Origin: a candidate division WWE3 bacterium RIFCSPHIGHO2_01_FULL_42_13
GTDB taxonomy: Bacteria > Patescibacteriota > WWE3 > UBA101185 > UBA10185
Assembly: GCA_001772625.1 (NCBI GenBank)
Contig: MEVA01000006.1
Span: 27,839 to 91,838 of the forward strand
Direction of reading: 5' to 3'
DNA: 64,000 bases
The translations under genes and the position numbers were made by a program. Of this stretch, positions 1 through 64,000 are shown piece by piece (position 1 is the first letter of the stretch; the number at the start of each line of letters is the position of its first letter). The notes beneath the pieces are model-generated. The model worked only from the letters and a program-made list of their open reading frames with translations. It was not told the DNA's origin and did not search any database.

Positions 1-2
1 TG

Positions 3-290
3 AAAAATTTAGCAAGAGAATTAAAAGTTCCGGTTTTGGCAATTTCGCAGCTGTCACGTGCGGTTGAACAAAGGGGAGGGGACAAGCGTCCGCAGCTTTC
101 AGATTTGCGGGACTCAGGATCAATTGAACAGGACGCTGATATTGTTATGTTTTTGTACAGGCCCGATGAGGAGAACAGGGAAAGCTACAGTTTAATTATC
201 GCAAAACATAGAAACGGCGCGACCGGCGAAATTCCAATGTACTTTAAAGCTGATAGAACAAGATTTTTTGAGGTTGAAGGCGAAAGATAA
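3..290 (+). CDS. dnaB: Replicative DNA helicase DnaB, C-terminal fragment (5' end outside window)
   Basis: Frame is open from the window edge. [19 protein letters not shown]...[22 protein letters not shown]...[13 protein letters not shown] matches the DnaB RecA-fold C-terminal motifs. Confidence 0.85.
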
Positions 291-294
291 AACT

Positions 295-325
295 AAAACG
301 AGGCTCTTTTGGAACCTCGTTTTTG
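295..325 (+). terminator. Rho-independent terminator after dnaB
   Basis: Stem AAAACGAGG (295-303) pairs with CCTCGTTTT (315-323), followed by a T-run. Confidence 0.6.
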
Positions 326-357
326 TTTCATCTCTTAATTCCCCGGCTACCAACAAT

Positions 358-576
358 TCATTGTATTGGCTTTAGTGTGTATGGCTCGCTTTCTGTGGCT
401 GTGAATTCCGCCAAGTATTGTTGCCCCACAGCAAACTGTCGATTTACAGCGTTTTCTTGAAAGTTCCCGTGCCTGCCACCGTCAATTTGCTTATAGAAAA
501 CAAGACCTGCTGAAAGCTCTCTGATCTCAATAGCTATGAGACCGCTGGTCAGATTCTCTCCCATTCCGTCCTCCAA
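358..576 (-). CDS. Hypothetical protein (72 aa)
   Basis: ORF preceded on the minus strand by GGAGGA, 4 nt from the ATG. No recognisable family. Confidence 0.45.
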   Translation of the reverse strand: MEDGMGENLTSGLIAIEIRELSAGLVFYKQIDGGRHGNFQENAVNRQFAVGQQYLAEFTATESEPYTLKPIQ

Positions 577-704
577 TTTGTTGTTCTTGTAGGGTTTCTT
601 AGGCGAGTCCGTTTTACACCCAAGTCTTACATTTTAAGCACCTCGAGAGTAAAAAATCAAATACTATGCAGGGGACCAAATTGCGTTGGGGGAGGGGGTG
701 CGCT

Positions 705-1253
705 TTAGTTTTTCTTCGGAAATACGGTTATATTAACAGGCTTTCTTTCTGTTTCGGCAAAACTAATAATGGTAACATACCCCCTCCAGGAATTATTTTC
801 AAAGTTTATTCTCTTGCGTTCTGCATCAACGTCTGATACATCCTGTTGCTCTACATTTTCCCAACCTAAGTTTGGTAATACATTTAGATAATAGTCTGAT
901 ATTTCTTGGAAGGAGGAGTCGAATATATCGTAGTGAACACTTGCACTAGTATGTCCGTCTGGAAATCCATATCTGTTTTCAAGTACGATGGTCGAGTTGG
1001 GGTATGCTGGAATGCTTCTAGCCACCTTAAGCGACATTTGGCTTCCAAAAGCGTCCTGAAATAGGGTAAGGGGGATTAGGGACAAGAGAATAATAACTAG
1101 GGCTGTTGGGATGGCTGCGATTACAAAAAAGACCTTGACTGTTTTAGCGCCCGTCTTACTTCGGCTAAGGATAATTATTAATAAGACGGTCGAGATTAAT
1201 ATTAAAAGCTGAATAGGTGTTAGCAAGCTTATAAGCTCTGTAAGCAGACTCAC
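705..1253 (-). CDS. Membrane-anchored hypothetical protein
   Basis: 182-aa ORF with a GTG start. Two N-terminal hydrophobic helices, then a soluble domain. TGCTAAAAT lies 6 nt upstream of the start. Confidence 0.55.
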   Translation of the reverse strand: MSLLTELISLLTPIQLLILISTVLLIIILSRSKTGAKTVKVFFVIAAIPTALVIILLSLIPLTLFQDAFGSQMSLKVARSIPAYPNSTIVLENRYGFPDGHTSASVHYDIFDSSFQEISDYYLNVLPNLGWENVEQQDVSDVDAERKRINFENNSWRGYVTIISFAETERKPVNITVFPKKN

Positions 1254-1258
1254 GTTAA

Positions 1259-1295
1259 GATTTTAGCATATTAGAGCCTACACTATGCTAAAATC
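1259..1295. promoter_or_regulatory. Back-to-back divergent extended -10 promoters that form a 12-bp perfect palindrome
   Basis: GATTTTAGCATA (1259-1270) and TATGCTAAAATC (1284-1295). Each arm reads TGCTAAAAT toward its own gene: the minus-strand CDS starting at 1253, and the plus-strand tRNA-Leu at 1325. Confidence 0.5.
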
Positions 1296-1324
1296 TCAAT
1301 TGTATCCGCGTTATCTAAGCATCT

Positions 1325-1411
1325 GGGCAAGTGGCGGAACGGTATACGCGTTGGTCTCAAAAACCAATGGGAGTTGATCCTGTGAGGGTTCGAATCCCTC
1401 CTTGCCCACCA
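1325..1411 (+). tRNA. tRNA-Leu(CAA), CCA encoded
   Basis: Hand-folded cloverleaf. Acceptor GGGCAAG/CTTGCCC, anticodon loop CTCAAAA, long variable arm, T-arm GAGGG-TTCGAAT-CCCTC, discriminator A plus CCA. Confidence 0.95.
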
Positions 1412-1417
1412 AACCTT

Positions 1418-3166
1418 TTAGGATACGTGCCTTGGATTACAGTAAGTGACAACATAAACCTTTTTACCCACTAAATTATAAATAGGTGAGAGGTACTCTT
1501 CTTTGTATACAATTTTGGCAAGATCCCGGCTTACGGGTCTGTATTCCGGGGAAGTAAGGTTTTCGTAAATTCCGGGGTTTTTAAAATATTTACTTACAAT
1601 CTGTTTTTTCTCAAACCGCTTTAGGTAATTTAGTAACGGGTTTGGTGGCGATTCGTAATCTGTTTGAACGTAACATTCGTAGGTTAAGCCCTTTGGTTGT
1701 GCTCGCTCAATTTTATCCGAATTCCTTTTGTAGAAAACGCTGTTAAATTTATCGTAAGTTCCGCTTAAGAAAATACTGTACTTTAAAACCCGCTCTTCTT
1801 TTAGCCTTTCCGCATGGCTCCACTTAAGTTTATTTGTCCTGAAATAATCAAAATTAAGCAGGAAGGTTATCAGAAAAAGTAAAAGGCAGGCCAGTACTGC
1901 GGCAATTTTGCTTACTTTAATTTTCGAGGCCGAAAAGCTAATACCGGAAAGAAGAATCAAAAGCACAATAGTGTTTATGTAATACCTGTCAAAAGAACCC
2001 TTCATTAAAGCCACAGCACAATACATCCCTAACACTAAAAGTGTTAAAAACAGGTATCTTGCATCTATGAGAAACCTTTTTGATTTGAGAGCACCGGCAA
2101 GTTCTGCCGCCTTGTTAAAGCCAAAAAGAAGGAAAGTAAAAATACTTGTGGAAATAATAAAGCTTAAAAGGATTTTAAAGAGCACGTTATCAAATAGGTG
2201 GGTGCTGCGGATGAAGTCTGTTTTAGAAAGTAAACCTTCCACGTAAAGCACATTTCCCATAGGAAATATGTCAAGCCTAAAAATTTGGTAGGCCAAAACT
2301 GCCGCCCCGGCCAAGACTACAAACCTTATTTCTTTCTGCCTTGAGGATAAATAATTAACAAGCAAAGGCAGTAAAGATAGGCCAATGTAGGGAAGCGCCC
2401 ACAAAGCCCTTAAGCCCACACTAGACAAATCTTTTGCATCAACAAACAGCTGGTTTAGCCTCTGAACCTGCGTTTCGTTACTCCCTCTGTATTGAGGCCA
2501 AAGAAAGTTTATTAGCGAGAAAATAATAAAGGGTGTCAGTATAAGCAGAAGCTGTCTAAAGCGAAAGGCCCCCCTTTTGCTAAAAAGTAGCGCTAAATAA
2601 GTCAGGACATACGCTGCAAATACCACAAAACCAAACTGCCTGATCAAAATACTTAAGCCTCCAATAAGTACAGCCAAGAATAAGCTTCTGCTTTTGCCAT
2701 CTTCAAGGTAACAAAGATAAAAATAAATGCTCCATATCAAAAAAGCCAAAAAGTAGTTCTCGGTCATAAATGTTAAAGATGACATGTAAACAAAAGGATT
2801 AAAGGCTATGGCGAATAAAATCAGAAATTGGTAAGCCCGTAAAACTTTTTGCTGAAGCAGAATTTTATAAATTCCCAGAAGCATGAGCAGGGTAAAAGAT
2901 ATTGTTAAAACTTTAAGCGAGGTAAAATTTAGGCCGAAGATTTTTGCCCAGCCCGCCCCCATTAACCCCTGAAGCACAAAGGATGAGTCTATGAGTGAGT
3001 TTTTGGTAAAGTCTCCTTCCATAAAGTTTCTAACGTGGGTGTAAAAGTCCCAGTCATCATTTACGGCAAAATTTCCCCACGGGGACACAAGAAACACTGT
3101 GACCAAATAAACTGCGGCGGTAAGGAAAAGTGGGTTAATAAATAAGTTAACAAGCCTTCTTTTCAT
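1418..3166 (-). CDS. Polytopic membrane glycosyltransferase-like protein (GT-C, ArnT/PMT-like)
   Basis: 582 aa with many TM helices. An N-terminal loop carries NDDWDFY, typical of GT39/GT83-type lipid-linked sugar transferases. Family assignment is by motif only. Confidence 0.5.
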   Translation of the reverse strand: MKRRLVNLFINPLFLTAAVYLVTVFLVSPWGNFAVNDDWDFYTHVRNFMEGDFTKNSLIDSSFVLQGLMGAGWAKIFGLNFTSLKVLTISFTLLMLLGIYKILLQQKVLRAYQFLILFAIAFNPFVYMSSLTFMTENYFLAFLIWSIYFYLCYLEDGKSRSLFLAVLIGGLSILIRQFGFVVFAAYVLTYLALLFSKRGAFRFRQLLLILTPFIIFSLINFLWPQYRGSNETQVQRLNQLFVDAKDLSSVGLRALWALPYIGLSLLPLLVNYLSSRQKEIRFVVLAGAAVLAYQIFRLDIFPMGNVLYVEGLLSKTDFIRSTHLFDNVLFKILLSFIISTSIFTFLLFGFNKAAELAGALKSKRFLIDARYLFLTLLVLGMYCAVALMKGSFDRYYINTIVLLILLSGISFSASKIKVSKIAAVLACLLLFLITFLLNFDYFRTNKLKWSHAERLKEERVLKYSIFLSGTYDKFNSVFYKRNSDKIERAQPKGLTYECYVQTDYESPPNPLLNYLKRFEKKQIVSKYFKNPGIYENLTSPEYRPVSRDLAKIVYKEEYLSPIYNLVGKKVYVVTYCNPRHVS

Positions 3167-3198
3167 AAACCTCTATATTTTAGCTGGAAACACTTCTC

Positions 3199-3207
3199 TG
3201 GTACAAT
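3199..3207 (+). promoter_or_regulatory. Extended -10 element (TGGTACAAT) 7 nt upstream of the efp ATG
   Basis: TGnTAnnAT match. No SD lies between it and the ATG at 3215. Confidence 0.45.
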
Positions 3208-3214
3208 TCACCCG

Positions 3215-3769
3215 ATGATCGCAACAGAGCTAAAAACAGGCAAGATATTTCAGGAAGATGGTGTTCCTTTTAAGGTTCTCCGCTACGAACATATAAAATC
3301 AGCGCGGGGCGGGGCTAACGTTAAGGTAAAAGCTAGAAACCTTTTAAACGGCTCGGTTTTGGAAAAAGGTTACATGGCGACAGCCCGCGTGGAAGACGCC
3401 TCAATTACCAAAAACAACGCTCAATACCTTTACAAAGACAACTCCGGTTTTATTTTTATGAACCCAACCACGTACGAACAGTTCACAATTCCCAAAGATT
3501 TAATGGGTGATTCCGCTGATTTTCTAAAAGAAGGCGAGCCGGTTTTGGTAATGTACTTTGAGGACTTGCCAATAACAGTGGAGCTTCCAAAATCCATGAC
3601 TTTTGAAATAACCTACACGGAACCTGGATTTAAGGGAAATACCGTCACAAACACCTACAAAGACGCGACCCTTGAAAACGGCACTGTAATAAAAGTCCCG
3701 ACATTTATTAAAATAGGGGATAAAATTAAACTAAACACCGAAACGGGTGAGTATACTTCAAAGGCTTAA
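3215..3769 (+). CDS. efp: Elongation factor P
   Basis: 184 aa. MIATELKTGKIF...FKVLRYEHIKSARGGANVKVKARNLLNGSV is colinear with EF-P. Confidence 0.95.
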   Translation: MIATELKTGKIFQEDGVPFKVLRYEHIKSARGGANVKVKARNLLNGSVLEKGYMATARVEDASITKNNAQYLYKDNSGFIFMNPTTYEQFTIPKDLMGDSADFLKEGEPVLVMYFEDLPITVELPKSMTFEITYTEPGFKGNTVTNTYKDATLENGTVIKVPTFIKIGDKIKLNTETGEYTSKA

Positions 3770-3787
3770 TAAAGTATCAACAAAACT

Positions 3788-4492
3788 ATGATGCCGGCGC
3801 AAATTACAATTCAAAACTTCACAATTCATACTTTTGGAATTTTTATTTTGGTTGGGTTTTTGCTTTTGGCCTTTGGCGTTTGGAGCGAAGGAAAAAAAGA
3901 CGGCTTTAGTGAAGAAAAACTTTTTGATCTGCTTCTTTTGACCATTTTTTCCGCAATTCTTTTCTCGCGATTTTTTTATGCTTTAGGCACGGCAACAACC
4001 TTTGAGGCGTTAGTCAACAAAATCTATAAGGTTTGGGAACCAGGTTACAGCTTAACCGGCGCGCTTGTAGGTTCGCTTGTGCCGCTGTACGGGTTCTGCA
4101 AGGCATGGAAGTGGTCTTTTTACCGTATCATAGACATTTTCTCTTTAGGCTTGTCCTTGGCTCTAGCGGTGGTATTTTTGGGCTACGTTGGGTTGCAGGG
4201 GAAATTTGAATTTTTGTTTGCTTTTGCTGGATGGATATTTCTGTTTGCCATGCTATCAAGCTTTAGAAATTCAAAAATAAAATCAGGTTATGTTTTTTCG
4301 ATATTTTTGGCGCTAACTGCCGCTTTAGGCTTCATTTTTTTCCGCGATAGGCAATATTTGATCTTTTATGGCCTATTGGTTACACTGTCATTCGTAGTAT
4401 TTTTGTTTAGATCCAAACTTACAAACAATGACACACTTATCGAAAGAATTATTAGTGCAGTTAAAGGCAAAACTAGAGAGAAAAAAAGCTGA
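3788..4492 (+). CDS. Divergent prolipoprotein diacylglyceryl transferase-like membrane protein
   Basis: 234-aa polytopic protein. The N-terminal two thirds are colinear with Lgt (HTFGIFILVGFLL..., ...SRFFYAL..., WEPGYSLTGALVG). The GR-GNF-N-E signature was not found. Confidence 0.4.
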   Translation: MMPAQITIQNFTIHTFGIFILVGFLLLAFGVWSEGKKDGFSEEKLFDLLLLTIFSAILFSRFFYALGTATTFEALVNKIYKVWEPGYSLTGALVGSLVPLYGFCKAWKWSFYRIIDIFSLGLSLALAVVFLGYVGLQGKFEFLFAFAGWIFLFAMLSSFRNSKIKSGYVFSIFLALTAALGFIFFRDRQYLIFYGLLVTLSFVVFLFRSKLTNNDTLIERIISAVKGKTREKKS

Positions 4493-4775
4493 TTTGGAGC
4501 ACGAATTCGGCATAATGAAAAGCGAAGACTCTTACAACGACCCCGACAGAACTGTAGGAAACGCGGAAGATGCCGATGAGGCCTTTGAAGACACCAGCCA
4601 CCTGGAAACTAAGTTAAAAGAGGAAAATGCTACGCGGGCTTTGGGTTTGGTGGAAAAGGCTTTAGCAAAGATTGACTTGGGCACTTATGGTTTGTGTGAA
4701 GTTGGTGGGGAACCAATTGACGAGGCTCGTTTGCAGGCATTCCCCGAAGCCACAACTTGTGTAGATCATGCTTAA
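4428..4775 (+). CDS. DksA/TraR-family C4 zinc-finger protein
   Basis: Coiled-coil N-terminus. C-terminal LGTYGLCEVGGEPIDEARLQAFPEATTC is typical of the DksA/TraR (YteA-like) family. Overlaps the upstream ORF by 65 nt. Confidence 0.75.
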   Translation: MTHLSKELLVQLKAKLERKKADLEHEFGIMKSEDSYNDPDRTVGNAEDADEAFEDTSHLETKLKEENATRALGLVEKALAKIDLGTYGLCEVGGEPIDEARLQAFPEATTCVDHA

Positions 4776-5079
4776 TTGTTCCTACTTTTTATCTCAGTTT
4801 ATTTCCCAAAGAGAATTTATTTTAGGTTCCTTTATAGTTTTGATTTTAGTGTGGTGGTTTTTGTTTAAAACGGTTAGGGGTAGGGCAGAGCAGATTTTGG
4901 TGGGATTTGTGGTTGGTGGGGCGGCTCTAAATTTGCTTGAAAGAGTAGTTTTTGGATGTGTGAGAGATTACTTTAATTTTTTTGGCCTTTTTCGCTATAA
5001 CGCGTGGGATATTATAATAACGGTTGGGGTATTGACAATTTTACTCCGCACAGCTATAAAGAAATTCAATGCTCAATAA
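4768..5079 (+). CDS. Short lipoprotein signal peptidase (LspA)-like protein
   Basis: 103 aa. VVGGAALNLLERVVFGCVRDYF...YNAWDIIITVG aligns with the LspA GN-x-x-DR and FN-x-AD blocks. The first Asp is replaced by Glu and the N-terminal part is missing. ATG overlaps the upstream stop (ATGCTTAA). Confidence 0.5.
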   Translation: MLNCSYFLSQFISQREFILGSFIVLILVWWFLFKTVRGRAEQILVGFVVGGAALNLLERVVFGCVRDYFNFFGLFRYNAWDIIITVGVLTILLRTAIKKFNAQ

Positions 5080-5084
5080 ATAGT

Positions 5085-5888
5085 GTGGATATAACCAGGA
5101 TAAGCCTTATTCTAGGCTACATATTCACTTTTATTTGGTGGGCATGGCTTCAGTTTCACCCACAACTTTCACAGCTGAAAGTGCAAGCCTTTTCGGTAGC
5201 TGTTTTCACCTACATTTTCCTTGCTTTCTGTGCTATCTATCTTCAAATTCGAAAAGTAAAGTTGCCCGCAAAACTAGGTCTTGAGCTTATGGTACTCGGA
5301 AACTCTATCTTTGGACTTTTCTGGCTTAGTTGTTTCCTGGGTCAATCAGTAAACTCACGTTTTGGCCTCCTACTTTTACTTTTGTTTTTCCTTACTTCGT
5401 GGATTGGGCTGTTTTATTTATCTGAAGAGGGGGCTACCTTATCAAAGAATCTTCACCTTTCGATGGTTTTTGGACTAATTTTTGTCTTGATCACTTTTGT
5501 ATTTTCGGGTACGGGAGCAAATGGGTTTTTCGATGCAGCCCGTTTTTTGATTTTTTTCTTACCGCTTGGTGTTGTAAGCCTGATTTTAATTTCTATAGTG
5601 ATTTTAGTCCGCAAATATTCCGAGGACAGAGTAATTAGCTGGCTTTGTTTGGTTGTGCTAGGTTACCTCATGCATCTAGCCTCAGTTATTATGTTTTTGC
5701 GGGAGACCTTTGAACAGGCGGTCTTTTCTCCCGCCGCCGTGCCGTTTTTGGTTCTTACCGGAACGTTTCTGATTTCGGTAGGAGTTTTGGGTATTTTGCA
5801 TTCGCAGTCAGACTTAATTTTTGGTAAGCACGTAGGAATAACTTATTTTAGGGACGTAACTTACAAGGTTCCGATTAGTTTGAACTGA
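5085..5888 (+). CDS. Polytopic membrane protein, unknown function
   Basis: The ORF is open from 5004. The GTG at 5085 avoids overlap with the upstream gene. Multiple TM helices. Confidence 0.5.
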   Translation: MDITRISLILGYIFTFIWWAWLQFHPQLSQLKVQAFSVAVFTYIFLAFCAIYLQIRKVKLPAKLGLELMVLGNSIFGLFWLSCFLGQSVNSRFGLLLLLLFFLTSWIGLFYLSEEGATLSKNLHLSMVFGLIFVLITFVFSGTGANGFFDAARFLIFFLPLGVVSLILISIVILVRKYSEDRVISWLCLVVLGYLMHLASVIMFLRETFEQAVFSPAAVPFLVLTGTFLISVGVLGILHSQSDLIFGKHVGITYFRDVTYKVPISLN

Positions 5889-5921
5889 GTTTTGTTAATG
5901 AGGTGTTAGAATACCCCCACA

Positions 5922-6623
5922 ATGACACAAAAAGTGGATCTAATTTTTGAAGATGATTATATTTTAGTTTTGAATAAACCCTCTGGAATGGTTGTGAATA
6001 TTTCTGATACCTCGCCGGGTGAAACTTTACAAAATTACACGCAGGAAAAACTAGCCAAAGAGTTGGCTGACGCAGACAAAGAGAGTGATTTTTACAAGCG
6101 TGGGGGTCTTGTTCACAGAATTGATAAAGAAACTTCCGGGGTTGTTGTGGCGGCTAAAGATGAGGAAACCTTTGTAAGCCTTCAAGTTCAGTTTAAGGGT
6201 AGGGAAGTTGAAAAGGAATACGTGGCTTTGATTTTCGGCAAGCTTGATGAAGAAAAAATTGAGATCAGTGCTCCTATTGGAAGAAGCCCCCGCAATCGAA
6301 CGAAAATGGCTATAGTATCGGATGGAAAGGAAGCGGTAACGACAGTTGAGCAGGCAGAGGAAAGGGTAGTGGATGGGGAAGTTTTGTCATTGGTTCGAGC
6401 TTTTCCAAAAACCGGACGAACCCATCAGATTCGAGTTCACTTGGCCGCGCTAAACCACCCGATTGTTGGTGATGACTTGTACGCTGGCAAAAGACGAAGT
6501 GTTATTTCGAGAAAAATATTTGGAAGGCTTATGCTTCACGCGCATAAGATTACTTTTACCCACCCAAAAACGGGGGAGAGGGCGAGTTTTGAGGCCGGAC
6601 TGCCCAGTGAGTTTGCTGCTTAA
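5922..6623 (+). CDS. RluA-family pseudouridine synthase (no S4 domain)
   Basis: HRIDKETSGVVVAAKD and GRTHQIRVHLAAL motifs. TGTTAGAAT sits 9 nt upstream of the ATG. Confidence 0.9.
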   Translation: MTQKVDLIFEDDYILVLNKPSGMVVNISDTSPGETLQNYTQEKLAKELADADKESDFYKRGGLVHRIDKETSGVVVAAKDEETFVSLQVQFKGREVEKEYVALIFGKLDEEKIEISAPIGRSPRNRTKMAIVSDGKEAVTTVEQAEERVVDGEVLSLVRAFPKTGRTHQIRVHLAALNHPIVGDDLYAGKRRSVISRKIFGRLMLHAHKITFTHPKTGERASFEAGLPSEFAA

Positions 6624-6630
6624 AAGCTAA

Positions 6631-6662
6631 AAAAAGAAGGCTGCCTTTGGGCAACCTTCTTG
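6631..6662. terminator. Hairpin between convergent genes (bidirectional terminator candidate)
   Basis: GAAGGCTGCC / GGCAACCTTC stem with one mismatch, flanked by an A-run and a T-run. Confidence 0.5.
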
Positions 6663-6679
6663 CGTCGGTGTGATCTGGC

Positions 6680-7327
6680 TTAAGATGTAGCCATGCTTGC
6701 TGACGCCAATTTAGCTAAGCGGTCTTTCCCTTCCTTTTTAAGCTCTGCGTGTTTGGGAAGTTTTAGCAGGCCCTCAAGCCAATCCGAAAAACTGATGCCG
6801 TTTTTCTTCTCGTCCCACTGCCGCGACATCTCCGCCAGGTCCTCATCAGTTGCCGGTCGGGTTTTAATACCGTCAACAATTGCCAAGAGTCCGGTAAAGC
6901 TGTACGGTTTTGCATATCCCTCCCAGAACCCTGCAAGAATTGTGCATCCTTGGATGATTACACCTTTTTGCGTGGCGTTCCCCCCTAGGTAAAAGATCCT
7001 ATCAAGCCTGCCTTTTATGAAAAGCGCTTGCAACACCCCTTTCTGCATTGCCGGTTCTGTAGATGGTGCTTGATCCACCTTCTCCTCTACTTTTGTTGGC
7101 TCCGGCGATGATGCTTGGCTTCCCCCTCCGCCTGTCTTCGCTTTTTCCAATGCCAGGTCCTTCTGCAGTTGTTCTTGATAGGCCTGTTCCTCCGCTGCTT
7201 CCGCTGCCTCTTCAGCTTTTTTTGCGGCTGCGCTCTCACGTCGAAGAAAAAACGGAGCCAGCCACGGCAAGAGAGGTTTTGTTGCCACTCTTATCACGTT
7301 TTTTATAACGCCTTTTAGCCAGATCAT
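6680..7327 (-). CDS. Hypothetical protein (Ala/Glu-rich N-terminal part)
   Basis: 215-aa ORF with a GAGGAG SD 4 nt upstream of the ATG. Visibly more G+C-rich than its neighbours. The overlapping plus-strand ORFs are judged spurious. Confidence 0.5.
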   Translation of the reverse strand: MIWLKGVIKNVIRVATKPLLPWLAPFFLRRESAAAKKAEEAAEAAEEQAYQEQLQKDLALEKAKTGGGGSQASSPEPTKVEEKVDQAPSTEPAMQKGVLQALFIKGRLDRIFYLGGNATQKGVIIQGCTILAGFWEGYAKPYSFTGLLAIVDGIKTRPATDEDLAEMSRQWDEKKNGISFSDWLEGLLKLPKHAELKKEGKDRLAKLASASMATS

Positions 7328-7566
7328 TTAATCTCCTCGCTTAGTCTCACTCGGAATGATTTGTTCAGAATTATATTACAAATCAACCCCCTCCTCAACA
7401 GTGTGAGTTATAGGGTGTGGCAAGGCAGAAACTATAGGTAATAAATCAGACAAGACTATGAGACATACATTTTCACATTTCACCAACCCCAAAATTTCCC
7501 GTAGCAAAAGCATGAAATGTCATATTGGGTATGGACTTTACGCAGATTTTTTGCATAATAGTAATA

Positions 7567-8637
7567 ATGCCCAAAAGACCTGCCAAGGCCTCCAAAAGGA
7601 TATCAAACAAAAGAAAAAGAGGTTTTTCCTGGAAAACACTTGTTAAAGCAAGAAGAACGCAGAAGAAGTTCAGAAAAGGGGCAGCACTGGGTCTTCTTGC
7701 TACGTTCTCACTAGTATTTTTGGCAGGCATTTGGGGTTACAAGGCCATTACAAAACCTTTTGCTTCGGCGGAGTCTTCTACATCATTTGACATTAACAAT
7801 TCCGACATCGTTTCCCTCGCAATCATTTCTGTTGAAGATATAAACGCAATTCCGGCTAAAACTTCTTCGATTCACTTTGTAATTTTTGATAAAGCAGGCG
7901 GAAAAGTAGTGTCATACGAAATAGATTTGGCTACCACAACCGATGTCCCGGGCAAATTTGGTGTGGAGCCTTATTCAAACATTCTCTCACTTGGAATGTT
8001 AGATAGTAATGAGTTAAGTGCAGGTTCTGCCCTTCTTGTTGCAACGCTTGAAAAAGATTTTGCCTTTAATACAGACCGCTATATGGTGGTAGATGATGCT
8101 GTAACCACGGCAATTTTGGACACTTTTGTTCACGGAGAGGGTAACTCTTTACTTAGTTTAGACGTTCTTCAGGAGCTTGCCCTTTCCATAGACACAAACG
8201 TTACCATAAGTGAGTTTTTTAACCTTTTTACCTTTGTACGATCATTACGAAAAGACAGGTTCATCGCCCATCTTTTCGAAAATGAGGAAAGTTTAGATAT
8301 TTCCCTTAGAGATCTTACTTTTGATTCAAATGTCGCTACAGAAAAAGCAAGCGTCGGAATCCTAAATGGTACAGATATGCCGGGGGTTGCAAACTTTGCT
8401 TCAAGGGTGGTACGAAACGCGGGAGGGCACGTAATTGCCGCTGAAAACGCCTCAAAGATTTACGATGAAAGCTTACTTTTGGTTGAATCAACGGATTTGG
8501 CCGTAGTCAAGGAAATCCAAAAGTTTTTTGATGTGAAAAACGTGGTTTTGAAGAGTAGGGGAGGGGTGAACGAGGGCATCAGCGACCGCGTGGACGTAAC
8601 ACTTGTCATTGGAGTTGACATTGCGGGGAGGCTTTGA
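7567..8637 (+). CDS. Membrane-anchored LytR_C-domain protein
   Basis: Basic N-terminus (MPKRPAKASKR...) plus a TM helix. The C-terminal ASVGILNGTDMPGVANFASRVVRNAGGHV resembles the LytR C-terminal domain. ORF is open from 7525. Confidence 0.55.
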   Translation: MPKRPAKASKRISNKRKRGFSWKTLVKARRTQKKFRKGAALGLLATFSLVFLAGIWGYKAITKPFASAESSTSFDINNSDIVSLAIISVEDINAIPAKTSSIHFVIFDKAGGKVVSYEIDLATTTDVPGKFGVEPYSNILSLGMLDSNELSAGSALLVATLEKDFAFNTDRYMVVDDAVTTAILDTFVHGEGNSLLSLDVLQELALSIDTNVTISEFFNLFTFVRSLRKDRFIAHLFENEESLDISLRDLTFDSNVATEKASVGILNGTDMPGVANFASRVVRNAGGHVIAAENASKIYDESLLLVESTDLAVVKEIQKFFDVKNVVLKSRGGVNEGISDRVDVTLVIGVDIAGRL

Positions 8638-8724
8638 GATAATGTCTTTAGTCTCTCTCCTTTCTTTCTCCCCGCTCCAAATATGGGCGGGGAGATCTGT
8701 TATCCCCATACTTAACAAAACTTA

Positions 8725-11301
8725 ATGGAATTATTAATAATTTTGTCTCTAATACTTCTTGCCGTTGTGGGCTTTTTCATTTTTAAGAAAATGAAGGGCT
8801 CTTTTTCCGGTTCTACGACTAGTAAAGACTTGGAAATACTGGAAGTTCAGGTTCATAAATCAGAAGAAGAGCATTATGATGTCCAAACCGCAGCGCTTGC
8901 CGCCGAGCATATGTTTGCCTCCCTGCACGGTCTTCTAAGGGTTGATGCAGTTGCGCAGGAGCAGGTTTCGTTTGAATTTGTGGCAGTTGACGGTGGGATA
9001 AGGTTTTATGTTGCAGTGCCCCCAAATATCTCAAAGTTTGTGGAAAGCCAGATTTATGCTCAGTACCCAACCGCGCACATTAGTAAAGTTGAAGATTACG
9101 CTCCCAGCAAATTTAAAGATGGTGATGGTGAATTTGAAGTAGCCACCCTTACCTTAAAAAAAGCAAACTTTTTTCCAATTAAAACTTTCAGAGATTTTGA
9201 AAGAGACTCACTCTCGTCCGTAACGTCGGCTTTGTCCGAAGCAACCTCTGATGAAAATTTGTGGTTTCAGGTTGTCATAAAGCCAATTGCGGATGTTTGG
9301 CAGGGCGAGGGCTTTGAGTATGTTCAGCAAGTTAGAGAGGGCACAACGGGCAGCGGCACCTTTATGGGCGACCTTCCGGGTGAAATAATTAAAGAATTTA
9401 GTCAGATTGTCAGCACGTTTTTTAAGGCCTTGGTTGGTAGGGCAGAGGAGCCTGTGAAGCCCGGTGGCCTTAAAGTTGAAAGAAAGTTTTTAAACTCTAA
9501 CGAGGAGGTTCAAGTTGAGGCAATAGAAGAAAAACTTTCAAGAATGGGTTTTGAGGTAAACATAAGGCTTCTTTCACGCGCCCAAACTTACGACCGTGCC
9601 GATAGATTATTGCGATCGCTAATCGCTTCTCTACAACAATTTTCAACCGTTCAGCTAAACTCCATTGAGTACGAACAGCACCCCAACAGTGAAAATAAAT
9701 ACAACGAGTACAAAACCCGCTCAATAAACTCAAACAACACATTTGTTTTGAACATTGCCGAGCTCGCTTCCATTTATCACCTACCCTCGGAAAAAGTTGA
9801 GACACCGGGAGTGTTGTGGGTTGGTTCAAAAAAGGCAGAGCCGCCGGCAAATCTCCCAACCACAAACTGTAACTACATAGGGGAAGTCTTGTTTAGAGAC
9901 AAAAAAATGAGATTTGGAATAAGCAACGAGGGCGAAGACCGGGTTCGTCACATGTATCTAATAGGTAAAACCGGAACCGGAAAGTCAACGTTCTTTAAAA
10001 ATATGATTGTTCAGGATATTCTGGCGGGTCACGGTGTTGGAGTTGTGGATCCTCACGGAGATTTGATTGAGGATATATTAGACTACATTCCGGAAAATAG
10101 ACTTAAGGATGTAGTTATGGTTGACCCTTCGGATACGGAGCGGCCGGTTGGTATAAACGTTTTGGAAATAGATGACCAGTCCCAGAAAAACCTCATGGCG
10201 TCGGCTCTTGTTTCGTCCATGGCTAAGCAGTTTGATTACTCTTGGGGGCCAAGACTTGAATATCTGCTTAACTACTCGGTTCTAACCCTTCTTGAGGTCC
10301 CTGGAACCTCCATACTAGGCATTACCCGTTTATTGAACGATATGAACTACCAGAAGTATATTTTGCACCAGATTAAGGATCCTGTGGTTTTGGATTTCTG
10401 GGAGGAAGAGTATAAAGCCATGCGGGGAAATCAGCGTTTAATTACTGAAGCTGTGGCGCCTATTCAAAACAAAATTAACCGATTTCTATCATCAACTACA
10501 ATAAGAAACATTTTGGGTCAAAGAAAGTCTACGATAGATTTTTGGGAAATTATGAACAGCGGCAAAATCCTGCTCCTAAACCTTTCTAAAGGAAAAATCG
10601 GAGAAGATAACGCGAACCTTCTTGGCGCCCTTTTAGTTTCCAGAATTAACTTTATGGCCATGCAGCGTATCAAAATTGACCCGCAACAGCGCAAACCGTT
10701 TTACCTATACGTGGACGAGTTTCAAAACTTCGCCGGAGGAAACTTCGAGTCTATTTTGTCCGAATCGCGAAAATATAAACTTGGGCTACATCTAACTCAC
10801 CAGTTTACTAGCCAACTTCCAGAAGAACTCTTAAGCGCGGTATTTGGAAACGTGGGAACAGTTGCCGCTTTTTCAGTTGGTGCCCAGGACGCAAAAATTT
10901 TGGAAACAGAGTTTTCTCCTTACTTTGACGAAAACGACTTAATTTCGCTTAGAAAGTTTCAGATTTACATTAAGCTTATGATTGACGGTCAAACCTCGAA
11001 ACCCTTCTCCGCAACCGTTCCGCGCCCCTGGATAGCCGAGGAAAGCCTAATTACCAAAACCGGCAACAGACAAAAAGCTTTGGATTTTAGCCGCTTAACG
11101 TATGGCGCGGACAGACAGTACGTTGAGGATAAAATCCGAAAATGGGTCGAATTTAAATTTGACAAGGGAGTAGCAGTTGCTCAAGAATATAATAGCGCGA
11201 ATGCTGGAAATGTAGGGGAGCGTGTGGAGGAGGTTGCTAATCCTATTTCGGAACCTCAACCAGAAGTTCAAAATCCGGAAGGTTCAATAGATTTGAACTA
11301 G
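8725..11301 (+). CDS. TraD/VirD4-like (T4SS coupling-protein family) P-loop NTPase with N-terminal TM anchor
   Basis: Walker A GKTGTGKST. VGVVDPHGDL. Walker B-like FYLYVDEFQNFA. HLTHQF motif. 858 aa. Confidence 0.6.
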   Translation: MELLIILSLILLAVVGFFIFKKMKGSFSGSTTSKDLEILEVQVHKSEEEHYDVQTAALAAEHMFASLHGLLRVDAVAQEQVSFEFVAVDGGIRFYVAVPPNISKFVESQIYAQYPTAHISKVEDYAPSKFKDGDGEFEVATLTLKKANFFPIKTFRDFERDSLSSVTSALSEATSDENLWFQVVIKPIADVWQGEGFEYVQQVREGTTGSGTFMGDLPGEIIKEFSQIVSTFFKALVGRAEEPVKPGGLKVERKFLNSNEEVQVEAIEEKLSRMGFEVNIRLLSRAQTYDRADRLLRSLIASLQQFSTVQLNSIEYEQHPNSENKYNEYKTRSINSNNTFVLNIAELASIYHLPSEKVETPGVLWVGSKKAEPPANLPTTNCNYIGEVLFRDKKMRFGISNEGEDRVRHMYLIGKTGTGKSTFFKNMIVQDILAGHGVGVVDPHGDLIEDILDYIPENRLKDVVMVDPSDTERPVGINVLEIDDQSQKNLMASALVSSMAKQFDYSWGPRLEYLLNYSVLTLLEVPGTSILGITRLLNDMNYQKYILHQIKDPVVLDFWEEEYKAMRGNQRLITEAVAPIQNKINRFLSSTTIRNILGQRKSTIDFWEIMNSGKILLLNLSKGKIGEDNANLLGALLVSRINFMAMQRIKIDPQQRKPFYLYVDEFQNFAGGNFESILSESRKYKLGLHLTHQFTSQLPEELLSAVFGNVGTVAAFSVGAQDAKILETEFSPYFDENDLISLRKFQIYIKLMIDGQTSKPFSATVPRPWIAEESLITKTGNRQKALDFSRLTYGADRQYVEDKIRKWVEFKFDKGVAVAQEYNSANAGNVGERVEEVANPISEPQPEVQNPEGSIDLN

Positions 11302-11320
11302 GAATAAATTAAGGAGACAA

Positions 11321-12178
11321 ATGAAAAACGCCCAAAATAGAGTTAATAATATAGAAAGCCTTTTAAGATCCGCTGAAAGAGATTTAAGAACAGCCACAAA
11401 ACTTTTAAATACCTTAAAAGAGGATATTTCAACCTCTTATGACGATGTTCCGGGCACTTTAGGTGTCTTTGACGGAACGCACATGGTAACCCCCGATGGT
11501 AAAAAATACGAAGTGAACCCAAATTACGCGGCCAAGTCACTGCTTGTTGCTGGAGATAATCTAAAGATGGTTGAAGACGCTGGAAAGCTGCTGTTTAAGC
11601 AGGTGTCAAAAGTGGAAAGAAAAACCCTGGAGGGAATTTTAAATAAAAAAGAGGGTAACTGGTACGCGTTAACCGATTCTGGTTCATACAGGCTTTTGGA
11701 TGTGGCTGTGGAATTTAGACAAGGTGAGGTAAATGATGAGCTAATCGTTTTGATTCCGGCTGGTAGTCCAAACGTTGAGTGGGCGGCTTTGGAGAAAATG
11801 AAGAGGGACGATATTGTTGTTAAACCCAAAGCGGATAAAGAGAATAAAAAGGAAGATGGTGGGGACAAGGACATGAAACAAAAAGATGTGAAAGAAGAGA
11901 AGAAAGAAGTCAAGAAAGTCGAAAAGATGAAGGCACCAGCAAAGCCTGCGCCGGCAGCTAAAAAACCAGAGAAGAAACCCGAGAAGAAAAAAGAAGAAAA
12001 GGAGGACAAAAGGCCTGTTATTAGACCCCCTCGACCACGATTGGGAAAATCTTCAAGCGGATCAAGAAAACCGGACAGCAGACCCCGCATTAGAGAAGCT
12101 AGAGAAGAGGAACCCAAGCTTGCAAGGCCTGCAGCAAGTTCAGAAGCCAAACCTTTATTAGATGACGATTTGAGATAG
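11321..12178 (+). CDS. Hypothetical protein with Lys/Glu/Pro-rich C-terminal tail
   Basis: AAGGAGA SD upstream. Globular N-terminal 170 aa, then a low-complexity KEEKK/PEKK tail. The antisense 208-aa ORF is a low-complexity mirror. Confidence 0.6.
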   Translation: MKNAQNRVNNIESLLRSAERDLRTATKLLNTLKEDISTSYDDVPGTLGVFDGTHMVTPDGKKYEVNPNYAAKSLLVAGDNLKMVEDAGKLLFKQVSKVERKTLEGILNKKEGNWYALTDSGSYRLLDVAVEFRQGEVNDELIVLIPAGSPNVEWAALEKMKRDDIVVKPKADKENKKEDGGDKDMKQKDVKEEKKEVKKVEKMKAPAKPAPAAKKPEKKPEKKKEEKEDKRPVIRPPRPRLGKSSSGSRKPDSRPRIREAREEEPKLARPAASSEAKPLLDDDLR

Positions 12179-12194
12179 TTTTGCGGCGGCTAAG

Positions 12195-12893
12195 TTACTC
12201 GATGGTTTCTTCTTCGGAGAACATTTCCATTTCAGGTTCGTCAATTGCGCCTTTTTTCACGTACGGTTTAAATTCTTGCCTCTCAGCTTTAAAAATTGGA
12301 ATATCGGATTTGAAAAGAATTTTGATAAATTTATCATGCCCGCCGAAGAATACCGCTGTCAGTTCCGCCCGCTGCCTCTTGCCTTTGTTAAGCCTTTTTA
12401 CTAAGTCCGGTTGTCTAAGTTTGCCAATCGTCCTTCCATTTTTTTGAATTGAAACTGAGGCGCGGTTTATTTTCATTTCAAGCTCCTCACGAAGTTCAAA
12501 ATCATCCGCTATTAGTTTTTTTGAAGCAAGCTCTATCATCCCAACTTCGGCGGTTCCCGGCTCTTTTATTAAATGTTTTGTATCCCCACCGTTAGCGCTT
12601 TTTACTGCCTTTTTTTGCTTTGCGAGTTCGAGGTTCTTTCTGGCGATAGAGTTTATCGGATCATCTTTTAATACTTCCTTATAGACACTCTCAGCTTTTT
12701 TGAAGTTTTTAGTTTGAAGGTAAGCCATGCCAAGCCGCATCTTTGCATCGCGGTTTTTTGGTTTGAGTTCGAGGATTTCGAGATTGGTTGGAATCGCGGT
12801 TTTCCAATCCTGGTTTAAAGCCGCTTTCACAGCCTTTTTTTCCAGAATTAACAGGTTTTGCGAATTGCCGTTGCTTACACTGCCGTTTTCCAT
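12195..12893 (-). CDS. TPR-repeat protein
   Basis: TPR-like [28 protein letters not shown]. The ATG at 12893 (MENGSV) is preferred because TGCTAACTT lies 7 nt upstream. ORF is open to 12950. Confidence 0.6.
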
Positions 12894-12956
12894 CACAACA
12901 AAGTTAGCAAATATCGCTGGGATGTCAAGTTTTGGGCGAGGTGTTATCATAACCCC

Positions 12957-13517
12957 ATGTCAGGGCACTCCAAATGGCACAATATCCGCAGAAAAAAAGA
13001 GATTGTGGACGCTAAAAGAGGCAAAACTTTTTCGAAAATGAGCAGACTTATTACAGTTGCCGCGCGCCTCGGTGGGGGAGATCCAAACGCAAACCCGGCC
13101 CTTCGTTTGGCTGTAGACAAAGCAAAAGAGGCCCGAATGCCCAAGGAAAACATTGACCGCGCAATTAAGAAAGGTACCGGCGAACTTGCCGGAGAGAGTT
13201 TTGAAGAGGTGAATTATGAAGGTTACGGACCTGAGGGTGTGGCATTTTTGGTTAAAGCTTTAACGGATAATAAAAACAGAACTGTGGCTGAAATCCGCTA
13301 TATTTTCGACAGACACGGCGGTTCTTTGGGTGGAGTTGGTAGCACAGCTTACATTTTTGGTGTCGATCCGGGCAACCCGACTTTTGAAGTTGAGATAGGG
13401 GAGTCGGATAAGGTAAAAAAGATCGTTGCTTTAATTGATGCACTTGAGGAGAATGACGATGTTCAGGAGGTTTTTGCAAATTTTACGGTTCCCGAAGCGC
13501 TCGAAAGCCACTTATAA
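12957..13517 (+). CDS. yebC: YebC/PmpR-family transcriptional regulator (short form, 186 aa)
   Basis: [27 protein letters not shown]...[37 protein letters not shown] sits 6 nt upstream of the ATG. Confidence 0.9.
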
Positions 13518-13532
13518 AGTAGAAGTATAAAT

Positions 13533-14345
13533 ATGAATATGCAGCGAAAATATAAATACATCCTTTTGTCCCTTGGAATTGTGGTTTTTCTGTTTAGCTT
13601 TTCTTACACAACCGGTTTCTTGAAAATCTTCAGTGCCGTTATGGCAGTATTTATTGCAACATTGGGTACGGCATTGGTTCAATACACAAGTGTTCAGACA
13701 GAGCATGCATTAAACTACTTCGTCAGGCGAACCTACCTAAGCACCTTAGTTTTGCCTCTCGTTTTGGTTTTAGGCTCCTTACTTTCGTTAATATACTTTC
13801 CGAACCTTGGGCTTCCGACAAGACTTTTAACAATAGGAGCAGTTGGGGGCTTGATGTATGCGATTTCTCTAATGAATAATATTTTTCTTGTGGTTTTTGA
13901 ACGGGCTGAGGTAATTCCGCTTTACAGGGTTGCCCTGACTTGGAGTCAAATACTTTTAACCTTAGTTTCGATTCCATTTTTCTCCGGAATTTTTAAACTT
14001 CCTGTTAACGCAATTTACCAAAGCTTAATTATTGCGGGAACATCCGGGCTTTTTGCTTCGTTTTTGTGGTGGGCTCAAGAAATGGATCCCGAAGTGCCGG
14101 ATATTGGAGCTAGCGAAGAACTTATGAATAGCCTTTTTGTAGCATTCGTGGTTTTTGTGTTTAGTATTTCGACATCGTTTTTTCCCTCCGAATCATTTTT
14201 AAGAGCCTTGTTGGTTTCATCCGTTCTTCTGTCCACACTAGGGTACTTGCAAGCTCATTATAAAAATGTGATTACAAAAAAATTAGTAGTGGAATATGCA
14301 TTTATAACTTTTGTATTTTTATTGTTTGTACTTTTCTTCAACTAA
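13533..14345 (+). CDS. Polytopic membrane protein, unknown function
   Basis: 270-aa ORF, hydrophobic throughout. Confidence 0.6.
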   Translation: MNMQRKYKYILLSLGIVVFLFSFSYTTGFLKIFSAVMAVFIATLGTALVQYTSVQTEHALNYFVRRTYLSTLVLPLVLVLGSLLSLIYFPNLGLPTRLLTIGAVGGLMYAISLMNNIFLVVFERAEVIPLYRVALTWSQILLTLVSIPFFSGIFKLPVNAIYQSLIIAGTSGLFASFLWWAQEMDPEVPDIGASEELMNSLFVAFVVFVFSISTSFFPSESFLRALLVSSVLLSTLGYLQAHYKNVITKKLVVEYAFITFVFLLFVLFFN

Positions 14346-15112
14346 TTTAATACTCCAATTTTCCTTGCTTTTTTGGACACGTAGTGAGGTAGGGAAGTGG
14401 GGCGTGGTTTGAGGCGGGGGAGAAAAGGACCCAAAAATTACCCGAAATGAGTTGCGAACTATAAGACTTAATTAAATAATTATAGGGTATGTTTGTCATA
14501 GGTTCTGTAATCTGTTGATTGGGTTTTACCGCAGTGGCGGCCTAGGATTGCTAAAAAGCGCTGTCATAGTTTTGCACAAGCCACATTGTCATAGATTCTA
14601 GAGTAGGGATGTGGATAAGTGCGACGTCTCCAAAAGAGGCAATCTAGATTACTGGATAGAGTTGGAGGTTAAATAACAAAGTGATAAAGAATAATTTAGT
14701 GTTAAGTATTGTGCGTTTGTTTGTGGGATTTTGAATAAGCTCATTTCGGCTTCCCTTTTTATATGCGTGTCATGTTTTACATATTCATACACCTTACGCG
14801 TCGTTAAACCATCAAATTACGGCGTCTCATGTATAGCAATTTTGACACTCTAGCCCTCCTCTACTTCGCGGGAATAATTCCCAAAGCCTCCATTTTCATA
14901 AAGCACTCCTAAATGTTTGATTGTACATTCATCCCCAGCTTTGTTGCCCAAATTAATCCCTTTTTATTAATCGCAAAATTTCCTCACTGCCCTAAAATTT
15001 GCTCATGGCCATTTTTGACGCATTTTTCGTATATTTACGTCCCCCGCCGCACAAAACTTGCCCCAAAGTATGTAAGTTGATAGCATTAAGTCATTAGCTG
15101 CCCAACTTTTAC

Positions 15113-16078
15113 ATGTCATTAGAAAAACTACTTACAAATTACCTTGAATACTGCGAAGTTGAGAAAAACCTTTCTCAAAATACCATTCAAATGTACGACT
15201 TTTACCTCCGTGATTTTATAACTTGGGCTACAGAGACGCTAAAAAGAGATCTGACGCCCGATGACATAAACGAGGAGCTGGTTAGGAAGTACAGGATTGA
15301 CCTAAATAGACGCATAAGCTCAAAATCTCACCTGGAATTTAAGCGATCCACCCAGAAGAACTTCCTGGTTGCTCTGCGGGCATTCCTTAAGTACTTGATA
15401 GTTAAGGAGCATCTCGATGTTATGGCTCCGGATGAGATAATTTTAGGAAAATCCGAGGCCCGCATCCCCAAAGTTTTAAACGAGGAACAACTAGACAACC
15501 TGCTTAACTCTCAAAACTTAGACAAAAAATCCGGTATCCGCGACCGGGCTATTTTAGAGGTTTTGTTTAGCACCGGCCTGCGGGTTAGTGAGCTTGTTAA
15601 TTTGAACATTTCTGACATAAATCTAAACACCGGCGAGTTTGCCGTTATAGGAAAAGGTAGGAAGGTTAGAACGGTTTACCTTAGCGAGTCGGCCAAGAAC
15701 TGGCTGCGTCGTTATTTGGGAACTCGAAGCGATAAGTTTATTCCCCTCTTCCTGCGGTACAGTGGCAAGAAAATGACTGACGGAGATTTAGAAGGAAAAT
15801 CCTTAAGATTAACTGTTCGAAGTGTCCAGCGGTTGGTGAAAAAGTATACTTTAAGGGCTGGAATTTCGGTTGATGCCACGCCCCACACCCTAAGGCACAC
15901 TTTTGCCACTGGTTTGCTGCGCGAGGGTGCCGACCTGCGAAGCGTGCAGGAGCTTTTGGGTCACTCAAACGTTTCAACAACGCAGATTTACACACACGTT
16001 ACAAACAAGCAGTTAAAAGATGTTCACAAGAAGTTTCATAAGGATGTTGAGGAAGGTGCCGTCTCTTCTTTAATGTAA
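15113..16078 (+). CDS. Tyrosine site-specific recombinase (XerC/XerD-like)
   Basis: N-terminal SAM-like core-binding domain. C-terminal HTLRHTFAT...GADLRSVQELLGHSNVSTTQIYTHV. Confidence 0.85.
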   Translation: MSLEKLLTNYLEYCEVEKNLSQNTIQMYDFYLRDFITWATETLKRDLTPDDINEELVRKYRIDLNRRISSKSHLEFKRSTQKNFLVALRAFLKYLIVKEHLDVMAPDEIILGKSEARIPKVLNEEQLDNLLNSQNLDKKSGIRDRAILEVLFSTGLRVSELVNLNISDINLNTGEFAVIGKGRKVRTVYLSESAKNWLRRYLGTRSDKFIPLFLRYSGKKMTDGDLEGKSLRLTVRSVQRLVKKYTLRAGISVDATPHTLRHTFATGLLREGADLRSVQELLGHSNVSTTQIYTHVTNKQLKDVHKKFHKDVEEGAVSSLM

Positions 16079-16726
16079 TCGTGTTGAATTGAACTTGAAG
16101 CTTCTTCTATGAATCTCACACTGCCCATACCTTAAAAGCATTTCCGCGTGCAGCTTAGTTCCATAACCCTTATGTCTGTCAAAGCCATACAGTGGGTATT
16201 TTTCATGAAAACCAACCATTAACCTGTCCCTATAAACTTTCGCCAAAATTGAAGCTGCGGCAATTGTTATGCTTCTTCTATCGCCACCTGTAATGTTTGT
16301 CTGCTTACTTTCTGCCAAACCCCGTATGCCAAAATGATCTGTTAAAGTGTGTTCAGGTTGTATCGCAAGCCGGTTAACTGAGTTGAAGAAGCCAATTTGA
16401 TTACTTTTTGCTATCCCCCACTCGTCTATTTTTTGGGATGGAATTTCTTCAATCTGGTACGAAATGGCATTTTTAATTATGAACTCAAACATCTTTTCGC
16501 GAACTTTTGCCGTAAGTTTTTTGGAGTCGTTGATAAGGGAGTAAGTTTCAAGAAGTTTTTTTAGTTTTTCTGAAGGATTATACAAGTGGCTTTTGTCCAA
16601 AATTACGCAGGCGACAACAAGGGGCCCAGCTAAAGGACCTCTGCCCGCCTCATCAACACCTGCAATGTGGGTTATACCAGATGACCACAGTTTATTTTCG
16701 AATTTCAACAAAGGATTTAATGGCAC
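16070..16726 (-). CDS. rnhB: Ribonuclease HII
   Basis: GVDEAGRGPLAGPLVVA motif. GTG start with TGTTATTAT 6 nt upstream. Confidence 0.9.
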   Translation of the reverse strand: MPLNPLLKFENKLWSSGITHIAGVDEAGRGPLAGPLVVACVILDKSHLYNPSEKLKKLLETYSLINDSKKLTAKVREKMFEFIIKNAISYQIEEIPSQKIDEWGIAKSNQIGFFNSVNRLAIQPEHTLTDHFGIRGLAESKQTNITGGDRRSITIAAASILAKVYRDRLMVGFHEKYPLYGFDRHKGYGTKLHAEMLLRYGQCEIHRRSFKFNSTRLH

Positions 16727-16779
16727 AAGAGAATAATAACAAAAGAAGCTAGGGAAACTCCGGGCAAATCTCCCTAGCT
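16727..16779 (-). terminator. Rho-independent terminator whose U-tract doubles as the rnhB -10 region
   Basis: 9-bp stem AGCTAGGGA / TCCCTAGCT (16747-16779). On the minus strand it is followed by TCTTTTGTTATTATTCTCTT. Confidence 0.55.
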
Positions 16780-16994
16780 ATGCCTACCAACCAACACTGT
16801 GCCAACCATCGAACCATCGTCGTTCCTAGGCTTAAGTTGTTGCATTCAGACCCTTGCCTTAGCCTTGTCCCCTACGGCTTGGTAAGAGAATACGGTTCAA
16901 AAACGATGAGAAAGGTAACACCCGGTACCGAACCGCTGCGCTGCCGAATGCATTGTTTCTACGGCCGAAAGTCCAGACGCATCGACAAACCGTA
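16780..16994 (-). ncRNA. Candidate structured small RNA, class unknown
   Basis: ORF-free and visibly G+C-rich. It is bracketed by a sigma70-like promoter (17001-17029) and the terminator at 16747-16779. No ORF longer than about 23 codons on the minus strand. Confidence 0.35.
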
Positions 16995-17000
16995 ACTAAA

Positions 17001-17029
17001 ATTCTGGTCTATTTTTGATGCGAAGTCAA
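17001..17029 (-). promoter_or_regulatory. Sigma70-like promoter TTGACT-17 nt-CAGAAT
   Basis: Minus-strand TTGACT (17024-17029) and CAGAAT (17001-17006) with a 17-nt spacer, located just downstream of the gyrA stop. Confidence 0.4.
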
Positions 17030-17052
17030 TTTGCGGAAAAATATAGTAAAAG

Positions 17053-19713
17053 CTATTCTTCATCTTCCCCTAAGTCCATACCCTCTTCAATCTTGGCAAC
17101 GGAAGCAACCTTATCTCTTTCACCAAGTTTTATTAATCTAACACCTAAAGTGTCGCGCCCAAGTTTTGGCACTTCTCTTGCCCCAAGTCTTATAACCTGC
17201 CCCGAAGTTGTGCTAATTAACATGTCGGCTTCGGCGCCAGCGCGCTGAATACGGGCGTTTACTAGGTTTCCACTCTTGGCACTTACCTTGTATGTTTTGA
17301 TGCCCGATCCTCCCCGCCCCTGCAATTTATACTCATCAACCGTGGTTTTTTTGCCGTAACCTTTTTCGCTAACAACCAACAAGAAATCTTTTTCGTCGCC
17401 TTTTGGCAAAACTACCATTCCTACAACGTAGTCGTCTTTCTTTTTCACTTTTATACCGGTGACTCCTGAAGCAACCCTTCCCATTGGGCGCGCGTCTTTT
17501 TCGGAAAATCTTATTGACTGCCCTTCTGAAGTTACCATCATGATGTCATCGTTGCCGGATGAAAGTCTTACATAAACTAAGGCATCATCGTCGGCTAAGC
17601 GGATTGCCGTAATTCCTGAAGTTCGAATATTTGCGTAATCAGAAAGTGAGGTTTTTTTAACGCGGCCTTTTTCAGTTCCAAACACTACAAAACCTTTACC
17701 TTCTTCTAATGTCGCGGCATCGAGTGTTAAGAAAGCCTGGATTGTTTCAGTTTGACCAATGTTCAAAAAGTTTACTAACGCCGCGCCCTTTGCCCGCCTG
17801 CTGCTTTCAGGAATTTCCCAGATCCTCATCTTATAAACCCTACCCTTGTTGGTGAAGAAAAAGGCGTAGTCATGGCTGTTGCAGGTCTTAATGTTTGTTA
17901 CCACATCCTCTTCTCTTAGTTCCTGGCCTTTAACTCCTTTGCCTCCCCTGCCCTGCTTTTTGTAAGTGTCGGTTTTGAGACGTTTTATGTATCCACTTTG
18001 TGAGATGGTAATAATGCATTGTTCGTCTGCTACCAAATCTTCATCGGAAAGTTCGCCAACCTTGCCTTTAATAACTTTGGTTCGTCTTTCGTCGCCGTAT
18101 TGTTTTTTAAGATCAACAAGCTCATCTTTGACAATTTTTATGATCCTTTCGGGCGAGAAAAGAATAGCCTCAAAGTCATCAATTGTGGCTAAAATTTCTT
18201 TTAACTCATCTTCTATCTTTTGTCTTTCCAAAGCAGCCAGTCTTCGAAGCTGCATATCCAAAATTGCTTGAGCCTGGATTGAGGTTAGTTTGAATTTTTT
18301 AATTAATCTTTCTTTGGCTTGGTCCGCGTCTGGTGATTTTTTAATAGTTTCAATAACCTCGTCTATGTTATCAATAGCAATTTTTAAACCTTGCAGAATA
18401 TGTTCGCGGGCTTTAGCCCTTTTGAGTAAGAAAATTGTTCTATTAACTATTACGCGCTGTCGGTGCTTGACGAACTCTTCAAGGATCATCTTCAAAGTCA
18501 TAAGCTTTGGCTCGCCGTCAAGAAGGGCAACCATATTGGCGTTAAAGGCCTCTTGTAGTTGGGTGTGTTTATAAAGCTGGTTTTGAACCTTTTGGGGCAA
18601 GGCGTCTTTTTTAAGCTCAATTACAATTCGCATGCCTTCGCGGTTTGACTCGTCGCGCAAATCAGAAATACCCACAATTTTCTTGTTTTTCTCAAGACTG
18701 GCTATCTTTTCCACAAGAGTTGCTTTATTAACCTGGTATGGGATTTCAGTAACAACAATTTTCATTCTGCCGCTTTTATCTTCCTCAAAGTTCATTTTGG
18801 CTCGTGTTACTACCCTACCCTTTCCTGTTGCATACATTTGAGCAATTTCTTTATGATCGTAAATTATTCCACCGGTTGGAAAGTCCGGGCCTTGAATATG
18901 TTTTATTAAATCCTCAACATTTGCGGAAGATGAAAAGTCAGTTTTGGCAATTTTTAATTCGAATTTTCCTTCGTCTGTTTCAAAAGCGTTAAACTCCTGC
19001 GCTGGGTCATTTTTGCCTGGCTTTTCGCCTATTTTTTCGGCCTTTTCGATCAAAAGATTAATGCCGTCTATAACCTCGCCCAAATTGTGTGGAGGAATGT
19101 TTGTGGCCATACCAACGGCAATTCCCGAGGCTCCGTTTAGCAAAATGTTTGGTAAAACTGAGGGCAAAAAGTTTGGTTCCATGTTTTGCAGGTCATTCAT
19201 TTCAAATGGAACCGTTTCTTTTTCTATGTCTTTGTAAAGCTCTTCTGAAAGTTTTTGAAGTTTAGCTTCGGTGTATCGCATTGCGGCAGGTGGGTGACCG
19301 TCAACCGATCCAAAGTTTCCCTGTCCGTGAATTAGTGTGTATCTTAACGAAAAGTCCTGTGCCATTCGAACCATGGCATCATATACGGATACGTCTCCGT
19401 GAGGGTGATACTTTTTCAAAACTTCACCAACTACCGCGGCACTTTTCTGAAACTTGCCAGTAGCCACGTAACCCTGATCCTGCATTGCGTAAATGATTCG
19501 GCGCTGAACCGGTTTTAGGCCATCTCGGACGTCTGGAAGGGCTCGGGATACGATAACTGACATCGCGTAGTCTAAGTACGCTCGTTGCATTTCGGTTGTT
19601 ATTGAGGCGTTTGATACCCGTAAACTTGTGGTGTTTTGAGGCTGATCCGATGCTGTTAGTGCCTCATCGCCGGTTGTATTAGGTGTGTTTTTTGGGGTTT
19701 TCTTCTTCGCCAT
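17053..19713 (-). CDS. gyrA: DNA gyrase subunit A
   Basis: [61 protein letters not shown]-terminal beta-pinwheel repeats. Confidence 0.97.
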
Positions 19714-19785
19714 AACCTGTTAATAATACCAATTTTGGAGGAGTGAATCAATCATTTTTTGGCTTTATGGCCTACTTTTTGACGT

Positions 19786-19822
19786 TTTTAGAAAAACGCC
19801 ACAATCTCCCCCGTGGCGTTTT
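19786..19822. terminator. Hairpin terminator downstream of the 97-aa minus-strand gene
   Basis: AACGCCAC (19795-19802) / GTGGCGTT (19813-19820), flanked by T-runs on both strands. Confidence 0.55.
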
Positions 19823-19849
19823 CTGTTTTAAGTTAACTTACTGCACTTG

Positions 19850-20143
19850 CTAAGCCAAAGCTCCCGTTTGTACTCTGCTTATATCCAACAGCCGCTCAAA
19901 GAGGGCAACAACGTCTTGAGGTACAAGCTTGTGAGGTTCCCTTTCCCACTCCCCGCTTCCATTACGGCTTTCGTAGAAGATAACCCTGTTTTCCGAGAAA
20001 CAACCGCTTCCACGAAATTCACAATAATACAAACGGTATGTAGCGCGGAAAACCTTCCCGCTTTTCTGCTCTATCTCTTCCGTTGTTCTGCTTCCGCCCA
20101 CGTTGATGGTGTGGTTTTGACATCTTGGACATATCGCAAGCAT
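19850..20143 (-). CDS. Small zinc-ribbon-like hypothetical protein
   Basis: CPRC...CEFRGSGC cysteine pairs. GGGAGGAAG SD upstream and a terminator downstream. The plus-strand overlapping ORF is judged spurious. Confidence 0.5.
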   Translation of the reverse strand: MLAICPRCQNHTINVGGSRTTEEIEQKSGKVFRATYRLYYCEFRGSGCFSENRVIFYESRNGSGEWEREPHKLVPQDVVALFERLLDISRVQTGALA

Positions 20144-20189
20144 TGTCTTCCTCCCGGGAACAGGATAGTGATTTAAATTACAGCAGGAT

Positions 20190-21128
20190 TTATAATAGCG
20201 TTTTTTCTATAGCCGGCGCAACATCTTTCTTTCGCGATATTTTAGGTCCAATATCAGCAACGTTGTCTATCCCATGTGTTATAAAAGCCTTTTCAACAAC
20301 TTCTTTTTCGGCTTCGTTTGTGTAGATAATCCATGAATTTATAGCCAAAATATCTGTAACCATGATAAACCCAAGGGTCGCGCCCACCTCTTTTTTTACC
20401 GAATCAAGGGCTTGAACAAGTTCGTTTTTCATTCCCAAAACTTTTTTTGACTCGACTGTTTCAACCTGATTTATGAGAACTTTTGTTGTTCCAAAATCAA
20501 ATACCTTAAAGTCTTTCTTAGCTATCTCACGCGCAGTTAAACCACTAATGTCCGATTTTGCCCTAAAGATTTCAAACGTGAGTTTTTCTATACTTTCATT
20601 TATTTTCTTGGAGATTTTTTGGGCAATTTCTCTGTCTAGGCCAGTTGTAGTGCTTGACTTTAAGCCCACCGTATCGGAAAGAATTCCAGCCAGTGCTAAA
20701 GCGGATGTTTGATACGATGCCTCAAGGTTGTACATATAGAAATGATCGTATATGACTGTGCTGGTTGACCCAACCGGTTTTACGTCAACCCTTATAGGTG
20801 TTGAAAAGTTTAAGTTGACCCTGTGGTGATCGATAATTTCTAAAATTTTATCGTCCACGATTTTTTCGTGTCTTTGTGTTTGTTCGTGGTGATCAACCAA
20901 GACGAAGAAATCATCCGGTCCGATTGTAAATTCATCCAGAAGCTTTGGGAGCTCAACATTGAACTTTTTAAAAATTGTTTTAGTTTCAATATTTGGCTCC
21001 CCCGCTCTTACCGGGATTATTTCCGATCCCCCGTACCTTTTTAGTTCCAAAAGAAACTCTGTGTATTCCACAGCTGCAGCTATAGCGTCTAGATCAGGCG
21101 AAACATGTCCGATTACGAAAATTCTCAT
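20190..21128 (-). CDS. ppaC: DHH-family phosphoesterase, probably family II (Mn-dependent) inorganic pyrophosphatase
   Basis: MRIFVIGHVSPDLDAIAAA, VLVDHHE, and about 310 aa in length. Confidence 0.7.
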   Translation of the reverse strand: MRIFVIGHVSPDLDAIAAAVEYTEFLLELKRYGGSEIIPVRAGEPNIETKTIFKKFNVELPKLLDEFTIGPDDFFVLVDHHEQTQRHEKIVDDKILEIIDHHRVNLNFSTPIRVDVKPVGSTSTVIYDHFYMYNLEASYQTSALALAGILSDTVGLKSSTTTGLDREIAQKISKKINESIEKLTFEIFRAKSDISGLTAREIAKKDFKVFDFGTTKVLINQVETVESKKVLGMKNELVQALDSVKKEVGATLGFIMVTDILAINSWIIYTNEAEKEVVEKAFITHGIDNVADIGPKISRKKDVAPAIEKTLL

Positions 21129-21203
21129 TACTAAAGTTTAGCATAATGGTTAGATAGAGCCCGTTGCGTTCCTATAGTATAACCTGTAAGAAAAGGAGAA
21201 ATT

Positions 21204-21878
21204 ATGCCAAAACCATTAGGTTTTAAAGAGTTCATGAGTCAAGGTGAGCACCTCCGTGAAATTGACGGCGATAACAGTGCTGCAATGGAGTCCTTTGAGC
21301 TGGCCTACCACTTGGCCGAGACGCCAGTTCAAAAGGGCCAGGCGCAAGCTCAGATCGGGCTGACCCATTGGCACGCGCAGAATTACGAGGAGGCAACCCA
21401 AACCTTTCTCGATCTGCTTAGTTTTGGTGAGGAAAACGATGAGCCGAATTGTATAGCTCTTGCTCACCGAAACCTTTCCCGCTCCGATCTTTCTTGGGAG
21501 CCGACAGATCAACTTAGCCACGCACGGATGGCGTACGAGTATGCTGTGAAGGCCAGGCGCTCGGATCGGGTGTGGTTTGCGCACGGAGCGTTTAATTCCT
21601 GCCTCAGCAATAATCTTCTTGGTGGAGAGGCTGCGCACTGGCTTGAAGTTCAAGAAAAGGAATTAAGGCGGATTCGTGAGGGTGAGGTTGAGGTCGACAA
21701 CAGCAATAACGTTGTTGAGATCTGGGAAACAGGTTATCTTATGGATCGTGCGGCTTTGGAAAATTCGCGCGCCCCGTTGGAAAGGGCCTTGGAAATTGCT
21801 AAAGCCCACAACTTGGTGAAGCGCGTTGAACAACTTGAGGCCCTACTTGCGGCCTTTGATCAACCGGCCCAGGCCTAA
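21204..21878 (+). CDS. Hypothetical protein (TPR-like helical repeats)
   Basis: 224-aa ORF with an AAGGAGA SD. Visibly G+C-rich. Confidence 0.5.
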   Translation: MPKPLGFKEFMSQGEHLREIDGDNSAAMESFELAYHLAETPVQKGQAQAQIGLTHWHAQNYEEATQTFLDLLSFGEENDEPNCIALAHRNLSRSDLSWEPTDQLSHARMAYEYAVKARRSDRVWFAHGAFNSCLSNNLLGGEAAHWLEVQEKELRRIREGEVEVDNSNNVVEIWETGYLMDRAALENSRAPLERALEIAKAHNLVKRVEQLEALLAAFDQPAQA

Positions 21879-21896
21879 TCGCAGAAAAGATGAGAA

Positions 21897-22673
21897 TTAA
21901 CTCAAATGAGATGACATTAATGTCATCTCATTTTTGTTTCGATGTATAAGTTCCAAAACCTCTTCTCCATTCTTTGGCCTACCTTCCGATCCTAAAAGCC
22001 ACAAAGCCTTATCAAAGGTAAGCCAGCTAACTTTGGCGTCGCGGCAGGCTTTACTCCATACCTCTTTTACTGTTCTAATGTTCACCGAACTCATTTTATC
22101 GCTCTCAACAAAGCCCATTAAGCAAGCAATTCTCACATCCCAAACATCAACCGGCGGTAAAATTTCTTCAACATCGGAAAATTTATAATCAAAAGTATTT
22201 ATCATTGTTCGAACAAAAAAGTTTCCAATCTTTGGCCCAAAACCTCTAAATTCCCCCACTCTTTTTAATACTTCACTTGCGCTTTTGCTTTTTAAAAAAA
22301 TATTTTGCGGGTCGCTATTGTAATCGTCGTTTAATAACTGTGAATTTTTTCTGAACCTACGAACTGCTTCGTTTATATATCTTGGCCTAAAGTATTCGGT
22401 AAGATACTTTTCAAGTTTTTTCTGCGGAAGACTAAGAATGTAGGTGGGTTTAAAGAAGTTTCTTTCAGATTCAAACAACCGTTTTGCCCCGTCATAAAGC
22501 CTTTGAGAGCGGGTCGCGTAATCAAGCTGGATGACGTAAAAAAGGTAAAGAGATTTTTCTTTGCCCGAGGCGTTGTGCGGGATTAAATCTTCAGCATTTA
22601 CCTTGTTTTTGAAAATTCCAATGTCATTTTCATAGGCCAAGGTTACTGCTTTTACGAATTCTGCGGGAGTCAT
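21897..22673 (-). CDS. HhH-GPD/EndoIII-like hypothetical protein
   Basis: FRGFGPKIGNFFVR (helix-hairpin-helix-like) followed by PPVDVWDVRIACLMGF, which resembles PVDTHVxRV of EndoIII. TGCTAACAT sits 6 nt upstream of the ATG. Confidence 0.4.
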   Translation of the reverse strand: MTPAEFVKAVTLAYENDIGIFKNKVNAEDLIPHNASGKEKSLYLFYVIQLDYATRSQRLYDGAKRLFESERNFFKPTYILSLPQKKLEKYLTEYFRPRYINEAVRRFRKNSQLLNDDYNSDPQNIFLKSKSASEVLKRVGEFRGFGPKIGNFFVRTMINTFDYKFSDVEEILPPVDVWDVRIACLMGFVESDKMSSVNIRTVKEVWSKACRDAKVSWLTFDKALWLLGSEGRPKNGEEVLELIHRNKNEMTLMSSHLS

Positions 22674-22689
22674 GAAAGTATGTTAGCAC

Positions 22690-24675
22690 TTAGGCAATAT
22701 CAATATTTGCCTGCTTTGCGTGTGTTTGGATGAATTTTCTCCTGGGTGGAACCTCATCGCCCATTAAGGTTGTAAAGACTTCATCAGCAAAGCCTGCATC
22801 TTCTACGGTAATTTGCTTTAGTTTTCGCGTTTCGGGGTTCATGGTTGTTTCCCAGAGCTCTTCGGCATTCATTTCACCCAAACCTTTAAATCTTTGGATG
22901 ATAACGTTTTTACCTTCTGGTGTTTTTAGGAAAGCTTCTCTTTCGCCATCGTCAAACAGATATTTTTTACTTTTGCCCCAGGTGGCTTTGTACAAAGGCG
23001 GAACGGCAAGGTAAACGTGTCCTCCGTCAATTAAGCCTGGCATATGGCGGAAGAAGAACGTTAGATTTAGGGTCATAATGTGTGAGCCGTCAACATCAGC
23101 ATCAGACATAAGAATTAACTTTCCATATCTTAAGCGCGCAATTTCAAACTGCTCCCCGATTCCGGTTCCGATTGCAATTATTAAGTCTCTAAACTTTTGA
23201 CTTTCAACAACTTTGTCTAATCGAGCACGTTCTGTGTTCAATACCTTACCGAAGACCGGCAGAATGGCCTGGATTTTTCTGTCTCTTGCGGCAATTGCTG
23301 AACCTCCCGCTGAATCTCCCTCAACAATGTAAAGTTCGGTATCTTCTCTAACTTTGCTTGCACAATCAGCCAGTTTTCCAGGTAAGACTCCCCCGCCCTC
23401 TAAGGCACTTTTTCTAATGACCGTTTCTCTAGCAGCCTTTGCGGCAACTCTTGCTTTCATGGCAAGCAGGTTTTTCTCAATTACTGCCTGAGCATCTCGT
23501 GGGTTTTCTTCAAAAAAAGCTTCTAACCCATCTTTAACAACCGTTTCAACGGCAGGTCTTACGCTTGAATTTCCAAGTTTGGCCTTAGTCTGGCCTTCAA
23601 ATTGTATGTCTTCGGAGTTTAAATAAACAGAAATTACCGCGGTTAATCCTTCACGTAAATCTTCGCCAGACAAGTTCGCATCCTTTTCTTTAAGCCACTC
23701 TTTTTTGCGCCCGTAATCGTTAATTGCCTTGGTTAAAGCTGTCCTAAAGCCCGTCAAATGAGTTCCTCCCTCAATATTTTTTAAGTGGTTTGCAAAAGCT
23801 ACAACATTTTCCACAAATGAATCGTTGTACTGCATCGCAACTTCCACCATAACTCCGTCAATTTCTCTCGAAGCATAAAACACTTCGTGCAAAGGCTTTT
23901 TATTTTTGTTTAGCGCCTTAAGATAAGTTTTAATCCCACCCTCAAAGTAATAGTTGTAATGGCTACCGTCGTGTTCATCAACAAGTTCAAACCTAATACC
24001 TTTAGTCAAAAAGGCGTATTCCTTAAGCTGGCGAAGGAAAAACGGTGATTTAAAATCTAAGGTTTCAAAAGTTTTGGTGCTGGGCATAAATTGAACAATT
24101 GTACCGGTGTCGTAATCCCAACTCTCTAAATCTATTCCCCATTCCGCGCCTTTAATTTGGCTTTTTGGCTTTTCGGAATTAAGATCCGCAAGTTTATGAA
24201 TTACATCCGCACCTTTTTCATATTCCTGAATTTTAATTTCTTTTTTTGGTTTATTTAAAACAACAACCCTACACCAGTCAGACAAAGCGTTCACAACCGA
24301 AGCGCCCACACCGTGAAGACCGCTTGAGACCTTATACCCCGCCCCACCGAACTTTCCACCTGCATGCAAGCGTGTAAAGGCAAGTTCAAGTGCCGAAACG
24401 TTATAACCCTTTTTGATTCCATATGGAATTCCCCGCCCATTATCGTAAACCACAACAGAATTATCTTTTCTAAACTCAACACGCACATGGTTTGCATACC
24501 CTGCAATTGCCTCGTCCATTGAGTTATTAACAATTTCGGTAACAAGGTGCTGTAAACCTCGAAGATCGGTTGAGCCAATGTACATTCCCGGACGCTTTCT
24601 AACCGGGTCAAGCCCTTCCAAAACCTGTATATCTTCCGCTGTGTAACTGCTGATTTTGTCTATTGCTGTAGCCAT
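22690..24675 (-). CDS. gyrB: DNA gyrase subunit B
   Basis: GLHHLV-like LQHLVTEIVNNSMDEA. GLHGVGASVVNALS. EGDSAGGSA. PLxGK. Confidence 0.97.
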   Translation of the reverse strand: MATAIDKISSYTAEDIQVLEGLDPVRKRPGMYIGSTDLRGLQHLVTEIVNNSMDEAIAGYANHVRVEFRKDNSVVVYDNGRGIPYGIKKGYNVSALELAFTRLHAGGKFGGAGYKVSSGLHGVGASVVNALSDWCRVVVLNKPKKEIKIQEYEKGADVIHKLADLNSEKPKSQIKGAEWGIDLESWDYDTGTIVQFMPSTKTFETLDFKSPFFLRQLKEYAFLTKGIRFELVDEHDGSHYNYYFEGGIKTYLKALNKNKKPLHEVFYASREIDGVMVEVAMQYNDSFVENVVAFANHLKNIEGGTHLTGFRTALTKAINDYGRKKEWLKEKDANLSGEDLREGLTAVISVYLNSEDIQFEGQTKAKLGNSSVRPAVETVVKDGLEAFFEENPRDAQAVIEKNLLAMKARVAAKAARETVIRKSALEGGGVLPGKLADCASKVREDTELYIVEGDSAGGSAIAARDRKIQAILPVFGKVLNTERARLDKVVESQKFRDLIIAIGTGIGEQFEIARLRYGKLILMSDADVDGSHIMTLNLTFFFRHMPGLIDGGHVYLAVPPLYKATWGKSKKYLFDDGEREAFLKTPEGKNVIIQRFKGLGEMNAEELWETTMNPETRKLKQITVEDAGFADEVFTTLMGDEVPPRRKFIQTHAKQANIDIA

Positions 24676-24807
24676 AACTAAGTAATTTTATCTTAATTTG
24701 TGTAAGATTTCTACGGCCTATAGCTTGATTTTTTGTGGAGATGGGGTAAAATTACGGTCGAAGAATTTTCAAATCGGCGAAGTTCCCAATCCCCTAAAGA
24801 GGAGCAG

Positions 24808-25038
24808 ATGATGAACAAGCTAAAGATTAACGCACTAGTCGCCCAGATTTTAACCTCGCCGGCTTTTGCGAACAGGATCTTGGGTACGGCTGAAATGAGA
24901 AGAGCCGCTATAGCAGAAATGAACTGGGATGAGACGGAAGAAGCAGCAACTATTGCTGCCCTTCTTAACATTCATGCTAACAACGTAGACACGTTCATAG
25001 CTGCTTGCGACGGTCTCATTGAGCAACCTGTCCCTTGA
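24808..25038 (+). CDS. Small helical hypothetical protein (76 aa)
   Basis: AAAGAGGAG SD upstream of ATGATG. ORF is open from 24733. Hairpin downstream at 25069-25098. Confidence 0.5.
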   Translation: MMNKLKINALVAQILTSPAFANRILGTAEMRRAAIAEMNWDETEEAATIAALLNIHANNVDTFIAACDGLIEQPVP

Positions 25039-25096
25039 AGCATTAGTAAAATAGTAGAAATGATAGGAAGAGCCAGCCGCTACTTAAGGTCTGGCT

Positions 25097-25762
25097 CTAT
25101 CTAATCTTTAACATCAAAAACTCAAGTGCGAGTTTCAAAGACACATTAGTTTTTTCCAAATCTTTTTTCACATTTAAAATTATTTCAATGTTCTTCCCGT
25201 TTGTTAAGTTTAGATTTTCTCGAAGTTCACTTACCCACTCTTCCATCGTTTGAATAACCACCCCACGTTCCTCTTTTGAGTATTCAGCTGCCCAATCTAA
25301 ACGCTCGCCAATGGACATTTTTAGTATGGCGCTTGCTTCGGCTAGGTCTATTTCATCTATCACTGCTTCCTTATCGCCCCCACTCTCGTCAACCCTTACA
25401 CGCCTACACCTCGAAACCACCGTCGCCAGCAAAGAGTTTTCGGTTTTCACGTTCAAAATAATAGTTGCGTAAGAAGGAGGCTCCTCCAAAGTTTTAAGCA
25501 ATGCATTTTGAGCCTGCACCGTAAGCAACTCCGCCTTGTTCACAATCACAACCTTGTGTTTATGTGAAAAAGGTCTTTCCTGTAAAAACTTCGTCGACTC
25601 TCTTGCCTGCGCAATTCCAATACTCTGTTTTCCCTCTTCCGGATTTACAATATGCAAGTCGGGATTATTTTCGCTCTCCTTCATCTCAAGTTTTTCAAGC
25701 ATTTTGCGAACATGGCTGGTGCGACTTTTTTCTGTTGTTCCGTAAATAAGGATTGAACTCAT
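25097..25762 (-). CDS. holB: DNA polymerase III delta-prime-like clamp-loader subunit (short)
   Basis: KVVIVNKAELLTVQAQNALLKTLEEPPSYATIIL. TGTATAAT sits 10 nt upstream of the ATG. Confidence 0.7.
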   Translation of the reverse strand: MSSILIYGTTEKSRTSHVRKMLEKLEMKESENNPDLHIVNPEEGKQSIGIAQARESTKFLQERPFSHKHKVVIVNKAELLTVQAQNALLKTLEEPPSYATIILNVKTENSLLATVVSRCRRVRVDESGGDKEAVIDEIDLAEASAILKMSIGERLDWAAEYSKEERGVVIQTMEEWVSELRENLNLTNGKNIEIILNVKKDLEKTNVSLKLALEFLMLKIR

Positions 25763-25826
25763 GGCTATCTGGATTATACATGAGTGCCAACTCCCCTCTT
25801 TCTTGTTGCCCCCGCCTCCTGTTCCC

Positions 25827-25861
25827 TGTTATCATTAGTTTGTAAGGATCGCCTTACAAAC
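25827..25861 (+). promoter_or_regulatory. pilB promoter (TGTTATCAT) followed by a perfect 10-bp inverted repeat
   Basis: TGTTATCAT at 25827-25835. GTTTGTAAGG (25838-25847) / CCTTACAAAC (25852-25861). ATG at 25867. Confidence 0.4.
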
Positions 25862-25866
25862 TGCTC

Positions 25867-27642
25867 ATGGCTATCTTAACTAAAAACAAAGGAATCGAAG
25901 ACGTTTTGTTTGAAAAGAAACTTTTAACCTCAGATCAAGTTTCTGCCATTAATCTTGAACACTTAAACACCGGCAAATCCATCGACCAAATAATTAAAGA
26001 GCGAAATTTTGTTAGCAACAACGACTACATCAAGGCGTTTGGCGAAGTGTACGGAATTGAATACATGCCGCTTGAAGGTCGTATAATTGACCCTAAACTT
26101 TCAGAGCTTGTTTCTCACAACCTTGCTCAAAAATATAACGCGGCTCCTTTTGCTCTCGACGAGGTTTCAAAAGTTATATCCGTCGCAATGGTTGACCCAC
26201 TTGATTTGCAAACAATTGAGTTTATAGAAAGAAAAACCGGGTACAAAGTAAAGCCATACATCTCATCTCTTGCAGAAATAGAGGCGGTCAACGAACAGCA
26301 AAGCGGAAAAGCAATTGGCGAAGAAATAAGCGCGGCTTTGGAAGAAATTTCGGCGACAACCCTAAAGATTGAAGAAAACCAGGGAGACTTAACCGCCGAC
26401 GAAGCAACACTTCGTGATGCGCCAATTGCCCGAATCGTGGGAATGATTTTGGAGACAGCGGTAAAAACCGGCGCCTCTGACGTTCATATTGAACCAGAGG
26501 AAACTAAAACCCGCCTGCGATACCGGGTTGACGGAGTTTTGGAAGAAAAAAGAACACTGCCCCGCGAAATGCACGACTCGCTCGTTGCCCGTATAAAAAT
26601 TCTGGCGAGCATGAAAATTGACGAAAAAAGATTACCTCAAGACGGAAGATTTAAAGTTGAAGTTGGCAAAACCAAAACCGACCTTCGTGTGTCTACTCTG
26701 CCAACAGTTTACGGTGAAAAAGTTGTGATCCGTTTGCTTAAAGAAGAAGGTTCGGTTTTTTCATTTAGAGATTTAGGCATTCGCGGACTTTCTCTGTCGC
26801 GACTTGAAGAAGCAATCATTAAACCTGTTGGAATGGTTTTAGTTACAGGGCCAACTGGCTCTGGTAAAACGGTAACGCTTGCTTCAGCTTTGAGCAAACT
26901 TAATACTACTAAAGTAAATATCGTAACCATTGAAGACCCAGTTGAAATTAGGATTCCCGGCGTAAATCAAGTTCAAGTGAATCCTCAAGCGGGCTTAACC
27001 TTTGCCACAGGCTTAAGATCTTTCTTGCGACAAGATCCAAATATTATAATGGTTGGAGAAATTAGAGACGGCGAAACGGCAGAGCTGGCAATTCACGCGG
27101 CACTCACCGGTCACTTGGTGCTTTCGACTTTGCACACAAACTCAGCCGGCGGATCAATCCCAAGACTTTTGGATATGGGGGTTGAAAACTTCCTACTCGC
27201 CTCAACCCTAAACGCAGTTCTTGCGCAAAGACTTGTTCGAAAAATCTGCGTAGATTGTAAGGAAGAATATTCTCCGCCTCCGGAAATCGTCGATGATATA
27301 AGAAGGATTGTTGGCAAAATCCAGCACTCACAGATTTTAATGAGTAAAGATAAAACAATAGTCGACGCGGTAAAACTAGGTCAAGGAGAAAACCTAAAGG
27401 TGTTTCGGGGCAAGGGGTGCGAAAAGTGCGGCGGAACAGGATACCGGGGCAGAACCGGTATTTTCGAGGTTATGATTATGAGCGATAAAATTCAGACACT
27501 GACGCTTGGGCGTTCGTCAGAGTCGCAAATACAAACGGCGGCTGTTGAGGATGGTATGCTAACTTTAGATCAGGACGGGTACTTGAAGGTGTTGGAAGGA
27601 ATAACTACCATTGAAGAAGTATTAAGGGTTTCTAAGGGATGA
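25867..27642 (+). CDS. pilB: Type IV pilus assembly ATPase PilB (GspE family)
   Basis: N-terminal T2SSE_N-like domain. Walker A GPTGSGKT. Asp/His boxes. Tetracysteine CVDC...CEKCGGTGYRGR. Confidence 0.9.
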   Translation: MAILTKNKGIEDVLFEKKLLTSDQVSAINLEHLNTGKSIDQIIKERNFVSNNDYIKAFGEVYGIEYMPLEGRIIDPKLSELVSHNLAQKYNAAPFALDEVSKVISVAMVDPLDLQTIEFIERKTGYKVKPYISSLAEIEAVNEQQSGKAIGEEISAALEEISATTLKIEENQGDLTADEATLRDAPIARIVGMILETAVKTGASDVHIEPEETKTRLRYRVDGVLEEKRTLPREMHDSLVARIKILASMKIDEKRLPQDGRFKVEVGKTKTDLRVSTLPTVYGEKVVIRLLKEEGSVFSFRDLGIRGLSLSRLEEAIIKPVGMVLVTGPTGSGKTVTLASALSKLNTTKVNIVTIEDPVEIRIPGVNQVQVNPQAGLTFATGLRSFLRQDPNIIMVGEIRDGETAELAIHAALTGHLVLSTLHTNSAGGSIPRLLDMGVENFLLASTLNAVLAQRLVRKICVDCKEEYSPPPEIVDDIRRIVGKIQHSQILMSKDKTIVDAVKLGQGENLKVFRGKGCEKCGGTGYRGRTGIFEVMIMSDKIQTLTLGRSSESQIQTAAVEDGMLTLDQDGYLKVLEGITTIEEVLRVSKG

Positions 27643-27654
27643 GAAAGTAATAAC

Positions 27655-28731
27655 ATGGCAAAATTTAACGTATCACAATTATTAGAAAGTGTTGTAAAGA
27701 TGGGGGCATCGGATTTACACCTAAGTGTGGGTGTATCTCCTGTTATAAGGGTAAATACTGCCCTCGCTCCCCTTTCTGACATTCCACCGCTTACGGTTGA
27801 AGATATAGAATTTTTTATTTCGCAAATTTTAAATCAGGAACAAAAAGATATTTTGGATGTAAACAAAGAACTTGATTTATCCGTGGCGCTTGGAAACCAG
27901 GTTAGGTTTAGGGTTAATGTGTTTTTTCAAAAAGGTTACCCATCCATTGCGATGAGAACAATTCCGTTAATTGTGCCCTCTTTGGATAAATTGGGTCTGC
28001 CCCCGATCGTAAACTCCATTTCTGATCTAAAACAGGGCTTGGTTTTAGTGGCAGGTCCCACTGGACACGGAAAATCCACAACAATTGCCGGCATGATTCA
28101 AAGAATTAATGAAACTCGCGCAGAGCATATTCTCACCATCGAAGACCCAATTGAGTACATTTTTACAAACAAAAAATCCCTCATTGAGCAAAGAGAGATG
28201 TATTTGGATACTCACTCATGGGATGTGGCTCTAAAAGCAGTTCTTAGGCAAGACCCAAACGTGGTTTTTATTGGCGAAATGAGAGATCACGATTCTATGG
28301 CCGCCGCGCTTACAATTGCCGAAACCGGACACCTGGTTTTTACGACTCTTCACACAAATTCCGCCTCTCAAACAATAGATAGGGTTATAGATTCATTTCC
28401 CGAAGGCCAGCAGGATCAAATCCGCACGCAACTTTCGCAAAGTTTAGAGGCGGTTATTTCGCAAAGAATAATTCCTTCAAAAGAGGTAGGAATGATTCCT
28501 GCGGTTGAGGTTTTACTGGGCACGTCGGCGGTTAGGAATATGATAAGAGAAGGAAAAAGTCATCAGCTGGATAACGTTATAGATACAAGTGCGGGTGCCG
28601 GAATGGTTTCTTTAAACACAAGTTTAGCGGAGCTTGTTAAAAACGGCCGCATAGAATTAAATGAGGCTATAAAGTACAGTTTGCGCCCCGATGAACTAAA
28701 GCACCTTGTGGGCGCTGGAGTAAATGAATAG
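27655..28731 (+). CDS. pilT: Twitching-motility retraction ATPase PilT
   Basis: GASDLHLSVGVSPVIRV, GPTGHGKST, and about 358 aa. Confidence 0.9.
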   Translation: MAKFNVSQLLESVVKMGASDLHLSVGVSPVIRVNTALAPLSDIPPLTVEDIEFFISQILNQEQKDILDVNKELDLSVALGNQVRFRVNVFFQKGYPSIAMRTIPLIVPSLDKLGLPPIVNSISDLKQGLVLVAGPTGHGKSTTIAGMIQRINETRAEHILTIEDPIEYIFTNKKSLIEQREMYLDTHSWDVALKAVLRQDPNVVFIGEMRDHDSMAAALTIAETGHLVFTTLHTNSASQTIDRVIDSFPEGQQDQIRTQLSQSLEAVISQRIIPSKEVGMIPAVEVLLGTSAVRNMIREGKSHQLDNVIDTSAGAGMVSLNTSLAELVKNGRIELNEAIKYSLRPDELKHLVGAGVNE

Positions 28732-29933
28732 TGCCAATATTTTCGTATAACGCAATTGATTCCGCAGGCAAAAAACGAACAGGAAATGTAGACGCCCGCA
28801 CAAAGTCCTCAGCGGTGGGGTTATTAAAAGAGCAAAGCCTTTATGTTGTAAGCCTTGAGGAACAGACAGAAAGCCTTGTTGACAAGGTTTTAAGCCTTCG
28901 TGGCGTGCCGGATACCGAAGTCGTTGCTTTTACCCGCCAACTTTCCACTATGATTTCAGCAGGCCTTCCTATTGCGCGAGGCCTGGAAGTTTTAGCCGAT
29001 CAAACTTCCAGCAGACAAATGAGAAAAATAGTTTTGGATACACTAAGAGATGTTCAAGGCGGCGCGCAACTTTCGCACGCTTTAGCAAAATATCCAAACG
29101 TTTTTTCTCCAACTTATATTGCTTTAGTACACGCCGGTGAAACTTCGGGAAAGCTGGAAGAAATTTTAAAAAGGCTTGCAGACACTTTAGAAGCCCAGCG
29201 TGAATTTAAATCAAGTTTTACCGGAGCTATGATTTACCCGGCCATCATTTTTGTTGCCATGATCGGCGTTTTTGTCTTAATGATGATCTTTGTTATCCCC
29301 AAGCTTGCCCAAATGTATGAAAGTATGGGTGTTGAGCTTCCGGGCATGACTAAGGCAATGATTGCGGTTTCAGATTTGTTTGTTAAATTCTGGTACGCGT
29401 TTGCGGCGGTATTAGTGTTTTCGTTTTTGGCAATCAGATCATTTTTATCAACCGAAGGAGGCAAAGAATTTTTATACAAGATTTTAATGAAACTTCCGGT
29501 GTTTGGAAAAATTTTAAGACAAAAAGATTTAACTGAATTTACACGAACTTTAAGTTTGCTGGTTGCTTCGGGAATTTCGATTGTTGAGTCTTTGGAAATT
29601 GTTTCGAAAATTGTTATAAACCCCGATTATAAAAATGGCGCGCTGGCGGCCAGCAGGACTTTGGAAAAGGGTGGCTCGCTTTCAGAGTATCTAAAAACTG
29701 ACAGGCACTTCCCCCCGCTTGTAAGCCAAATGGCTTCGGTTGGAGAAGAAACAGGTCAGTTGGACGAAGTTTTATCACGAGTTGGAGAGTATTTTGCGTT
29801 AGAAACAGCTCACGCGGTAAAAGGGTTGTCATCCGCTTTGGAACCAGTCATACTTATCCTGTTGGGCGGAATGGTTGGACTTCTGATAGTTTCAATCATC
29901 ACGCCTATTTACAAGATTACTAGTGCTCTGTAA
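28731..29933 (+). CDS. pilC: Type IV pilus platform protein PilC (GspF family)
   Basis: Duplicated T2SSF domains and three TM segments. GTG start overlaps the pilT stop by 1 nt. Confidence 0.9.
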   Translation: MPIFSYNAIDSAGKKRTGNVDARTKSSAVGLLKEQSLYVVSLEEQTESLVDKVLSLRGVPDTEVVAFTRQLSTMISAGLPIARGLEVLADQTSSRQMRKIVLDTLRDVQGGAQLSHALAKYPNVFSPTYIALVHAGETSGKLEEILKRLADTLEAQREFKSSFTGAMIYPAIIFVAMIGVFVLMMIFVIPKLAQMYESMGVELPGMTKAMIAVSDLFVKFWYAFAAVLVFSFLAIRSFLSTEGGKEFLYKILMKLPVFGKILRQKDLTEFTRTLSLLVASGISIVESLEIVSKIVINPDYKNGALAASRTLEKGGSLSEYLKTDRHFPPLVSQMASVGEETGQLDEVLSRVGEYFALETAHAVKGLSSALEPVILILLGGMVGLLIVSIITPIYKITSAL

Positions 29934-29960
29934 TTTATTGTTTGTTGAAAGGCTTTTGAA

Positions 29961-30482
29961 GTGAAAATAGGACGAAAACAAAAAAGACAAAGAGGTTTTG
30001 CAGGCTTTACATTAGTTGAACTTCTTGTTGTAGTGGCAATTGTGGCGGTTTTAGCAGGCGTTATTGTTGTAGCAATAAATCCGGCTGCCCTTCTTCAAAA
30101 AAATAGAGACGCGATGAGACTTGATGATTTGGATAATGTTCATAGAGCTTTGTCTTTGGCTTTGGCTGACGGCGAAGTAACTTTGGTTGAAACCGGAACT
30201 TGTAACAACTGTACTTCCGGAAGTGGCACGCAAGCAGTTGATGGAACAGGTTGGGTTAAGTTTGAAGTTCCAACGGGAAAAACAGGTTTAGCAAAGTATT
30301 TACCAGAACTACCCCTAGATCCTTTGAACTTGGGATCTAATATTTATACCTTTGGTTCTGCTGCTGGGGCTTACGAAATAAATGTTGTGCTTGAATCCGC
30401 GGATAATGCTCCAAAGATGAGTACTGACGGTGGCAATGCCGCAGGCGTTTGGGAAATTGGAACTTCGCTAACGATACTTTGA
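29961..30482 (+). CDS. Type IV pilin (probable major pilin)
   Basis: Prepilin leader ...QRGFAG|FTLVELLVVVAIVAVLAG with Glu at +5. Position directly after pilC. Strong terminator downstream. Confidence 0.8.
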   Translation: MKIGRKQKRQRGFAGFTLVELLVVVAIVAVLAGVIVVAINPAALLQKNRDAMRLDDLDNVHRALSLALADGEVTLVETGTCNNCTSGSGTQAVDGTGWVKFEVPTGKTGLAKYLPELPLDPLNLGSNIYTFGSAAGAYEINVVLESADNAPKMSTDGGNAAGVWEIGTSLTIL

Positions 30483-30564
30483 GATTTTAGAAATTTGGAT
30501 GGCCTTGCATAGGCCGTGGTTTTATTGGGACCGTCGGGTGAGATGGTTCTCACTGCCCTACTAG

Positions 30565-30600
30565 AGAAGTCCCCGCTTAACGCGGGGACTTCTTAATTTT
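30565..30600. terminator. Strong hairpin terminator between the convergent pilin and protease genes
   Basis: 12-bp perfect stem AGAAGTCCCCGC / GCGGGGACTTCT (30565-30576 / 30582-30593), followed by TAATTTT. Confidence 0.7.
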
Positions 30601-30638
30601 ACAAGGGTACTCGATCACCTCGAGCCTCCAAGAATGAC

Positions 30639-31469
30639 TTACCAGCCAGATTTTTCCAGTATTTCTTTTGCCGGCATTTGGATGATTTTACTCCAATTTC
30701 TTTCACTCCCACGATTTTTTATAAAGTCCTTAACAAGATGATAGCCTACAGAATATCCGGTCCAAACGGCGTACTCATCATTCCCAAAAAATATTTTATT
30801 GTAGTCATCGTATGTATAGTTGTCTGAGAGCAGTAGGCCTCCAAAGCTATCAAATACTTTTCTTGCTACATCTTTACTTAAGGCTTGTGCCCACGGAGCT
30901 TGCTTACCACCCAAAACATATTCTCTAAAGTTTTCTGCCAGGCCCTCAAAAACAAGATTATCTATAAGTTTTTCTGAATCTGAGTTAGGAAAATATAAAA
31001 AGCGTATCGCGTGGTTATATTCGTGTGCCAAAGTGTTAGCTAAGTTTTTATTAAAATCTTTAAGTTTTGTACTATCTGGGTGAACATATAAGTGAATGAC
31101 GTTGGCGTAAGGTGTGTACCCATTAACCCCAAACATTTTTTCTTTTACAAAGCCTGAGAGTGTGGGAAAGATGTAAATCTCCAAATTGTTTTTTGTTGGT
31201 AGAGTCTCTACGACGGCATTGAGAGTCTTTTTAATAATCCCAAGCACATCACCCACCCCTATTGACAGATCCACTCCTTTATTTTCCAAAGAACTGAATA
31301 TGAATCCATGTAGCGATTCAGGTAGGTACTTTCCTTCTCTATAGCCCGCGTACCCATTTTTGGTCGGTTTAATTTTTTCGAAAATTAAATTACCATTAAC
31401 CCTTTCGACTTCCTGGATCAACTGAATATGGGCAGTTTTATTATTTTTTAGTTTTATCTTTTTATGCAT
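30639..31469 (-). CDS. HExxH zinc-dependent protease-like protein (DUF2268-like); candidate leader peptidase
   Basis: LAHEYNHAIRF...VFEGLAENF. The ORF is open to a TTG at 31526, but that stretch is occupied by the hairpin. ATG 31469 (MHKKIKL) or 31499 is more likely. Confidence 0.55.
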   Translation of the reverse strand: MHKKIKLKNNKTAHIQLIQEVERVNGNLIFEKIKPTKNGYAGYREGKYLPESLHGFIFSSLENKGVDLSIGVGDVLGIIKKTLNAVVETLPTKNNLEIYIFPTLSGFVKEKMFGVNGYTPYANVIHLYVHPDSTKLKDFNKNLANTLAHEYNHAIRFLYFPNSDSEKLIDNLVFEGLAENFREYVLGGKQAPWAQALSKDVARKVFDSFGGLLLSDNYTYDDYNKIFFGNDEYAVWTGYSVGYHLVKDFIKNRGSERNWSKIIQMPAKEILEKSGW

Positions 31470-31492
31470 ACCTTTGTATATATGGAAGAATT

Positions 31493-31524
31493 GAGCCATA
31501 GTCAAATGTATCTGACTATGGCTC
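31493..31524 (-). promoter_or_regulatory. Intercistronic 11-bp perfect hairpin between the precursor and protease genes
   Basis: GAGCCATAGTC (31493-31503) / GACTATGGCTC (31514-31524) with a 10-nt loop. No U-tract follows on the minus strand. Confidence 0.6.
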
Positions 31525-31547
31525 AAAACCGAATCTAAGAGCGGAAA

Positions 31548-31700
31548 TCAGCCTCCTTTACTACTTCCGCCACCACAATTACTGCTGCCCTTGCTGCCGC
31601 CTTTACTACTCCCGCCGCATTTGGGTGGGTTGGGGGACATTTCTTTAGCAAGGTTGCGCACAGTAACAGTGATCTTGTTTTTCACCGCTGGCTTTTTCAT
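31548..31700 (-). CDS. TOMM/LAP precursor peptide (50 aa), absent from the ORF track
   Basis: Hand translation gives MKKPAVKNKITVTVRNLAKEMSPNPPKCGGSSKGGSKGSSNCGGGSSKGG*. AAAGGAGAA lies 6 nt upstream of the ATG. It is 18 nt downstream of the YcaO stop on the same strand. Confidence 0.7.
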   Translation of the reverse strand: MKKPAVKNKITVTVRNLAKEMSPNPPKCGGSSKGGSKGSSNCGGGSSKGG

Positions 31701-31718
31701 GCCGGTTCTCCTTTCGTG

Positions 31719-33239
31719 TTAGGCAAACGGGTGTGTAAATACCCCATTTTGCCAAGATTTTTTGCTTAGCCCCGTGGCTTTAGGCACAGTAGCTAACCTT
31801 CTCATCCCTAAAGCTTCAGTGCCGTAACCAAAAGATATTGGCACCAGACCTTGAGGAATGGCTCGAATGATATGTACTCCCGCCTCTTTCATGTCTGGCG
31901 GAGTAAGATCAAGAGCGTAGGTTTCTACATCTCTAGTCTTAAGTAGCTCGACAAGGTTGTCAAGCCGTTGGAATTTTTCATCACCTCCTTTATTAGGATT
32001 TTCTGGTTTTCCGGACCACAGAAACTCCGCTTTTCTTAAGTGTGTACTGGAGGCATACAATGCTGCATGGTCCTCCGTACTTTGTACTTTAGTTGGGTCC
32101 TTCAGAGTATAAACAGTGTGGTCTTTTCTAAAGTCCCAATAAAGCTGCTGCTCAAGCTCGTCTAGGGCTCTACCGATTGCTGAAGACAAGGTGGGTCTGC
32201 TAGACATACCTAGCAAAAGACAAGTTTGTCCACTCTCACTTACGGCGACAGCAAGAACGACCGGTGTAAGATCCATCGTCATGTTAACCAGGTGTACCTC
32301 ATACCCAACAGATTTTATTCTTTCCACCTTAGCGTTTTGATCTGAAGACAAGCAGTCTCTTCGAATGAGGGGGTGAGAGATTCTGTTTACCCAAGTTATC
32401 ATGTAAGCATCGCGCTCGATTGCCTCAAACAAACCTCCGATCAGGGATGATTCAAAGCTGAAACCTCCTGCTACACCGGAAGAATTTGAGTAGGTATACA
32501 GCCGTGGTGTTACTGCTTTAAGGATTGGGTAATACAGTAACTCCACAGGAAGATAGAACTCTTTCCCGCTGGCTAACTTCACCACCGATTTCCAGAAGTA
32601 CCTGGCTTTTGGATCGTATCGCTTGAAAGGTAGCCCTTTGTCGTACTGTAGATTTTTGTATGTGACTACCGATCTGGGATCAAGTGCAGAGCCTCCTAAC
32701 TCCTTAGCTGATGCATTAAGGAGCTTTTCTTTAGGAACTATACCACTGGCAACTCTTTCCAAAGCTTCCATTATAGCTTTTATTTCCGCCCTAACTTTGG
32801 AACTTGAGAACCCTGCAGAAAAATCCTCTTCGCCGAGCACATTGAGGTATTTTGCAGAGAAAAGGTGATTTCCGCCAAGGTTAAAGGAGGACATCTCTTG
32901 AGACGTGTTGTGAACAACGGGTATGTAACTTCCTTTGCCCACAAATGCTTCTCGTAGCGTGCGAAGCCGACTTTTTACTGATAGCCCTTTTGATTTACTG
33001 GGCTTTGTTTTGCCGAAGCTGACAGCGCCGATACCTTTTAGTTGCGCAAGCGTCTTTGAGATCTCCTGGTTCACTGCACTTGTCACTTTTTGCTGACCGC
33101 TTAGCACCCGGCTCAGGTAGGCTAAGTCCCTCTCTGACTCAGATTCAATGTCTATGCTTCTCTCCCCCTTTCTAAGTTCCAAGCCATTTAGTGTTGGTAA
33201 CAGTTCCCAGCCTTCAGATAGAGTTATCCATTTATTCAT
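31719..33239 (-). CDS. YcaO-family cyclodehydratase (SagD-like)
   Basis: AEIKAIMEALERVASG and SNSSGVAGGFSFESSLIGGLFEAIERDAYMITW, with a C-terminal ...THPFA. Start overlaps the upstream stop (ATGAATAA). Confidence 0.85.
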   Translation of the reverse strand: MNKWITLSEGWELLPTLNGLELRKGERSIDIESESERDLAYLSRVLSGQQKVTSAVNQEISKTLAQLKGIGAVSFGKTKPSKSKGLSVKSRLRTLREAFVGKGSYIPVVHNTSQEMSSFNLGGNHLFSAKYLNVLGEEDFSAGFSSSKVRAEIKAIMEALERVASGIVPKEKLLNASAKELGGSALDPRSVVTYKNLQYDKGLPFKRYDPKARYFWKSVVKLASGKEFYLPVELLYYPILKAVTPRLYTYSNSSGVAGGFSFESSLIGGLFEAIERDAYMITWVNRISHPLIRRDCLSSDQNAKVERIKSVGYEVHLVNMTMDLTPVVLAVAVSESGQTCLLLGMSSRPTLSSAIGRALDELEQQLYWDFRKDHTVYTLKDPTKVQSTEDHAALYASSTHLRKAEFLWSGKPENPNKGGDEKFQRLDNLVELLKTRDVETYALDLTPPDMKEAGVHIIRAIPQGLVPISFGYGTEALGMRRLATVPKATGLSKKSWQNGVFTHPFA

Positions 33240-34161
33240 CTTTAACTCCGATTAACATAGTTATCAACGGAGCTTCTTCGGGAAAGCTCAGACCGATAAG
33301 TTTAGCTAACTTGTAATCATCGAAACCCCCGTACTCGACCGAGCCGATCAAAGAGCTTTCTGCGCAATAGAGATAGCAGTTTTGCGCAGCATGCCCTGCT
33401 TCCAACAGAGCGAAGCGATAACCTCTATTCGAGTACTTTTGTGTTGTCTTTTGAAACTTGGAAGATATTACTACTATTGCAGCAATGCCTCCAATTTCAG
33501 CAAGACCGTCGAAGAAAATCTCGTTTACTTTTTGGGAATCTACCTCACCAACTTTCTTAATGGAATCTTTTTCTGGGACAAAAACACCGGTGTTTCCATT
33601 AAGAATAATTGTATGGAGCATTAATGGGTAAAGTCCCCCGCCAGACGGTACAGTTCCATGGTTGTTAGCTTTACCGTACATTGCCCAAAGTAAAGTCCGC
33701 AAGATTTCTTCTGGGATAGGATTTCCATTAAAGTTTCTTATCGACTTTCTTTTCTGAAGCAGTTGGATCAGGTCAATTTGTACGCCCACAGTTGTGTCCA
33801 GCAGACCGTTTGGTTGTTCAAGCATTGCTGCAATTTCCCTATCCCCCAGATTCTTGAAGAAGGGCATTGGGTTTGAGCCGGCCAAGTGGGCGAGGAGAAA
33901 GTAGCTGTCTGGTTCCGTAACGACACCCTCTTTACTCAGAGTGCTTAAAACCTCCACCGCCTCTTCCCGTGAATACTTGGGATATGCAGCAGAACAAATT
34001 TGCTCAAGCGTGGTGTATCCGGCACATCTAGGTAAAAGAAAAGAGATTAGTCCGTTTGCCCCCTCTATTCTTACTTCTTTCCCTGGAAGTATGAATACAA
34101 AAGAATTCTTGTCTTTGTATCCATAGGCGCATACAAGCGGGTGTGAATCTTTCCTAAGCAT
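33232..34161 (-). CDS. SagB-type (nitroreductase-fold, FMN) azoline dehydrogenase with an N-terminal extension
   Basis: RKSIRNFNGNPIPEEILRTLLWAMYG...VPSGGGLYPL...RFALLEAGHAAQN. AAGGAGA SD upstream. Confidence 0.85.
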   Translation of the reverse strand: MLRKDSHPLVCAYGYKDKNSFVFILPGKEVRIEGANGLISFLLPRCAGYTTLEQICSAAYPKYSREEAVEVLSTLSKEGVVTEPDSYFLLAHLAGSNPMPFFKNLGDREIAAMLEQPNGLLDTTVGVQIDLIQLLQKRKSIRNFNGNPIPEEILRTLLWAMYGKANNHGTVPSGGGLYPLMLHTIILNGNTGVFVPEKDSIKKVGEVDSQKVNEIFFDGLAEIGGIAAIVVISSKFQKTTQKYSNRGYRFALLEAGHAAQNCYLYCAESSLIGSVEYGGFDDYKLAKLIGLSFPEEAPLITMLIGVKDE

Positions 34162-34329
34162 TTTATCTCCTTATTTTATTATCAAGGTTCGAATTTGTTT
34201 GGTTTATTACACTAAAATTTGGTGATTTTGTAGAGTCTCTCTGATAGGCGGGTAACATAATTATACACTGTTACCGGTTTTGGCTTAAACCCTATTGCTA
34301 TCCCCCACCTCAACCTATATATTAAAACC

Positions 34330-35211
34330 ATGATTGAAATATTGGGTCTTGTGTTAATTTTTATTGCCGGGTTATTTGTTGGATCTTTCCTAGATGTTGT
34401 TTCCGACAGGGTCCCTGCCCATCAGTCCCCTCTCAAAGGCCGTTCAAAATGCCCGCACTGTAACGCAACGCTTGGCCCCAAAGATCTTATTCCCCTGCTT
34501 TCGTTTATTTTGCTTCGCGGCAAATGTAGATATTGCGGCAAGAAAATTTCACTTTATTATCCAGCAGCGGAAATTCTAACCGGTGTAACCTTTGCCGCAC
34601 TTGCCTATTACCTTGGTGTATTTACCCAGCCAAACCCGCTAATCTGGCTTAATTTTGGCTACCTTGCGGCACTTGCCTCTTTTCTTATTGTAATTTTGTT
34701 TGCCGATATGAAGTACAAACTCATTCCAAACCGCGTTGTGGTTCCGGCCATAATTTTTGTGCTGTTTTTCATGGTTGGAAGCTTTGCGTTTATTGCGGCA
34801 AGTTCGTATTCGCAAATGAAAGCGGATCCTTTTGGGCAATATTTGCTTGAGGTTGGTTATTGGCAAAGCCAGATGATTTATTTGCTGCAAAGTTTATTGA
34901 TTACAATTGTTAGCGCGCTTTTGCTTGCCGGATTTTTCAAGCTTTTGATTTGGATTACGAAAGGAAAAGGCATGGGCGGTGGCGATGTGAAATTGGCATT
35001 TTTGGTTGGGCTTGTTAACGGCTTTCCGTTAAATGTTGTGGCTGTGGTTTTAGCTTTTGTAAGCGGAGCAGTGTTTAGCGGCGTTTTGATGTTACTGCGC
35101 CGAAAGGGCTTGCGCGATGTTATCCCCTTTGGACCATTCTTGGTTTTTGGCTCTGTTGTGGCCTTTATCTTTGGCCAGCAGATCTTTAACTGGTATTTGG
35201 CTCTTATCTGA
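34330..35211 (+). CDS. pilD: Prepilin peptidase / N-methyltransferase PilD (A24 family)
   Basis: CPHCNATL...CRYCGKKISLYYPAAEILTG. GGGDVKL. Multi-TM. Confidence 0.9.
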   Translation: MIEILGLVLIFIAGLFVGSFLDVVSDRVPAHQSPLKGRSKCPHCNATLGPKDLIPLLSFILLRGKCRYCGKKISLYYPAAEILTGVTFAALAYYLGVFTQPNPLIWLNFGYLAALASFLIVILFADMKYKLIPNRVVVPAIIFVLFFMVGSFAFIAASSYSQMKADPFGQYLLEVGYWQSQMIYLLQSLLITIVSALLLAGFFKLLIWITKGKGMGGGDVKLAFLVGLVNGFPLNVVAVVLAFVSGAVFSGVLMLLRRKGLRDVIPFGPFLVFGSVVAFIFGQQIFNWYLALI

Positions 35212-35394
35212 TCCTCTTTCCGACCCCTTCCGACGGTGTTTACAACCAACCTGTTATAGGCTATACTCCGGTCATCTCAATCAAGCTTGCTTGATAATTT
35301 GAGCCAGCTTGTTAGAATAATTTAAGAAGTAGCCTAAATCTGTTTGCGAAAATCTAACGCGATCAGAAATCCCTCATGAAAGGAGGAACATACC

Positions 35395-36204
35395 ATGGCT
35401 ACGAACAGAGTAGAACGTGCAGGAACTGTCGCACAGCCTCGAGCCGCTCAATGGTTGCAGCTTTTGCTGGCGGTGGCGTTTTTGGTTGGTGTGGTTTTTC
35501 TGGCATACGAGTTCGTATTTCGAACCACGGGAGCCGGTACCTCCTCCAATCGGAAGGAACAAAACCCAGTGGTGGTTGTGGATGAACCGACTTCTACGGA
35601 GGTTGCACCATCCCCTACTCCCGCTAGCACTAGCACGCCTGAAGCAACGGCTACGGTAACTGTAACCGCTGTGCCTGAAGGGGTTTATGAATTCCCGGAG
35701 GTCTGGGCCAAGGAGAACGGTTTCCTCGAGTTAGCAAAGGAAGTTGAACCTGGGGTTAGCTGGACAACCGCTGCCTGCCAATTCTACGAAGAGGAAGTGT
35801 GCATCACGGACATAGATTTGTGCCCGGAGGGAAATGTATGTCCGCCAGTATACCTGATGATTTGGCCCCTCTCCGAGTTGCAGGATCGTGTTTCTCAAGA
35901 CGAGATCGACGAATTCTTGGCAACTTATCCGCACGTGCTTCTTGGGGAAAGCTATCTACTGCGGGTGGTAGAGCTGGATGGTACTGAAAGACCTGGGGAT
36001 GGTAATTCCATCTTTTTGTCCCCAACTCAATGGCATACGTACACCTGTGCGTATAGTAACAAGCTTGGTGACTTAAGAAATGGGGAGTTCGCCGCCTTTA
36101 TCCCAATTACTGGTCGTATTGACGATCGGTACCTTGTGGACGGCTGGCTGAATGGGTTACTTCTTCATCAAACAGGCACCAAAGCCGAATGCGGAGGTTT
36201 TTAA
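35395..36204 (+). CDS. Membrane-anchored hypothetical protein with a Thr/Pro/Ser-rich linker
   Basis: AAAGGAGGA SD. TM anchor, then PTSTEVAPSPTPASTSTPEATATVT. Visibly G+C-rich. Followed by a 13-bp-stem terminator. Confidence 0.55.
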   Translation: MATNRVERAGTVAQPRAAQWLQLLLAVAFLVGVVFLAYEFVFRTTGAGTSSNRKEQNPVVVVDEPTSTEVAPSPTPASTSTPEATATVTVTAVPEGVYEFPEVWAKENGFLELAKEVEPGVSWTTAACQFYEEEVCITDIDLCPEGNVCPPVYLMIWPLSELQDRVSQDEIDEFLATYPHVLLGESYLLRVVELDGTERPGDGNSIFLSPTQWHTYTCAYSNKLGDLRNGEFAAFIPITGRIDDRYLVDGWLNGLLLHQTGTKAECGGF

Positions 36205-36209
36205 AATGG

Positions 36210-36262
36210 GGCGTACAACAATATGCGAAAGCAGATTGTTGTACGCCTCTTCCATTTTTATT
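36210..36262 (+). terminator. Strong rho-independent terminator
   Basis: 13-bp perfect stem GGCGTACAACAAT (36210-36222) / ATTGTTGTACGCC (36235-36247), followed by TCTTCCATTTTTATTGCTTT. Confidence 0.75.
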
Positions 36263-36295
36263 GCTTTGTGTTTGCAAAATTTGTATGATTATTGT

Positions 36296-36856
36296 GTGAG
36301 TAGACTTAGCCTGCCTAAAATAACTCCTTTAATTCTTTGTTTAGCCTTTATTTTAATTGTTGGTTTTGGTGCCTTTTACTTTATCCCAGGTTTCCGTGAG
36401 AAATTTATGCAAAGTGACAATAATGGAGCAAGCCCTTTTGGTGAAGATAGCCTTGTTGATAATGTCCCATACGAACCTGAGTTAAATGAGGCGGCAAAAG
36501 CTTTTTATAATTTTCTAAACGTCTCAAAAGAACCTTCTTATTGGGAAAATTGGGATTATAAAACTTCTTTCTTCCAAGGAGATGTTTTATCTGTTGATTC
36601 CGAAGCCCGTACTGCAACAATAAACGTTGATCGCCCTACCGGACTTGGTCAACTTACTAATGTACCCATACTTTGTGAGATTGAAAACACGGCTATTTTT
36701 TACGATGTAAATATGGTCTTTCAGGACAGCAACATTGATATTTTTAATGAACTTGAGATAGGGGAAATACTTTACGCTAACTGCTTGGATGCTAATTGCA
36801 CAAGTGTGGGCGGATACTGTACTTTGGTTGAGAGGGATATTTACGATGACGAATAA
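36296..36856 (+). CDS. Membrane-anchored hypothetical protein
   Basis: The ORF is open from 36152, but that part spans the terminator. The GTG at 36296 gives MSRLSLPKITPLILCLAFILIVGFGAFYF. Start is uncertain. Confidence 0.4.
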   Translation: MSRLSLPKITPLILCLAFILIVGFGAFYFIPGFREKFMQSDNNGASPFGEDSLVDNVPYEPELNEAAKAFYNFLNVSKEPSYWENWDYKTSFFQGDVLSVDSEARTATINVDRPTGLGQLTNVPILCEIENTAIFYDVNMVFQDSNIDIFNELEIGEILYANCLDANCTSVGGYCTLVERDIYDDE

Positions 36857-38978
36857 AAAAACCTTTTTAATAGCCCTTTCCTTTTTATTCCTTGGTAGTC
36901 TTATGCGAACTAACGTCTACGCTGCGCAGTGTACGGCTGGTGAGTGTAACCGCCCCGGCGAATATATTTGCGATGGTGGAACAAAGTGTTGTACGTGCAG
37001 AGGAGATGAGTGTGGCTGCCCAAGTTATGTTTGCTCACAAAACTATATCTATCAAGGACTAAGTACAGCGGGTGAGGTAGTGTGTGCACAAGATGTTACT
37101 GAAAACAATTGCGTCACGTGTAAGGGCCCTCTTAGTGAATTTGATGGTGATTATTGCAACGTTATCCCCTCTGTTAACAATGGCATTTACTGTGACGGAA
37201 CATGTAATAGCAACCAAGTTTGCACAAGTTATATAGTGAGAGAAGGAGTTGATGTTGGTGGAACCTGCAGATCCTGTGGTGGCAGCGGGGGTAACGCCTG
37301 CGGTTGTAAAAAAGTCTGCTCTTCCAGTGGCGGGATATGCGGCTATGGTAGTGATAGTAGCCCTGTGGACGGCCAACCCGACCCTAAATATAACTGTTAC
37401 GGTAATCAATGTGATGATGACGATGGGGCATGTACAGTAGATGCAATCGGCACATACGGACCACCAATCAGCACAGACAAGAGTACGTACGCGTATGCTA
37501 ATAATGTCAAATTTGCTTGGAATGAACCGTACTCACGAAAAATGGTAGATGGAGAATGGGAGTACTACATTGACTGGGGAGTTTGTTGCGGAAGCTGTGG
37601 CGCCGGTGTCAAATTGTACGTCAACGGCAAGCACCTTTATACCCACACCGCATCTGCGTATATAAAATCCCTTTCCGCGTCATTGTTTAAGATTGGAAGT
37701 AATACCTGGTATGTGTTGGCTTATAACGGGAACGCTGGGCAAATTAAATCAGGCACGGGAACCTTTACCGTTGAGGCACCGCCGCCAGTTACGGTTCGTG
37801 GTAAAATTTGGAACGCCACCGGTCAGGCCTGTAACGTAAGTTCCAACAAAAAAGATACCCTGGAAATTGTAAGAGGTAGCGCGCAAGGAAATGTTGCCAC
37901 TGCTATAAAATTACGAATGGACGGCACAACTGCCGGGAGTTGGAACACCAATTATGATGGCTACAGCTACCGTTTCACAAACGTTGAGCAGGGCATACAT
38001 TCTATAAGCGCCAATGTCCCCGATCCTGTTGGTTACCCTAACTCCTCATACGAACTCGCTTGTGTAAATAATGCGGCGGGCAGTGTAATTCCTTCGGTTA
38101 ACGCTAGTGCTGACCCAACCATTTTAAACCTTGGTTATGAAATTACTACCTCCGCCTCCAGCTGGTTCCAGTCTATTGGTGGAGATATTTTTGGCGGTTG
38201 CGACGTAGCAAGCTGCGCAAACAGCGTTTCAGTAGACGTTCCCGGAAACGGTGAAACTTTGGGTGGTTTTAATAACAATCTAATTGCCACCCCCGGAACT
38301 CTTTTTGGCGACAGCGGACTTTCTGTTACAGACGATAGCTATTCGCAGGACAGCAACCGCCACTTAGAATATATGAACTCGGTTGATTTGTGGCCCTCTT
38401 CTTTAACCTTCACTCCCCCATCCTCTGCGACCCAAATAAATAGTAATTGTTCAAGCATGTTTCAAGGCAATAATCTGGACGCGGGAATTGTTTACAAAGC
38501 TTCGGTTGGTTGTGTTCAAAGTGGACTTGACGGGCTAACCGGTAATTATAATTTTACTCACGATGGTGTTGCAGTTATCTATGTTCAAGGAACAGGTACG
38601 CTTACGTTTAAAAAGACCTTTACTGGAAGTAGCAACGGCCGAAGAAGAGTCTTGTTTGTAACTCAAGGGCCAGTCAAATTTAACGCCGATATTGGAGATG
38701 CCGCGCCTACCACGTCAACCGCGGCACACATTCAGGCCGGTATAATTTCGGAGAGCAGCATTACATTTTTGTCCACGGGGCTAGAAGATGACACAACCAT
38801 AATTGTTGAGGGCCCACTTGTTACAAAAACCGGCACTATAAATAATAGTAGGAACCGGGGAATTAACAACGGATACCCGGCCGTGGTTGTTAAGTACAAC
38901 ACGCTTTACCTGACTTCTCTAACCGCCTCACAACCGGCAGGACTTTCAGCTGTAGATATTTCGTGGGTGTTAAACTAG
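36846..38978 (+). CDS. Large secreted Cys-rich protein; candidate pilus-associated adhesin
   Basis: Signal peptide MTNKKTFLIALSFLFLGSLMRTNVYA|AQC. About 25 Cys in the next roughly 185 aa (hand count). Beta-rich remainder. Immediately upstream of the PilX-like and minor pilin genes. Confidence 0.65.
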   Translation: MTNKKTFLIALSFLFLGSLMRTNVYAAQCTAGECNRPGEYICDGGTKCCTCRGDECGCPSYVCSQNYIYQGLSTAGEVVCAQDVTENNCVTCKGPLSEFDGDYCNVIPSVNNGIYCDGTCNSNQVCTSYIVREGVDVGGTCRSCGGSGGNACGCKKVCSSSGGICGYGSDSSPVDGQPDPKYNCYGNQCDDDDGACTVDAIGTYGPPISTDKSTYAYANNVKFAWNEPYSRKMVDGEWEYYIDWGVCCGSCGAGVKLYVNGKHLYTHTASAYIKSLSASLFKIGSNTWYVLAYNGNAGQIKSGTGTFTVEAPPPVTVRGKIWNATGQACNVSSNKKDTLEIVRGSAQGNVATAIKLRMDGTTAGSWNTNYDGYSYRFTNVEQGIHSISANVPDPVGYPNSSYELACVNNAAGSVIPSVNASADPTILNLGYEITTSASSWFQSIGGDIFGGCDVASCANSVSVDVPGNGETLGGFNNNLIATPGTLFGDSGLSVTDDSYSQDSNRHLEYMNSVDLWPSSLTFTPPSSATQINSNCSSMFQGNNLDAGIVYKASVGCVQSGLDGLTGNYNFTHDGVAVIYVQGTGTLTFKKTFTGSSNGRRRVLFVTQGPVKFNADIGDAAPTTSTAAHIQAGIISESSITFLSTGLEDDTTIIVEGPLVTKTGTINNSRNRGINNGYPAVVVKYNTLYLTSLTASQPAGLSAVDISWVLN

Positions 38979-38997
38979 GTTTGGACTAAAGATTTAT

Positions 38998-39867
38998 ATG
39001 AAATTAACAGGCGCTAAAATTACAAGAATAACGAACAAAAAAACACGAAAAAACGAAAATGGTCAGGCTCTAATTTTCGTAATCGCCACAATGACGGTAG
39101 CACTGGCAGTGGGGATTGGAGTTTCTCTAAGAAATCTCGCGTCTATTTCCCGAACTTCGCGAACTGACACGGCGGCCCGGGCGCAGGCCGCGGCTGAAGG
39201 CGGTGCCGAAAACGTTTTGTCGCGTTCAGAGGAAGATATTGCTGAAATGGTTGGCGACCCCGCCGAAGACATAGTTTTTTCTCCAGTAGTTAACGACAAC
39301 ATCACAGCTGTTGCCTCCGTAACCGTTGAAAACTGGAATATTGCCGCTTCGGGTTTAACCTACTTCCCTCTGGAAATTAAGCGCGACCAAGTTTCGGAAG
39401 TTAAGCTAAACGGTGGAGGAATTAAAATTTGCTGGTCGTCCCAAAGTGATTCAGCCGAGAGTGATATTTATTACATTGCCTACAACGATACGGGAGCTAC
39501 AACCCGAAATGGTGTGGAAGCAAACAGCCGAAGTGGGTTTCCAGACAACTATTCTTCGGGTGGAACTTTTGTGGACGCATCCGGCGGCAACGCTAATTTC
39601 GACAACTGCTACACCCCAACCCTTCCAAGCAGTGCTGATGGCATAAGGATCCGCTCAATTAACGCCGACTCAAGATTTGGAATTTATGTTACATCTGGTT
39701 CACTTCCAGATCAGGGATACAAAATTACATCAATTGGGCGCTTGCAAAACGTTCCGGCAGGCCAGGAAGCTGAAGTAAAAGTTACAGTTATTCGCTCACT
39801 GCCGTTTATGCCCGGCATTTTTGATTTTAGTATTTATTCCGGTTCAGGAGGGGCGGTTTTAGATTAG
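38998..39867 (+). CDS. PilX-like pilus assembly protein
   Basis: The N-terminus ...ENGQALIFVIATMTVALAVGIGVSLRNLASISRTS..AARAQAAAEGGAE resembles the PilX_N domain. Confidence 0.5.
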   Translation: MKLTGAKITRITNKKTRKNENGQALIFVIATMTVALAVGIGVSLRNLASISRTSRTDTAARAQAAAEGGAENVLSRSEEDIAEMVGDPAEDIVFSPVVNDNITAVASVTVENWNIAASGLTYFPLEIKRDQVSEVKLNGGGIKICWSSQSDSAESDIYYIAYNDTGATTRNGVEANSRSGFPDNYSSGGTFVDASGGNANFDNCYTPTLPSSADGIRIRSINADSRFGIYVTSGSLPDQGYKITSIGRLQNVPAGQEAEVKVTVIRSLPFMPGIFDFSIYSGSGGAVLD

Positions 39868-39927
39868 AAATTAAGCACTATGAAATACTTGATCTTTTGT
39901 AAAAATAAACAGTATAATAATAGAGAT

Positions 39928-40446
39928 ATGATTAGAAACGAAAAAGGTTTTACACTTATTGAACTTCTTATCGTTATCGTAATTATCGGTATTTTAGCCG
40001 GTGTTTTAATTGCTATTATTGACCCAGTCTCCCAGCAAAACCGTGCCCGCGACGCAGGCATTGAAGCTTCCATGAACAAGGTGGTTTTGGCAACCGAGGG
40101 GTACGTTTCAGCCTACGGCACCGCCCCAATTGACACTCAATTTATTGCCCAGTTTAAAGACGGCACGGTAACAGAGCGCGGCACAACCTGTGCACAAACA
40201 ACGGGCGATCCTGACTGCGAATTTGGCGTTTCGGCCAATACCCTACCCGCCACATGCAGTAGCACCTGGTCTGGAACGGGAACAAACCAGTGTTATTTTA
40301 GATACCTTGCGGTAGAAGGAACTTCAAACTTTACTATTTTTGCTAAATCCGCGGGTTTGGAAGGCATAGTGTTTAAGTTTGAAAACAATGGTGTCAACGC
40401 TGGAATTATTCAGCAGTGCCCTGCTTCCGATCCAATTGGATGTTAA
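39928..40446 (+). CDS. Prepilin-type N-terminal cleavage/methylation domain protein (pilin)
   Basis: MIRNEKG|FTLIELLIVIVIIGILAG. ORF is open from 39880. TATAAT sits 9 nt upstream of the ATG. Confidence 0.75.
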   Translation: MIRNEKGFTLIELLIVIVIIGILAGVLIAIIDPVSQQNRARDAGIEASMNKVVLATEGYVSAYGTAPIDTQFIAQFKDGTVTERGTTCAQTTGDPDCEFGVSANTLPATCSSTWSGTGTNQCYFRYLAVEGTSNFTIFAKSAGLEGIVFKFENNGVNAGIIQQCPASDPIGC

Positions 40447-40916
40447 AAACTTTAAGATCTAATTCCGCCGGCTTTACCCTCATCGAACTATTAATCGTAA
40501 TTTCAGTTATTGCAGCACTGTCTGTTGTTTTGGTAAGTATTGTTGACCCTGTGGGCTCGCAGGGAAAAGCGCGCGATGGGGTTCGCTTGAGCCATGTTAA
40601 AAACCTGGCCGAGGCAATAGAGTCGTACAGGCAAATTGAAGGTTCGTACCCGCTTGATGCCGATCCGCAAAACCCCGCCTCTACCTTGCGTACCACCTAC
40701 ATCCGCACGTGGCCCTCTCCCCTTGCCAATGACGGCACGGAAGATCCCGCTTGGGCTTATATATACGCTCAGGCAGGTACGGGTTTTGTTCTTTACTCGC
40801 CAAATTCCCGCGGCGGGTGCTACAAATATCAAACAGATTGGCGAAATGCTATGAACTGCCCTATCGCCGAATGTAGCACGGACATTTCTTCAGCTTCAGA
40901 TTGTAGCGAATTGTAA
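40440..40916 (+). CDS. Prepilin-type pilin-like protein
   Basis: MLKTLRSNSAG|FTLIELLIVISVIAAL. ATG overlaps the upstream stop (ATGTTAA). Confidence 0.75.
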   Translation: MLKTLRSNSAGFTLIELLIVISVIAALSVVLVSIVDPVGSQGKARDGVRLSHVKNLAEAIESYRQIEGSYPLDADPQNPASTLRTTYIRTWPSPLANDGTEDPAWAYIYAQAGTGFVLYSPNSRGGCYKYQTDWRNAMNCPIAECSTDISSASDCSEL

Positions 40917-40953
40917 ATTGTAATTAGTTCAAAGCTCGCGCTATACTTAATTT

Positions 40954-41472
40954 ATGCTTCTGCCAAAAAACCAACGCGGATTTACTTTAATTGAACTTTT
41001 GGTTGTGGTAGTGGTTATTAGTGCGCTTTCCGGGGTCGTAATTTCTATTATCAATTCCGGTGGCTTTAGAGACAAAGCCCGCGATGCCCAAAGAATTGCG
41101 GATTTAAAACAAACCCAAACCGCTTTAGAACTTTATTTTTCTGATTTTAGAGCATACCCACTAAGCACAAGTGGTGGGGGCTGGATTCTTTTAACTGGCT
41201 CTGACGCTGTGTCTGGTGCCCTTTCCCCTATTTATATAAACGAGGTTCCAATTGATCCCCAAAGTTCGGGGACAAACGCCGGTCCTTGTAGCAGCCCCAC
41301 AATCTTCAGGTACAATTACCGTTCAGATGGTACATATTACATCCTAACCGCTATTATGGCCGTGGCAACCTCTAATGACCAAAACCTGTGCGAGGATCTA
41401 AATAACTGGAATTCCAGCTGTGGAGGTGGTTTTGCCACTCAGGATGTTTGTTACGGAGTTGAGAACCCTTAA
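40954..41472 (+). CDS. Prepilin-type pilin (GspG/PulG-like)
   Basis: MLLPKNQRG|FTLIELLVVVVVISAL...ARDAQRIADLKQTQTALELY. TATACT sits 6 nt upstream of the ATG. Confidence 0.8.
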   Translation: MLLPKNQRGFTLIELLVVVVVISALSGVVISIINSGGFRDKARDAQRIADLKQTQTALELYFSDFRAYPLSTSGGGWILLTGSDAVSGALSPIYINEVPIDPQSSGTNAGPCSSPTIFRYNYRSDGTYYILTAIMAVATSNDQNLCEDLNNWNSSCGGGFATQDVCYGVENP

Positions 41473-41520
41473 TTCCCTTAGCTTCATCCCCCGCTCTTTT
41501 CTTTGTGCTAACATTTACTC

Positions 41521-42024
41521 ATGAACAACCGCGGTTTTACTTTAGTTGAACTTCTTTTGGTCGTATCTTTAATTGCAGTTCTTTCAAGCTTTCTAATTCC
41601 TGGTTTTTCTAATTACATAGACAATCAAAATATACGTCAGGCGCAGGAAATTGTTAAAAGTGATCTCAGAACTGTTCAAAACAACGCTTTGTCGGGGGTG
41701 GGTTCGTCTAGCTCCAGTGTTTTGTATTGGGGACTAAAAATAAGTTCACAGAATGCCTCAAACTACGGATTTTTTAAGGCGGCCGCGGCTAACTCTTCAG
41801 CCTGCAGCAGCGCCACTATAGAGCAAACCAGCGTGGATCTTCCGGGCGCCGTAGTTATTAGAGATGGGGCTGGAGCCTGCGTGTTTTTTAACCTTAGAAA
41901 TGGTGATGCAACCGTTGTGAACCTTCCAAATAGCACGATTAAACTTGGTCCCGCAGGCGTTACCGCGTGTGATGGTGTTCAGATAAATTCGGCGGGGATG
42001 ATTAGAGGGGTTGAAATATGTTAG
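41521..42024 (+). CDS. Minor pilin (GspH/FimT-like)
   Basis: MNNRG|FTLVELLLVVSLIAVL. TGCTAACAT sits 6 nt upstream of the ATG. Confidence 0.65.
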   Translation: MNNRGFTLVELLLVVSLIAVLSSFLIPGFSNYIDNQNIRQAQEIVKSDLRTVQNNALSGVGSSSSSVLYWGLKISSQNASNYGFFKAAAANSSACSSATIEQTSVDLPGAVVIRDGAGACVFFNLRNGDATVVNLPNSTIKLGPAGVTACDGVQINSAGMIRGVEIC

Positions 42025-42509
42025 TAAAACTTTTACGTAAACTTAGTAATGAACGTGGAATTGGTTTAATAGAAACGCTTCTGGCGCTTGGCATTTCGAT
42101 TATTATTGTCACCTCAATGGTGTCTTTGGCTATTTTTACGCTTCGCGCTTCTTTGGAAAATAAGCTTCTTTTGTCGGGAACCCAAATTTCGAATCAGGAA
42201 ATCGAACTTGTCCGCGCGTATAGAGATTCGCGGGCCTGGGCCACTTTCGTTGCCGACGTTAGCTCGCCCGGAATAGACTGCTTTGATTCAGATTGCCACA
42301 TGGATAACTCCGCCGCACTGTCCGTTGAAAGCGGTGCCTTCATAATAAATGAAGGATCAAATGAAGAAATAACCAAAAGCTTTAGATTAACCGATATTAA
42401 TGACGATATGTCTTTGGTCAGAGTTACCGTCACAGTAAGCTGGACGATAGGTTCGAACACAAAATATGCTCATAGTTACACCGAACTTTCGGATTGGAGG
42501 AGCTTGTGA
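42018..42509 (+). CDS. Minor pilin-like protein (degenerate prepilin motif)
   Basis: ...NERG|IGLIETLLALGISIIIVTSMV. Overlaps both neighbours. Confidence 0.5.
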   Translation: MLVKLLRKLSNERGIGLIETLLALGISIIIVTSMVSLAIFTLRASLENKLLLSGTQISNQEIELVRAYRDSRAWATFVADVSSPGIDCFDSDCHMDNSAALSVESGAFIINEGSNEEITKSFRLTDINDDMSLVRVTVTVSWTIGSNTKYAHSYTELSDWRSL

Positions 42510-43045
42510 GATATCGGCGAAAAAATCAGCGGGGGTTTACGCTTATTGAACTTCTCGTGGTTGTGTCTTTAATAATTATCGTTGTGGGCGTTTCAGGCGA
42601 TATTGTGGTTTCCCTGATCCGTAGCTACAACAAAACCCAGATTACAAATGAGGTTGAGCAAAACGCTAACTTTGTGATGACAAAACTTGAAAAAGAACTT
42701 AGAAATGCGAGCGCCGTTACAAGCCTAACATCAACCGATTTGGTATTTACCCGCGGTCTACCCACCGGCAGCTTAGAAACAATAACCTACACAATTAAAT
42801 CTGACGGCACAATTACCCGCCAAATAACAGGAAGTGGCTTAGGTAAAGTGCTGCTTATAAATAATTCCACGCCCGATGGGGTTTATTTAGACCCTGATGC
42901 CTCGTTTTTCACCGACGAAACCGTTGCCGGCGGCCCCACGGTCGTAAAAATAAACTTATCTTTTAGGCAAATTGGCACCCCAACCGTTCAGTTTACCCAA
43001 AATGTAGATTTAGAATCTACCATTGTTGTTCGAGGTTCGTATTAA
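42506..43045 (+). CDS. Minor pilin (PilW/GspJ-like)
   Basis: A GTG start overlaps the upstream TGA (GTGA), with GGAGG 5 nt upstream. RRKNQRG|FTLIELLVVVSLIIIVVG. Confidence 0.65.
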   Translation: MRYRRKNQRGFTLIELLVVVSLIIIVVGVSGDIVVSLIRSYNKTQITNEVEQNANFVMTKLEKELRNASAVTSLTSTDLVFTRGLPTGSLETITYTIKSDGTITRQITGSGLGKVLLINNSTPDGVYLDPDASFFTDETVAGGPTVVKINLSFRQIGTPTVQFTQNVDLESTIVVRGSY

Positions 43046-43076
43046 GTTCTTCGAAGTTTTATTGTAGAATTAAAGC

Positions 43077-44117
43077 ATGCCCATCATAGGATTAGACTTA
43101 GGAAGCCACGGTTTTAGAGCCGTTGAAATGGAAGAGCAAAGAGGAGGTATGATTTTGCGAAAGTTTGGGTATTACGAAGACGTAAAACTTAACCTCCAAA
43201 CCTCCGCTCAGCCCGACCTAGATGCCTATTCCGCCGCGCTCAAAAACTTTGTTTCTGAAACAGGTTTTACCACACCTGATGTTATCGTTCCCCTTTCCGA
43301 GTCTGAAGTTTTCACGCGTGTTATTCAGCTCCCCCACATGAACGAAAAAGAATTGCGAAGTTCCATAACTTTTGAAGCCGAACAATATATTCCAATTCCC
43401 CTTAGCGAAATAAACTTTGATTTTCAGATTTTAGATCCCGATCCTACAAATAAAGACAAAATGAATGTTTTAATTGTGGCGGCAAAGCATACGGTTTTGA
43501 ACAAATACATTGGGCTTTTGAAAAAAGCAGGTCTTAAGCCAAAAGCTTTAGAGCCCGAAACCCTGTCTGTAAACCGTGCCTTGGGCGATACGGCAAAAGA
43601 TCCAAGCGCCAGCATCATCCTAAACGTTGGAACTTTAGACAGCCAAATTATTGTGTCGTACAGGGGTTTTGTGAGGTTTACGAGAAGTGTGACAGTTGGA
43701 GGAGACGCTTTTACCAAAGCGGTTCAACAAGCCTTGGGTTTTGATTTTTCGCAGGCCGAAGAGTACAAAAAAACTTATGGTTTGGATGCAAAACAAGCGG
43801 ACGGAAAAGTTTATAACGCGATAAAACCTATTTTTGACCAGGTCTTGGCTGAAGTTAAAAGATCGAAAATCTTCTACACAACCCACAACCCCGATGTTAT
43901 GATTGGAAGGTTGATAATCTGCGGAGGATCTGCCCTAATGCCTGGAATTTTGTTTTACGCCGCCAATAACCTCGACCTGGAAGTTGAAATGGCTAACCCG
44001 TGGGAAAACGTTCAGTTTATTAAGGCCCTGGAACCCCAAAAAGATAAATTAATAGAGATGGGTCCGCTGTACACAACGGCTGTAGGGCTGGCTTTAAAGG
44101 ACAAAAACAATGGCTGA
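43077..44117 (+). CDS. pilM: Type IV pilus assembly protein PilM (actin-like ATPase fold)
   Basis: IGLDLGSHGFRAVEME...FEAEQYIPIP...ICGGSALMPG. TAGAAT sits 6 nt upstream of the ATG. Confidence 0.9.
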   Translation: MPIIGLDLGSHGFRAVEMEEQRGGMILRKFGYYEDVKLNLQTSAQPDLDAYSAALKNFVSETGFTTPDVIVPLSESEVFTRVIQLPHMNEKELRSSITFEAEQYIPIPLSEINFDFQILDPDPTNKDKMNVLIVAAKHTVLNKYIGLLKKAGLKPKALEPETLSVNRALGDTAKDPSASIILNVGTLDSQIIVSYRGFVRFTRSVTVGGDAFTKAVQQALGFDFSQAEEYKKTYGLDAKQADGKVYNAIKPIFDQVLAEVKRSKIFYTTHNPDVMIGRLIICGGSALMPGILFYAANNLDLEVEMANPWENVQFIKALEPQKDKLIEMGPLYTTAVGLALKDKNNG

Positions 44118-44694
44118 TATAAACCTTATACCGCAAGTAGAAAAACAAGAGCAGGCTAAAGAAAGGGCAGTGAAAAGCAGCACCATTGTTTCTTTGCTCC
44201 TGTTTTTGATTGTGGCAGGCGCAAGCGGCTATGTTTTTTATACAACCACTTCGTTAAATAAGGAAATTCAGGATCGGGATAATAACATTGCCTCTCTACG
44301 AGGTGACGTTGAAGGCATGTCCACGATTGAAATTTCGGCGAGAAACTTAGGGCAGAAGTCAGATACGGTGGCAAGCATACTTAAAACGAGGCCTAACTAT
44401 TCTTTGTTGCTTACGGAATTTAAAAAGAGAATCCCAAGCACCATTTTAATTGATAGCTTTACTTTAGGTCGTGACAACACGGTTAGTGTTTCAGGTACCG
44501 GCAGCGATTACATTTCTATCGCAAGATTTCTCAGGGATCTCCCCGACCCTGCTTTCCCCGGCGCCGGGCAGGGTCTTGAGAGCGTGTTTACGGAAGTATC
44601 CCTTAATTCAGTCAACCTTGACGCGCAAGATGACAATGCCGATTTTTTCATCGTCATAACATTTGATGAGAATTTGTTGATGAAAGCAGACTAA
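44110..44694 (+). CDS. pilN: Type IV pilus assembly protein PilN
   Basis: MADINLIPQ start motif plus a single TM helix. Overlaps the pilM stop. Confidence 0.75.
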   Translation: MADINLIPQVEKQEQAKERAVKSSTIVSLLLFLIVAGASGYVFYTTTSLNKEIQDRDNNIASLRGDVEGMSTIEISARNLGQKSDTVASILKTRPNYSLLLTEFKKRIPSTILIDSFTLGRDNTVSVSGTGSDYISIARFLRDLPDPAFPGAGQGLESVFTEVSLNSVNLDAQDDNADFFIVITFDENLLMKAD

Positions 44695-44698
44695 ATTT

Positions 44699-45496
44699 AT
44701 GAACTTAAACACAAATATCAACACAAATATAGACACACAAAAGCTTAAAAATACTCTTCTTAACTTTTTGGTACCAATTATTGCCTTGGTGCTCATGCTG
44801 GTTTTGGTTCTAACAGTTTTAGTTCCGGCCATCAGCGGGATTCCCCGCCTTCAGGACCAACTTGGAACTAAAAGCAGGCTTGAAACCCAACTTAGAGATA
44901 AATTGTCCGCGCTAAATAAATTAGTAGATTTTCAAACAATTGTGGATGCTGATGAGGAAGTGGTTTCAAGGATTTTAGCCTCCGAAGCCAAAGTGCCGGA
45001 GCTTTTGACCCAAGTTGATTTAATAGCGAGGGAATCAGGCTTAAATGTTGATAGGCTAAGTTACTCTTTAGGTGAGGCTACTGAAGAAGAAGTGGCGCTT
45101 CCCTACAGTGTTGTAAATGTAAGTTTGGGTGCAACAGGAAGTTACGATCAAATAACCGGATTTTTAGCCAATTTGGAAAACGCCGCGCGCTTAATAAATG
45201 TAAGCACTTTTAGGTTTGCAACAGAATCTGGCGAAGAGTCTGCCGGCCTTTTTAGCATCACACTTGTTCTGCAGTCGCCGTACCTTCAAGTGGAGTCAAA
45301 CGCAGTGACAGACGATCCTATTAATGTTGATGTTGGAGACCCTGACTTTGAGGCTTTTATAAATAAGCTTAATTCCTTGCGCTTTTACGATATAACCGCC
45401 GACACCCAGTTTGTGGAGTTAGAAGAGTCTACACCTGAGGAAATTGAGGAAAGTGTTGAAGAAGAACAACCTACGGACGAAACTCCCGCCCAATAA
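44699..45496 (+). CDS. PilO-like pilus assembly protein
   Basis: TM helix, then a coiled coil (QLGTKSRLETQLRDKLSALNKL). Position after pilN. Acidic C-terminal tail. Confidence 0.5.
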   Translation: MNLNTNINTNIDTQKLKNTLLNFLVPIIALVLMLVLVLTVLVPAISGIPRLQDQLGTKSRLETQLRDKLSALNKLVDFQTIVDADEEVVSRILASEAKVPELLTQVDLIARESGLNVDRLSYSLGEATEEEVALPYSVVNVSLGATGSYDQITGFLANLENAARLINVSTFRFATESGEESAGLFSITLVLQSPYLQVESNAVTDDPINVDVGDPDFEAFINKLNSLRFYDITADTQFVELEESTPEEIEESVEEEQPTDETPAQ

Positions 45497-45567
45497 CAGT
45501 AAAAATGAAGATGAGGTACCTACAAATTCTGTAAGCACCTCATTCTCAGCTAAGCTTTTAGCTACGT

Positions 45568-46641
45568 TTAAAAATGTAGGCTTCGAGTTCCCCCTTTAAC
45601 TACATTAATCTGTTTCGCGTCTAGCATTTTCATGAACACCTGATCGTCGGCAGTGAATTCAGCAATAGTATTTCCATACCGACTGCAGGCTACAATGACG
45701 CCTTCCCCCCTACGCCCTGGGATTCCGAACGTATCAAAAGTCTCCCATGTTCCCTTGCGTGGGTCGTGTCGAGAGAATTCAAAAACTGCTTGCAGTTCCC
45801 ACGCTGGCTTCTCGTTGATGAAGGCGGAAAATTTACCACCGCCGCGACTCCGCAAGATTCTGGGGTCATTGAGATGCTGCGATTCCGCTTCCACAGGTAT
45901 CAACCTTAACCTACTGACATCGTTATCACGAAAGGTGTGTATTTCGTTAGTCCCAAGTAATACAGCGAGTATGGTTTGGTCATCGATGAGGATCGCATCC
46001 TCCTGCCTGTTGTACGCCCCGATTGTTTCGTAACGCTCGTTTGCGTATTTTTCATACCCCTTTGCCGTCATCTTAAAGACAGTACCTAGTGTAAAAATCT
46101 GTTGCCACCGGGCTACCATCAGGGCTGTGTACTTGCCGTGCTCCTCTTCCATCCGCTTCTTCATCAAACGCTGGTCAAGCGGATCGAGTCCAGCTTTTTT
46201 CGCAAACTCTAACTTTGCAACTTGGATGGCTTGGCGAATTGAGGATAAGTCCTTATCCACATCTCCCTCAAGCCTACCATCTGCCGCATCGTGATTGATC
46301 ATATAGATCATGCCCCCAAGGCCGTATACTTCGTCGGCGATCTCAGGAAGCGACATGCCTTTGACCTCTTCGGCCAGTTGCGTAAGCGCCTTAAAGCGAT
46401 CATCACCTGAACCTAGTTGCTCCCAGGCCCAATATCGGCCGCCTGGAGCTACCAAGATCCTCCTTGTTTCGTCGATCTTTGCGTACACCGTAAGGTTTAG
46501 TGGTAAGTTAATTTGATGGCCACTTCCTTCAGGTATCCACCCGTCCTCGGACAGCAAATAGTATGCTGCCGTAGGGTTTCCTTCAGCTACAAGTTGCTTA
46601 ACCCGCTGCTGAAGGCTCTTGCTTTGTCGTTTGCGAGCCAT
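45568..46641 (-). CDS. Hypothetical protein (357 aa), G+C-rich orphan
   Basis: Long ORF with an AAAGGAG SD and TATAAT upstream. No family recognised. Confidence 0.55.
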   Translation of the reverse strand: MARKRQSKSLQQRVKQLVAEGNPTAAYYLLSEDGWIPEGSGHQINLPLNLTVYAKIDETRRILVAPGGRYWAWEQLGSGDDRFKALTQLAEEVKGMSLPEIADEVYGLGGMIYMINHDAADGRLEGDVDKDLSSIRQAIQVAKLEFAKKAGLDPLDQRLMKKRMEEEHGKYTALMVARWQQIFTLGTVFKMTAKGYEKYANERYETIGAYNRQEDAILIDDQTILAVLLGTNEIHTFRDNDVSRLRLIPVEAESQHLNDPRILRSRGGGKFSAFINEKPAWELQAVFEFSRHDPRKGTWETFDTFGIPGRRGEGVIVACSRYGNTIAEFTADDQVFMKMLDAKQINVVKGGTRSLHF

Positions 46642-46727
46642 CGCAAACTCCTTTCTACCTACTAGCTTGAGAGGAATTTTCCCAACGCATTTCGATTATA
46701 GTTAAGCAACTTATAATAGTCCAGAGT

Positions 46728-47390
46728 CTATGGGTTTATTGGTTTACTTTTCTCTTTTCGCCACTTTTCTATTTCCGCGTGATTTCCGGATAATAATACT
46801 TCAGGCACTTTCATTCCCCTATATTCTTCAGGGCGCGTGTACTGCGGGTATTCAACAAAGTTACTTTCAAAAGATTCTATTTCCGAAGCGCCCGCCTTTT
46901 CTAAAATTCCAGGCATTACCCGCGTAACGCTTTCCAAAATTACCATAATTGGAACCTCGCCGCCCGACAAAACGTAGTCCCCTATTGAAATAGCTTCATC
47001 CGCCAGCCCCTCCTCAATTCGGGCGTCAAAGCCCTCATAGCGGCCGGAGATGAGTATTAGCTGCTCAAGCTGGGAATATTCGCGGACTTTCTTTTGGGTG
47101 TATTTTTGGCCTGCGGGTGAAAGAAGCACCACTCTACTTTTTGATTTGTCCTGTGAGACTCGCTTTATACTCTCGACGGTGTCAAACACTGGTTCAGGGC
47201 GTAGAACCATTCCAGGTCCGCCGCCGTATGGTTTGTCGTCAACACTTCCACGTTCATCAACCGCAAAATCACGGATGTTGTGGAAATTTATTTTAATGGC
47301 ACCAATTTCCAAACCCTTTTTTAAGGGTAAGTGTTTTAGATGCTGCTCAAAAAGTTCGGGAAATAGTGTTACTACCTCGAAACTTAACAT
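46728..47390 (-). CDS. trmD: tRNA (guanine37-N1)-methyltransferase
   Basis: FEVVTLFPELFE...DDKPYGGGPGMVL...LSGNHAEIEKWR. Confidence 0.95.
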   Translation of the reverse strand: MLSFEVVTLFPELFEQHLKHLPLKKGLEIGAIKINFHNIRDFAVDERGSVDDKPYGGGPGMVLRPEPVFDTVESIKRVSQDKSKSRVVLLSPAGQKYTQKKVREYSQLEQLILISGRYEGFDARIEEGLADEAISIGDYVLSGGEVPIMVILESVTRVMPGILEKAGASEIESFESNFVEYPQYTRPEEYRGMKVPEVLLSGNHAEIEKWRKEKSKPINP

Positions 47391-47393
47391 GGG

Positions 47394-47762
47394 TTATTCA
47401 GCGATTTCGGTTTCGGTGGCTTCAGACTCACCGGTCTCGGTGGTTTCGGGTTCAACGGTGGTTTCGCCCGTAGCAGCGGTCTCGGCAGGTCGTGGCCTTC
47501 TGGTGCCGTCCGGTTCAAGAAGTTCAACATTTATCATCACACCCTCTTTTATAGCTTTAGACTTGGCGAGTGATCTGATACTTCGAATAATTCTTCCCTC
47601 TTTACCAATTACCAATCCCATATCGTCAGGATTTACCGTGATTTGGTAGTTGTATGTGTTTCCTTCCAAAACCTCGTTAACTTTAACATCACCGGGATTT
47701 TTGACGATGTTAGTAAGTAAGTAGTTTAGAAATTCTTGCATTCGTTCTTGTCCTTCTGCCAA
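47394..47762 (-). CDS. KH-domain RNA-binding protein (YlqC/UPF0109-like) with an acidic Thr/Glu-rich tail
   Basis: VIGKEGRIIRSIRSL KH motif. Conserved position between rpsP and trmD. Confidence 0.8.
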   Translation of the reverse strand: MAEGQERMQEFLNYLLTNIVKNPGDVKVNEVLEGNTYNYQITVNPDDMGLVIGKEGRIIRSIRSLAKSKAIKEGVMINVELLEPDGTRRPRPAETAATGETTVEPETTETGESEATETEIAE

Positions 47763-47767
47763 ACTTT

Positions 47768-48139
47768 TTACTCTTTTGCTGACTCTGGCTCTGGCGAACT
47801 GGCAGTTTCGCTAGCAGGTTCCTCTGGTGCAGATGGTACAGTTGGAGCTGGTGTGGCTGCTGTAGCAGCTTCGCCCTCGTTTTGTCTTGTGTAAGGAGTA
47901 AATTCGTATTTACCTTCCACAAGCTGTTCAACGGCCGAAGTAACCATCGCGCCTTTTCCCTTCCACTCTTCGTACTTCTTCTTATCTATCTCTAATAATA
48001 CAGGATTATTTGACGGATTATAATGTCCCAGGATATCTAAAAATTTCCCGTTTCTTTTATCGCGGGTATTTGAAACAACGACCTTAAAAGCCGGTGAGTT
48101 TGTTTTTCCAATTTGTGCAAGTCTTATTGTTACTGACAT
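47768..48139 (-). CDS. rpsP: 30S ribosomal protein S16 (with an Ala/Pro/Glu-rich C-terminal extension)
   Basis: MSVTIRLAQIGKTNSPAFKVVVSNTRDKRNGKFLDILGHYNP. Confidence 0.95.
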   Translation of the reverse strand: MSVTIRLAQIGKTNSPAFKVVVSNTRDKRNGKFLDILGHYNPSNNPVLLEIDKKKYEEWKGKGAMVTSAVEQLVEGKYEFTPYTRQNEGEAATAATPAPTVPSAPEEPASETASSPEPESAKE

Positions 48140-48159
48140 GTTTGTACCGGCGAATTGTA

Positions 48160-48870
48160 TCAGAGCCCGTTTAGCTTGTCTAACGCCTGTACGGCGGCAT
48201 TTTGCTCGGCCCTTTGCTTACTGGCACCTTCCCCTTCGCCATAAAGTTCGTCGTTTAAGTACACCCCTACCCTAAAAGTTTTATTATGATCCTCTCCCCA
48301 CGAATCTATAACCTTATAAGCTGGAGTTACATCAAGTTTTTCTTGTGCCGCTTCCTGCAATTTTGATTTTGAATCCTGATAAAGTTTTTTTTCAACAACC
48401 TGCGGGATTTTATAAAAAAGTTCTTTTGTAACAAAAGCCTGGCAAAACTCTAAGCCTTCGTGAAGATACAAAGCGCCTAAAACCGCCTCAAAAGTATTGG
48501 CTAAAATATATTCACGGTCTCTACCCCCTGTTGCCTCCTCACCCTTAGAAAGCAGCAAAAGCTCACCGTAGCCAAGTCTTTTGGCCTCTTTAGCTAAAGA
48601 CACGGTGTTAACAACTGCTGAGCGGTAGTTGGTTAAATAGCCTTCAGGTTCGTCGGGAAAGGTTTTGTAAAGATACTCCGAAGATAAATGCTGCAAAATT
48701 GCGTCCCCTAAAAATTCAAGCCTTTCGTTTGATTTATTTTCATATTCCGGGTGTTCGTTAAGATATGACCTGTGTGTAAAAGCCGTCTCAAATAACTTCT
48801 CGTCTTTGATTGTAATTCCCAGTACCTCTTGTGTTTTTTTCGCGTCAAAACCTGTTGCCATAGTGTGCAT
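48160..48870 (-). CDS. rnc: Ribonuclease III
   Basis: NERLEFLGDAIL signature and a C-terminal dsRBD. Confidence 0.95.
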   Translation of the reverse strand: MHTMATGFDAKKTQEVLGITIKDEKLFETAFTHRSYLNEHPEYENKSNERLEFLGDAILQHLSSEYLYKTFPDEPEGYLTNYRSAVVNTVSLAKEAKRLGYGELLLLSKGEEATGGRDREYILANTFEAVLGALYLHEGLEFCQAFVTKELFYKIPQVVEKKLYQDSKSKLQEAAQEKLDVTPAYKVIDSWGEDHNKTFRVGVYLNDELYGEGEGASKQRAEQNAAVQALDKLNGL

Positions 48871-49107
48871 CTATTCTAGCTTTTCGTTTAACGCGCCTGC
48901 AAGGTCGCCAAAAGTTTCGAAGTTTTCTTCACTCTCCGAAAGGTCAACATCAAGCTTTTCCTCAATTTCGGTTAAGATCTCGTGAAGCTCAATACCGCCT
49001 ATGTTTAAATCGTCTTCAAAGTAAGACTCGTCGTGAATCTCTTCCACCTCAAGACCTGCCATCTTGGATATTATTTCTTTTGCTGTTTTTATATAGTTAG
49101 TGCTCAT
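48871..49107 (-). CDS. Acyl carrier protein-like protein lacking the conserved Ser
   Basis: Colinear with ACP (IISKMAGLEVEEIHDESYFEDDLNIGGIELHEILTEIEEKL). The DSL motif position reads GGI. Abuts the rnc start with no intergenic gap. Confidence 0.6.
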   Translation of the reverse strand: MSTNYIKTAKEIISKMAGLEVEEIHDESYFEDDLNIGGIELHEILTEIEEKLDVDLSESEENFETFGDLAGALNEKLE

Positions 49108-49559
49108 GCTACTTTTTCTACTTCTTTGGGTAACTCTGTTTTCCCCTCTTCGAACTCCTCAACAAGGCTTCCCAAAACCCCGTTTACGAATTTGCTTGAA
49201 GTTTCATTCCCAAACTCTTTTGCAAGTTCCACCGCTTCGTCAATTGCAATCTTTTTAGGAAGCTCGCCAAAAACAATTTCATAAATTGCCACCCGCAGTA
49301 TTACTAAATCAACCTTGGCTATTTTGTCAATAGGCCATTCCGGCGCGTGCTTTGTAATTAGTTCGTCAATTTCTTTTCGGTGCTTGCGAACGCCTTCAGA
49401 AAGCTTATTTGTAAGCTCAAGATCGGCATTATTAACTTCGAGAAGATCTTTGGAAAGGTCTAAGCAGCCTTGCGGGTCTTGTTCAGAAAAAATCCAACAG
49501 AAGACTGAGGTAAGGGCAAGTTTTCGGGCGTTGTGTCTTGGATCGCTTTTTGACTTCAT
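49104..49559 (-). CDS. nusB: Transcription antitermination factor NusB
   Basis: RHNARKLALTSVF...AIDEAVELAKEFGNETSSKFVNGVLG. Confidence 0.9.
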   Translation of the reverse strand: MKSKSDPRHNARKLALTSVFCWIFSEQDPQGCLDLSKDLLEVNNADLELTNKLSEGVRKHRKEIDELITKHAPEWPIDKIAKVDLVILRVAIYEIVFGELPKKIAIDEAVELAKEFGNETSSKFVNGVLGSLVEEFEEGKTELPKEVEKVA

Positions 49560-49583
49560 TTTGTTGTCAATTGTCTCTGGTCT

Positions 49584-49733
49584 CTAATTTCCGCATTCAG
49601 CGCAAACGGTGTGTGGGCGCTTTTGAGCCCCGCACTTAGGGCATTTTATGGTCTGAACCACCGCTCTAAAGTAGTGGCTGTTTCTTTTGATCCTAACCCT
49701 TGATTTGCTATGTTTTCTCTTTGGTACTGGCAT
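49584..49733 (-). CDS. rpmF: 50S ribosomal protein L32 (49 aa), absent from the ORF track
   Basis: Hand translation gives MPVPKRKHSKSRVRIKRNSHYFRAVVQTIKCPKCGAQKRPHTVCAECGN*. This has the L32 N-terminal signature and a zinc ribbon. Confidence 0.85.
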   Translation of the reverse strand: MPVPKRKHSKSRVRIKRNSHYFRAVVQTIKCPKCGAQKRPHTVCAECGN

Positions 49734-49753
49734 TTGTGTTTCCTGACCTGTGC

Positions 49754-49782
49754 AATATATATTTTGATGCGGAATTTGTCAA
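49754..49782 (-). promoter_or_regulatory. Sigma70-type promoter TTGACA-17 nt-TATATT upstream of rpmF
   Basis: Minus-strand TTGACA (49777-49782), a 17-nt spacer, then TATATT (49754-49759). Confidence 0.5.
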
Positions 49783-49791
49783 CGAAACGAC

Positions 49792-50352
49792 TTAGCTCTT
49801 TTTCTGAAGTACTGTTACCATTGCCCCACCGTACCTTTTTTCATCGTGCACGCGAAGCCTCGAAGTATTAGCCAATATCTCTTTAACGTCAGTTTCACTC
49901 CCGTGACAAAAGATTACAACTCCGTGAGGATTTAAGATTTTTTCAAGATTTTCAAAAAGAAATTTAAAGTGAGTCTCTTTATAAAACGGATCTACAAACA
50001 CAATGTCGTAATTTCTATCTTCGGCCATTGCGTCTTTGGTAAACTTTACTGCGTCCTGGCCGCGAATCTCGGCCTTGTCTAAAAAGCCGGTTTGCTTAAG
50101 GTTTTCGAAAATCGCCTCTTCAGCAACTCTATCGGTGTCAACAAAGTCGCAGTATGCCGCTCCCCTGCTTAAGGCTTCAATGCCTAGATTTCCGCTTCCT
50201 GCGAACAAGTCCAAACAAACTGCCCCAACAACTTTATTTCCGAGAATCGAAAAAACCGCAAGTTTTGCCACTTCCTGAACTGCCCTAAATTCCGGAATTT
50301 CCGGTGAGATTAACTTTTTGCCTTTTGCCGTTCCGCTGGTGATTCGAAGCAT
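49792..50352 (-). CDS. rsmD: 16S rRNA (guanine966-N2)-methyltransferase RsmD
   Basis: RITSGTAKGKKL...LDLFAGSGNLGIEALSRGA...VFVDPFY. TGCTAAAAT sits 6 nt upstream of the ATG. Confidence 0.9.
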   Translation of the reverse strand: MLRITSGTAKGKKLISPEIPEFRAVQEVAKLAVFSILGNKVVGAVCLDLFAGSGNLGIEALSRGAAYCDFVDTDRVAEEAIFENLKQTGFLDKAEIRGQDAVKFTKDAMAEDRNYDIVFVDPFYKETHFKFLFENLEKILNPHGVVIFCHGSETDVKEILANTSRLRVHDEKRYGGAMVTVLQKKS

Positions 50353-50381
50353 GGGGGTATTTTAGCAGTTAGACTAGTAGT

Positions 50382-51188
50382 TTAAAGCTCAAAACTAAGT
50401 GTTTGAATTACTTGCTCGGAAGCTTCTATCCAGCCATTTGCCGCGGCAGAAGCGCCTGCAAGAGTTTCCAAAGACCCAGTTGCCAGTCCAGCGTTCCCGT
50501 TGCAGGTATCGGCGAATTCATAAGTTAGGTGTTCTGGAGGCAGCTCCCCGAAAATCTGCTCTATATCCCCTTCGACTACAATAACAAATATCTTTTCGTT
50601 GCTGACAAATTCTACCCTTCTACTAAATTGTCTGTTGCATACCTCAAAAGCGCCAAAAGTTGTTGAAACCAGTGCAAAGCTTCCGTTATTTAAAATTTGT
50701 ATTTTCGCATCACCGCTCCACGCAGAAAATGGAGATGAGTAACGTTCTTCCAAAGTTTGGGATCCCTGTTCCAACTTTTCTTTGAGTTCAGCTAAGCTCT
50801 CTTTTGTTAAGCTATAGTATGACTTATTTGGGTCATATACATAAATAACTACTAGGTTCTCTCCACGGTGATCCCGACTCTCTTCTAGTGTAAAGACTGG
50901 GAAGGACTTTGGGTGTGTAAAGGTAAACTTTCCATCTGGTACTGTGCAAGTTTCCGTACCCAGGCCGTTGTTGCTGTTGCAGCTAAAGTTTGGTGTTATA
51001 TCTGCAGGCTCCGTGTAGAGGGTGTCAGTTTCGCTAACCATCTCGTTCAAAGTATTGCGTTCTGGAAAGGATACCAATCTATTTTTTTTAGGGCTAACAA
51101 GAAAATACCACCCTACCACTAAAACTAAAGAAATCACACCCAAAACGATAAGCAGAATGTGCGCAAAACCTTTGTCTTTGGCAGGCAT
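50382..51188 (-). CDS. Membrane-anchored hypothetical protein
   Basis: 268-aa ORF with an N-terminal TM helix. Confidence 0.5.
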   Translation of the reverse strand: MPAKDKGFAHILLIVLGVISLVLVVGWYFLVSPKKNRLVSFPERNTLNEMVSETDTLYTEPADITPNFSCNSNNGLGTETCTVPDGKFTFTHPKSFPVFTLEESRDHRGENLVVIYVYDPNKSYYSLTKESLAELKEKLEQGSQTLEERYSSPFSAWSGDAKIQILNNGSFALVSTTFGAFEVCNRQFSRRVEFVSNEKIFVIVVEGDIEQIFGELPPEHLTYEFADTCNGNAGLATGSLETLAGASAAANGWIEASEQVIQTLSFEL

Positions 51189-51227
51189 TGAATAATTCTG
51201 TCAGGCTAGAAGTATTAGGTCAAGATT

Positions 51228-52373
51228 GTGTATACTTTTGTAATGGAACCAGAGGTTGCCCCACAAGTTCAAGAGATAGATCCAATCCAATCCCAACCAG
51301 CCATTCCTCTACTGGATACTCCAATCACAGTTTCTACACCACCTGCCCCTAAGAATAAATCAAAGTTGATCATCATTATCGTTGGGATAGTTTTAGTTAT
51401 TGCAGTTTTGGCCTTTGTTGCAGTAAAAATTGCTTCTCCAAAGCCTAAAGAAGCAATAGGGATTAAAACAGAAGAATTTAACGAGTCAGCTTTTGGGAGC
51501 TTGACCGAACAAGGGCAGGGAGAGTACGAGATGTTTGTTGTGGACTCAGCATCAGAAACTGGTGGTCTTGCACCGGCCGGGGCAACCGATCTTACAAAAG
51601 AATACTACAGAAACACTAAAGCCAGTATAAAAGAGGCTCAAGAAGTAGAAAAAAGGGTGGGCCCAATAGTTGGAAGCATCCAAATTCCGGACGAAAGTAT
51701 TTTTATTCACACAGAAACATACAAAGGAATTACTATTAAGTGGACTGCGGGTCAGCCAATTTCGGCGCAGAGGCTACAGTGGTTAAAGGATGCAATCGAC
51801 GTTCTCCCGGAATATTTTTATAGGGATCACCCAGTTACAAACATTATTTCGGCAACCCGCGAGGAGCTTGGGTCACAAGTGTCGGAAGCTGCTCTGGCCG
51901 GCGCAATAGCTTATGCAAGTGGACTTAACATATTCCTGACCAAAATTTTTACGGAACAAAGCAATCAGTACGATGTGCAAAAGAAAGATGCTATATCCAC
52001 TCTTTTTCATGAGTGGACACATGTTGTTCAGGGTTACGAGGTACTTCAAACTTTCACCGAAGGGTACCTACAAGTTCCGGGAAATTTGATAGAAGCAATG
52101 CTGGTTTCTCCGTTTAACAAAAGCTACGCAAAAGCAGCTGGGTGGGTATTTCAATACGACGAGTTTGGAAGCAGTACGTATGCGATACTCGGAACGGACA
52201 GCGAGTCTCAAAAAAATTCTGAGTACGGAAAGATAAAGTATGTAGAGGATATGGCGGAGGCTTTTGCTAGTCTCATGACATGTAACAGCGGGGCCATTTC
52301 TAAAGCCAGAATTACCTGGATAGAAACAACTATTGGTAAAAGCGCATCTAGTTTTTGTCCGGCTAAGTTTTAA
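51228..52373 (+). CDS. Membrane-anchored hypothetical protein with an HExxH motif
   Basis: TM helix after a Pro-rich N-terminus. LFHEWTHVVQGYE suggests a metallopeptidase-like site. GTG start is uncertain (alternative ATG at 51243). Confidence 0.45.
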   Translation: MYTFVMEPEVAPQVQEIDPIQSQPAIPLLDTPITVSTPPAPKNKSKLIIIIVGIVLVIAVLAFVAVKIASPKPKEAIGIKTEEFNESAFGSLTEQGQGEYEMFVVDSASETGGLAPAGATDLTKEYYRNTKASIKEAQEVEKRVGPIVGSIQIPDESIFIHTETYKGITIKWTAGQPISAQRLQWLKDAIDVLPEYFYRDHPVTNIISATREELGSQVSEAALAGAIAYASGLNIFLTKIFTEQSNQYDVQKKDAISTLFHEWTHVVQGYEVLQTFTEGYLQVPGNLIEAMLVSPFNKSYAKAAGWVFQYDEFGSSTYAILGTDSESQKNSEYGKIKYVEDMAEAFASLMTCNSGAISKARITWIETTIGKSASSFCPAKF

Positions 52374-52857
52374 AATTTTTAAGTCGGCCTTTTCGGTTCT
52401 CTCGCACTATTTTATAGATAACTAAAGATGCAAGTCCTATAAACACGGGACCAAAGATAGCATTTGCTACGTACCAACCTTCAATTTCAAATGTTGTGTT
52501 TATCATGGCGTGGCGTGGGTTTTGGTGCTCATAAACCACAGGAACATTACCGCCAAGTTTGTATATGGGAAGATCTGTTCCATTTTTTGCCGTAAATTCA
52601 ACATATTCGCTACTTTCTTTCACGAAAAACCTTACTTTTGGTTTTGGAGCACTGTCCCCGCGCTGCACAAGTTCAATGATTGTGCCTGTGGTATGTTCGC
52701 CGTGTTTAACAAGCTGGAGCGTATTGTTAATGTTAAATAGCCCCCACACCAAAAAAATTATTCCGATGGGTAGAAAAAGATATACTAAGAGCAAGTCCGC
52801 AGACCTGCCTTTTAAGAGAGTAATGGGTTTTGTTAGCTGGATACTAAACAGGCGCAT
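52363..52857 (-). CDS. DUF3592-like membrane protein
   Basis: TM, then GEHTTGTIIELV...VRFFV...VPVVYEHQNP, then TM. This architecture is typical of DUF3592. Confidence 0.55.
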   Translation of the reverse strand: MRLFSIQLTKPITLLKGRSADLLLVYLFLPIGIIFLVWGLFNINNTLQLVKHGEHTTGTIIELVQRGDSAPKPKVRFFVKESSEYVEFTAKNGTDLPIYKLGGNVPVVYEHQNPRHAMINTTFEIEGWYVANAIFGPVFIGLASLVIYKIVRENRKGRLKNFKT

Positions 52858-52933
52858 TGTATTAATATTCTAACAAAAAGGGGCTTCAATACCTCCTACC
52901 TCAAGCCGTTGCCCTGTGCTACCATTTTATTAT

Positions 52934-55372
52934 ATGGATTCCACAAAGGAGCCCACCCCCCAGGTGCCCGAAGAGAGCATTAAAGAACAAGGCGCTGGAG
53001 ATAAAAACGATAGGAGTAAAAAGAAAATAAAAGCAGTGGTGTTGGTGCTTGCCCTTATCTTGATAGGTTTATTGGCGTTTTCCTACTTTTCCAAAGACAA
53101 CATGAACATAAGCATTCCCCAATCTTTCACAGCAGATTCTATGTTTGCTGAGTTTAAGTTGGCTAGCGCCCCGTTTCAAGCCAAAATTCCCGCCTACAGC
53201 ATTAACTACACGGAACTGACCAACCTTTTGGATTTTGAGAAAGATCAAGCTGCCCCCTTTTCTGCTGCTCAAAAAGCAGCGCTAAACCAGGACCATTTTT
53301 TTGTAGCGCCTAACTTAGACAGTTTTTATTTTTATGGCGTGGGCCCTAACGAACCCACCAGCCGCTCGGACGACTGGACTTACATGTATGAGAATATCAA
53401 GGGCTCTAGTCGAATATATGAAAGAGAGCCACAGGATGCAGTTTTTATAACTAGCGACTTCCTCCTTCATGTTTACCATCGATTACTGGAAAAGGAATTT
53501 GAGTTTATCGAGCAAACAGAGTTTTATCCAAGACTGCAGGCAATGACAGATTCGCTTTTTAGCCAGGCAGTTAGCGGGTATAACAGTGCGAAAGTTGGCA
53601 GTCGAGATAGAGAGAGTTTTGAACGTTTAATCGCTTTTTTTGCCGTTCCAAAAGCAATTCTGGATTCAGCGGGCAGTACCACCGTAGAACTTGCCCCTGG
53701 CTATGAGGATGTAAATCTGGCGGATACTGGAGCCGATACAGATGCGAACATTCTTAATACTTTGGAGTCTCTAAAATCTTTGATGCCCGAGTCTTCGTAC
53801 AATCTTGCCAAACAGGAATTGGAATTGGTTTTGGCCAAAAATGAGCTTAAAAGTTCTCCGATTTTTGGCCAGCTTTTGACAGCAAGTGGTTTGTCTGATC
53901 TTCATGATTACACGCAGTATGCTCCGAGAAGCCACTACAATAAAAATTCGATTCTAAGATCGTATTTTAAAACGATGATGTGGTATGGAAGAAGTAATTT
54001 TGCTCTAAGTAGCTCGGAATTAACAGGCGATGCTGTTCTTATTACAGCAATGCTTGCCCAAGGTAATCAGCTGGAAAATTGGGAGGCAATCTATGCTCCA
54101 ACCTCCTTTTTTGTTGGTAAAAGCGATGACCTGGGTGTTTATGAGTACAGCGAAGTTATGACAAAACTTGGAAGTGTAGATACCAACGATGCGGAATCGA
54201 TAAGCAAAGTTCAGCAGGAGCTAAAAAATTACCAAGGTCCCCAAATTATGTCCTCGGCTGTGTTTGGTGATGAGGTTTTTGATTTGACGAAGGAAGAACT
54301 TTTACAAAAAACTAAAGGTTTTAGGTTTATGGGCCAAAGATTTACGCCCGATGCTTTTATCTTTTCGTCCCTCACACAAGGTGACGAGTTGCCCGATCCC
54401 GAAACGGGGGAAAAGCTCCCAAGCAGCACAACGGCCTTGATGGTTATGAATATCTTGGGGAGCCAGAAGGCCAAGCCCTTGGTCGATCAGTGGATAAACC
54501 AAAACGCGCCTGCATCAAAAAATATTTTGGCAAAAAGACTTAGTGAACTAGAGCAGAGTTTCAGCACACTTACCGACGAAGACTGGACTCAAAATATTTA
54601 CTGGGGTTGGCTATATACAATTAAAAGCCTTTTTACGGAAACTTTAGATTTGGCGGGCTATCCTGAATTTATGAAGCGTGCCGCTTGGAATACAAAAAGT
54701 CTGCAGGCAGCTTTGGGTTCATGGACTGAGCTTAAGCACGATACTCTTCTTTATTCCAAGCAGTCATACGCGGAGATGGGAGCCGGAGGCGGTGAACCAG
54801 AGGTTCCGCCAGTACCGAAAGGCTATGTTGAGCCCAATATCCAGTTTTTAGACAGGCTCATTGCGCTTTCCGGAATGACAAGGGATGGTTTGATGAGCCG
54901 CAATTTATTAGGTAACGAGTTTCAATGGAGAAACGAAGAGTTTATCAGATGGTTAAACTTCTTAAGAGAAATTGCCGTAAAAGAGTTGCAAAACGAGGTA
55001 ATTTCGGATGATGATTTTGAGACACTGCGTGTAAGCCCAGTAATATTTTTTGACCGAATTTTGGGTCCCCTACCAAACGAAGAGCAGATAGAAAATAATG
55101 CCAGGTCGGCTTTAATAGCTGATGTGCATACTGATACTGTTAACGGTCAAATACTTTACGAAGCCACTGGAATCCCAAATTACATCTTTGTGGCTGTTAA
55201 GGACGCCAATGGCACAAGACTTACTAAGGGTTTGGTTTTCTCGTATTTTGAATTTAGCGGACCACTAACCGAGCGCCTTACCGACGAGGCCTGGAGGGAA
55301 CTAAACTATAAACTGGATAAAAGCGGCGTTCCCCCATCCCCCGCCTGGTCCACAACAATTGTTAAGCAGTAA
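52934..55372 (+). CDS. Large secreted/anchored protein, DUF3160-like
   Basis: TM anchor. YAPRSHYNKNSILRSYFKTMMWYGR resembles the DUF3160 core. ORF is open from 52916. Confidence 0.5.
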   Translation: MDSTKEPTPQVPEESIKEQGAGDKNDRSKKKIKAVVLVLALILIGLLAFSYFSKDNMNISIPQSFTADSMFAEFKLASAPFQAKIPAYSINYTELTNLLDFEKDQAAPFSAAQKAALNQDHFFVAPNLDSFYFYGVGPNEPTSRSDDWTYMYENIKGSSRIYEREPQDAVFITSDFLLHVYHRLLEKEFEFIEQTEFYPRLQAMTDSLFSQAVSGYNSAKVGSRDRESFERLIAFFAVPKAILDSAGSTTVELAPGYEDVNLADTGADTDANILNTLESLKSLMPESSYNLAKQELELVLAKNELKSSPIFGQLLTASGLSDLHDYTQYAPRSHYNKNSILRSYFKTMMWYGRSNFALSSSELTGDAVLITAMLAQGNQLENWEAIYAPTSFFVGKSDDLGVYEYSEVMTKLGSVDTNDAESISKVQQELKNYQGPQIMSSAVFGDEVFDLTKEELLQKTKGFRFMGQRFTPDAFIFSSLTQGDELPDPETGEKLPSSTTALMVMNILGSQKAKPLVDQWINQNAPASKNILAKRLSELEQSFSTLTDEDWTQNIYWGWLYTIKSLFTETLDLAGYPEFMKRAAWNTKSLQAALGSWTELKHDTLLYSKQSYAEMGAGGGEPEVPPVPKGYVEPNIQFLDRLIALSGMTRDGLMSRNLLGNEFQWRNEEFIRWLNFLREIAVKELQNEVISDDDFETLRVSPVIFFDRILGPLPNEEQIENNARSALIADVHTDTVNGQILYEATGIPNYIFVAVKDANGTRLTKGLVFSYFEFSGPLTERLTDEAWRELNYKLDKSGVPPSPAWSTTIVKQ

Positions 55373-57066
55373 TGGGCTTTAGAAGATTCACCTTTACCAT
55401 AATTGCGCTTTTGCTTTTGGCTATAGTAGCGGCATGGATTTTAAACTTTAGCACCACCGAAAAGGATTCAGACCCGTCATCCAAAGACTACCCCCTTAGC
55501 AGTTTTTATGAGAATAAAGAAGATTATGAAGTTTCATTCAGCAAAGTTTCTAATTTAACAAAGGAACAAGTTTTAGCCGGTATAACCTCCCACCATTTTT
55601 TAGCAAAAGATTTAATAGCGAATTTTTTTTTGGGGATTAATCCTGAAGGTATTGAAAATGTGTTTATTGTAGGCCCGGATCACTACAGCGCGCTAAACGG
55701 TTCCGAAATTTACGCCGCAACCACGCGGCTTAATTGGGAAACACCTTACGGTAGGTATAAACCAAACGCTCGCGTTATTAGTGCGCTTTTGGGTATTGAG
55801 GGCTTTGGCGAAAATGACTTAGTTTTCAGGCGTGAGCACTCAATATATACACTCGTCCCTTTCGCAAAGAAAGCTTTTCCCAACGCAAAAATAATTCCAA
55901 TAGTGCTTAAAAACAGTAAGGATTACCAAATGTTTTATGATTTGGGTGGCCGTGCTTTTAGAAAAAACAGCTTGTTAATTGCGAGTATCGATTTTTCTCA
56001 TGTGGCTACGGAGGAAACCGCATATCAAAACGATCTGGAAAGTATCAGAGCTCTCGTAAGCGCCGATTTGGAAAACCTTGGAAGTATCGAAGCTGACTGC
56101 AGGCAATGCGTTGCGTTTTTGTATGGATTTTTATCCGGCACCCCGTCAAGGTTTAAGCTGATTGAAAATAAAGATTCGTCAGATTACGGAAGTACCGAGG
56201 AAAACAACTTGACCAGCTACGTAAGTGGATATTTTGTGAACGATAACATAAGAATTTTGTTTGGAGGAGACCTTATGTTTGACCGTTATATTAGGCAAGT
56301 CGCCCAAAACAAGGGTAACGATTTTATTCTAAAAAATACCATCAAATACCTGCTGGACAAAGATCTTGTTGTTGTTAATTTGGAAGGGCCCGTCACAACT
56401 TTTGAGTCTATTAGCGTTGGTAGTAAAATTGGTGCCCCGGATAACTTCGTATTTACTTTCCCGCCCGCAGTAGCAGATGTTTTAGCAACGCATAATATTA
56501 AGCTTGTAAATATTGGCAATAATCATATTTTGAACTTTGGGTGGGAGGGTTTAAATCAAACCAAAAAGTTTCTACTGGACAAAAATATTAGTTTCTTCGG
56601 CAACACAGGCACCCCCAACGACCAAACCAGATTTAAAACTGTAGAAATTAAAGGAAAAAAGATAGCTTTTGTTAATTACAATCAGTTTACCGCAGGTTCC
56701 GTAGAGGCAGTTTTAGAGGATTTAAACCAGGTAAAGGACGGCACCGACTTCATAATAATTTATACACACTGGGGTGATGAGTATAGCAATGAAATAAGGC
56801 AGCCTTTCCGGGATTTGGCGCACAAACTAATAGATTCCGGCGCAGACCTTATAATCGGGTCGCACCCGCACGTGGTACAGGAAAAAGAAATTTATAACGG
56901 AAAAACTATTTATTACTCGCTTGGGAATCTTGTTTTTGATCAGTACTTTAGTGAGGAAACAAAAAAGGGGCTTATGGTTGAGCTAAACATAGACTTAAGC
57001 GACGGCTCTACAGGACTTTTGGAGCATTATATTAATTTGGATGAGGGCGGGCAAACGTTATGGTAA
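55372..57066 (+). CDS. Fusion protein: Memo/AmmeMemoRadiSam-B-like domain plus CapA-family (PGA_cap) metallophosphatase domain
   Basis: N-terminal half: ITSHHF...VGPDHYS...WETPYG...REHSIY...SIDFSHV. C-terminal half: FGGDLMFDRYIR...NLEGPVT...IGNNHILNFG...GSHPHVVQ. ATG overlaps the upstream TAA (TAATG). Confidence 0.65.
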   Translation: MGFRRFTFTIIALLLLAIVAAWILNFSTTEKDSDPSSKDYPLSSFYENKEDYEVSFSKVSNLTKEQVLAGITSHHFLAKDLIANFFLGINPEGIENVFIVGPDHYSALNGSEIYAATTRLNWETPYGRYKPNARVISALLGIEGFGENDLVFRREHSIYTLVPFAKKAFPNAKIIPIVLKNSKDYQMFYDLGGRAFRKNSLLIASIDFSHVATEETAYQNDLESIRALVSADLENLGSIEADCRQCVAFLYGFLSGTPSRFKLIENKDSSDYGSTEENNLTSYVSGYFVNDNIRILFGGDLMFDRYIRQVAQNKGNDFILKNTIKYLLDKDLVVVNLEGPVTTFESISVGSKIGAPDNFVFTFPPAVADVLATHNIKLVNIGNNHILNFGWEGLNQTKKFLLDKNISFFGNTGTPNDQTRFKTVEIKGKKIAFVNYNQFTAGSVEAVLEDLNQVKDGTDFIIIYTHWGDEYSNEIRQPFRDLAHKLIDSGADLIIGSHPHVVQEKEIYNGKTIYYSLGNLVFDQYFSEETKKGLMVELNIDLSDGSTGLLEHYINLDEGGQTLW

Positions 57067-57102
57067 GCAAATTGCGGTAAAAAAGGGACCTTTAGAAATA
57101 TC

Positions 57103-57564
57103 TTACAGGAGGTGATAGATTAGCTCCATTAATATGAGAAATATATAAAAGTAGAGGGCTATAGTAAGGTTACGAATAATTTCTTTTCCGAAGCCATCGA
57201 AATTCTTTTCGACACGCACCCACGTCAATCTCCCCCAACCCACAAAAAAGATTTGTAAAGACCCGTCTTTTAAGAAACTTCCTAAGTTTTTATAATCCCT
57301 TCTCCACCAATCTCCAGTCGTGTTTATTCCGGTGACCACTCTTGCAATACAGTCATTAATAGTAAGAAAACTAAATACAAAAGCGGGAACGCGAAGCAAT
57401 ATAAATATTACCTCTACGTTCAATGAGCTATTCTGTAAATAAACAAAAAGAAGGTAAACAACCAAAGTACTAATAAAAATCGAGGTAAAACCTTGCGTTA
57501 AGAAAACAATAAAATACTTACTCCAAAACTTTTTATACCCGTCTTTCAATGTAGTATATGCCAT
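57103..57564 (-). CDS. Polytopic membrane protein, unknown function
   Basis: 153-aa hydrophobic ORF. Confidence 0.5.
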   Translation of the reverse strand: MAYTTLKDGYKKFWSKYFIVFLTQGFTSIFISTLVVYLLFVYLQNSSLNVEVIFILLRVPAFVFSFLTINDCIARVVTGINTTGDWWRRDYKNLGSFLKDGSLQIFFVGWGRLTWVRVEKNFDGFGKEIIRNLTIALYFYIFLILMELIYHLL

Positions 57565-57590
57565 GTGCCTTTAATTATATCAATACTCTA

Positions 57591-57645
57591 ACAAAAAGGA
57601 CTTCAAGCGGTTGATAGTGTAATCAACAATGTTCGCTTGAAGTCC
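57591..57645 (-). terminator. Rho-independent terminator of the tRNA operon
   Basis: 12-bp perfect stem GGACTTCAAGCG (57598-57609) / CGCTTGAAGTCC (57634-57645), followed on the minus strand by TTTTT. Confidence 0.7.
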
Positions 57646-57799
57646 ATAATTCCGATCCAGGCAGCAGGTGGTAGCCAACAACAGCGATATTCCGCGGAGA
57701 CGGTTTCGCGCTCTGCTACCTGGAAAGAGGGAGGGGCCGGCGGAGACTAACAGGGCTTGTGCGACCAGCAAAAGCACTTTTTTCCGCTACCCAAACCAA
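57646..57799 (-). ncRNA. G+C-rich ORF-free trailer cotranscribed with the tRNAs; candidate structured RNA, class unknown
   Basis: Lies between the tRNA-Gly 3' end and the operon terminator. Contains paired segments GGTAGC...GCTACC and AGCG...CGCT. The listed ORFs here are judged spurious. Confidence 0.3.
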
Positions 57800-57875
57800 A
57801 TGCCCCGACAGGAATCGAACCTGTGACCTTCTCCTTGGCAAGGAGACGCTCCAAACACCGCTGAGCTACGGGGCA
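57800..57875 (-). tRNA. tRNA-Gly(GCC), no encoded CCA
   Basis: Hand fold. Acceptor TGCCCCG/CGGGGCA (U1:A72), D-stem GCTC/GAGC, anticodon loop TTGCCAA, T-arm ACAGG-TTCGATT-CCTGT, discriminator U. Confidence 0.85.
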
Positions 57876-57954
57876 ATTTTGAACCCAGGCAGCGATTGGC
57901 TGGTCTTGCACCGCGAGGTGAGCCATCAAGAGCCAGACGCCTGCTGCCTGGGAA
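57876..57954 (-). other. Structured 79-nt inter-tRNA spacer
   Basis: 10-bp stem CCCAGGCAGC / GCTGCCTGGG encloses about 46 nt. It shares the CCAGGCAGCAGG element with the trailer at 57657-57668. Confidence 0.4.
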
Positions 57955-58028
57955 TGGGCCCGGAAGGACTTGAACCTTCGACTTCCGAGTTGTGAACTTG
58001 GCGCTCTAGCCAACTGAGCTACGGGCCC
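57955..58028 (-). tRNA. tRNA-Val(CAC), no encoded CCA
   Basis: Hand fold. Acceptor GGGCCCG/CGGGCCC, anticodon loop TTCACAA (one A-C mismatch in the anticodon stem), T-arm GAAGG-TTCAAGT-CCTTC, discriminator A. Confidence 0.9.
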
Positions 58029-58072
58029 TTTTGGAATTTGAGAAATTTGTTCAAATTCCCATTCGCCGTGAA

Positions 58073-58101
58073 AGTTTATGACGAAATAAAGCCTCTGTCA
58101 A
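58073..58101 (-). promoter_or_regulatory. Sigma70-type promoter TTGACA-17 nt-TAAACT for the tRNA operon
   Basis: Minus-strand TTGACA (58096-58101), a 17-nt spacer, then TAAACT (58073-58078). About 45 nt upstream of tRNA-Val. Confidence 0.5.
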
Positions 58102-58105
58102 TTCG

Positions 58106-60175
58106 CTAATTTTGGGCGACTTGCGTGTTTCGAGTTTCTTTAAGTTTTTCTTTCAGTTTTGGATATTTGCTAAGCTTTGAGTAATAACTTTCCGCGTCCA
58201 CCTTCGCTGCTTCTAAAGCTTCAAAGTCCGAAGGATCGGCAACCTTAAATTCCACAAATCCATGCTGCATTGTGCCGTACAAATCGCCTTGTCCTCGTAG
58301 CCCCATGTCTATTTCGGCAAGTTTTAGGCCCGAATGGTATTTTTCGAGGTTTTTAAGCCTCTGAAAGCCTGTTTTTGAGTATTTAGACATGAAAAGCAGG
58401 CAATAGGCCTGCTGCCCGGTTCGCCCTACCCTACCCCTTAACTGGTGCAAGGAGGCTAAACCATACCTTTCGGCGCTTTCAATCATCATTATGGTTGCGT
58501 CAGGTATATCTATCCCTACTTCTATTACCGGCGTAGCAACTAAAGCCTGCAACTTGCCGCCCCTAAACCTACTTACAATATCTTCTTTCTCTTTTGCTTT
58601 CATCCGGCCGTGGAGAAGCCCAACGGTTAGGTTTTTAAAGGGCCCGTTTCTTAAACTTTCGAATTCAACCTCAGCTGCCCTTACATTTTCAAGCATTTCA
58701 TGGTCCGAAGCTTCTATTAAAGGGCAAACTACAAATATGGGTACATTTTGTGTACTTGCCCACCCGTATGCGTCCGCCCGTTTTTTCTCACTAAGTATCC
58801 AAGTTTTTATATTGTCATATCGAGATTTATGGGGCTTTACCGATGAAATGTCCAGATCTCCATAAAGAGTAAGTGCCAAGGTTCGTGGAATTGGAGTTGC
58901 GGTCATGGTTAGCAAATGCGGAATTTTTCCCTTAGTACCAAGCTCCAAAAGCTTAGCTCTTTGCTCCACCCCAAACCTTTGTTGTTCATCAATCACAATT
59001 AAACCTACATCTTTAATTTTTTCTTCAAGATAAATAAGCGCGTGGGTTCCAATAATTATATCCGCGCCTTCAGGGAGTTTTTTCGAGGTTTTTGTTGCTT
59101 TCGTTGCGCCTGTTAGTAAAATCACCTTAGCCCCCAGGGGCTCAAGATAGTTTTTAAGGGTTTCAAACTGCTGTTGGGCTAGAATCTCGGTTGGAGCCAT
59201 ATAAAGCGTCTTGTAGCCGTTTAGATAGGCAAAATAGGCTGAAATTACCGCCACAACCGTCTTTCCCACCCCCGTGTCCCCTTCCAAAAGCCTGTTCATT
59301 GGGTGTTTTGCTACCATATCGTTAAAAATTGTTTCAAGAGCTTCTTTCTGCGACTCGGTTAAAGCAAATGGTAGCGAGCTTGTAAACGCGTTAAGTTTCT
59401 TCTCAACCTTTCCATCGCGAACCATCTCATGCCCTTTCAAATCGTCTTCCCAGGCATCTTTTCGACCCTCAACTTTTAAAAGTTCCACAAACAATTCTTC
59501 ATACGCAAAACGCTTTTTTGCCTCACTTGCCTCTTCAAGCGAGTCCGGAAAATGAAATGTTCTTAAAGCTTTTTCAAAACCCATAAATCCGTATTTATCC
59601 AAAACGCTTTCCGGCAAAAATTCCTCCAGATCTGCCAAACCTCCGAGTACGGTCAAAACTTCGCTGATTCTTGTTCGCAGCCACTTTGAACTAACGCCGT
59701 AAGTTTCAGGATAAATCGGAACCAGCCTTCCCGTATGTACCGAACTGCCCGCCCCATCGCCATCTTCATTTCCCAGCCGCTCTATCTGCGGACTTACAAA
59801 GCCAAGCTTTCCACCTGAAATCCCAACCCTTCCGCTAACGCCGTACCTTTCTCCAACGAGTAGATTTTTCTTTATGTAGTGCATATTAAACCAAATGGCG
59901 CCAATCTTTCCCGTTTCGTCTGAAAATATAGCTTTGGTGATTTTTTTGCGGTTTCGGGTAAAAATGTTGTCGACTGAATTAAGGGTTGCAGTAATAGTAA
60001 CCACGTCATTTAGCACAAGTTCCACAACAGGCTTTGTCTGGCTTAAATCGTCGTATCTAAAGGGAAAGTGATATAGCAGGTCACGGACAGTTTTGATCCC
60101 AAGTTTTTCCAAAAGAGTTTTGTATTTTGGTCCAATCTTTGGAACTGCGGTTACGGGAGAGTTTAGGTTCATCAT
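58106..60175 (-). CDS. recG: ATP-dependent DNA helicase RecG
   Basis: Wedge domain, then LTESQKEALETI...LLEGDTGVGKTVVA...DEQQRFGV...TATPIPRT. TGCTAAAAT sits 4 and 7 nt upstream of the tandem ATGs, so the second ATG (60172) may be the true start. Confidence 0.95.
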   Translation of the reverse strand: MMNLNSPVTAVPKIGPKYKTLLEKLGIKTVRDLLYHFPFRYDDLSQTKPVVELVLNDVVTITATLNSVDNIFTRNRKKITKAIFSDETGKIGAIWFNMHYIKKNLLVGERYGVSGRVGISGGKLGFVSPQIERLGNEDGDGAGSSVHTGRLVPIYPETYGVSSKWLRTRISEVLTVLGGLADLEEFLPESVLDKYGFMGFEKALRTFHFPDSLEEASEAKKRFAYEELFVELLKVEGRKDAWEDDLKGHEMVRDGKVEKKLNAFTSSLPFALTESQKEALETIFNDMVAKHPMNRLLEGDTGVGKTVVAVISAYFAYLNGYKTLYMAPTEILAQQQFETLKNYLEPLGAKVILLTGATKATKTSKKLPEGADIIIGTHALIYLEEKIKDVGLIVIDEQQRFGVEQRAKLLELGTKGKIPHLLTMTATPIPRTLALTLYGDLDISSVKPHKSRYDNIKTWILSEKKRADAYGWASTQNVPIFVVCPLIEASDHEMLENVRAAEVEFESLRNGPFKNLTVGLLHGRMKAKEKEDIVSRFRGGKLQALVATPVIEVGIDIPDATIMMIESAERYGLASLHQLRGRVGRTGQQAYCLLFMSKYSKTGFQRLKNLEKYHSGLKLAEIDMGLRGQGDLYGTMQHGFVEFKVADPSDFEALEAAKVDAESYYSKLSKYPKLKEKLKETRNTQVAQN

Positions 60176-60196
60176 TGTTATTTTAGCAGTTGAGAC

Positions 60197-60355
60197 CTAG
60201 CGATAAAGGATATAAGGCAATGTGTAGCTTGCGATAAGCAAAAGGCCCGAGATTAGAATTAAAGCTTTGGTCATAACCTTTTTGTTAAAAATCTTTTTGA
60301 GAACGTGCCTCAGCATTTTTTTAATCTCTTTTATTTTTTGTTTATCTAAACTCAT
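60197..60355 (-). CDS. Possible small membrane protein (52 aa), absent from the ORF track
   Basis: Hand translation gives MSLDKQKIKEIKKMLRHVLKKIFNKKVMTKALILISGLLLIASYTLPYILYR*. The ATG(s) overlap the tyrS stop (AAATGATGAG). It fills the tyrS-recG gap. Confidence 0.3.
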   Translation of the reverse strand: MSLDKQKIKEIKKMLRHVLKKIFNKKVMTKALILISGLLLIASYTLPYILYR

Positions 60356-61554
60356 CATTTGATTTTTGCGAAAACCCTCTTGCCAAATTTTAAGACATCG
60401 CCCGACTTATTTTCTATCATTTCGGTAGGATCGGTTATGCGGATGCCGTTTACCTCTACCCCACCTTGTCTTATCGTACGCTTAATTTCAGATGAAGAAA
60501 CGCTTTCGCCAAGGGCCAATTTTAAAGTATCAAAAAGCGTGGAATTGCCCTGCACATCAACCACAATCATCTCATCTGGAAGCTCCTTCATCTGAACTGT
60601 TCTTTCAAATCGTGCCTGGGTTTCAGCCGCCACATTTTCACCGTGGTAAAAACTTACAACCTCTTTTGCTAAGCGTTTCTTAAACTCCATCGGGTTCGCT
60701 CCGTGCTTAACCTCGGACTTCATCTCGGCAATTTCTTCCATCGGAACACGCGTTACAAGTTCGAAGTATTCAAAGATCACATCATCAACTATCGACATTA
60801 TTTTGCCGAACATGTCGTTTGGTGTGTCATTAACTGGAATAAAATTTTTAAGGCTTTTGCCCATTGGACGGCCATCGTTGCCCGTTAAAAGCCTCATCAC
60901 CACCGCGGACTGCGGTTGCAGGCCAAAGACAGGCATAATTTTTCGTCCGGCGAGAAGGTTAAAAGTTTGCTCGGTCCCACCAAATTCCACATCGCACTCT
61001 AAAGCCACGGAATCGTAACCTTGCATTAGCGGGTACATAAATTCATCTAAGCCTATTGGATTTTTCTTTTTGAAACGCTGCATGAAGGTATCGCGTTCTA
61101 GCATCTGCGCAATTGTAAATTGTTTCGCAAGCCCGATCACATCGTTAAAATTTAGTTTTTGTAACCATTCTGAGTTGTGACGAATTTCAGTTTGGGCCTC
61201 AATTACAGTTTTGAAAAACTGTTCTTTGTACGTTTCTTCATTTTGGGCAATTTCTGCCGCCGAAGTTTCCTCGCGCATATCCACCTTGTCCGAATGATCC
61301 CCAACCAAAGTTGTAAAGTCGCCAATAATAAGAGTTACTTTGTGCCCAAGTTCTTGAAAATCGCGAAGTTTTCTATGAACAACCGTATGCCCAAGATGAA
61401 GGTTTGGGCCGGTAACATCAGTTCCAAGCTTTAAGTGGAGTTGGCGGCCGCTTTTTAGTTTTTTACGAAGTTCTTCTTTGGTGAAAATTTCATGGACGCC
61501 ACGAGTTAAGATTTCATCGATCTTTTTTGAGTCAGTATTTGTGGCTTTTGGCAT
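60355..61554 (-). CDS. tyrS: Tyrosine--tRNA ligase
   Basis: HLGH motif, GGTEQTFNLLAGR, PMGKS (KMSKS-like), and a C-terminal S4 domain. TATACT sits 6 nt upstream of the ATG. Confidence 0.95.
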   Translation of the reverse strand: MPKATNTDSKKIDEILTRGVHEIFTKEELRKKLKSGRQLHLKLGTDVTGPNLHLGHTVVHRKLRDFQELGHKVTLIIGDFTTLVGDHSDKVDMREETSAAEIAQNEETYKEQFFKTVIEAQTEIRHNSEWLQKLNFNDVIGLAKQFTIAQMLERDTFMQRFKKKNPIGLDEFMYPLMQGYDSVALECDVEFGGTEQTFNLLAGRKIMPVFGLQPQSAVVMRLLTGNDGRPMGKSLKNFIPVNDTPNDMFGKIMSIVDDVIFEYFELVTRVPMEEIAEMKSEVKHGANPMEFKKRLAKEVVSFYHGENVAAETQARFERTVQMKELPDEMIVVDVQGNSTLFDTLKLALGESVSSSEIKRTIRQGGVEVNGIRITDPTEMIENKSGDVLKFGKRVFAKIK

Positions 61555-61642
61555 GAGGTTAGTATAGCGAATGGTTGAAGTGTTCGGAAGTGTTTCGCGC
61601 CCAACACGAGGTTTGCGCTATAATACTCAGGTACAAAAGCCT

Positions 61643-64000
61643 ATGAGAAGAGTCAATCACTTCAACTCGAAATTCACCGTAAACACCGCAAAAGCAAGGC
61701 GGCACTTCGTCAAAGCCAAAAAATTAGTTTTAGCCGCCCGAACCGACAGAAAGAAAATGTTGCTCCTGCTTACCTACCTTTCGTCTTTTGCCTTGGGTGC
61801 TGTACTTGTAGGAATTGTTTTAACATTTATAGTTCTTGCAATCTTTTCCCGGGATCTTCCAAATCCAAACCGGCTACTAACCCGCGGTGAAGAACTTTCC
61901 ACCAAACTTTTGGACAGAAACGGGCAGCCAATTTATGAAGTTTACGGTGAAAAAAACCGGAGCCTTATTGAGCTAAAAGATATTTCACCACACCTTGTGC
62001 ACGCAACGTTAGCGGTTGAAGATTCAAATTTTTATCTTCACAGGGGAGTTTCTCTTCGTGGCATGGTTCGCGCTTTATGGAACACTTTTACCGGCCAGGG
62101 CTTGCAGGGAGGTTCAACACTAACTCAACAGGTTGTGAAAAACGCGCTTCTTACTCAAGATCGAACTGTTACCCGAAAATTAAAAGAGCTTGTTTTATCT
62201 TTACAGCTTGAAGGCCGCTACAAAAAAGATGAAATTTTGCAGATGTACCTAAACGAAACCCCGTACGGCGGGCAAAGTTATGGCGCGCTCACTGCTTCCA
62301 AAGCCTATTTTAATAAAAATCCTTCTGAACTAAGCACAGCCGAGGGCGCATTTTTGGCAGGACTTCCCCAAAGCCCCACCAAATATTCGCCGTACAGTTC
62401 CGACCCTGCGGTTGGGCTTGAAAGAAAGAATTACGTTTTATATTTGATGAACGAGCGCGGTTGGACAGACAATGATGGAAAACGACACTACCTAAGCGAC
62501 GAAGAATACCAGGCCGCGCTTGCTGAAGACCTTAAGTTTGAGCCGGCAGCAGTTTCATTTAAAGCCCCGCACTTTGTGTTTTTCGTAAAAGAAGAACTGG
62601 CAAAAAGATATGGTGAAGAATTTGTTGAACAAGCGGGCTTGCAAGTTACCACAACCCTCGACTTAGAACTTCAGGAATCATTGCAACAAATCGTAAAAGA
62701 AGAAGTTGAAGATGCGGCGTCGGTGAATGTTAATAATGGTGCAGCCGTTGCCATTGACCCACAAACTGGCCAAATTTTAGCAATGGTGGGTTCAAAAGAT
62801 TATTTTGCGGATTCATACCCCGAAGGCTGTATTTCAGGAATTACAGGTGAAAACAGCTGTCTTTTTGAGCCAAATCTAAACGTAACGGTGGCAAAGCGCC
62901 AGCCAGGTTCGTCTATAAAGCCTATTACCTACGCCACAATGCTTTCTCAAGGTTATACTGCCGCCTACCCGTTTTTAGACGTCCCAACCATTTTTAGAGG
63001 TGCTGACGGCGGAAAAGATTACGTACCCGCAAACTACGATGGACAGTTTAGAGGGCCAATGTCGCTTCGAAAATCTTTAGGCAACTCGTTAAACATTCCG
63101 GCGGTTAAGGCTGTGTCAATTGTGGGTGTTGATCAAATGATTAAAACCGCGCAAAAACTTGGAATCACCACTTTTGATAACCCACAAAGATATGGACCGG
63201 CAATTACTTTAGGTGGTGGCGAAACTAAACTTTTGGAAATGACAGGTGCGTTTGCAACTTTTGGCGCGGGCGGAGTTTACAGACAGCCAAATCCGATCCT
63301 GGAAGTAAAAGATGCAAACGGAACTATTTTGTACAGTTGGCGGGACACTGGTGGTGAAAGAGCCGTGAGTGAAGAAGTAGCATTTTTAATTTCTGATATC
63401 TTATCTGATGATGGCGCCAGATCTGATGTTTTTGGTGCTGGAAGTTTGCTGTACATTGGAGGCCAAGATGTAGCGGTTAAGACTGGTACTACAGATGATA
63501 AGCGTGATAACTACGCCTTAGGTTTTACAAAAGAAATGGCGGTTGGTGTGTGGGTTGGGAATAATAATAATGATCCGATGTACGCAGTTGCTTCAGGTGT
63601 TTCCGGCGCAACGCCTATTTGGCGAAGAGCTATGCTCGATGCCATAAAAGATAAAAAGCCAAACGATTTTGTCGCACCCGAAGATGTCAAAAAATTTGAA
63701 GTAGACTCTCTAACCGGAATGCTTCCGTACGAAGATTTCGACAAAAAAAATGAATGGTTTATTGTTGGAACCGAACCTACCTCCGTTAGTGACTGGTACC
63801 AGACCTTGGAAGTTTGCAAGGCCGACGGCAAAATTGCTAACAAAGCCTGTAAAGACGCTGAGGATACTGAAGAGAATAACTACATTGGAATTCAGGCCGA
63901 AATGCTTGAATGGCAAACCGATGTTGATGCGTGGGTTAGCGAAAATTTCAGCGGTAAGGATGAGTATTTCCCTCCGATGATGGAATCTGGTCTTGAGTAT
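61643..64000 (+). CDS. Class A penicillin-binding protein (PBP1A-type transglycosylase/transpeptidase), 3' end outside window
   Basis: Hand translation stays open to the window end. GT51 motifs: AVEDSNFYLHRG, GGSTLTQQ, RKLKE. Transpeptidase motifs: SSIK, SLN, KTGTT. Not in the ORF track because there is no stop in the window. Confidence 0.95.
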   Translation, partial: MRRVNHFNSKFTVNTAKARRHFVKAKKLVLAARTDRKKMLLLLTYLSSFALGAVLVGIVLTFIVLAIFSRDLPNPNRLLTRGEELSTKLLDRNGQPIYEVYGEKNRSLIELKDISPHLVHATLAVEDSNFYLHRGVSLRGMVRALWNTFTGQGLQGGSTLTQQVVKNALLTQDRTVTRKLKELVLSLQLEGRYKKDEILQMYLNETPYGGQSYGALTASKAYFNKNPSELSTAEGAFLAGLPQSPTKYSPYSSDPAVGLERKNYVLYLMNERGWTDNDGKRHYLSDEEYQAALAEDLKFEPAAVSFKAPHFVFFVKEELAKRYGEEFVEQAGLQVTTTLDLELQESLQQIVKEEVEDAASVNVNNGAAVAIDPQTGQILAMVGSKDYFADSYPEGCISGITGENSCLFEPNLNVTVAKRQPGSSIKPITYATMLSQGYTAAYPFLDVPTIFRGADGGKDYVPANYDGQFRGPMSLRKSLGNSLNIPAVKAVSIVGVDQMIKTAQKLGITTFDNPQRYGPAITLGGGETKLLEMTGAFATFGAGGVYRQPNPILEVKDANGTILYSWRDTGGERAVSEEVAFLISDILSDDGARSDVFGAGSLLYIGGQDVAVKTGTTDDKRDNYALGFTKEMAVGVWVGNNNNDPMYAVASGVSGATPIWRRAMLDAIKDKKPNDFVAPEDVKKFEVDSLTGMLPYEDFDKKNEWFIVGTEPTSVSDWYQTLEVCKADGKIANKACKDAEDTEENNYIGIQAEMLEWQTDVDAWVSENFSGKDEYFPPMMESGLEY

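Follow-up and report, generated by a model that had tools for sequence, protein, structure and literature searches.

Azoline-forming YcaO proteins are usually described as needing an E1-like or Ocin-ThiF partner for substrate recognition and activation, and clusters without such a partner have been flagged as poorly understood (PMC4603692, in excerpt). The locus studied here, which lies in a window of 64,000 nucleotides (the whole stretch of DNA that was analysed), raises the question of which protein reads the precursor leader when a YcaO enzyme is encoded next to a dehydrogenase and no E1-like protein.

Gene content of the operon

Four genes were found on the minus strand, in the following operon order.

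33232..34161, minus strand: SagB-type FMN dehydrogenase gene (B protein; ORF of 309 amino acids; Pfam, TIGR03605)
31719..33239, minus strand: SagD-family YcaO cyclodehydratase gene (D protein; ORF of 506 amino acids; Pfam, TIGR03604)
31548..31700, minus strand: precursor peptide gene (50 amino acids, leader then Gly/Ser/Cys-rich core; ORF, with homologous small ORFs at six related loci)
30639..31526, minus strand: DUF2268 Zn-metalloprotease gene (HExxH), candidate leader peptidase (PF10026, E 3.1e-31)

The dehydrogenase and YcaO genes share 8 nt, where the stop region of the former runs into the start of the latter, and a gap of 18 nt separates the YcaO gene from the precursor ORF. A sequence-only reading of the locus had counted only two enzyme genes; this holds within 31719..34161 but fails beyond it, where the DUF2268 gene belongs to the same operon. 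A promoter and terminator scan of 30300-34450 returned four promoter-like and four terminator-like sites, which was not above shuffles. The host of the operon is a bacterium with a tiny genome.

Family assignment of the two enzymes

The dehydrogenase was matched by Pfam Nitroreductase over residues 136-305 (E 3.8e-18) and by TIGR03605 SagB over residues 169-305 (78.5 bits, cut-off 78.4). Together with K242-Y243, which is invariant in 41 sequences and is the counterpart of the catalytic KY of McbC (PMC8442711, in excerpt), this identifies the protein as a SagB-family FMN dehydrogenase of a BCD-type LAP/TOMM synthetase. Residues 143-461 of the second enzyme were matched by Pfam YcaO (E 3.7e-54) and residues 143-506 by TIGR03604 SagD (229.5 bits, cut-off 219.25), which makes it a SagD-family YcaO. 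Its C terminus ends in a conserved H-P-F-A, and a proline-rich C terminus is typical of azoline-forming YcaOs (PMC8442711, in excerpt). Residues E158, E161, R162, E272, E275, R276, D277, H503 and P504 are invariant in 15 sequences; the ALERV block begins at residue 159, with E158, L160, E161 and R162 invariant.

Both enzymes were found to carry a conserved N-terminal extension. That of the dehydrogenase is taken as conserved because 44 relatives (P0002-P0045; 293-364 amino acids, 34-43% identity) align over 89-100% of the query, and that of the YcaO protein because 14 relatives (478-523 amino acids, 38-47% identical) cover 93-100%. Neither extension was matched by Pfam or NCBIfam in a whole-protein search. 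Both ORFs and the quoted N-terminal sequence of the dehydrogenase were correct in the earlier reading. It put ~95 residues ahead of the nitroreductase fold; ~135 residues lie ahead of the Pfam core, made up of ~85 residues of winged helix and ~50 of linker. For the YcaO protein the extension itself was confirmed, its length being 142-158 residues and not exactly the ~140 given.

A predicted RRE at the N terminus of the dehydrogenase

The dehydrogenase was divided into three parts.

33913..34140, minus strand: canonical RRE (winged helix), residues ~8-83 (AF2 model, VIA-align, Foldseek, profile search)
33757..33912, minus strand: linker between RRE and nitroreductase core, residues 84-135 (conservation and model-to-BmdC alignment)
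33247..33756, minus strand: nitroreductase-fold catalytic domain, residues 136-305 (Pfam)

The AF2 model, in which pLDDT exceeded 92 across residues 1-90, places strands at 13-17, 20-25 and 28-33 and helices at 36-45, 52-59 and 65-77, so that residues ~8-83 are predicted with high confidence to have the canonical RRE fold, an antiparallel sheet of three strands and then three helices. The best VIA-align match of this domain was the PbtF RRE (Z 11.2, rmsd 2.2, 80 of 86 residues aligned, 21% identity). PbtF, TigE, MibB, MccB, ThcOx, BmdC and LynD all reached Z values of at least 8.3, and every one of the seven chains with Z of 8 or more is a RiPP or RiPP-derived RRE carrier. The top seven Foldseek matches were PbtF, TruD and LynD structures (8t19, E 1.1e-3, TM 0.77), and by both tools the domain thus resembles solved RREs above other folds. 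At the level of sequence profiles, a search against PDB sequences gave matches to PbtF (E 0.034) and PqqD (E 0.26), and Pfam PqqD scored 12.5 bits (E 0.124), below its cut-off of 23.4. The four top rows of that PDB search were PPR proteins, which were set aside as repeat-summed artefacts because none held a significant single stretch.

A pattern of strands followed by three helices had previously been read as a possible winged-helix RRE, and structure prediction had been named beforehand as a check capable of refuting it. The model bears the suggestion out with a confident winged helix on the dehydrogenase (residues 13-77), whose best structural matches are RREs, and with a weaker RRE-like fold on the YcaO protein (see below).

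Within the linker a F-H-x-x-S-x-N-P-M-P stretch is conserved, and by analogy with BmdC and McbC the linker is probably a wrapping loop. Residues 4..138 of the dehydrogenase were aligned with residues 2..131 of BmdC (122 aligned, Z 8.3 by VIA-align). With an N-terminal RRE-like domain, a linker and a C-terminal nitroreductase-fold oxidase in one chain, the protein is an RRE-Ox didomain.

A profile built from the dehydrogenase RRE also matched the N termini (~residues 27-93) of 18 separate proteins encoded just upstream of YcaO genes, with E values from 4e-6 to 1e-3 within the set of loci. Every one of the 18 proved to be a TIGR03882 C protein, and 17 scored above the cut-off. The dehydrogenase RRE is homologous to the N-terminal RRE of canonical C proteins. 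No other canonical RRE is present in the cluster, and it would be the domain that reads the precursor leader.

Search for an E1-like partner

The genome that carries the operon (87.23% complete) was searched with TIGR03603, TIGR03882, TIGR03693 and ThiF (PF00899), and no match was obtained at E <= 10; TfuA likewise gave none in the same assembly, and the dehydrogenase-RRE profile found the dehydrogenase itself only. TIGR03603 and TIGR03882 were absent from all five relatives' genomes examined. ThiF gave 12 matches in these five genomes, none of which reached the cut-off. Eleven fell within the initial ~115 positions of the 238-position profile, and we take them to be generic nucleotide-binding-fold matches. 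An E1-like C protein or Ocin-ThiF-like F protein of a BCD-type synthetase, separate or fused to the YcaO, was thus found neither in the operon's own genome nor in those of the five relatives.

Some related YcaO proteins are longer (603-625 amino acids; L052, L070, L088 and L090), with fronts of ~250 residues. Pfam and PDB profile searches gave no E1-like signal in these four fronts, and NCBIfam gave none in the two to which it was applied (L052 and L070). Weak winged-helix-type rows were all that came up.

A conventional partner could be encoded in the 13% of the genome that the assembly lacks, or be too diverged for the profiles. The incomplete assembly leaves room for this, and the Streptamidine protein AmiB is an E1-like partner that was overlooked by conventional sequence analysis and RRE-Finder (PMC8442711, in excerpt). 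We nevertheless give such a missed partner hardly any credence: the four E1-like profiles are silent in this genome, two of them are silent in the five relatives, the RRE profile that detects C proteins elsewhere matches nothing else here, and the placement of RREs across related loci, described below, speaks against it as well.

RRE placement across related loci

The comparison was extended to 80 related genome loci. An RRE was found on the dehydrogenase in 29 of them (8 with split proteins, 21 with the dehydrogenase fused to the YcaO) and on a separate E1-like C protein in 18, and no locus of the 80 had it on both. SagB proteins of the 18 C-protein loci align only from profile position 85 or later. 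When ORFs of at least 150 amino acids within 4 kb were examined at 10 of the loci with an RRE on the dehydrogenase, none had a TIGR03603 or TIGR03882 match (NCBIfam). The absence of a separate E1-like partner, as originally claimed, holds as far as this 87%-complete genome shows, and the search for a partner gene that co-varies with the cluster found mutual exclusion of dehydrogenase RRE and C protein instead. Since structure prediction and the partner search both favoured it, the earlier inference that substrate recognition is embedded in the enzymes is supported.

Fourteen dehydrogenase-fused RREs have been reported by RRE-Finder, whose authors regard such RREs as possibly vestigial. The mutual exclusion across loci argues that RREs of this kind are, in at least some cases, the working leader readers.

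The precursor leader and the protease

The 50-residue ORF has the make-up expected of a LAP/TOMM precursor, since it neighbours the YcaO gene and encodes a leader and then a core of the Cys/Ser/Thr/Gly-rich kind, and it is kept in six related loci, where the homologous small ORFs directly follow the YcaO gene. One leader motif was delimited.

31638..31676, minus strand: leader motif K-I-x-V-T-x-R-x-L-x-x-E-[LM], precursor residues 9-21 (alignment of 7 precursors)

The motif is kept in all seven close-family precursors, with T13 and E20 invariant, and similar strand motifs occur next to fused and other split forms. By analogy with McbA/McbB (PMC6395948), it is predicted to dock on the RRE sheet as a strand. 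The DUF2268 family also adjoins the cluster at two further loci (L003 and L075), and the protease is a candidate for the leader peptidase.

The N-terminal extension of the YcaO protein

Two parts were distinguished in the extension.

33006..33239, minus strand: diverged RRE-like winged helix, YcaO residues 1-78 (AF2, VIA-align, hhalign)
32814..33005, minus strand: stretch modelled with low confidence, joining the RRE-like domain to the Pfam YcaO domain, residues 79-142 (pLDDT 46-54; no Pfam match)

In the AF2 model (pLDDT 71-95 across residues 1-80), residues 1-78 have one strand more and one helix fewer than the three-stranded sheet and three helices of an RRE: the four strands are accompanied by helices at 36-46 and 58-70, and RRE helix 2 is missing. 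The domain is termed RRE-like, and not RRE, because it has two helices only and an 8-residue gap at helix 2. VIA-align matched it to the lasso B1 RRE (Z 6.8), PbtF (6.6), ThcOx (6.3), TbiB1 (6.3), LynD (5.3) and PqqD (5.3); six of the ten top matches were RiPP RREs, and the best Z of 6.8 lies inside the tool's range for best hits of unrelated proteins. Foldseek gave weak RRE-like matches (E ~0.1). The domain was aligned with that of the dehydrogenase by hhalign at a probability of 70% (E 4e-5), the 8-residue gap falling at helix 2, and its profile matched no RRE among PDB sequences. Rows for Aurora kinase, TPX2 and similar proteins in that search had E values of 0.08 or more and were taken as chance. 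Across 15 sequences G48 and L67 do not vary at all, and W11, P15, G19, E21 and E26 hardly vary. These data are consistent with a second, degenerate RRE-like domain, for which the evidence is weaker than for the dehydrogenase RRE. One idea is that it is the remnant of a CD fusion.

The distribution of this domain differs from that of the dehydrogenase RRE. It was found only where dehydrogenase and YcaO are separate proteins, and in the 21 loci with fused RRE-SagB-YcaO proteins the dehydrogenase-type RRE is kept and the YcaO N-terminal domain is absent. At one locus (L082) a single region was matched by both the YcaO N-terminal domain profile (8e-22) and the dehydrogenase-type RRE profile (1e-4), and two loci (L056 and L067) encode RRE-YcaO proteins of 498 amino acids without a SagB domain.

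It could be that cyclodehydration relies on the YcaO domain to read the leader, with the dehydrogenase RRE vestigial or serving oxidation only and the two enzymes acting independently. The conserved residues of the domain, its likeness to RREs by VIA-align and hhalign, the region at L082, the existence of RRE-YcaO proteins without SagB and the description of dehydrogenase RREs as possibly vestigial in the available RRE-Finder text would all fit. This reading is judged unlikely, given that the fused proteins dispense with the YcaO domain, that of the two domains the one on the dehydrogenase is canonical and more strongly conserved, that helix 2 is missing from the YcaO domain, and that strand-like leader motifs stand beside dehydrogenase-type RREs in three architectures.

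That the two N-terminal domains are instead docking modules joining dehydrogenase and YcaO, the latter needing no leader-binding domain, like bottromycin stand-alone YcaOs, we hold to be very unlikely. Fused proteins retain the dehydrogenase-type RRE although docking is superfluous there, the precursors keep a strand-like leader motif, which needs a reader, and the closest structural relatives are leader-bound RREs. The confinement of the YcaO domain to separate-protein forms is what such modules would predict, and there are known cases of stand-alone YcaOs that lack a C protein (PMC4603692, in excerpt).

A proposed mechanism

We consider it probable that this minimal LAP/TOMM operon works without an E1-like C or Ocin-ThiF partner, the leader-docking RRE having moved onto the catalytic proteins. 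The analysis itself shows which domain families are present, how they are predicted to fold, that E1-like genes are missing and that an RRE sits on the dehydrogenase or on a C protein but never on both. Leader binding, the choice of RRE, a dehydrogenase-YcaO complex and the chemistry are inferred, as follows. The precursor leader strand would pair with strand 3 of the dehydrogenase RRE, and possibly with the RRE-like domain of the YcaO protein too. The YcaO enzyme would then use ATP for cyclodehydration of core Cys and Ser residues to azolines, the FMN dehydrogenase would oxidize these to azoles, and the leader would be cut off by the DUF2268 protease. The two enzymes would act as one unit; their genes overlap, and in relatives one RRE-SagB-YcaO polypeptide combines them. 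Where such systems have been characterised, the YcaO is potentiated by orders of magnitude through the E1-like protein (PMC4603692, in excerpt), and it counts against the preferred reading that this role appears to have no counterpart among the components shown here. Further points against it are the sub-threshold Pfam PqqD score of the dehydrogenase domain, the published views of such domains as possibly vestigial (RRE-Finder) or a relic (BmdC), the incomplete assembly and, for the YcaO domain, the missing helix, a best Z inside the range for unrelated hits and a PDB profile search that returned no RRE.

A bolder version would supply that counterpart, and is put forward only tentatively, as possible but doubtful: the RRE-bearing SagB protein may be a previously unrecognised class of YcaO partner that tethers the leader and both assembles with and activates the cyclodehydratase, fully replacing the C protein, with the YcaO RRE-like domain docking only when the enzymes are separate.

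Significance

For one large group of partnerless clusters, the operon and its relatives offer a concrete, testable answer, namely the same RRE relocated to the dehydrogenase. If the RRE-bearing SagB replaces the C protein, a family of several hundred 50%-identity sequence clusters would form azolines efficiently with no need of E1-like domains. In practical terms, the operon provides a very small two-enzyme azole synthetase for biochemistry and peptide engineering, reduced to a single enzyme in relatives, and refined rules for genome mining where the C protein has been used to call LAP clusters.

Comparison with known systems

ThcOx serves cyanobactin pathways, in which the LynD/TruD-type heterocyclases have their own RRE and E1-like domain. 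In this azoline oxidase (PDB 5LQ4), as here, an RRE-type domain lies N-terminal to a nitroreductase-fold oxidase, and the VIA-align match to it had a Z of 8.4 for the dehydrogenase domain and 6.3 for the YcaO domain; as far as the available description goes, ThcOx has two RRE copies, unlike the dehydrogenase. The bacillamide NRPS trans-oxidase BmdC (PDB 7LY4) is built alike: in a chain of 325 amino acids, compared with 309 here, an RRE-like winged helix of 96 residues is followed by a wrapping loop of 45 and by an Ox domain. It serves an NRPS carrier protein, whereas the present enzyme belongs to a RiPP operon with a leader-bearing precursor, and its RRE-like domain is regarded by its authors as a relic (PMC8795117, in excerpt, for the statements on BmdC).

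In structure and in sequence alike, the dehydrogenase domain was matched best by PbtF (PDB 8T19), an Ocin-ThiF-like F protein. It comes from thiopeptide pathways, in which the RRE is on a separate cyclodehydratase partner and not on the dehydrogenase. McbBCD (PDB 6GRI/6GOS) and BCD-type synthetases share with the operon a SagD/McbD-type YcaO, an FMN dehydrogenase with a catalytic Lys-Tyr and a Gly/Ser/Cys-rich precursor. The leader of McbBCD is read as an added strand on the RRE sheet (PMC6395948, in excerpt), and the same is predicted here; however, its RRE belongs to McbB, an E1-like protein that is also in contact with the nucleotide of the YcaO, and no such protein was found in this case. 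McbC, unlike the dehydrogenase here, is without an N-terminal domain (PMC8795117, in excerpt).

An oxidase domain fused to a YcaO has been mentioned in passing (PMC10783134). A literature search of main texts (supplements such as those of RRE-Finder and Sharrar et al. 2020 may list these proteins) found no paper in which a LAP cluster lacking an E1-like protein depends on a dehydrogenase RRE alone to read the leader.

Bottromycin uses a follower peptide. Its stand-alone YcaOs and the truncated CD fusions of the haloazolisins are azoline-type YcaOs without a recognisable C protein, as here, and the haloazolisin leader-binding protein is stated to be unknown; no RRE is described for either system in the excerpt of the source (PMC4603692), whereas both enzymes of the present operon carry RRE-type domains.

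The arrangement itself, which had been thought uncommon, is not unprecedented, as ThcOx and BmdC are solved RRE-oxidase didomains and further cases are known from RRE-Finder. Such didomains are already published, as is the cluster type itself, from CPR bacteria. The linear azole peptide clusters of CPR genomes described by Sharrar et al. 2020 are of the same type as the operon, with a YcaO, a nitroreductase, a peptidase and an adjacent precursor, although the excerpt discusses neither the lack of an E1-like partner nor the site of leader recognition; 110 clusters were reported in 93 further CPR genomes, the nitroreductase adjoining the YcaO in 89 of them (PMC7298704, in excerpt).

The operon and its enzymes

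Reading of the ORFs showed an operon of four co-directional genes on the minus strand:

33232-34161, minus: dehydrogenase gene (309-aa ORF)
31719-33239, minus: YcaO gene (506-aa ORF), its start overlapping the dehydrogenase gene by 8 nt
31548-31700, minus: precursor ORF (50 aa), beginning 18 nt past YcaO
30639-31526, minus: DUF2268 Zn-protease gene (295 aa; HExxH motif, E 3.1e-31)

Dehydrogenase residues 136-305 were identified as Pfam Nitroreductase (E 3.8e-18), and the protein scored 78.5 bits against TIGR03605 SagB (cut-off 78.4). Residues 143-461 of the YcaO protein matched Pfam YcaO, with 229.5 bits against the TIGR03604 SagD family (cut-off 219.25). The observation, made in the sequence-only reading, of two enzyme ORFs with N-terminal extensions is thus confirmed. 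Its statement that only two enzyme genes are present holds within 31719-34161 but not just outside, where the DUF2268 Zn-protease is a third; likewise, the YcaO extension is real, but its length ahead of the ALERV block, put at about 140 residues, is not exact, as the block begins at residue 159. The protein collection lists the dehydrogenase as the 291-aa P0001, covering 94% of the 309-aa ORF. The longer ORF is the better call, since relatives align from residue 1-8, with the first RiPP recognition element (RRE) strand included. In the 50-aa ORF, MKKPAVKNKITVTVRNLAKEMSPNPPKCGGSSKGGSKGSSNCGGGSSKGG, a leader stands ahead of a Gly/Ser/Cys core.

The operon sits among genes at window positions 25867-30482, 34330-35211 and 39880-42024. 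Their translations were taken to indicate a type IV pilus set, with products resembling a secretion ATPase, PilT and PilC, besides several others that have what is presumably the prepilin start G-F-T-L-[IV]-E-L-L; the prepilin peptidase at 34330-35211 was the sole pilus-type neighbour confirmed by Pfam. A 729-aa ORF at 36789-38978 on the plus strand is very Cys- and Gly-rich in its first third.

Conservation of the extensions and catalytic residues

Both N-terminal extensions are conserved across relatives, query coverage being 89-100% for 44 dehydrogenases (293-364 aa; 34-43% identity) and 93-100% for 14 YcaO proteins (478-523 aa; 38-47% identity). The 41-sequence dehydrogenase alignment showed G48 of the extension to be invariant and F23, P26, G34, L43, C46 and L75 nearly so, while the 15-sequence YcaO alignment gave G48 and L67 as invariant and W11, P15, G19, E21 and E26 as nearly invariant. 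The catalytic parts of both enzymes look intact, judging by their residues. YcaO E158/E161/R162 and E272/E275/R276/D277 were invariant, and acidic motifs of this kind presumably serve in ATP and Mg binding. At the YcaO C-terminus H-P-F-A was conserved, and dehydrogenase K242-Y243 was invariant; passages of one paper (PMC8442711) describe a proline-rich C-terminus as typical of azoline-forming YcaOs, and the catalytic KY of McbC, to which K242-Y243 correspond.

Search for an E1-like partner

The absence of an E1-like partner, claimed earlier, was borne out as far as profiles reached. Across the window's own assembly (641,607 bases, 17 contigs, 87% complete), TIGR03603, TIGR03882, TIGR03693, ThiF and TfuA gave no match at E <=10, and a profile of the dehydrogenase N-terminal domain (NTD) matched nothing besides the dehydrogenase itself. 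TIGR03882 and TIGR03603 also had no match in any of the five genomes holding the related loci L002-L006. ThiF gave 12 matches in these genomes, all below cut-off; 11 were confined to the opening ~115 of the profile's 238 positions (mainly about 12-60), one was at 136-212, and we take them to be generic nucleotide-binding-fold matches.

The dehydrogenase extension

AlphaFold2 modelled dehydrogenase residues 1-90 with pLDDT >92, predicting strands at 13-17, 20-25 and 28-33 and helices at 36-45, 52-59 and 65-77. In a Foldseek search of the PDB the top match was PbtF (8t19; E 1.1e-3, TM 0.77 on target, rmsd 2.3), then TruD and LynD, with TigE, TbiB1, McbB, ThcOx, CteB, PqqD and NisB lower. VIA-align against 48,161 representative chains returned seven with Z >=8: PbtF (Z 11.2, rmsd 2.2, 80 aligned, 21% identity), TigE (9.2), MibB (9.0), MccB (8.8), ThcOx (8.4), BmdC (8.3) and LynD (8.3). 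The sequence signal was weak, both for Pfam PqqD on residues about 35-74 (12.5 bits, E 0.124) and for the NTD profile (domain only, residues 1-138, 20 sequences from DNA references) against PDB sequences (PbtF E 0.034, PqqD E 0.26). As modelled, the extension is a canonical RRE, so that the predicted fold and the PbtF match support the earlier inference of an RRE-like winged helix at this N-terminus. Residues 84-135 hold a conserved F-H-x-x-S-x-N-P-M-P stretch and align by VIA-align with the BmdC segment behind the RRE-like domain of that protein.

The YcaO extension

AlphaFold2 predicted four strands and two helices for the YcaO NTD; pLDDT was 71-95 for residues 1-80 and dropped to about 50 thereafter. 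The leading Foldseek matches were the peptide-clamp region of MccB and PbtF (E about 0.1). VIA-align gave a lasso B1 RRE (Z 6.8), PbtF (6.6), ThcOx (6.3), TbiB1 (6.3), LynD (5.3) and PqqD (5.3), interspersed with other winged helices, and Z <8 can reflect a common arrangement only; the domain is not classed as a bona fide RRE. When the two extension alignments were compared by hhalign (eight sequences only for YcaO), dehydrogenase 16-81 paired with YcaO 15-73 (probability 70%, E 4e-5), with an 8-residue gap in the YcaO NTD at helix 2 of the dehydrogenase domain. The YcaO N-terminus of locus L082 was matched by both profiles (YcaO NTD 8e-22, dehydrogenase NTD 1e-4) and has additional residues at this gap. 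We conclude that the YcaO NTD is probably an RRE descendant that has lost helix 2. Perhaps it offers the leader a second site; alternatively, it may serve in docking, a task required solely where the two enzymes are separate, and this latter role fits the absence of any YcaO-type NTD from fused RRE-SagB-YcaO proteins.

RRE placement across related loci

HMMs from our own alignments were run on all ORFs of >=80 aa in loci L002-L161, and the 80 genome loci were tabulated.

Placement of the dehydrogenase-type RRE in 80 genome loci; the counts are not independent events, because the loci were chosen by YcaO similarity and are mutually related
On split dehydrogenase: 8 (L002-L007, L052, L070)
On single RRE-SagB-YcaO protein, 725-1051 aa: 21 (L009-L015, L020, L022, L026, L031, L032, L036, L043, L048, L050, L062, L068, L074, L075, L076)
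Directly on 498-aa YcaO without SagB domain: 2 (L056, L067)
On separate 298-409-aa protein just upstream of YcaO: 18
SagB-YcaO fusion without RRE match: 1 (L060)
RRE, SagB and YcaO in pieces: 1 (L028)
YcaO and/or SagB match, no RRE of this type: 28
No table row: 1 (L019)

All 18 separate RRE proteins matched TIGR03882, 17 of them above cut-off, which makes them canonical E1-like C proteins. In these loci the alignment of SagB began no earlier than position 85 of the dehydrogenase profile, so that it lacks the N-terminal domain; no genome locus of the 80 carried an RRE on both C protein and dehydrogenase. An NCBIfam scan covered 110 ORFs from 17 loci: TIGR03603 and TIGR03882 had no match in the 10 RRE-on-dehydrogenase loci scanned (L007, L009-L015, L020, L022), and one or the other matched in L016, L018, L019, L021 and L024, where the dehydrogenase was short wherever one was seen.

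Fused proteins also occurred in metagenome loci L093, L097 and L141; the records with fused proteins, genome and metagenome loci together, are labelled from Patescibacteria to Burkholderiales-type bacteria. L031 and L048 each hold two tandem RRE-SagB-YcaO genes, and the L075 protein has Nitroreductase at 141-323 and YcaO at 367-685. At L028:4868-7104, RRE, SagB and SagB+YcaO pieces are spread over three overlapping ORFs, suggesting a fused gene that frameshifts or errors of assembly have disrupted.

The 498-aa SagD-type proteins (L056:5629-7122 and L067:3648-5141; records labelled Nomurabacteria) carry the dehydrogenase-type RRE at residues 2-87 (E 2e-8) and neither a SagB nor an E1-like domain, and neither locus had a SagB match elsewhere. 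Behind split RRE-dehydrogenases, YcaOs of 603-625 aa (L052:5212-7071, L070:5197-7071, L090:3014-4870, L088:4435-6243) have about 230-250 residues preceding the YcaO domain. Their first 80 residues gave weak RRE-type matches (E 7.7e-5 in L090, 0.03 in L052); the rest matched nothing in Pfam or among PDB sequences in any of these YcaOs, nor in NCBIfam for the two covered by that scan (L052 and L070).

Spread and neighbouring genes

The RRE-dehydrogenase profile, searched against 1.84 billion cluster representatives, matched 495 proteins at E <=1e-3, 282 at 1e-10 and 7 at 1e-30; among the best 150, 70 were >=700 aa and 40 were of 280-410 aa. Of 401 genomes sampled from the phylum, 9 had an RRE-dehydrogenase, the window's own included; of 12 from the same family, none had one. 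As an accessory trait the cluster is patchily spread, which fits horizontal transfer. The closest related loci are in records labelled Patescibacteria, Saccharibacteria and Yanofskybacteria. In the closest relatives a convergent Amidohydro_1 protein of about 435 aa takes the place of the DUF2268 protease, and two loci additionally have a 270-aa APH-type phosphotransferase (coordinates listed jointly: L002:8689-9999, L004:2961-4280, L005:3665-4960 (minus strand), L002:7871-8683, L008:1619-2431).

Proposed mechanism and known systems

A small ORF lies behind YcaO in L002, L003, L004, L006, L008 and L084, and alignment of seven precursors gave a shared K-I-x-V-T-x-R-x-L-x-x-E-[LM], with T13 and E20 invariant. 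Next to fused enzymes (L011, L022) and to further split forms (L052, L070, L086), similar strand-like motifs stand ahead of Gly/Ser/Cys cores. In McbBCD, according to a passage of PMC6395948, leader residues 9-14 form a fourth strand added to the RRE sheet, and by analogy we infer that the window leader would likewise add a strand. The leader would be tethered by the dehydrogenase RRE, Cys and Ser in the core cyclodehydrated by YcaO, the azolines oxidised by the dehydrogenase and the leader cut off by the DUF2268 protease. The overlapping genes and many fusions argue that dehydrogenase and YcaO act as one unit.

Literature searches turned up no account of mutual exclusion between a dehydrogenase RRE and an E1-like C protein, of homology of the dehydrogenase RRE to the C-protein RRE, or of a second, helix-2-less RRE copy on the split-form YcaO. 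Sharrar et al. (PMC7298704) describe 110 CPR clusters with YcaO, nitroreductase, peptidase and precursor, and another paper (PMC10783134) briefly remarks that oxidase-YcaO fusions occur. RRE-Finder reported 14 dehydrogenase-fused RREs, from cyanobactin, LAP and thiopeptide clusters, and termed them possibly vestigial. The window dehydrogenase has the same three-part build as that given for BmdC in a passage of PMC8795117, in which an RRE-like domain of 96 residues is followed by a 45-residue wrapping loop and then the Ox domain, and ThcOx, as described in PMC6395948, bears two RRE copies on an McbC equivalent.
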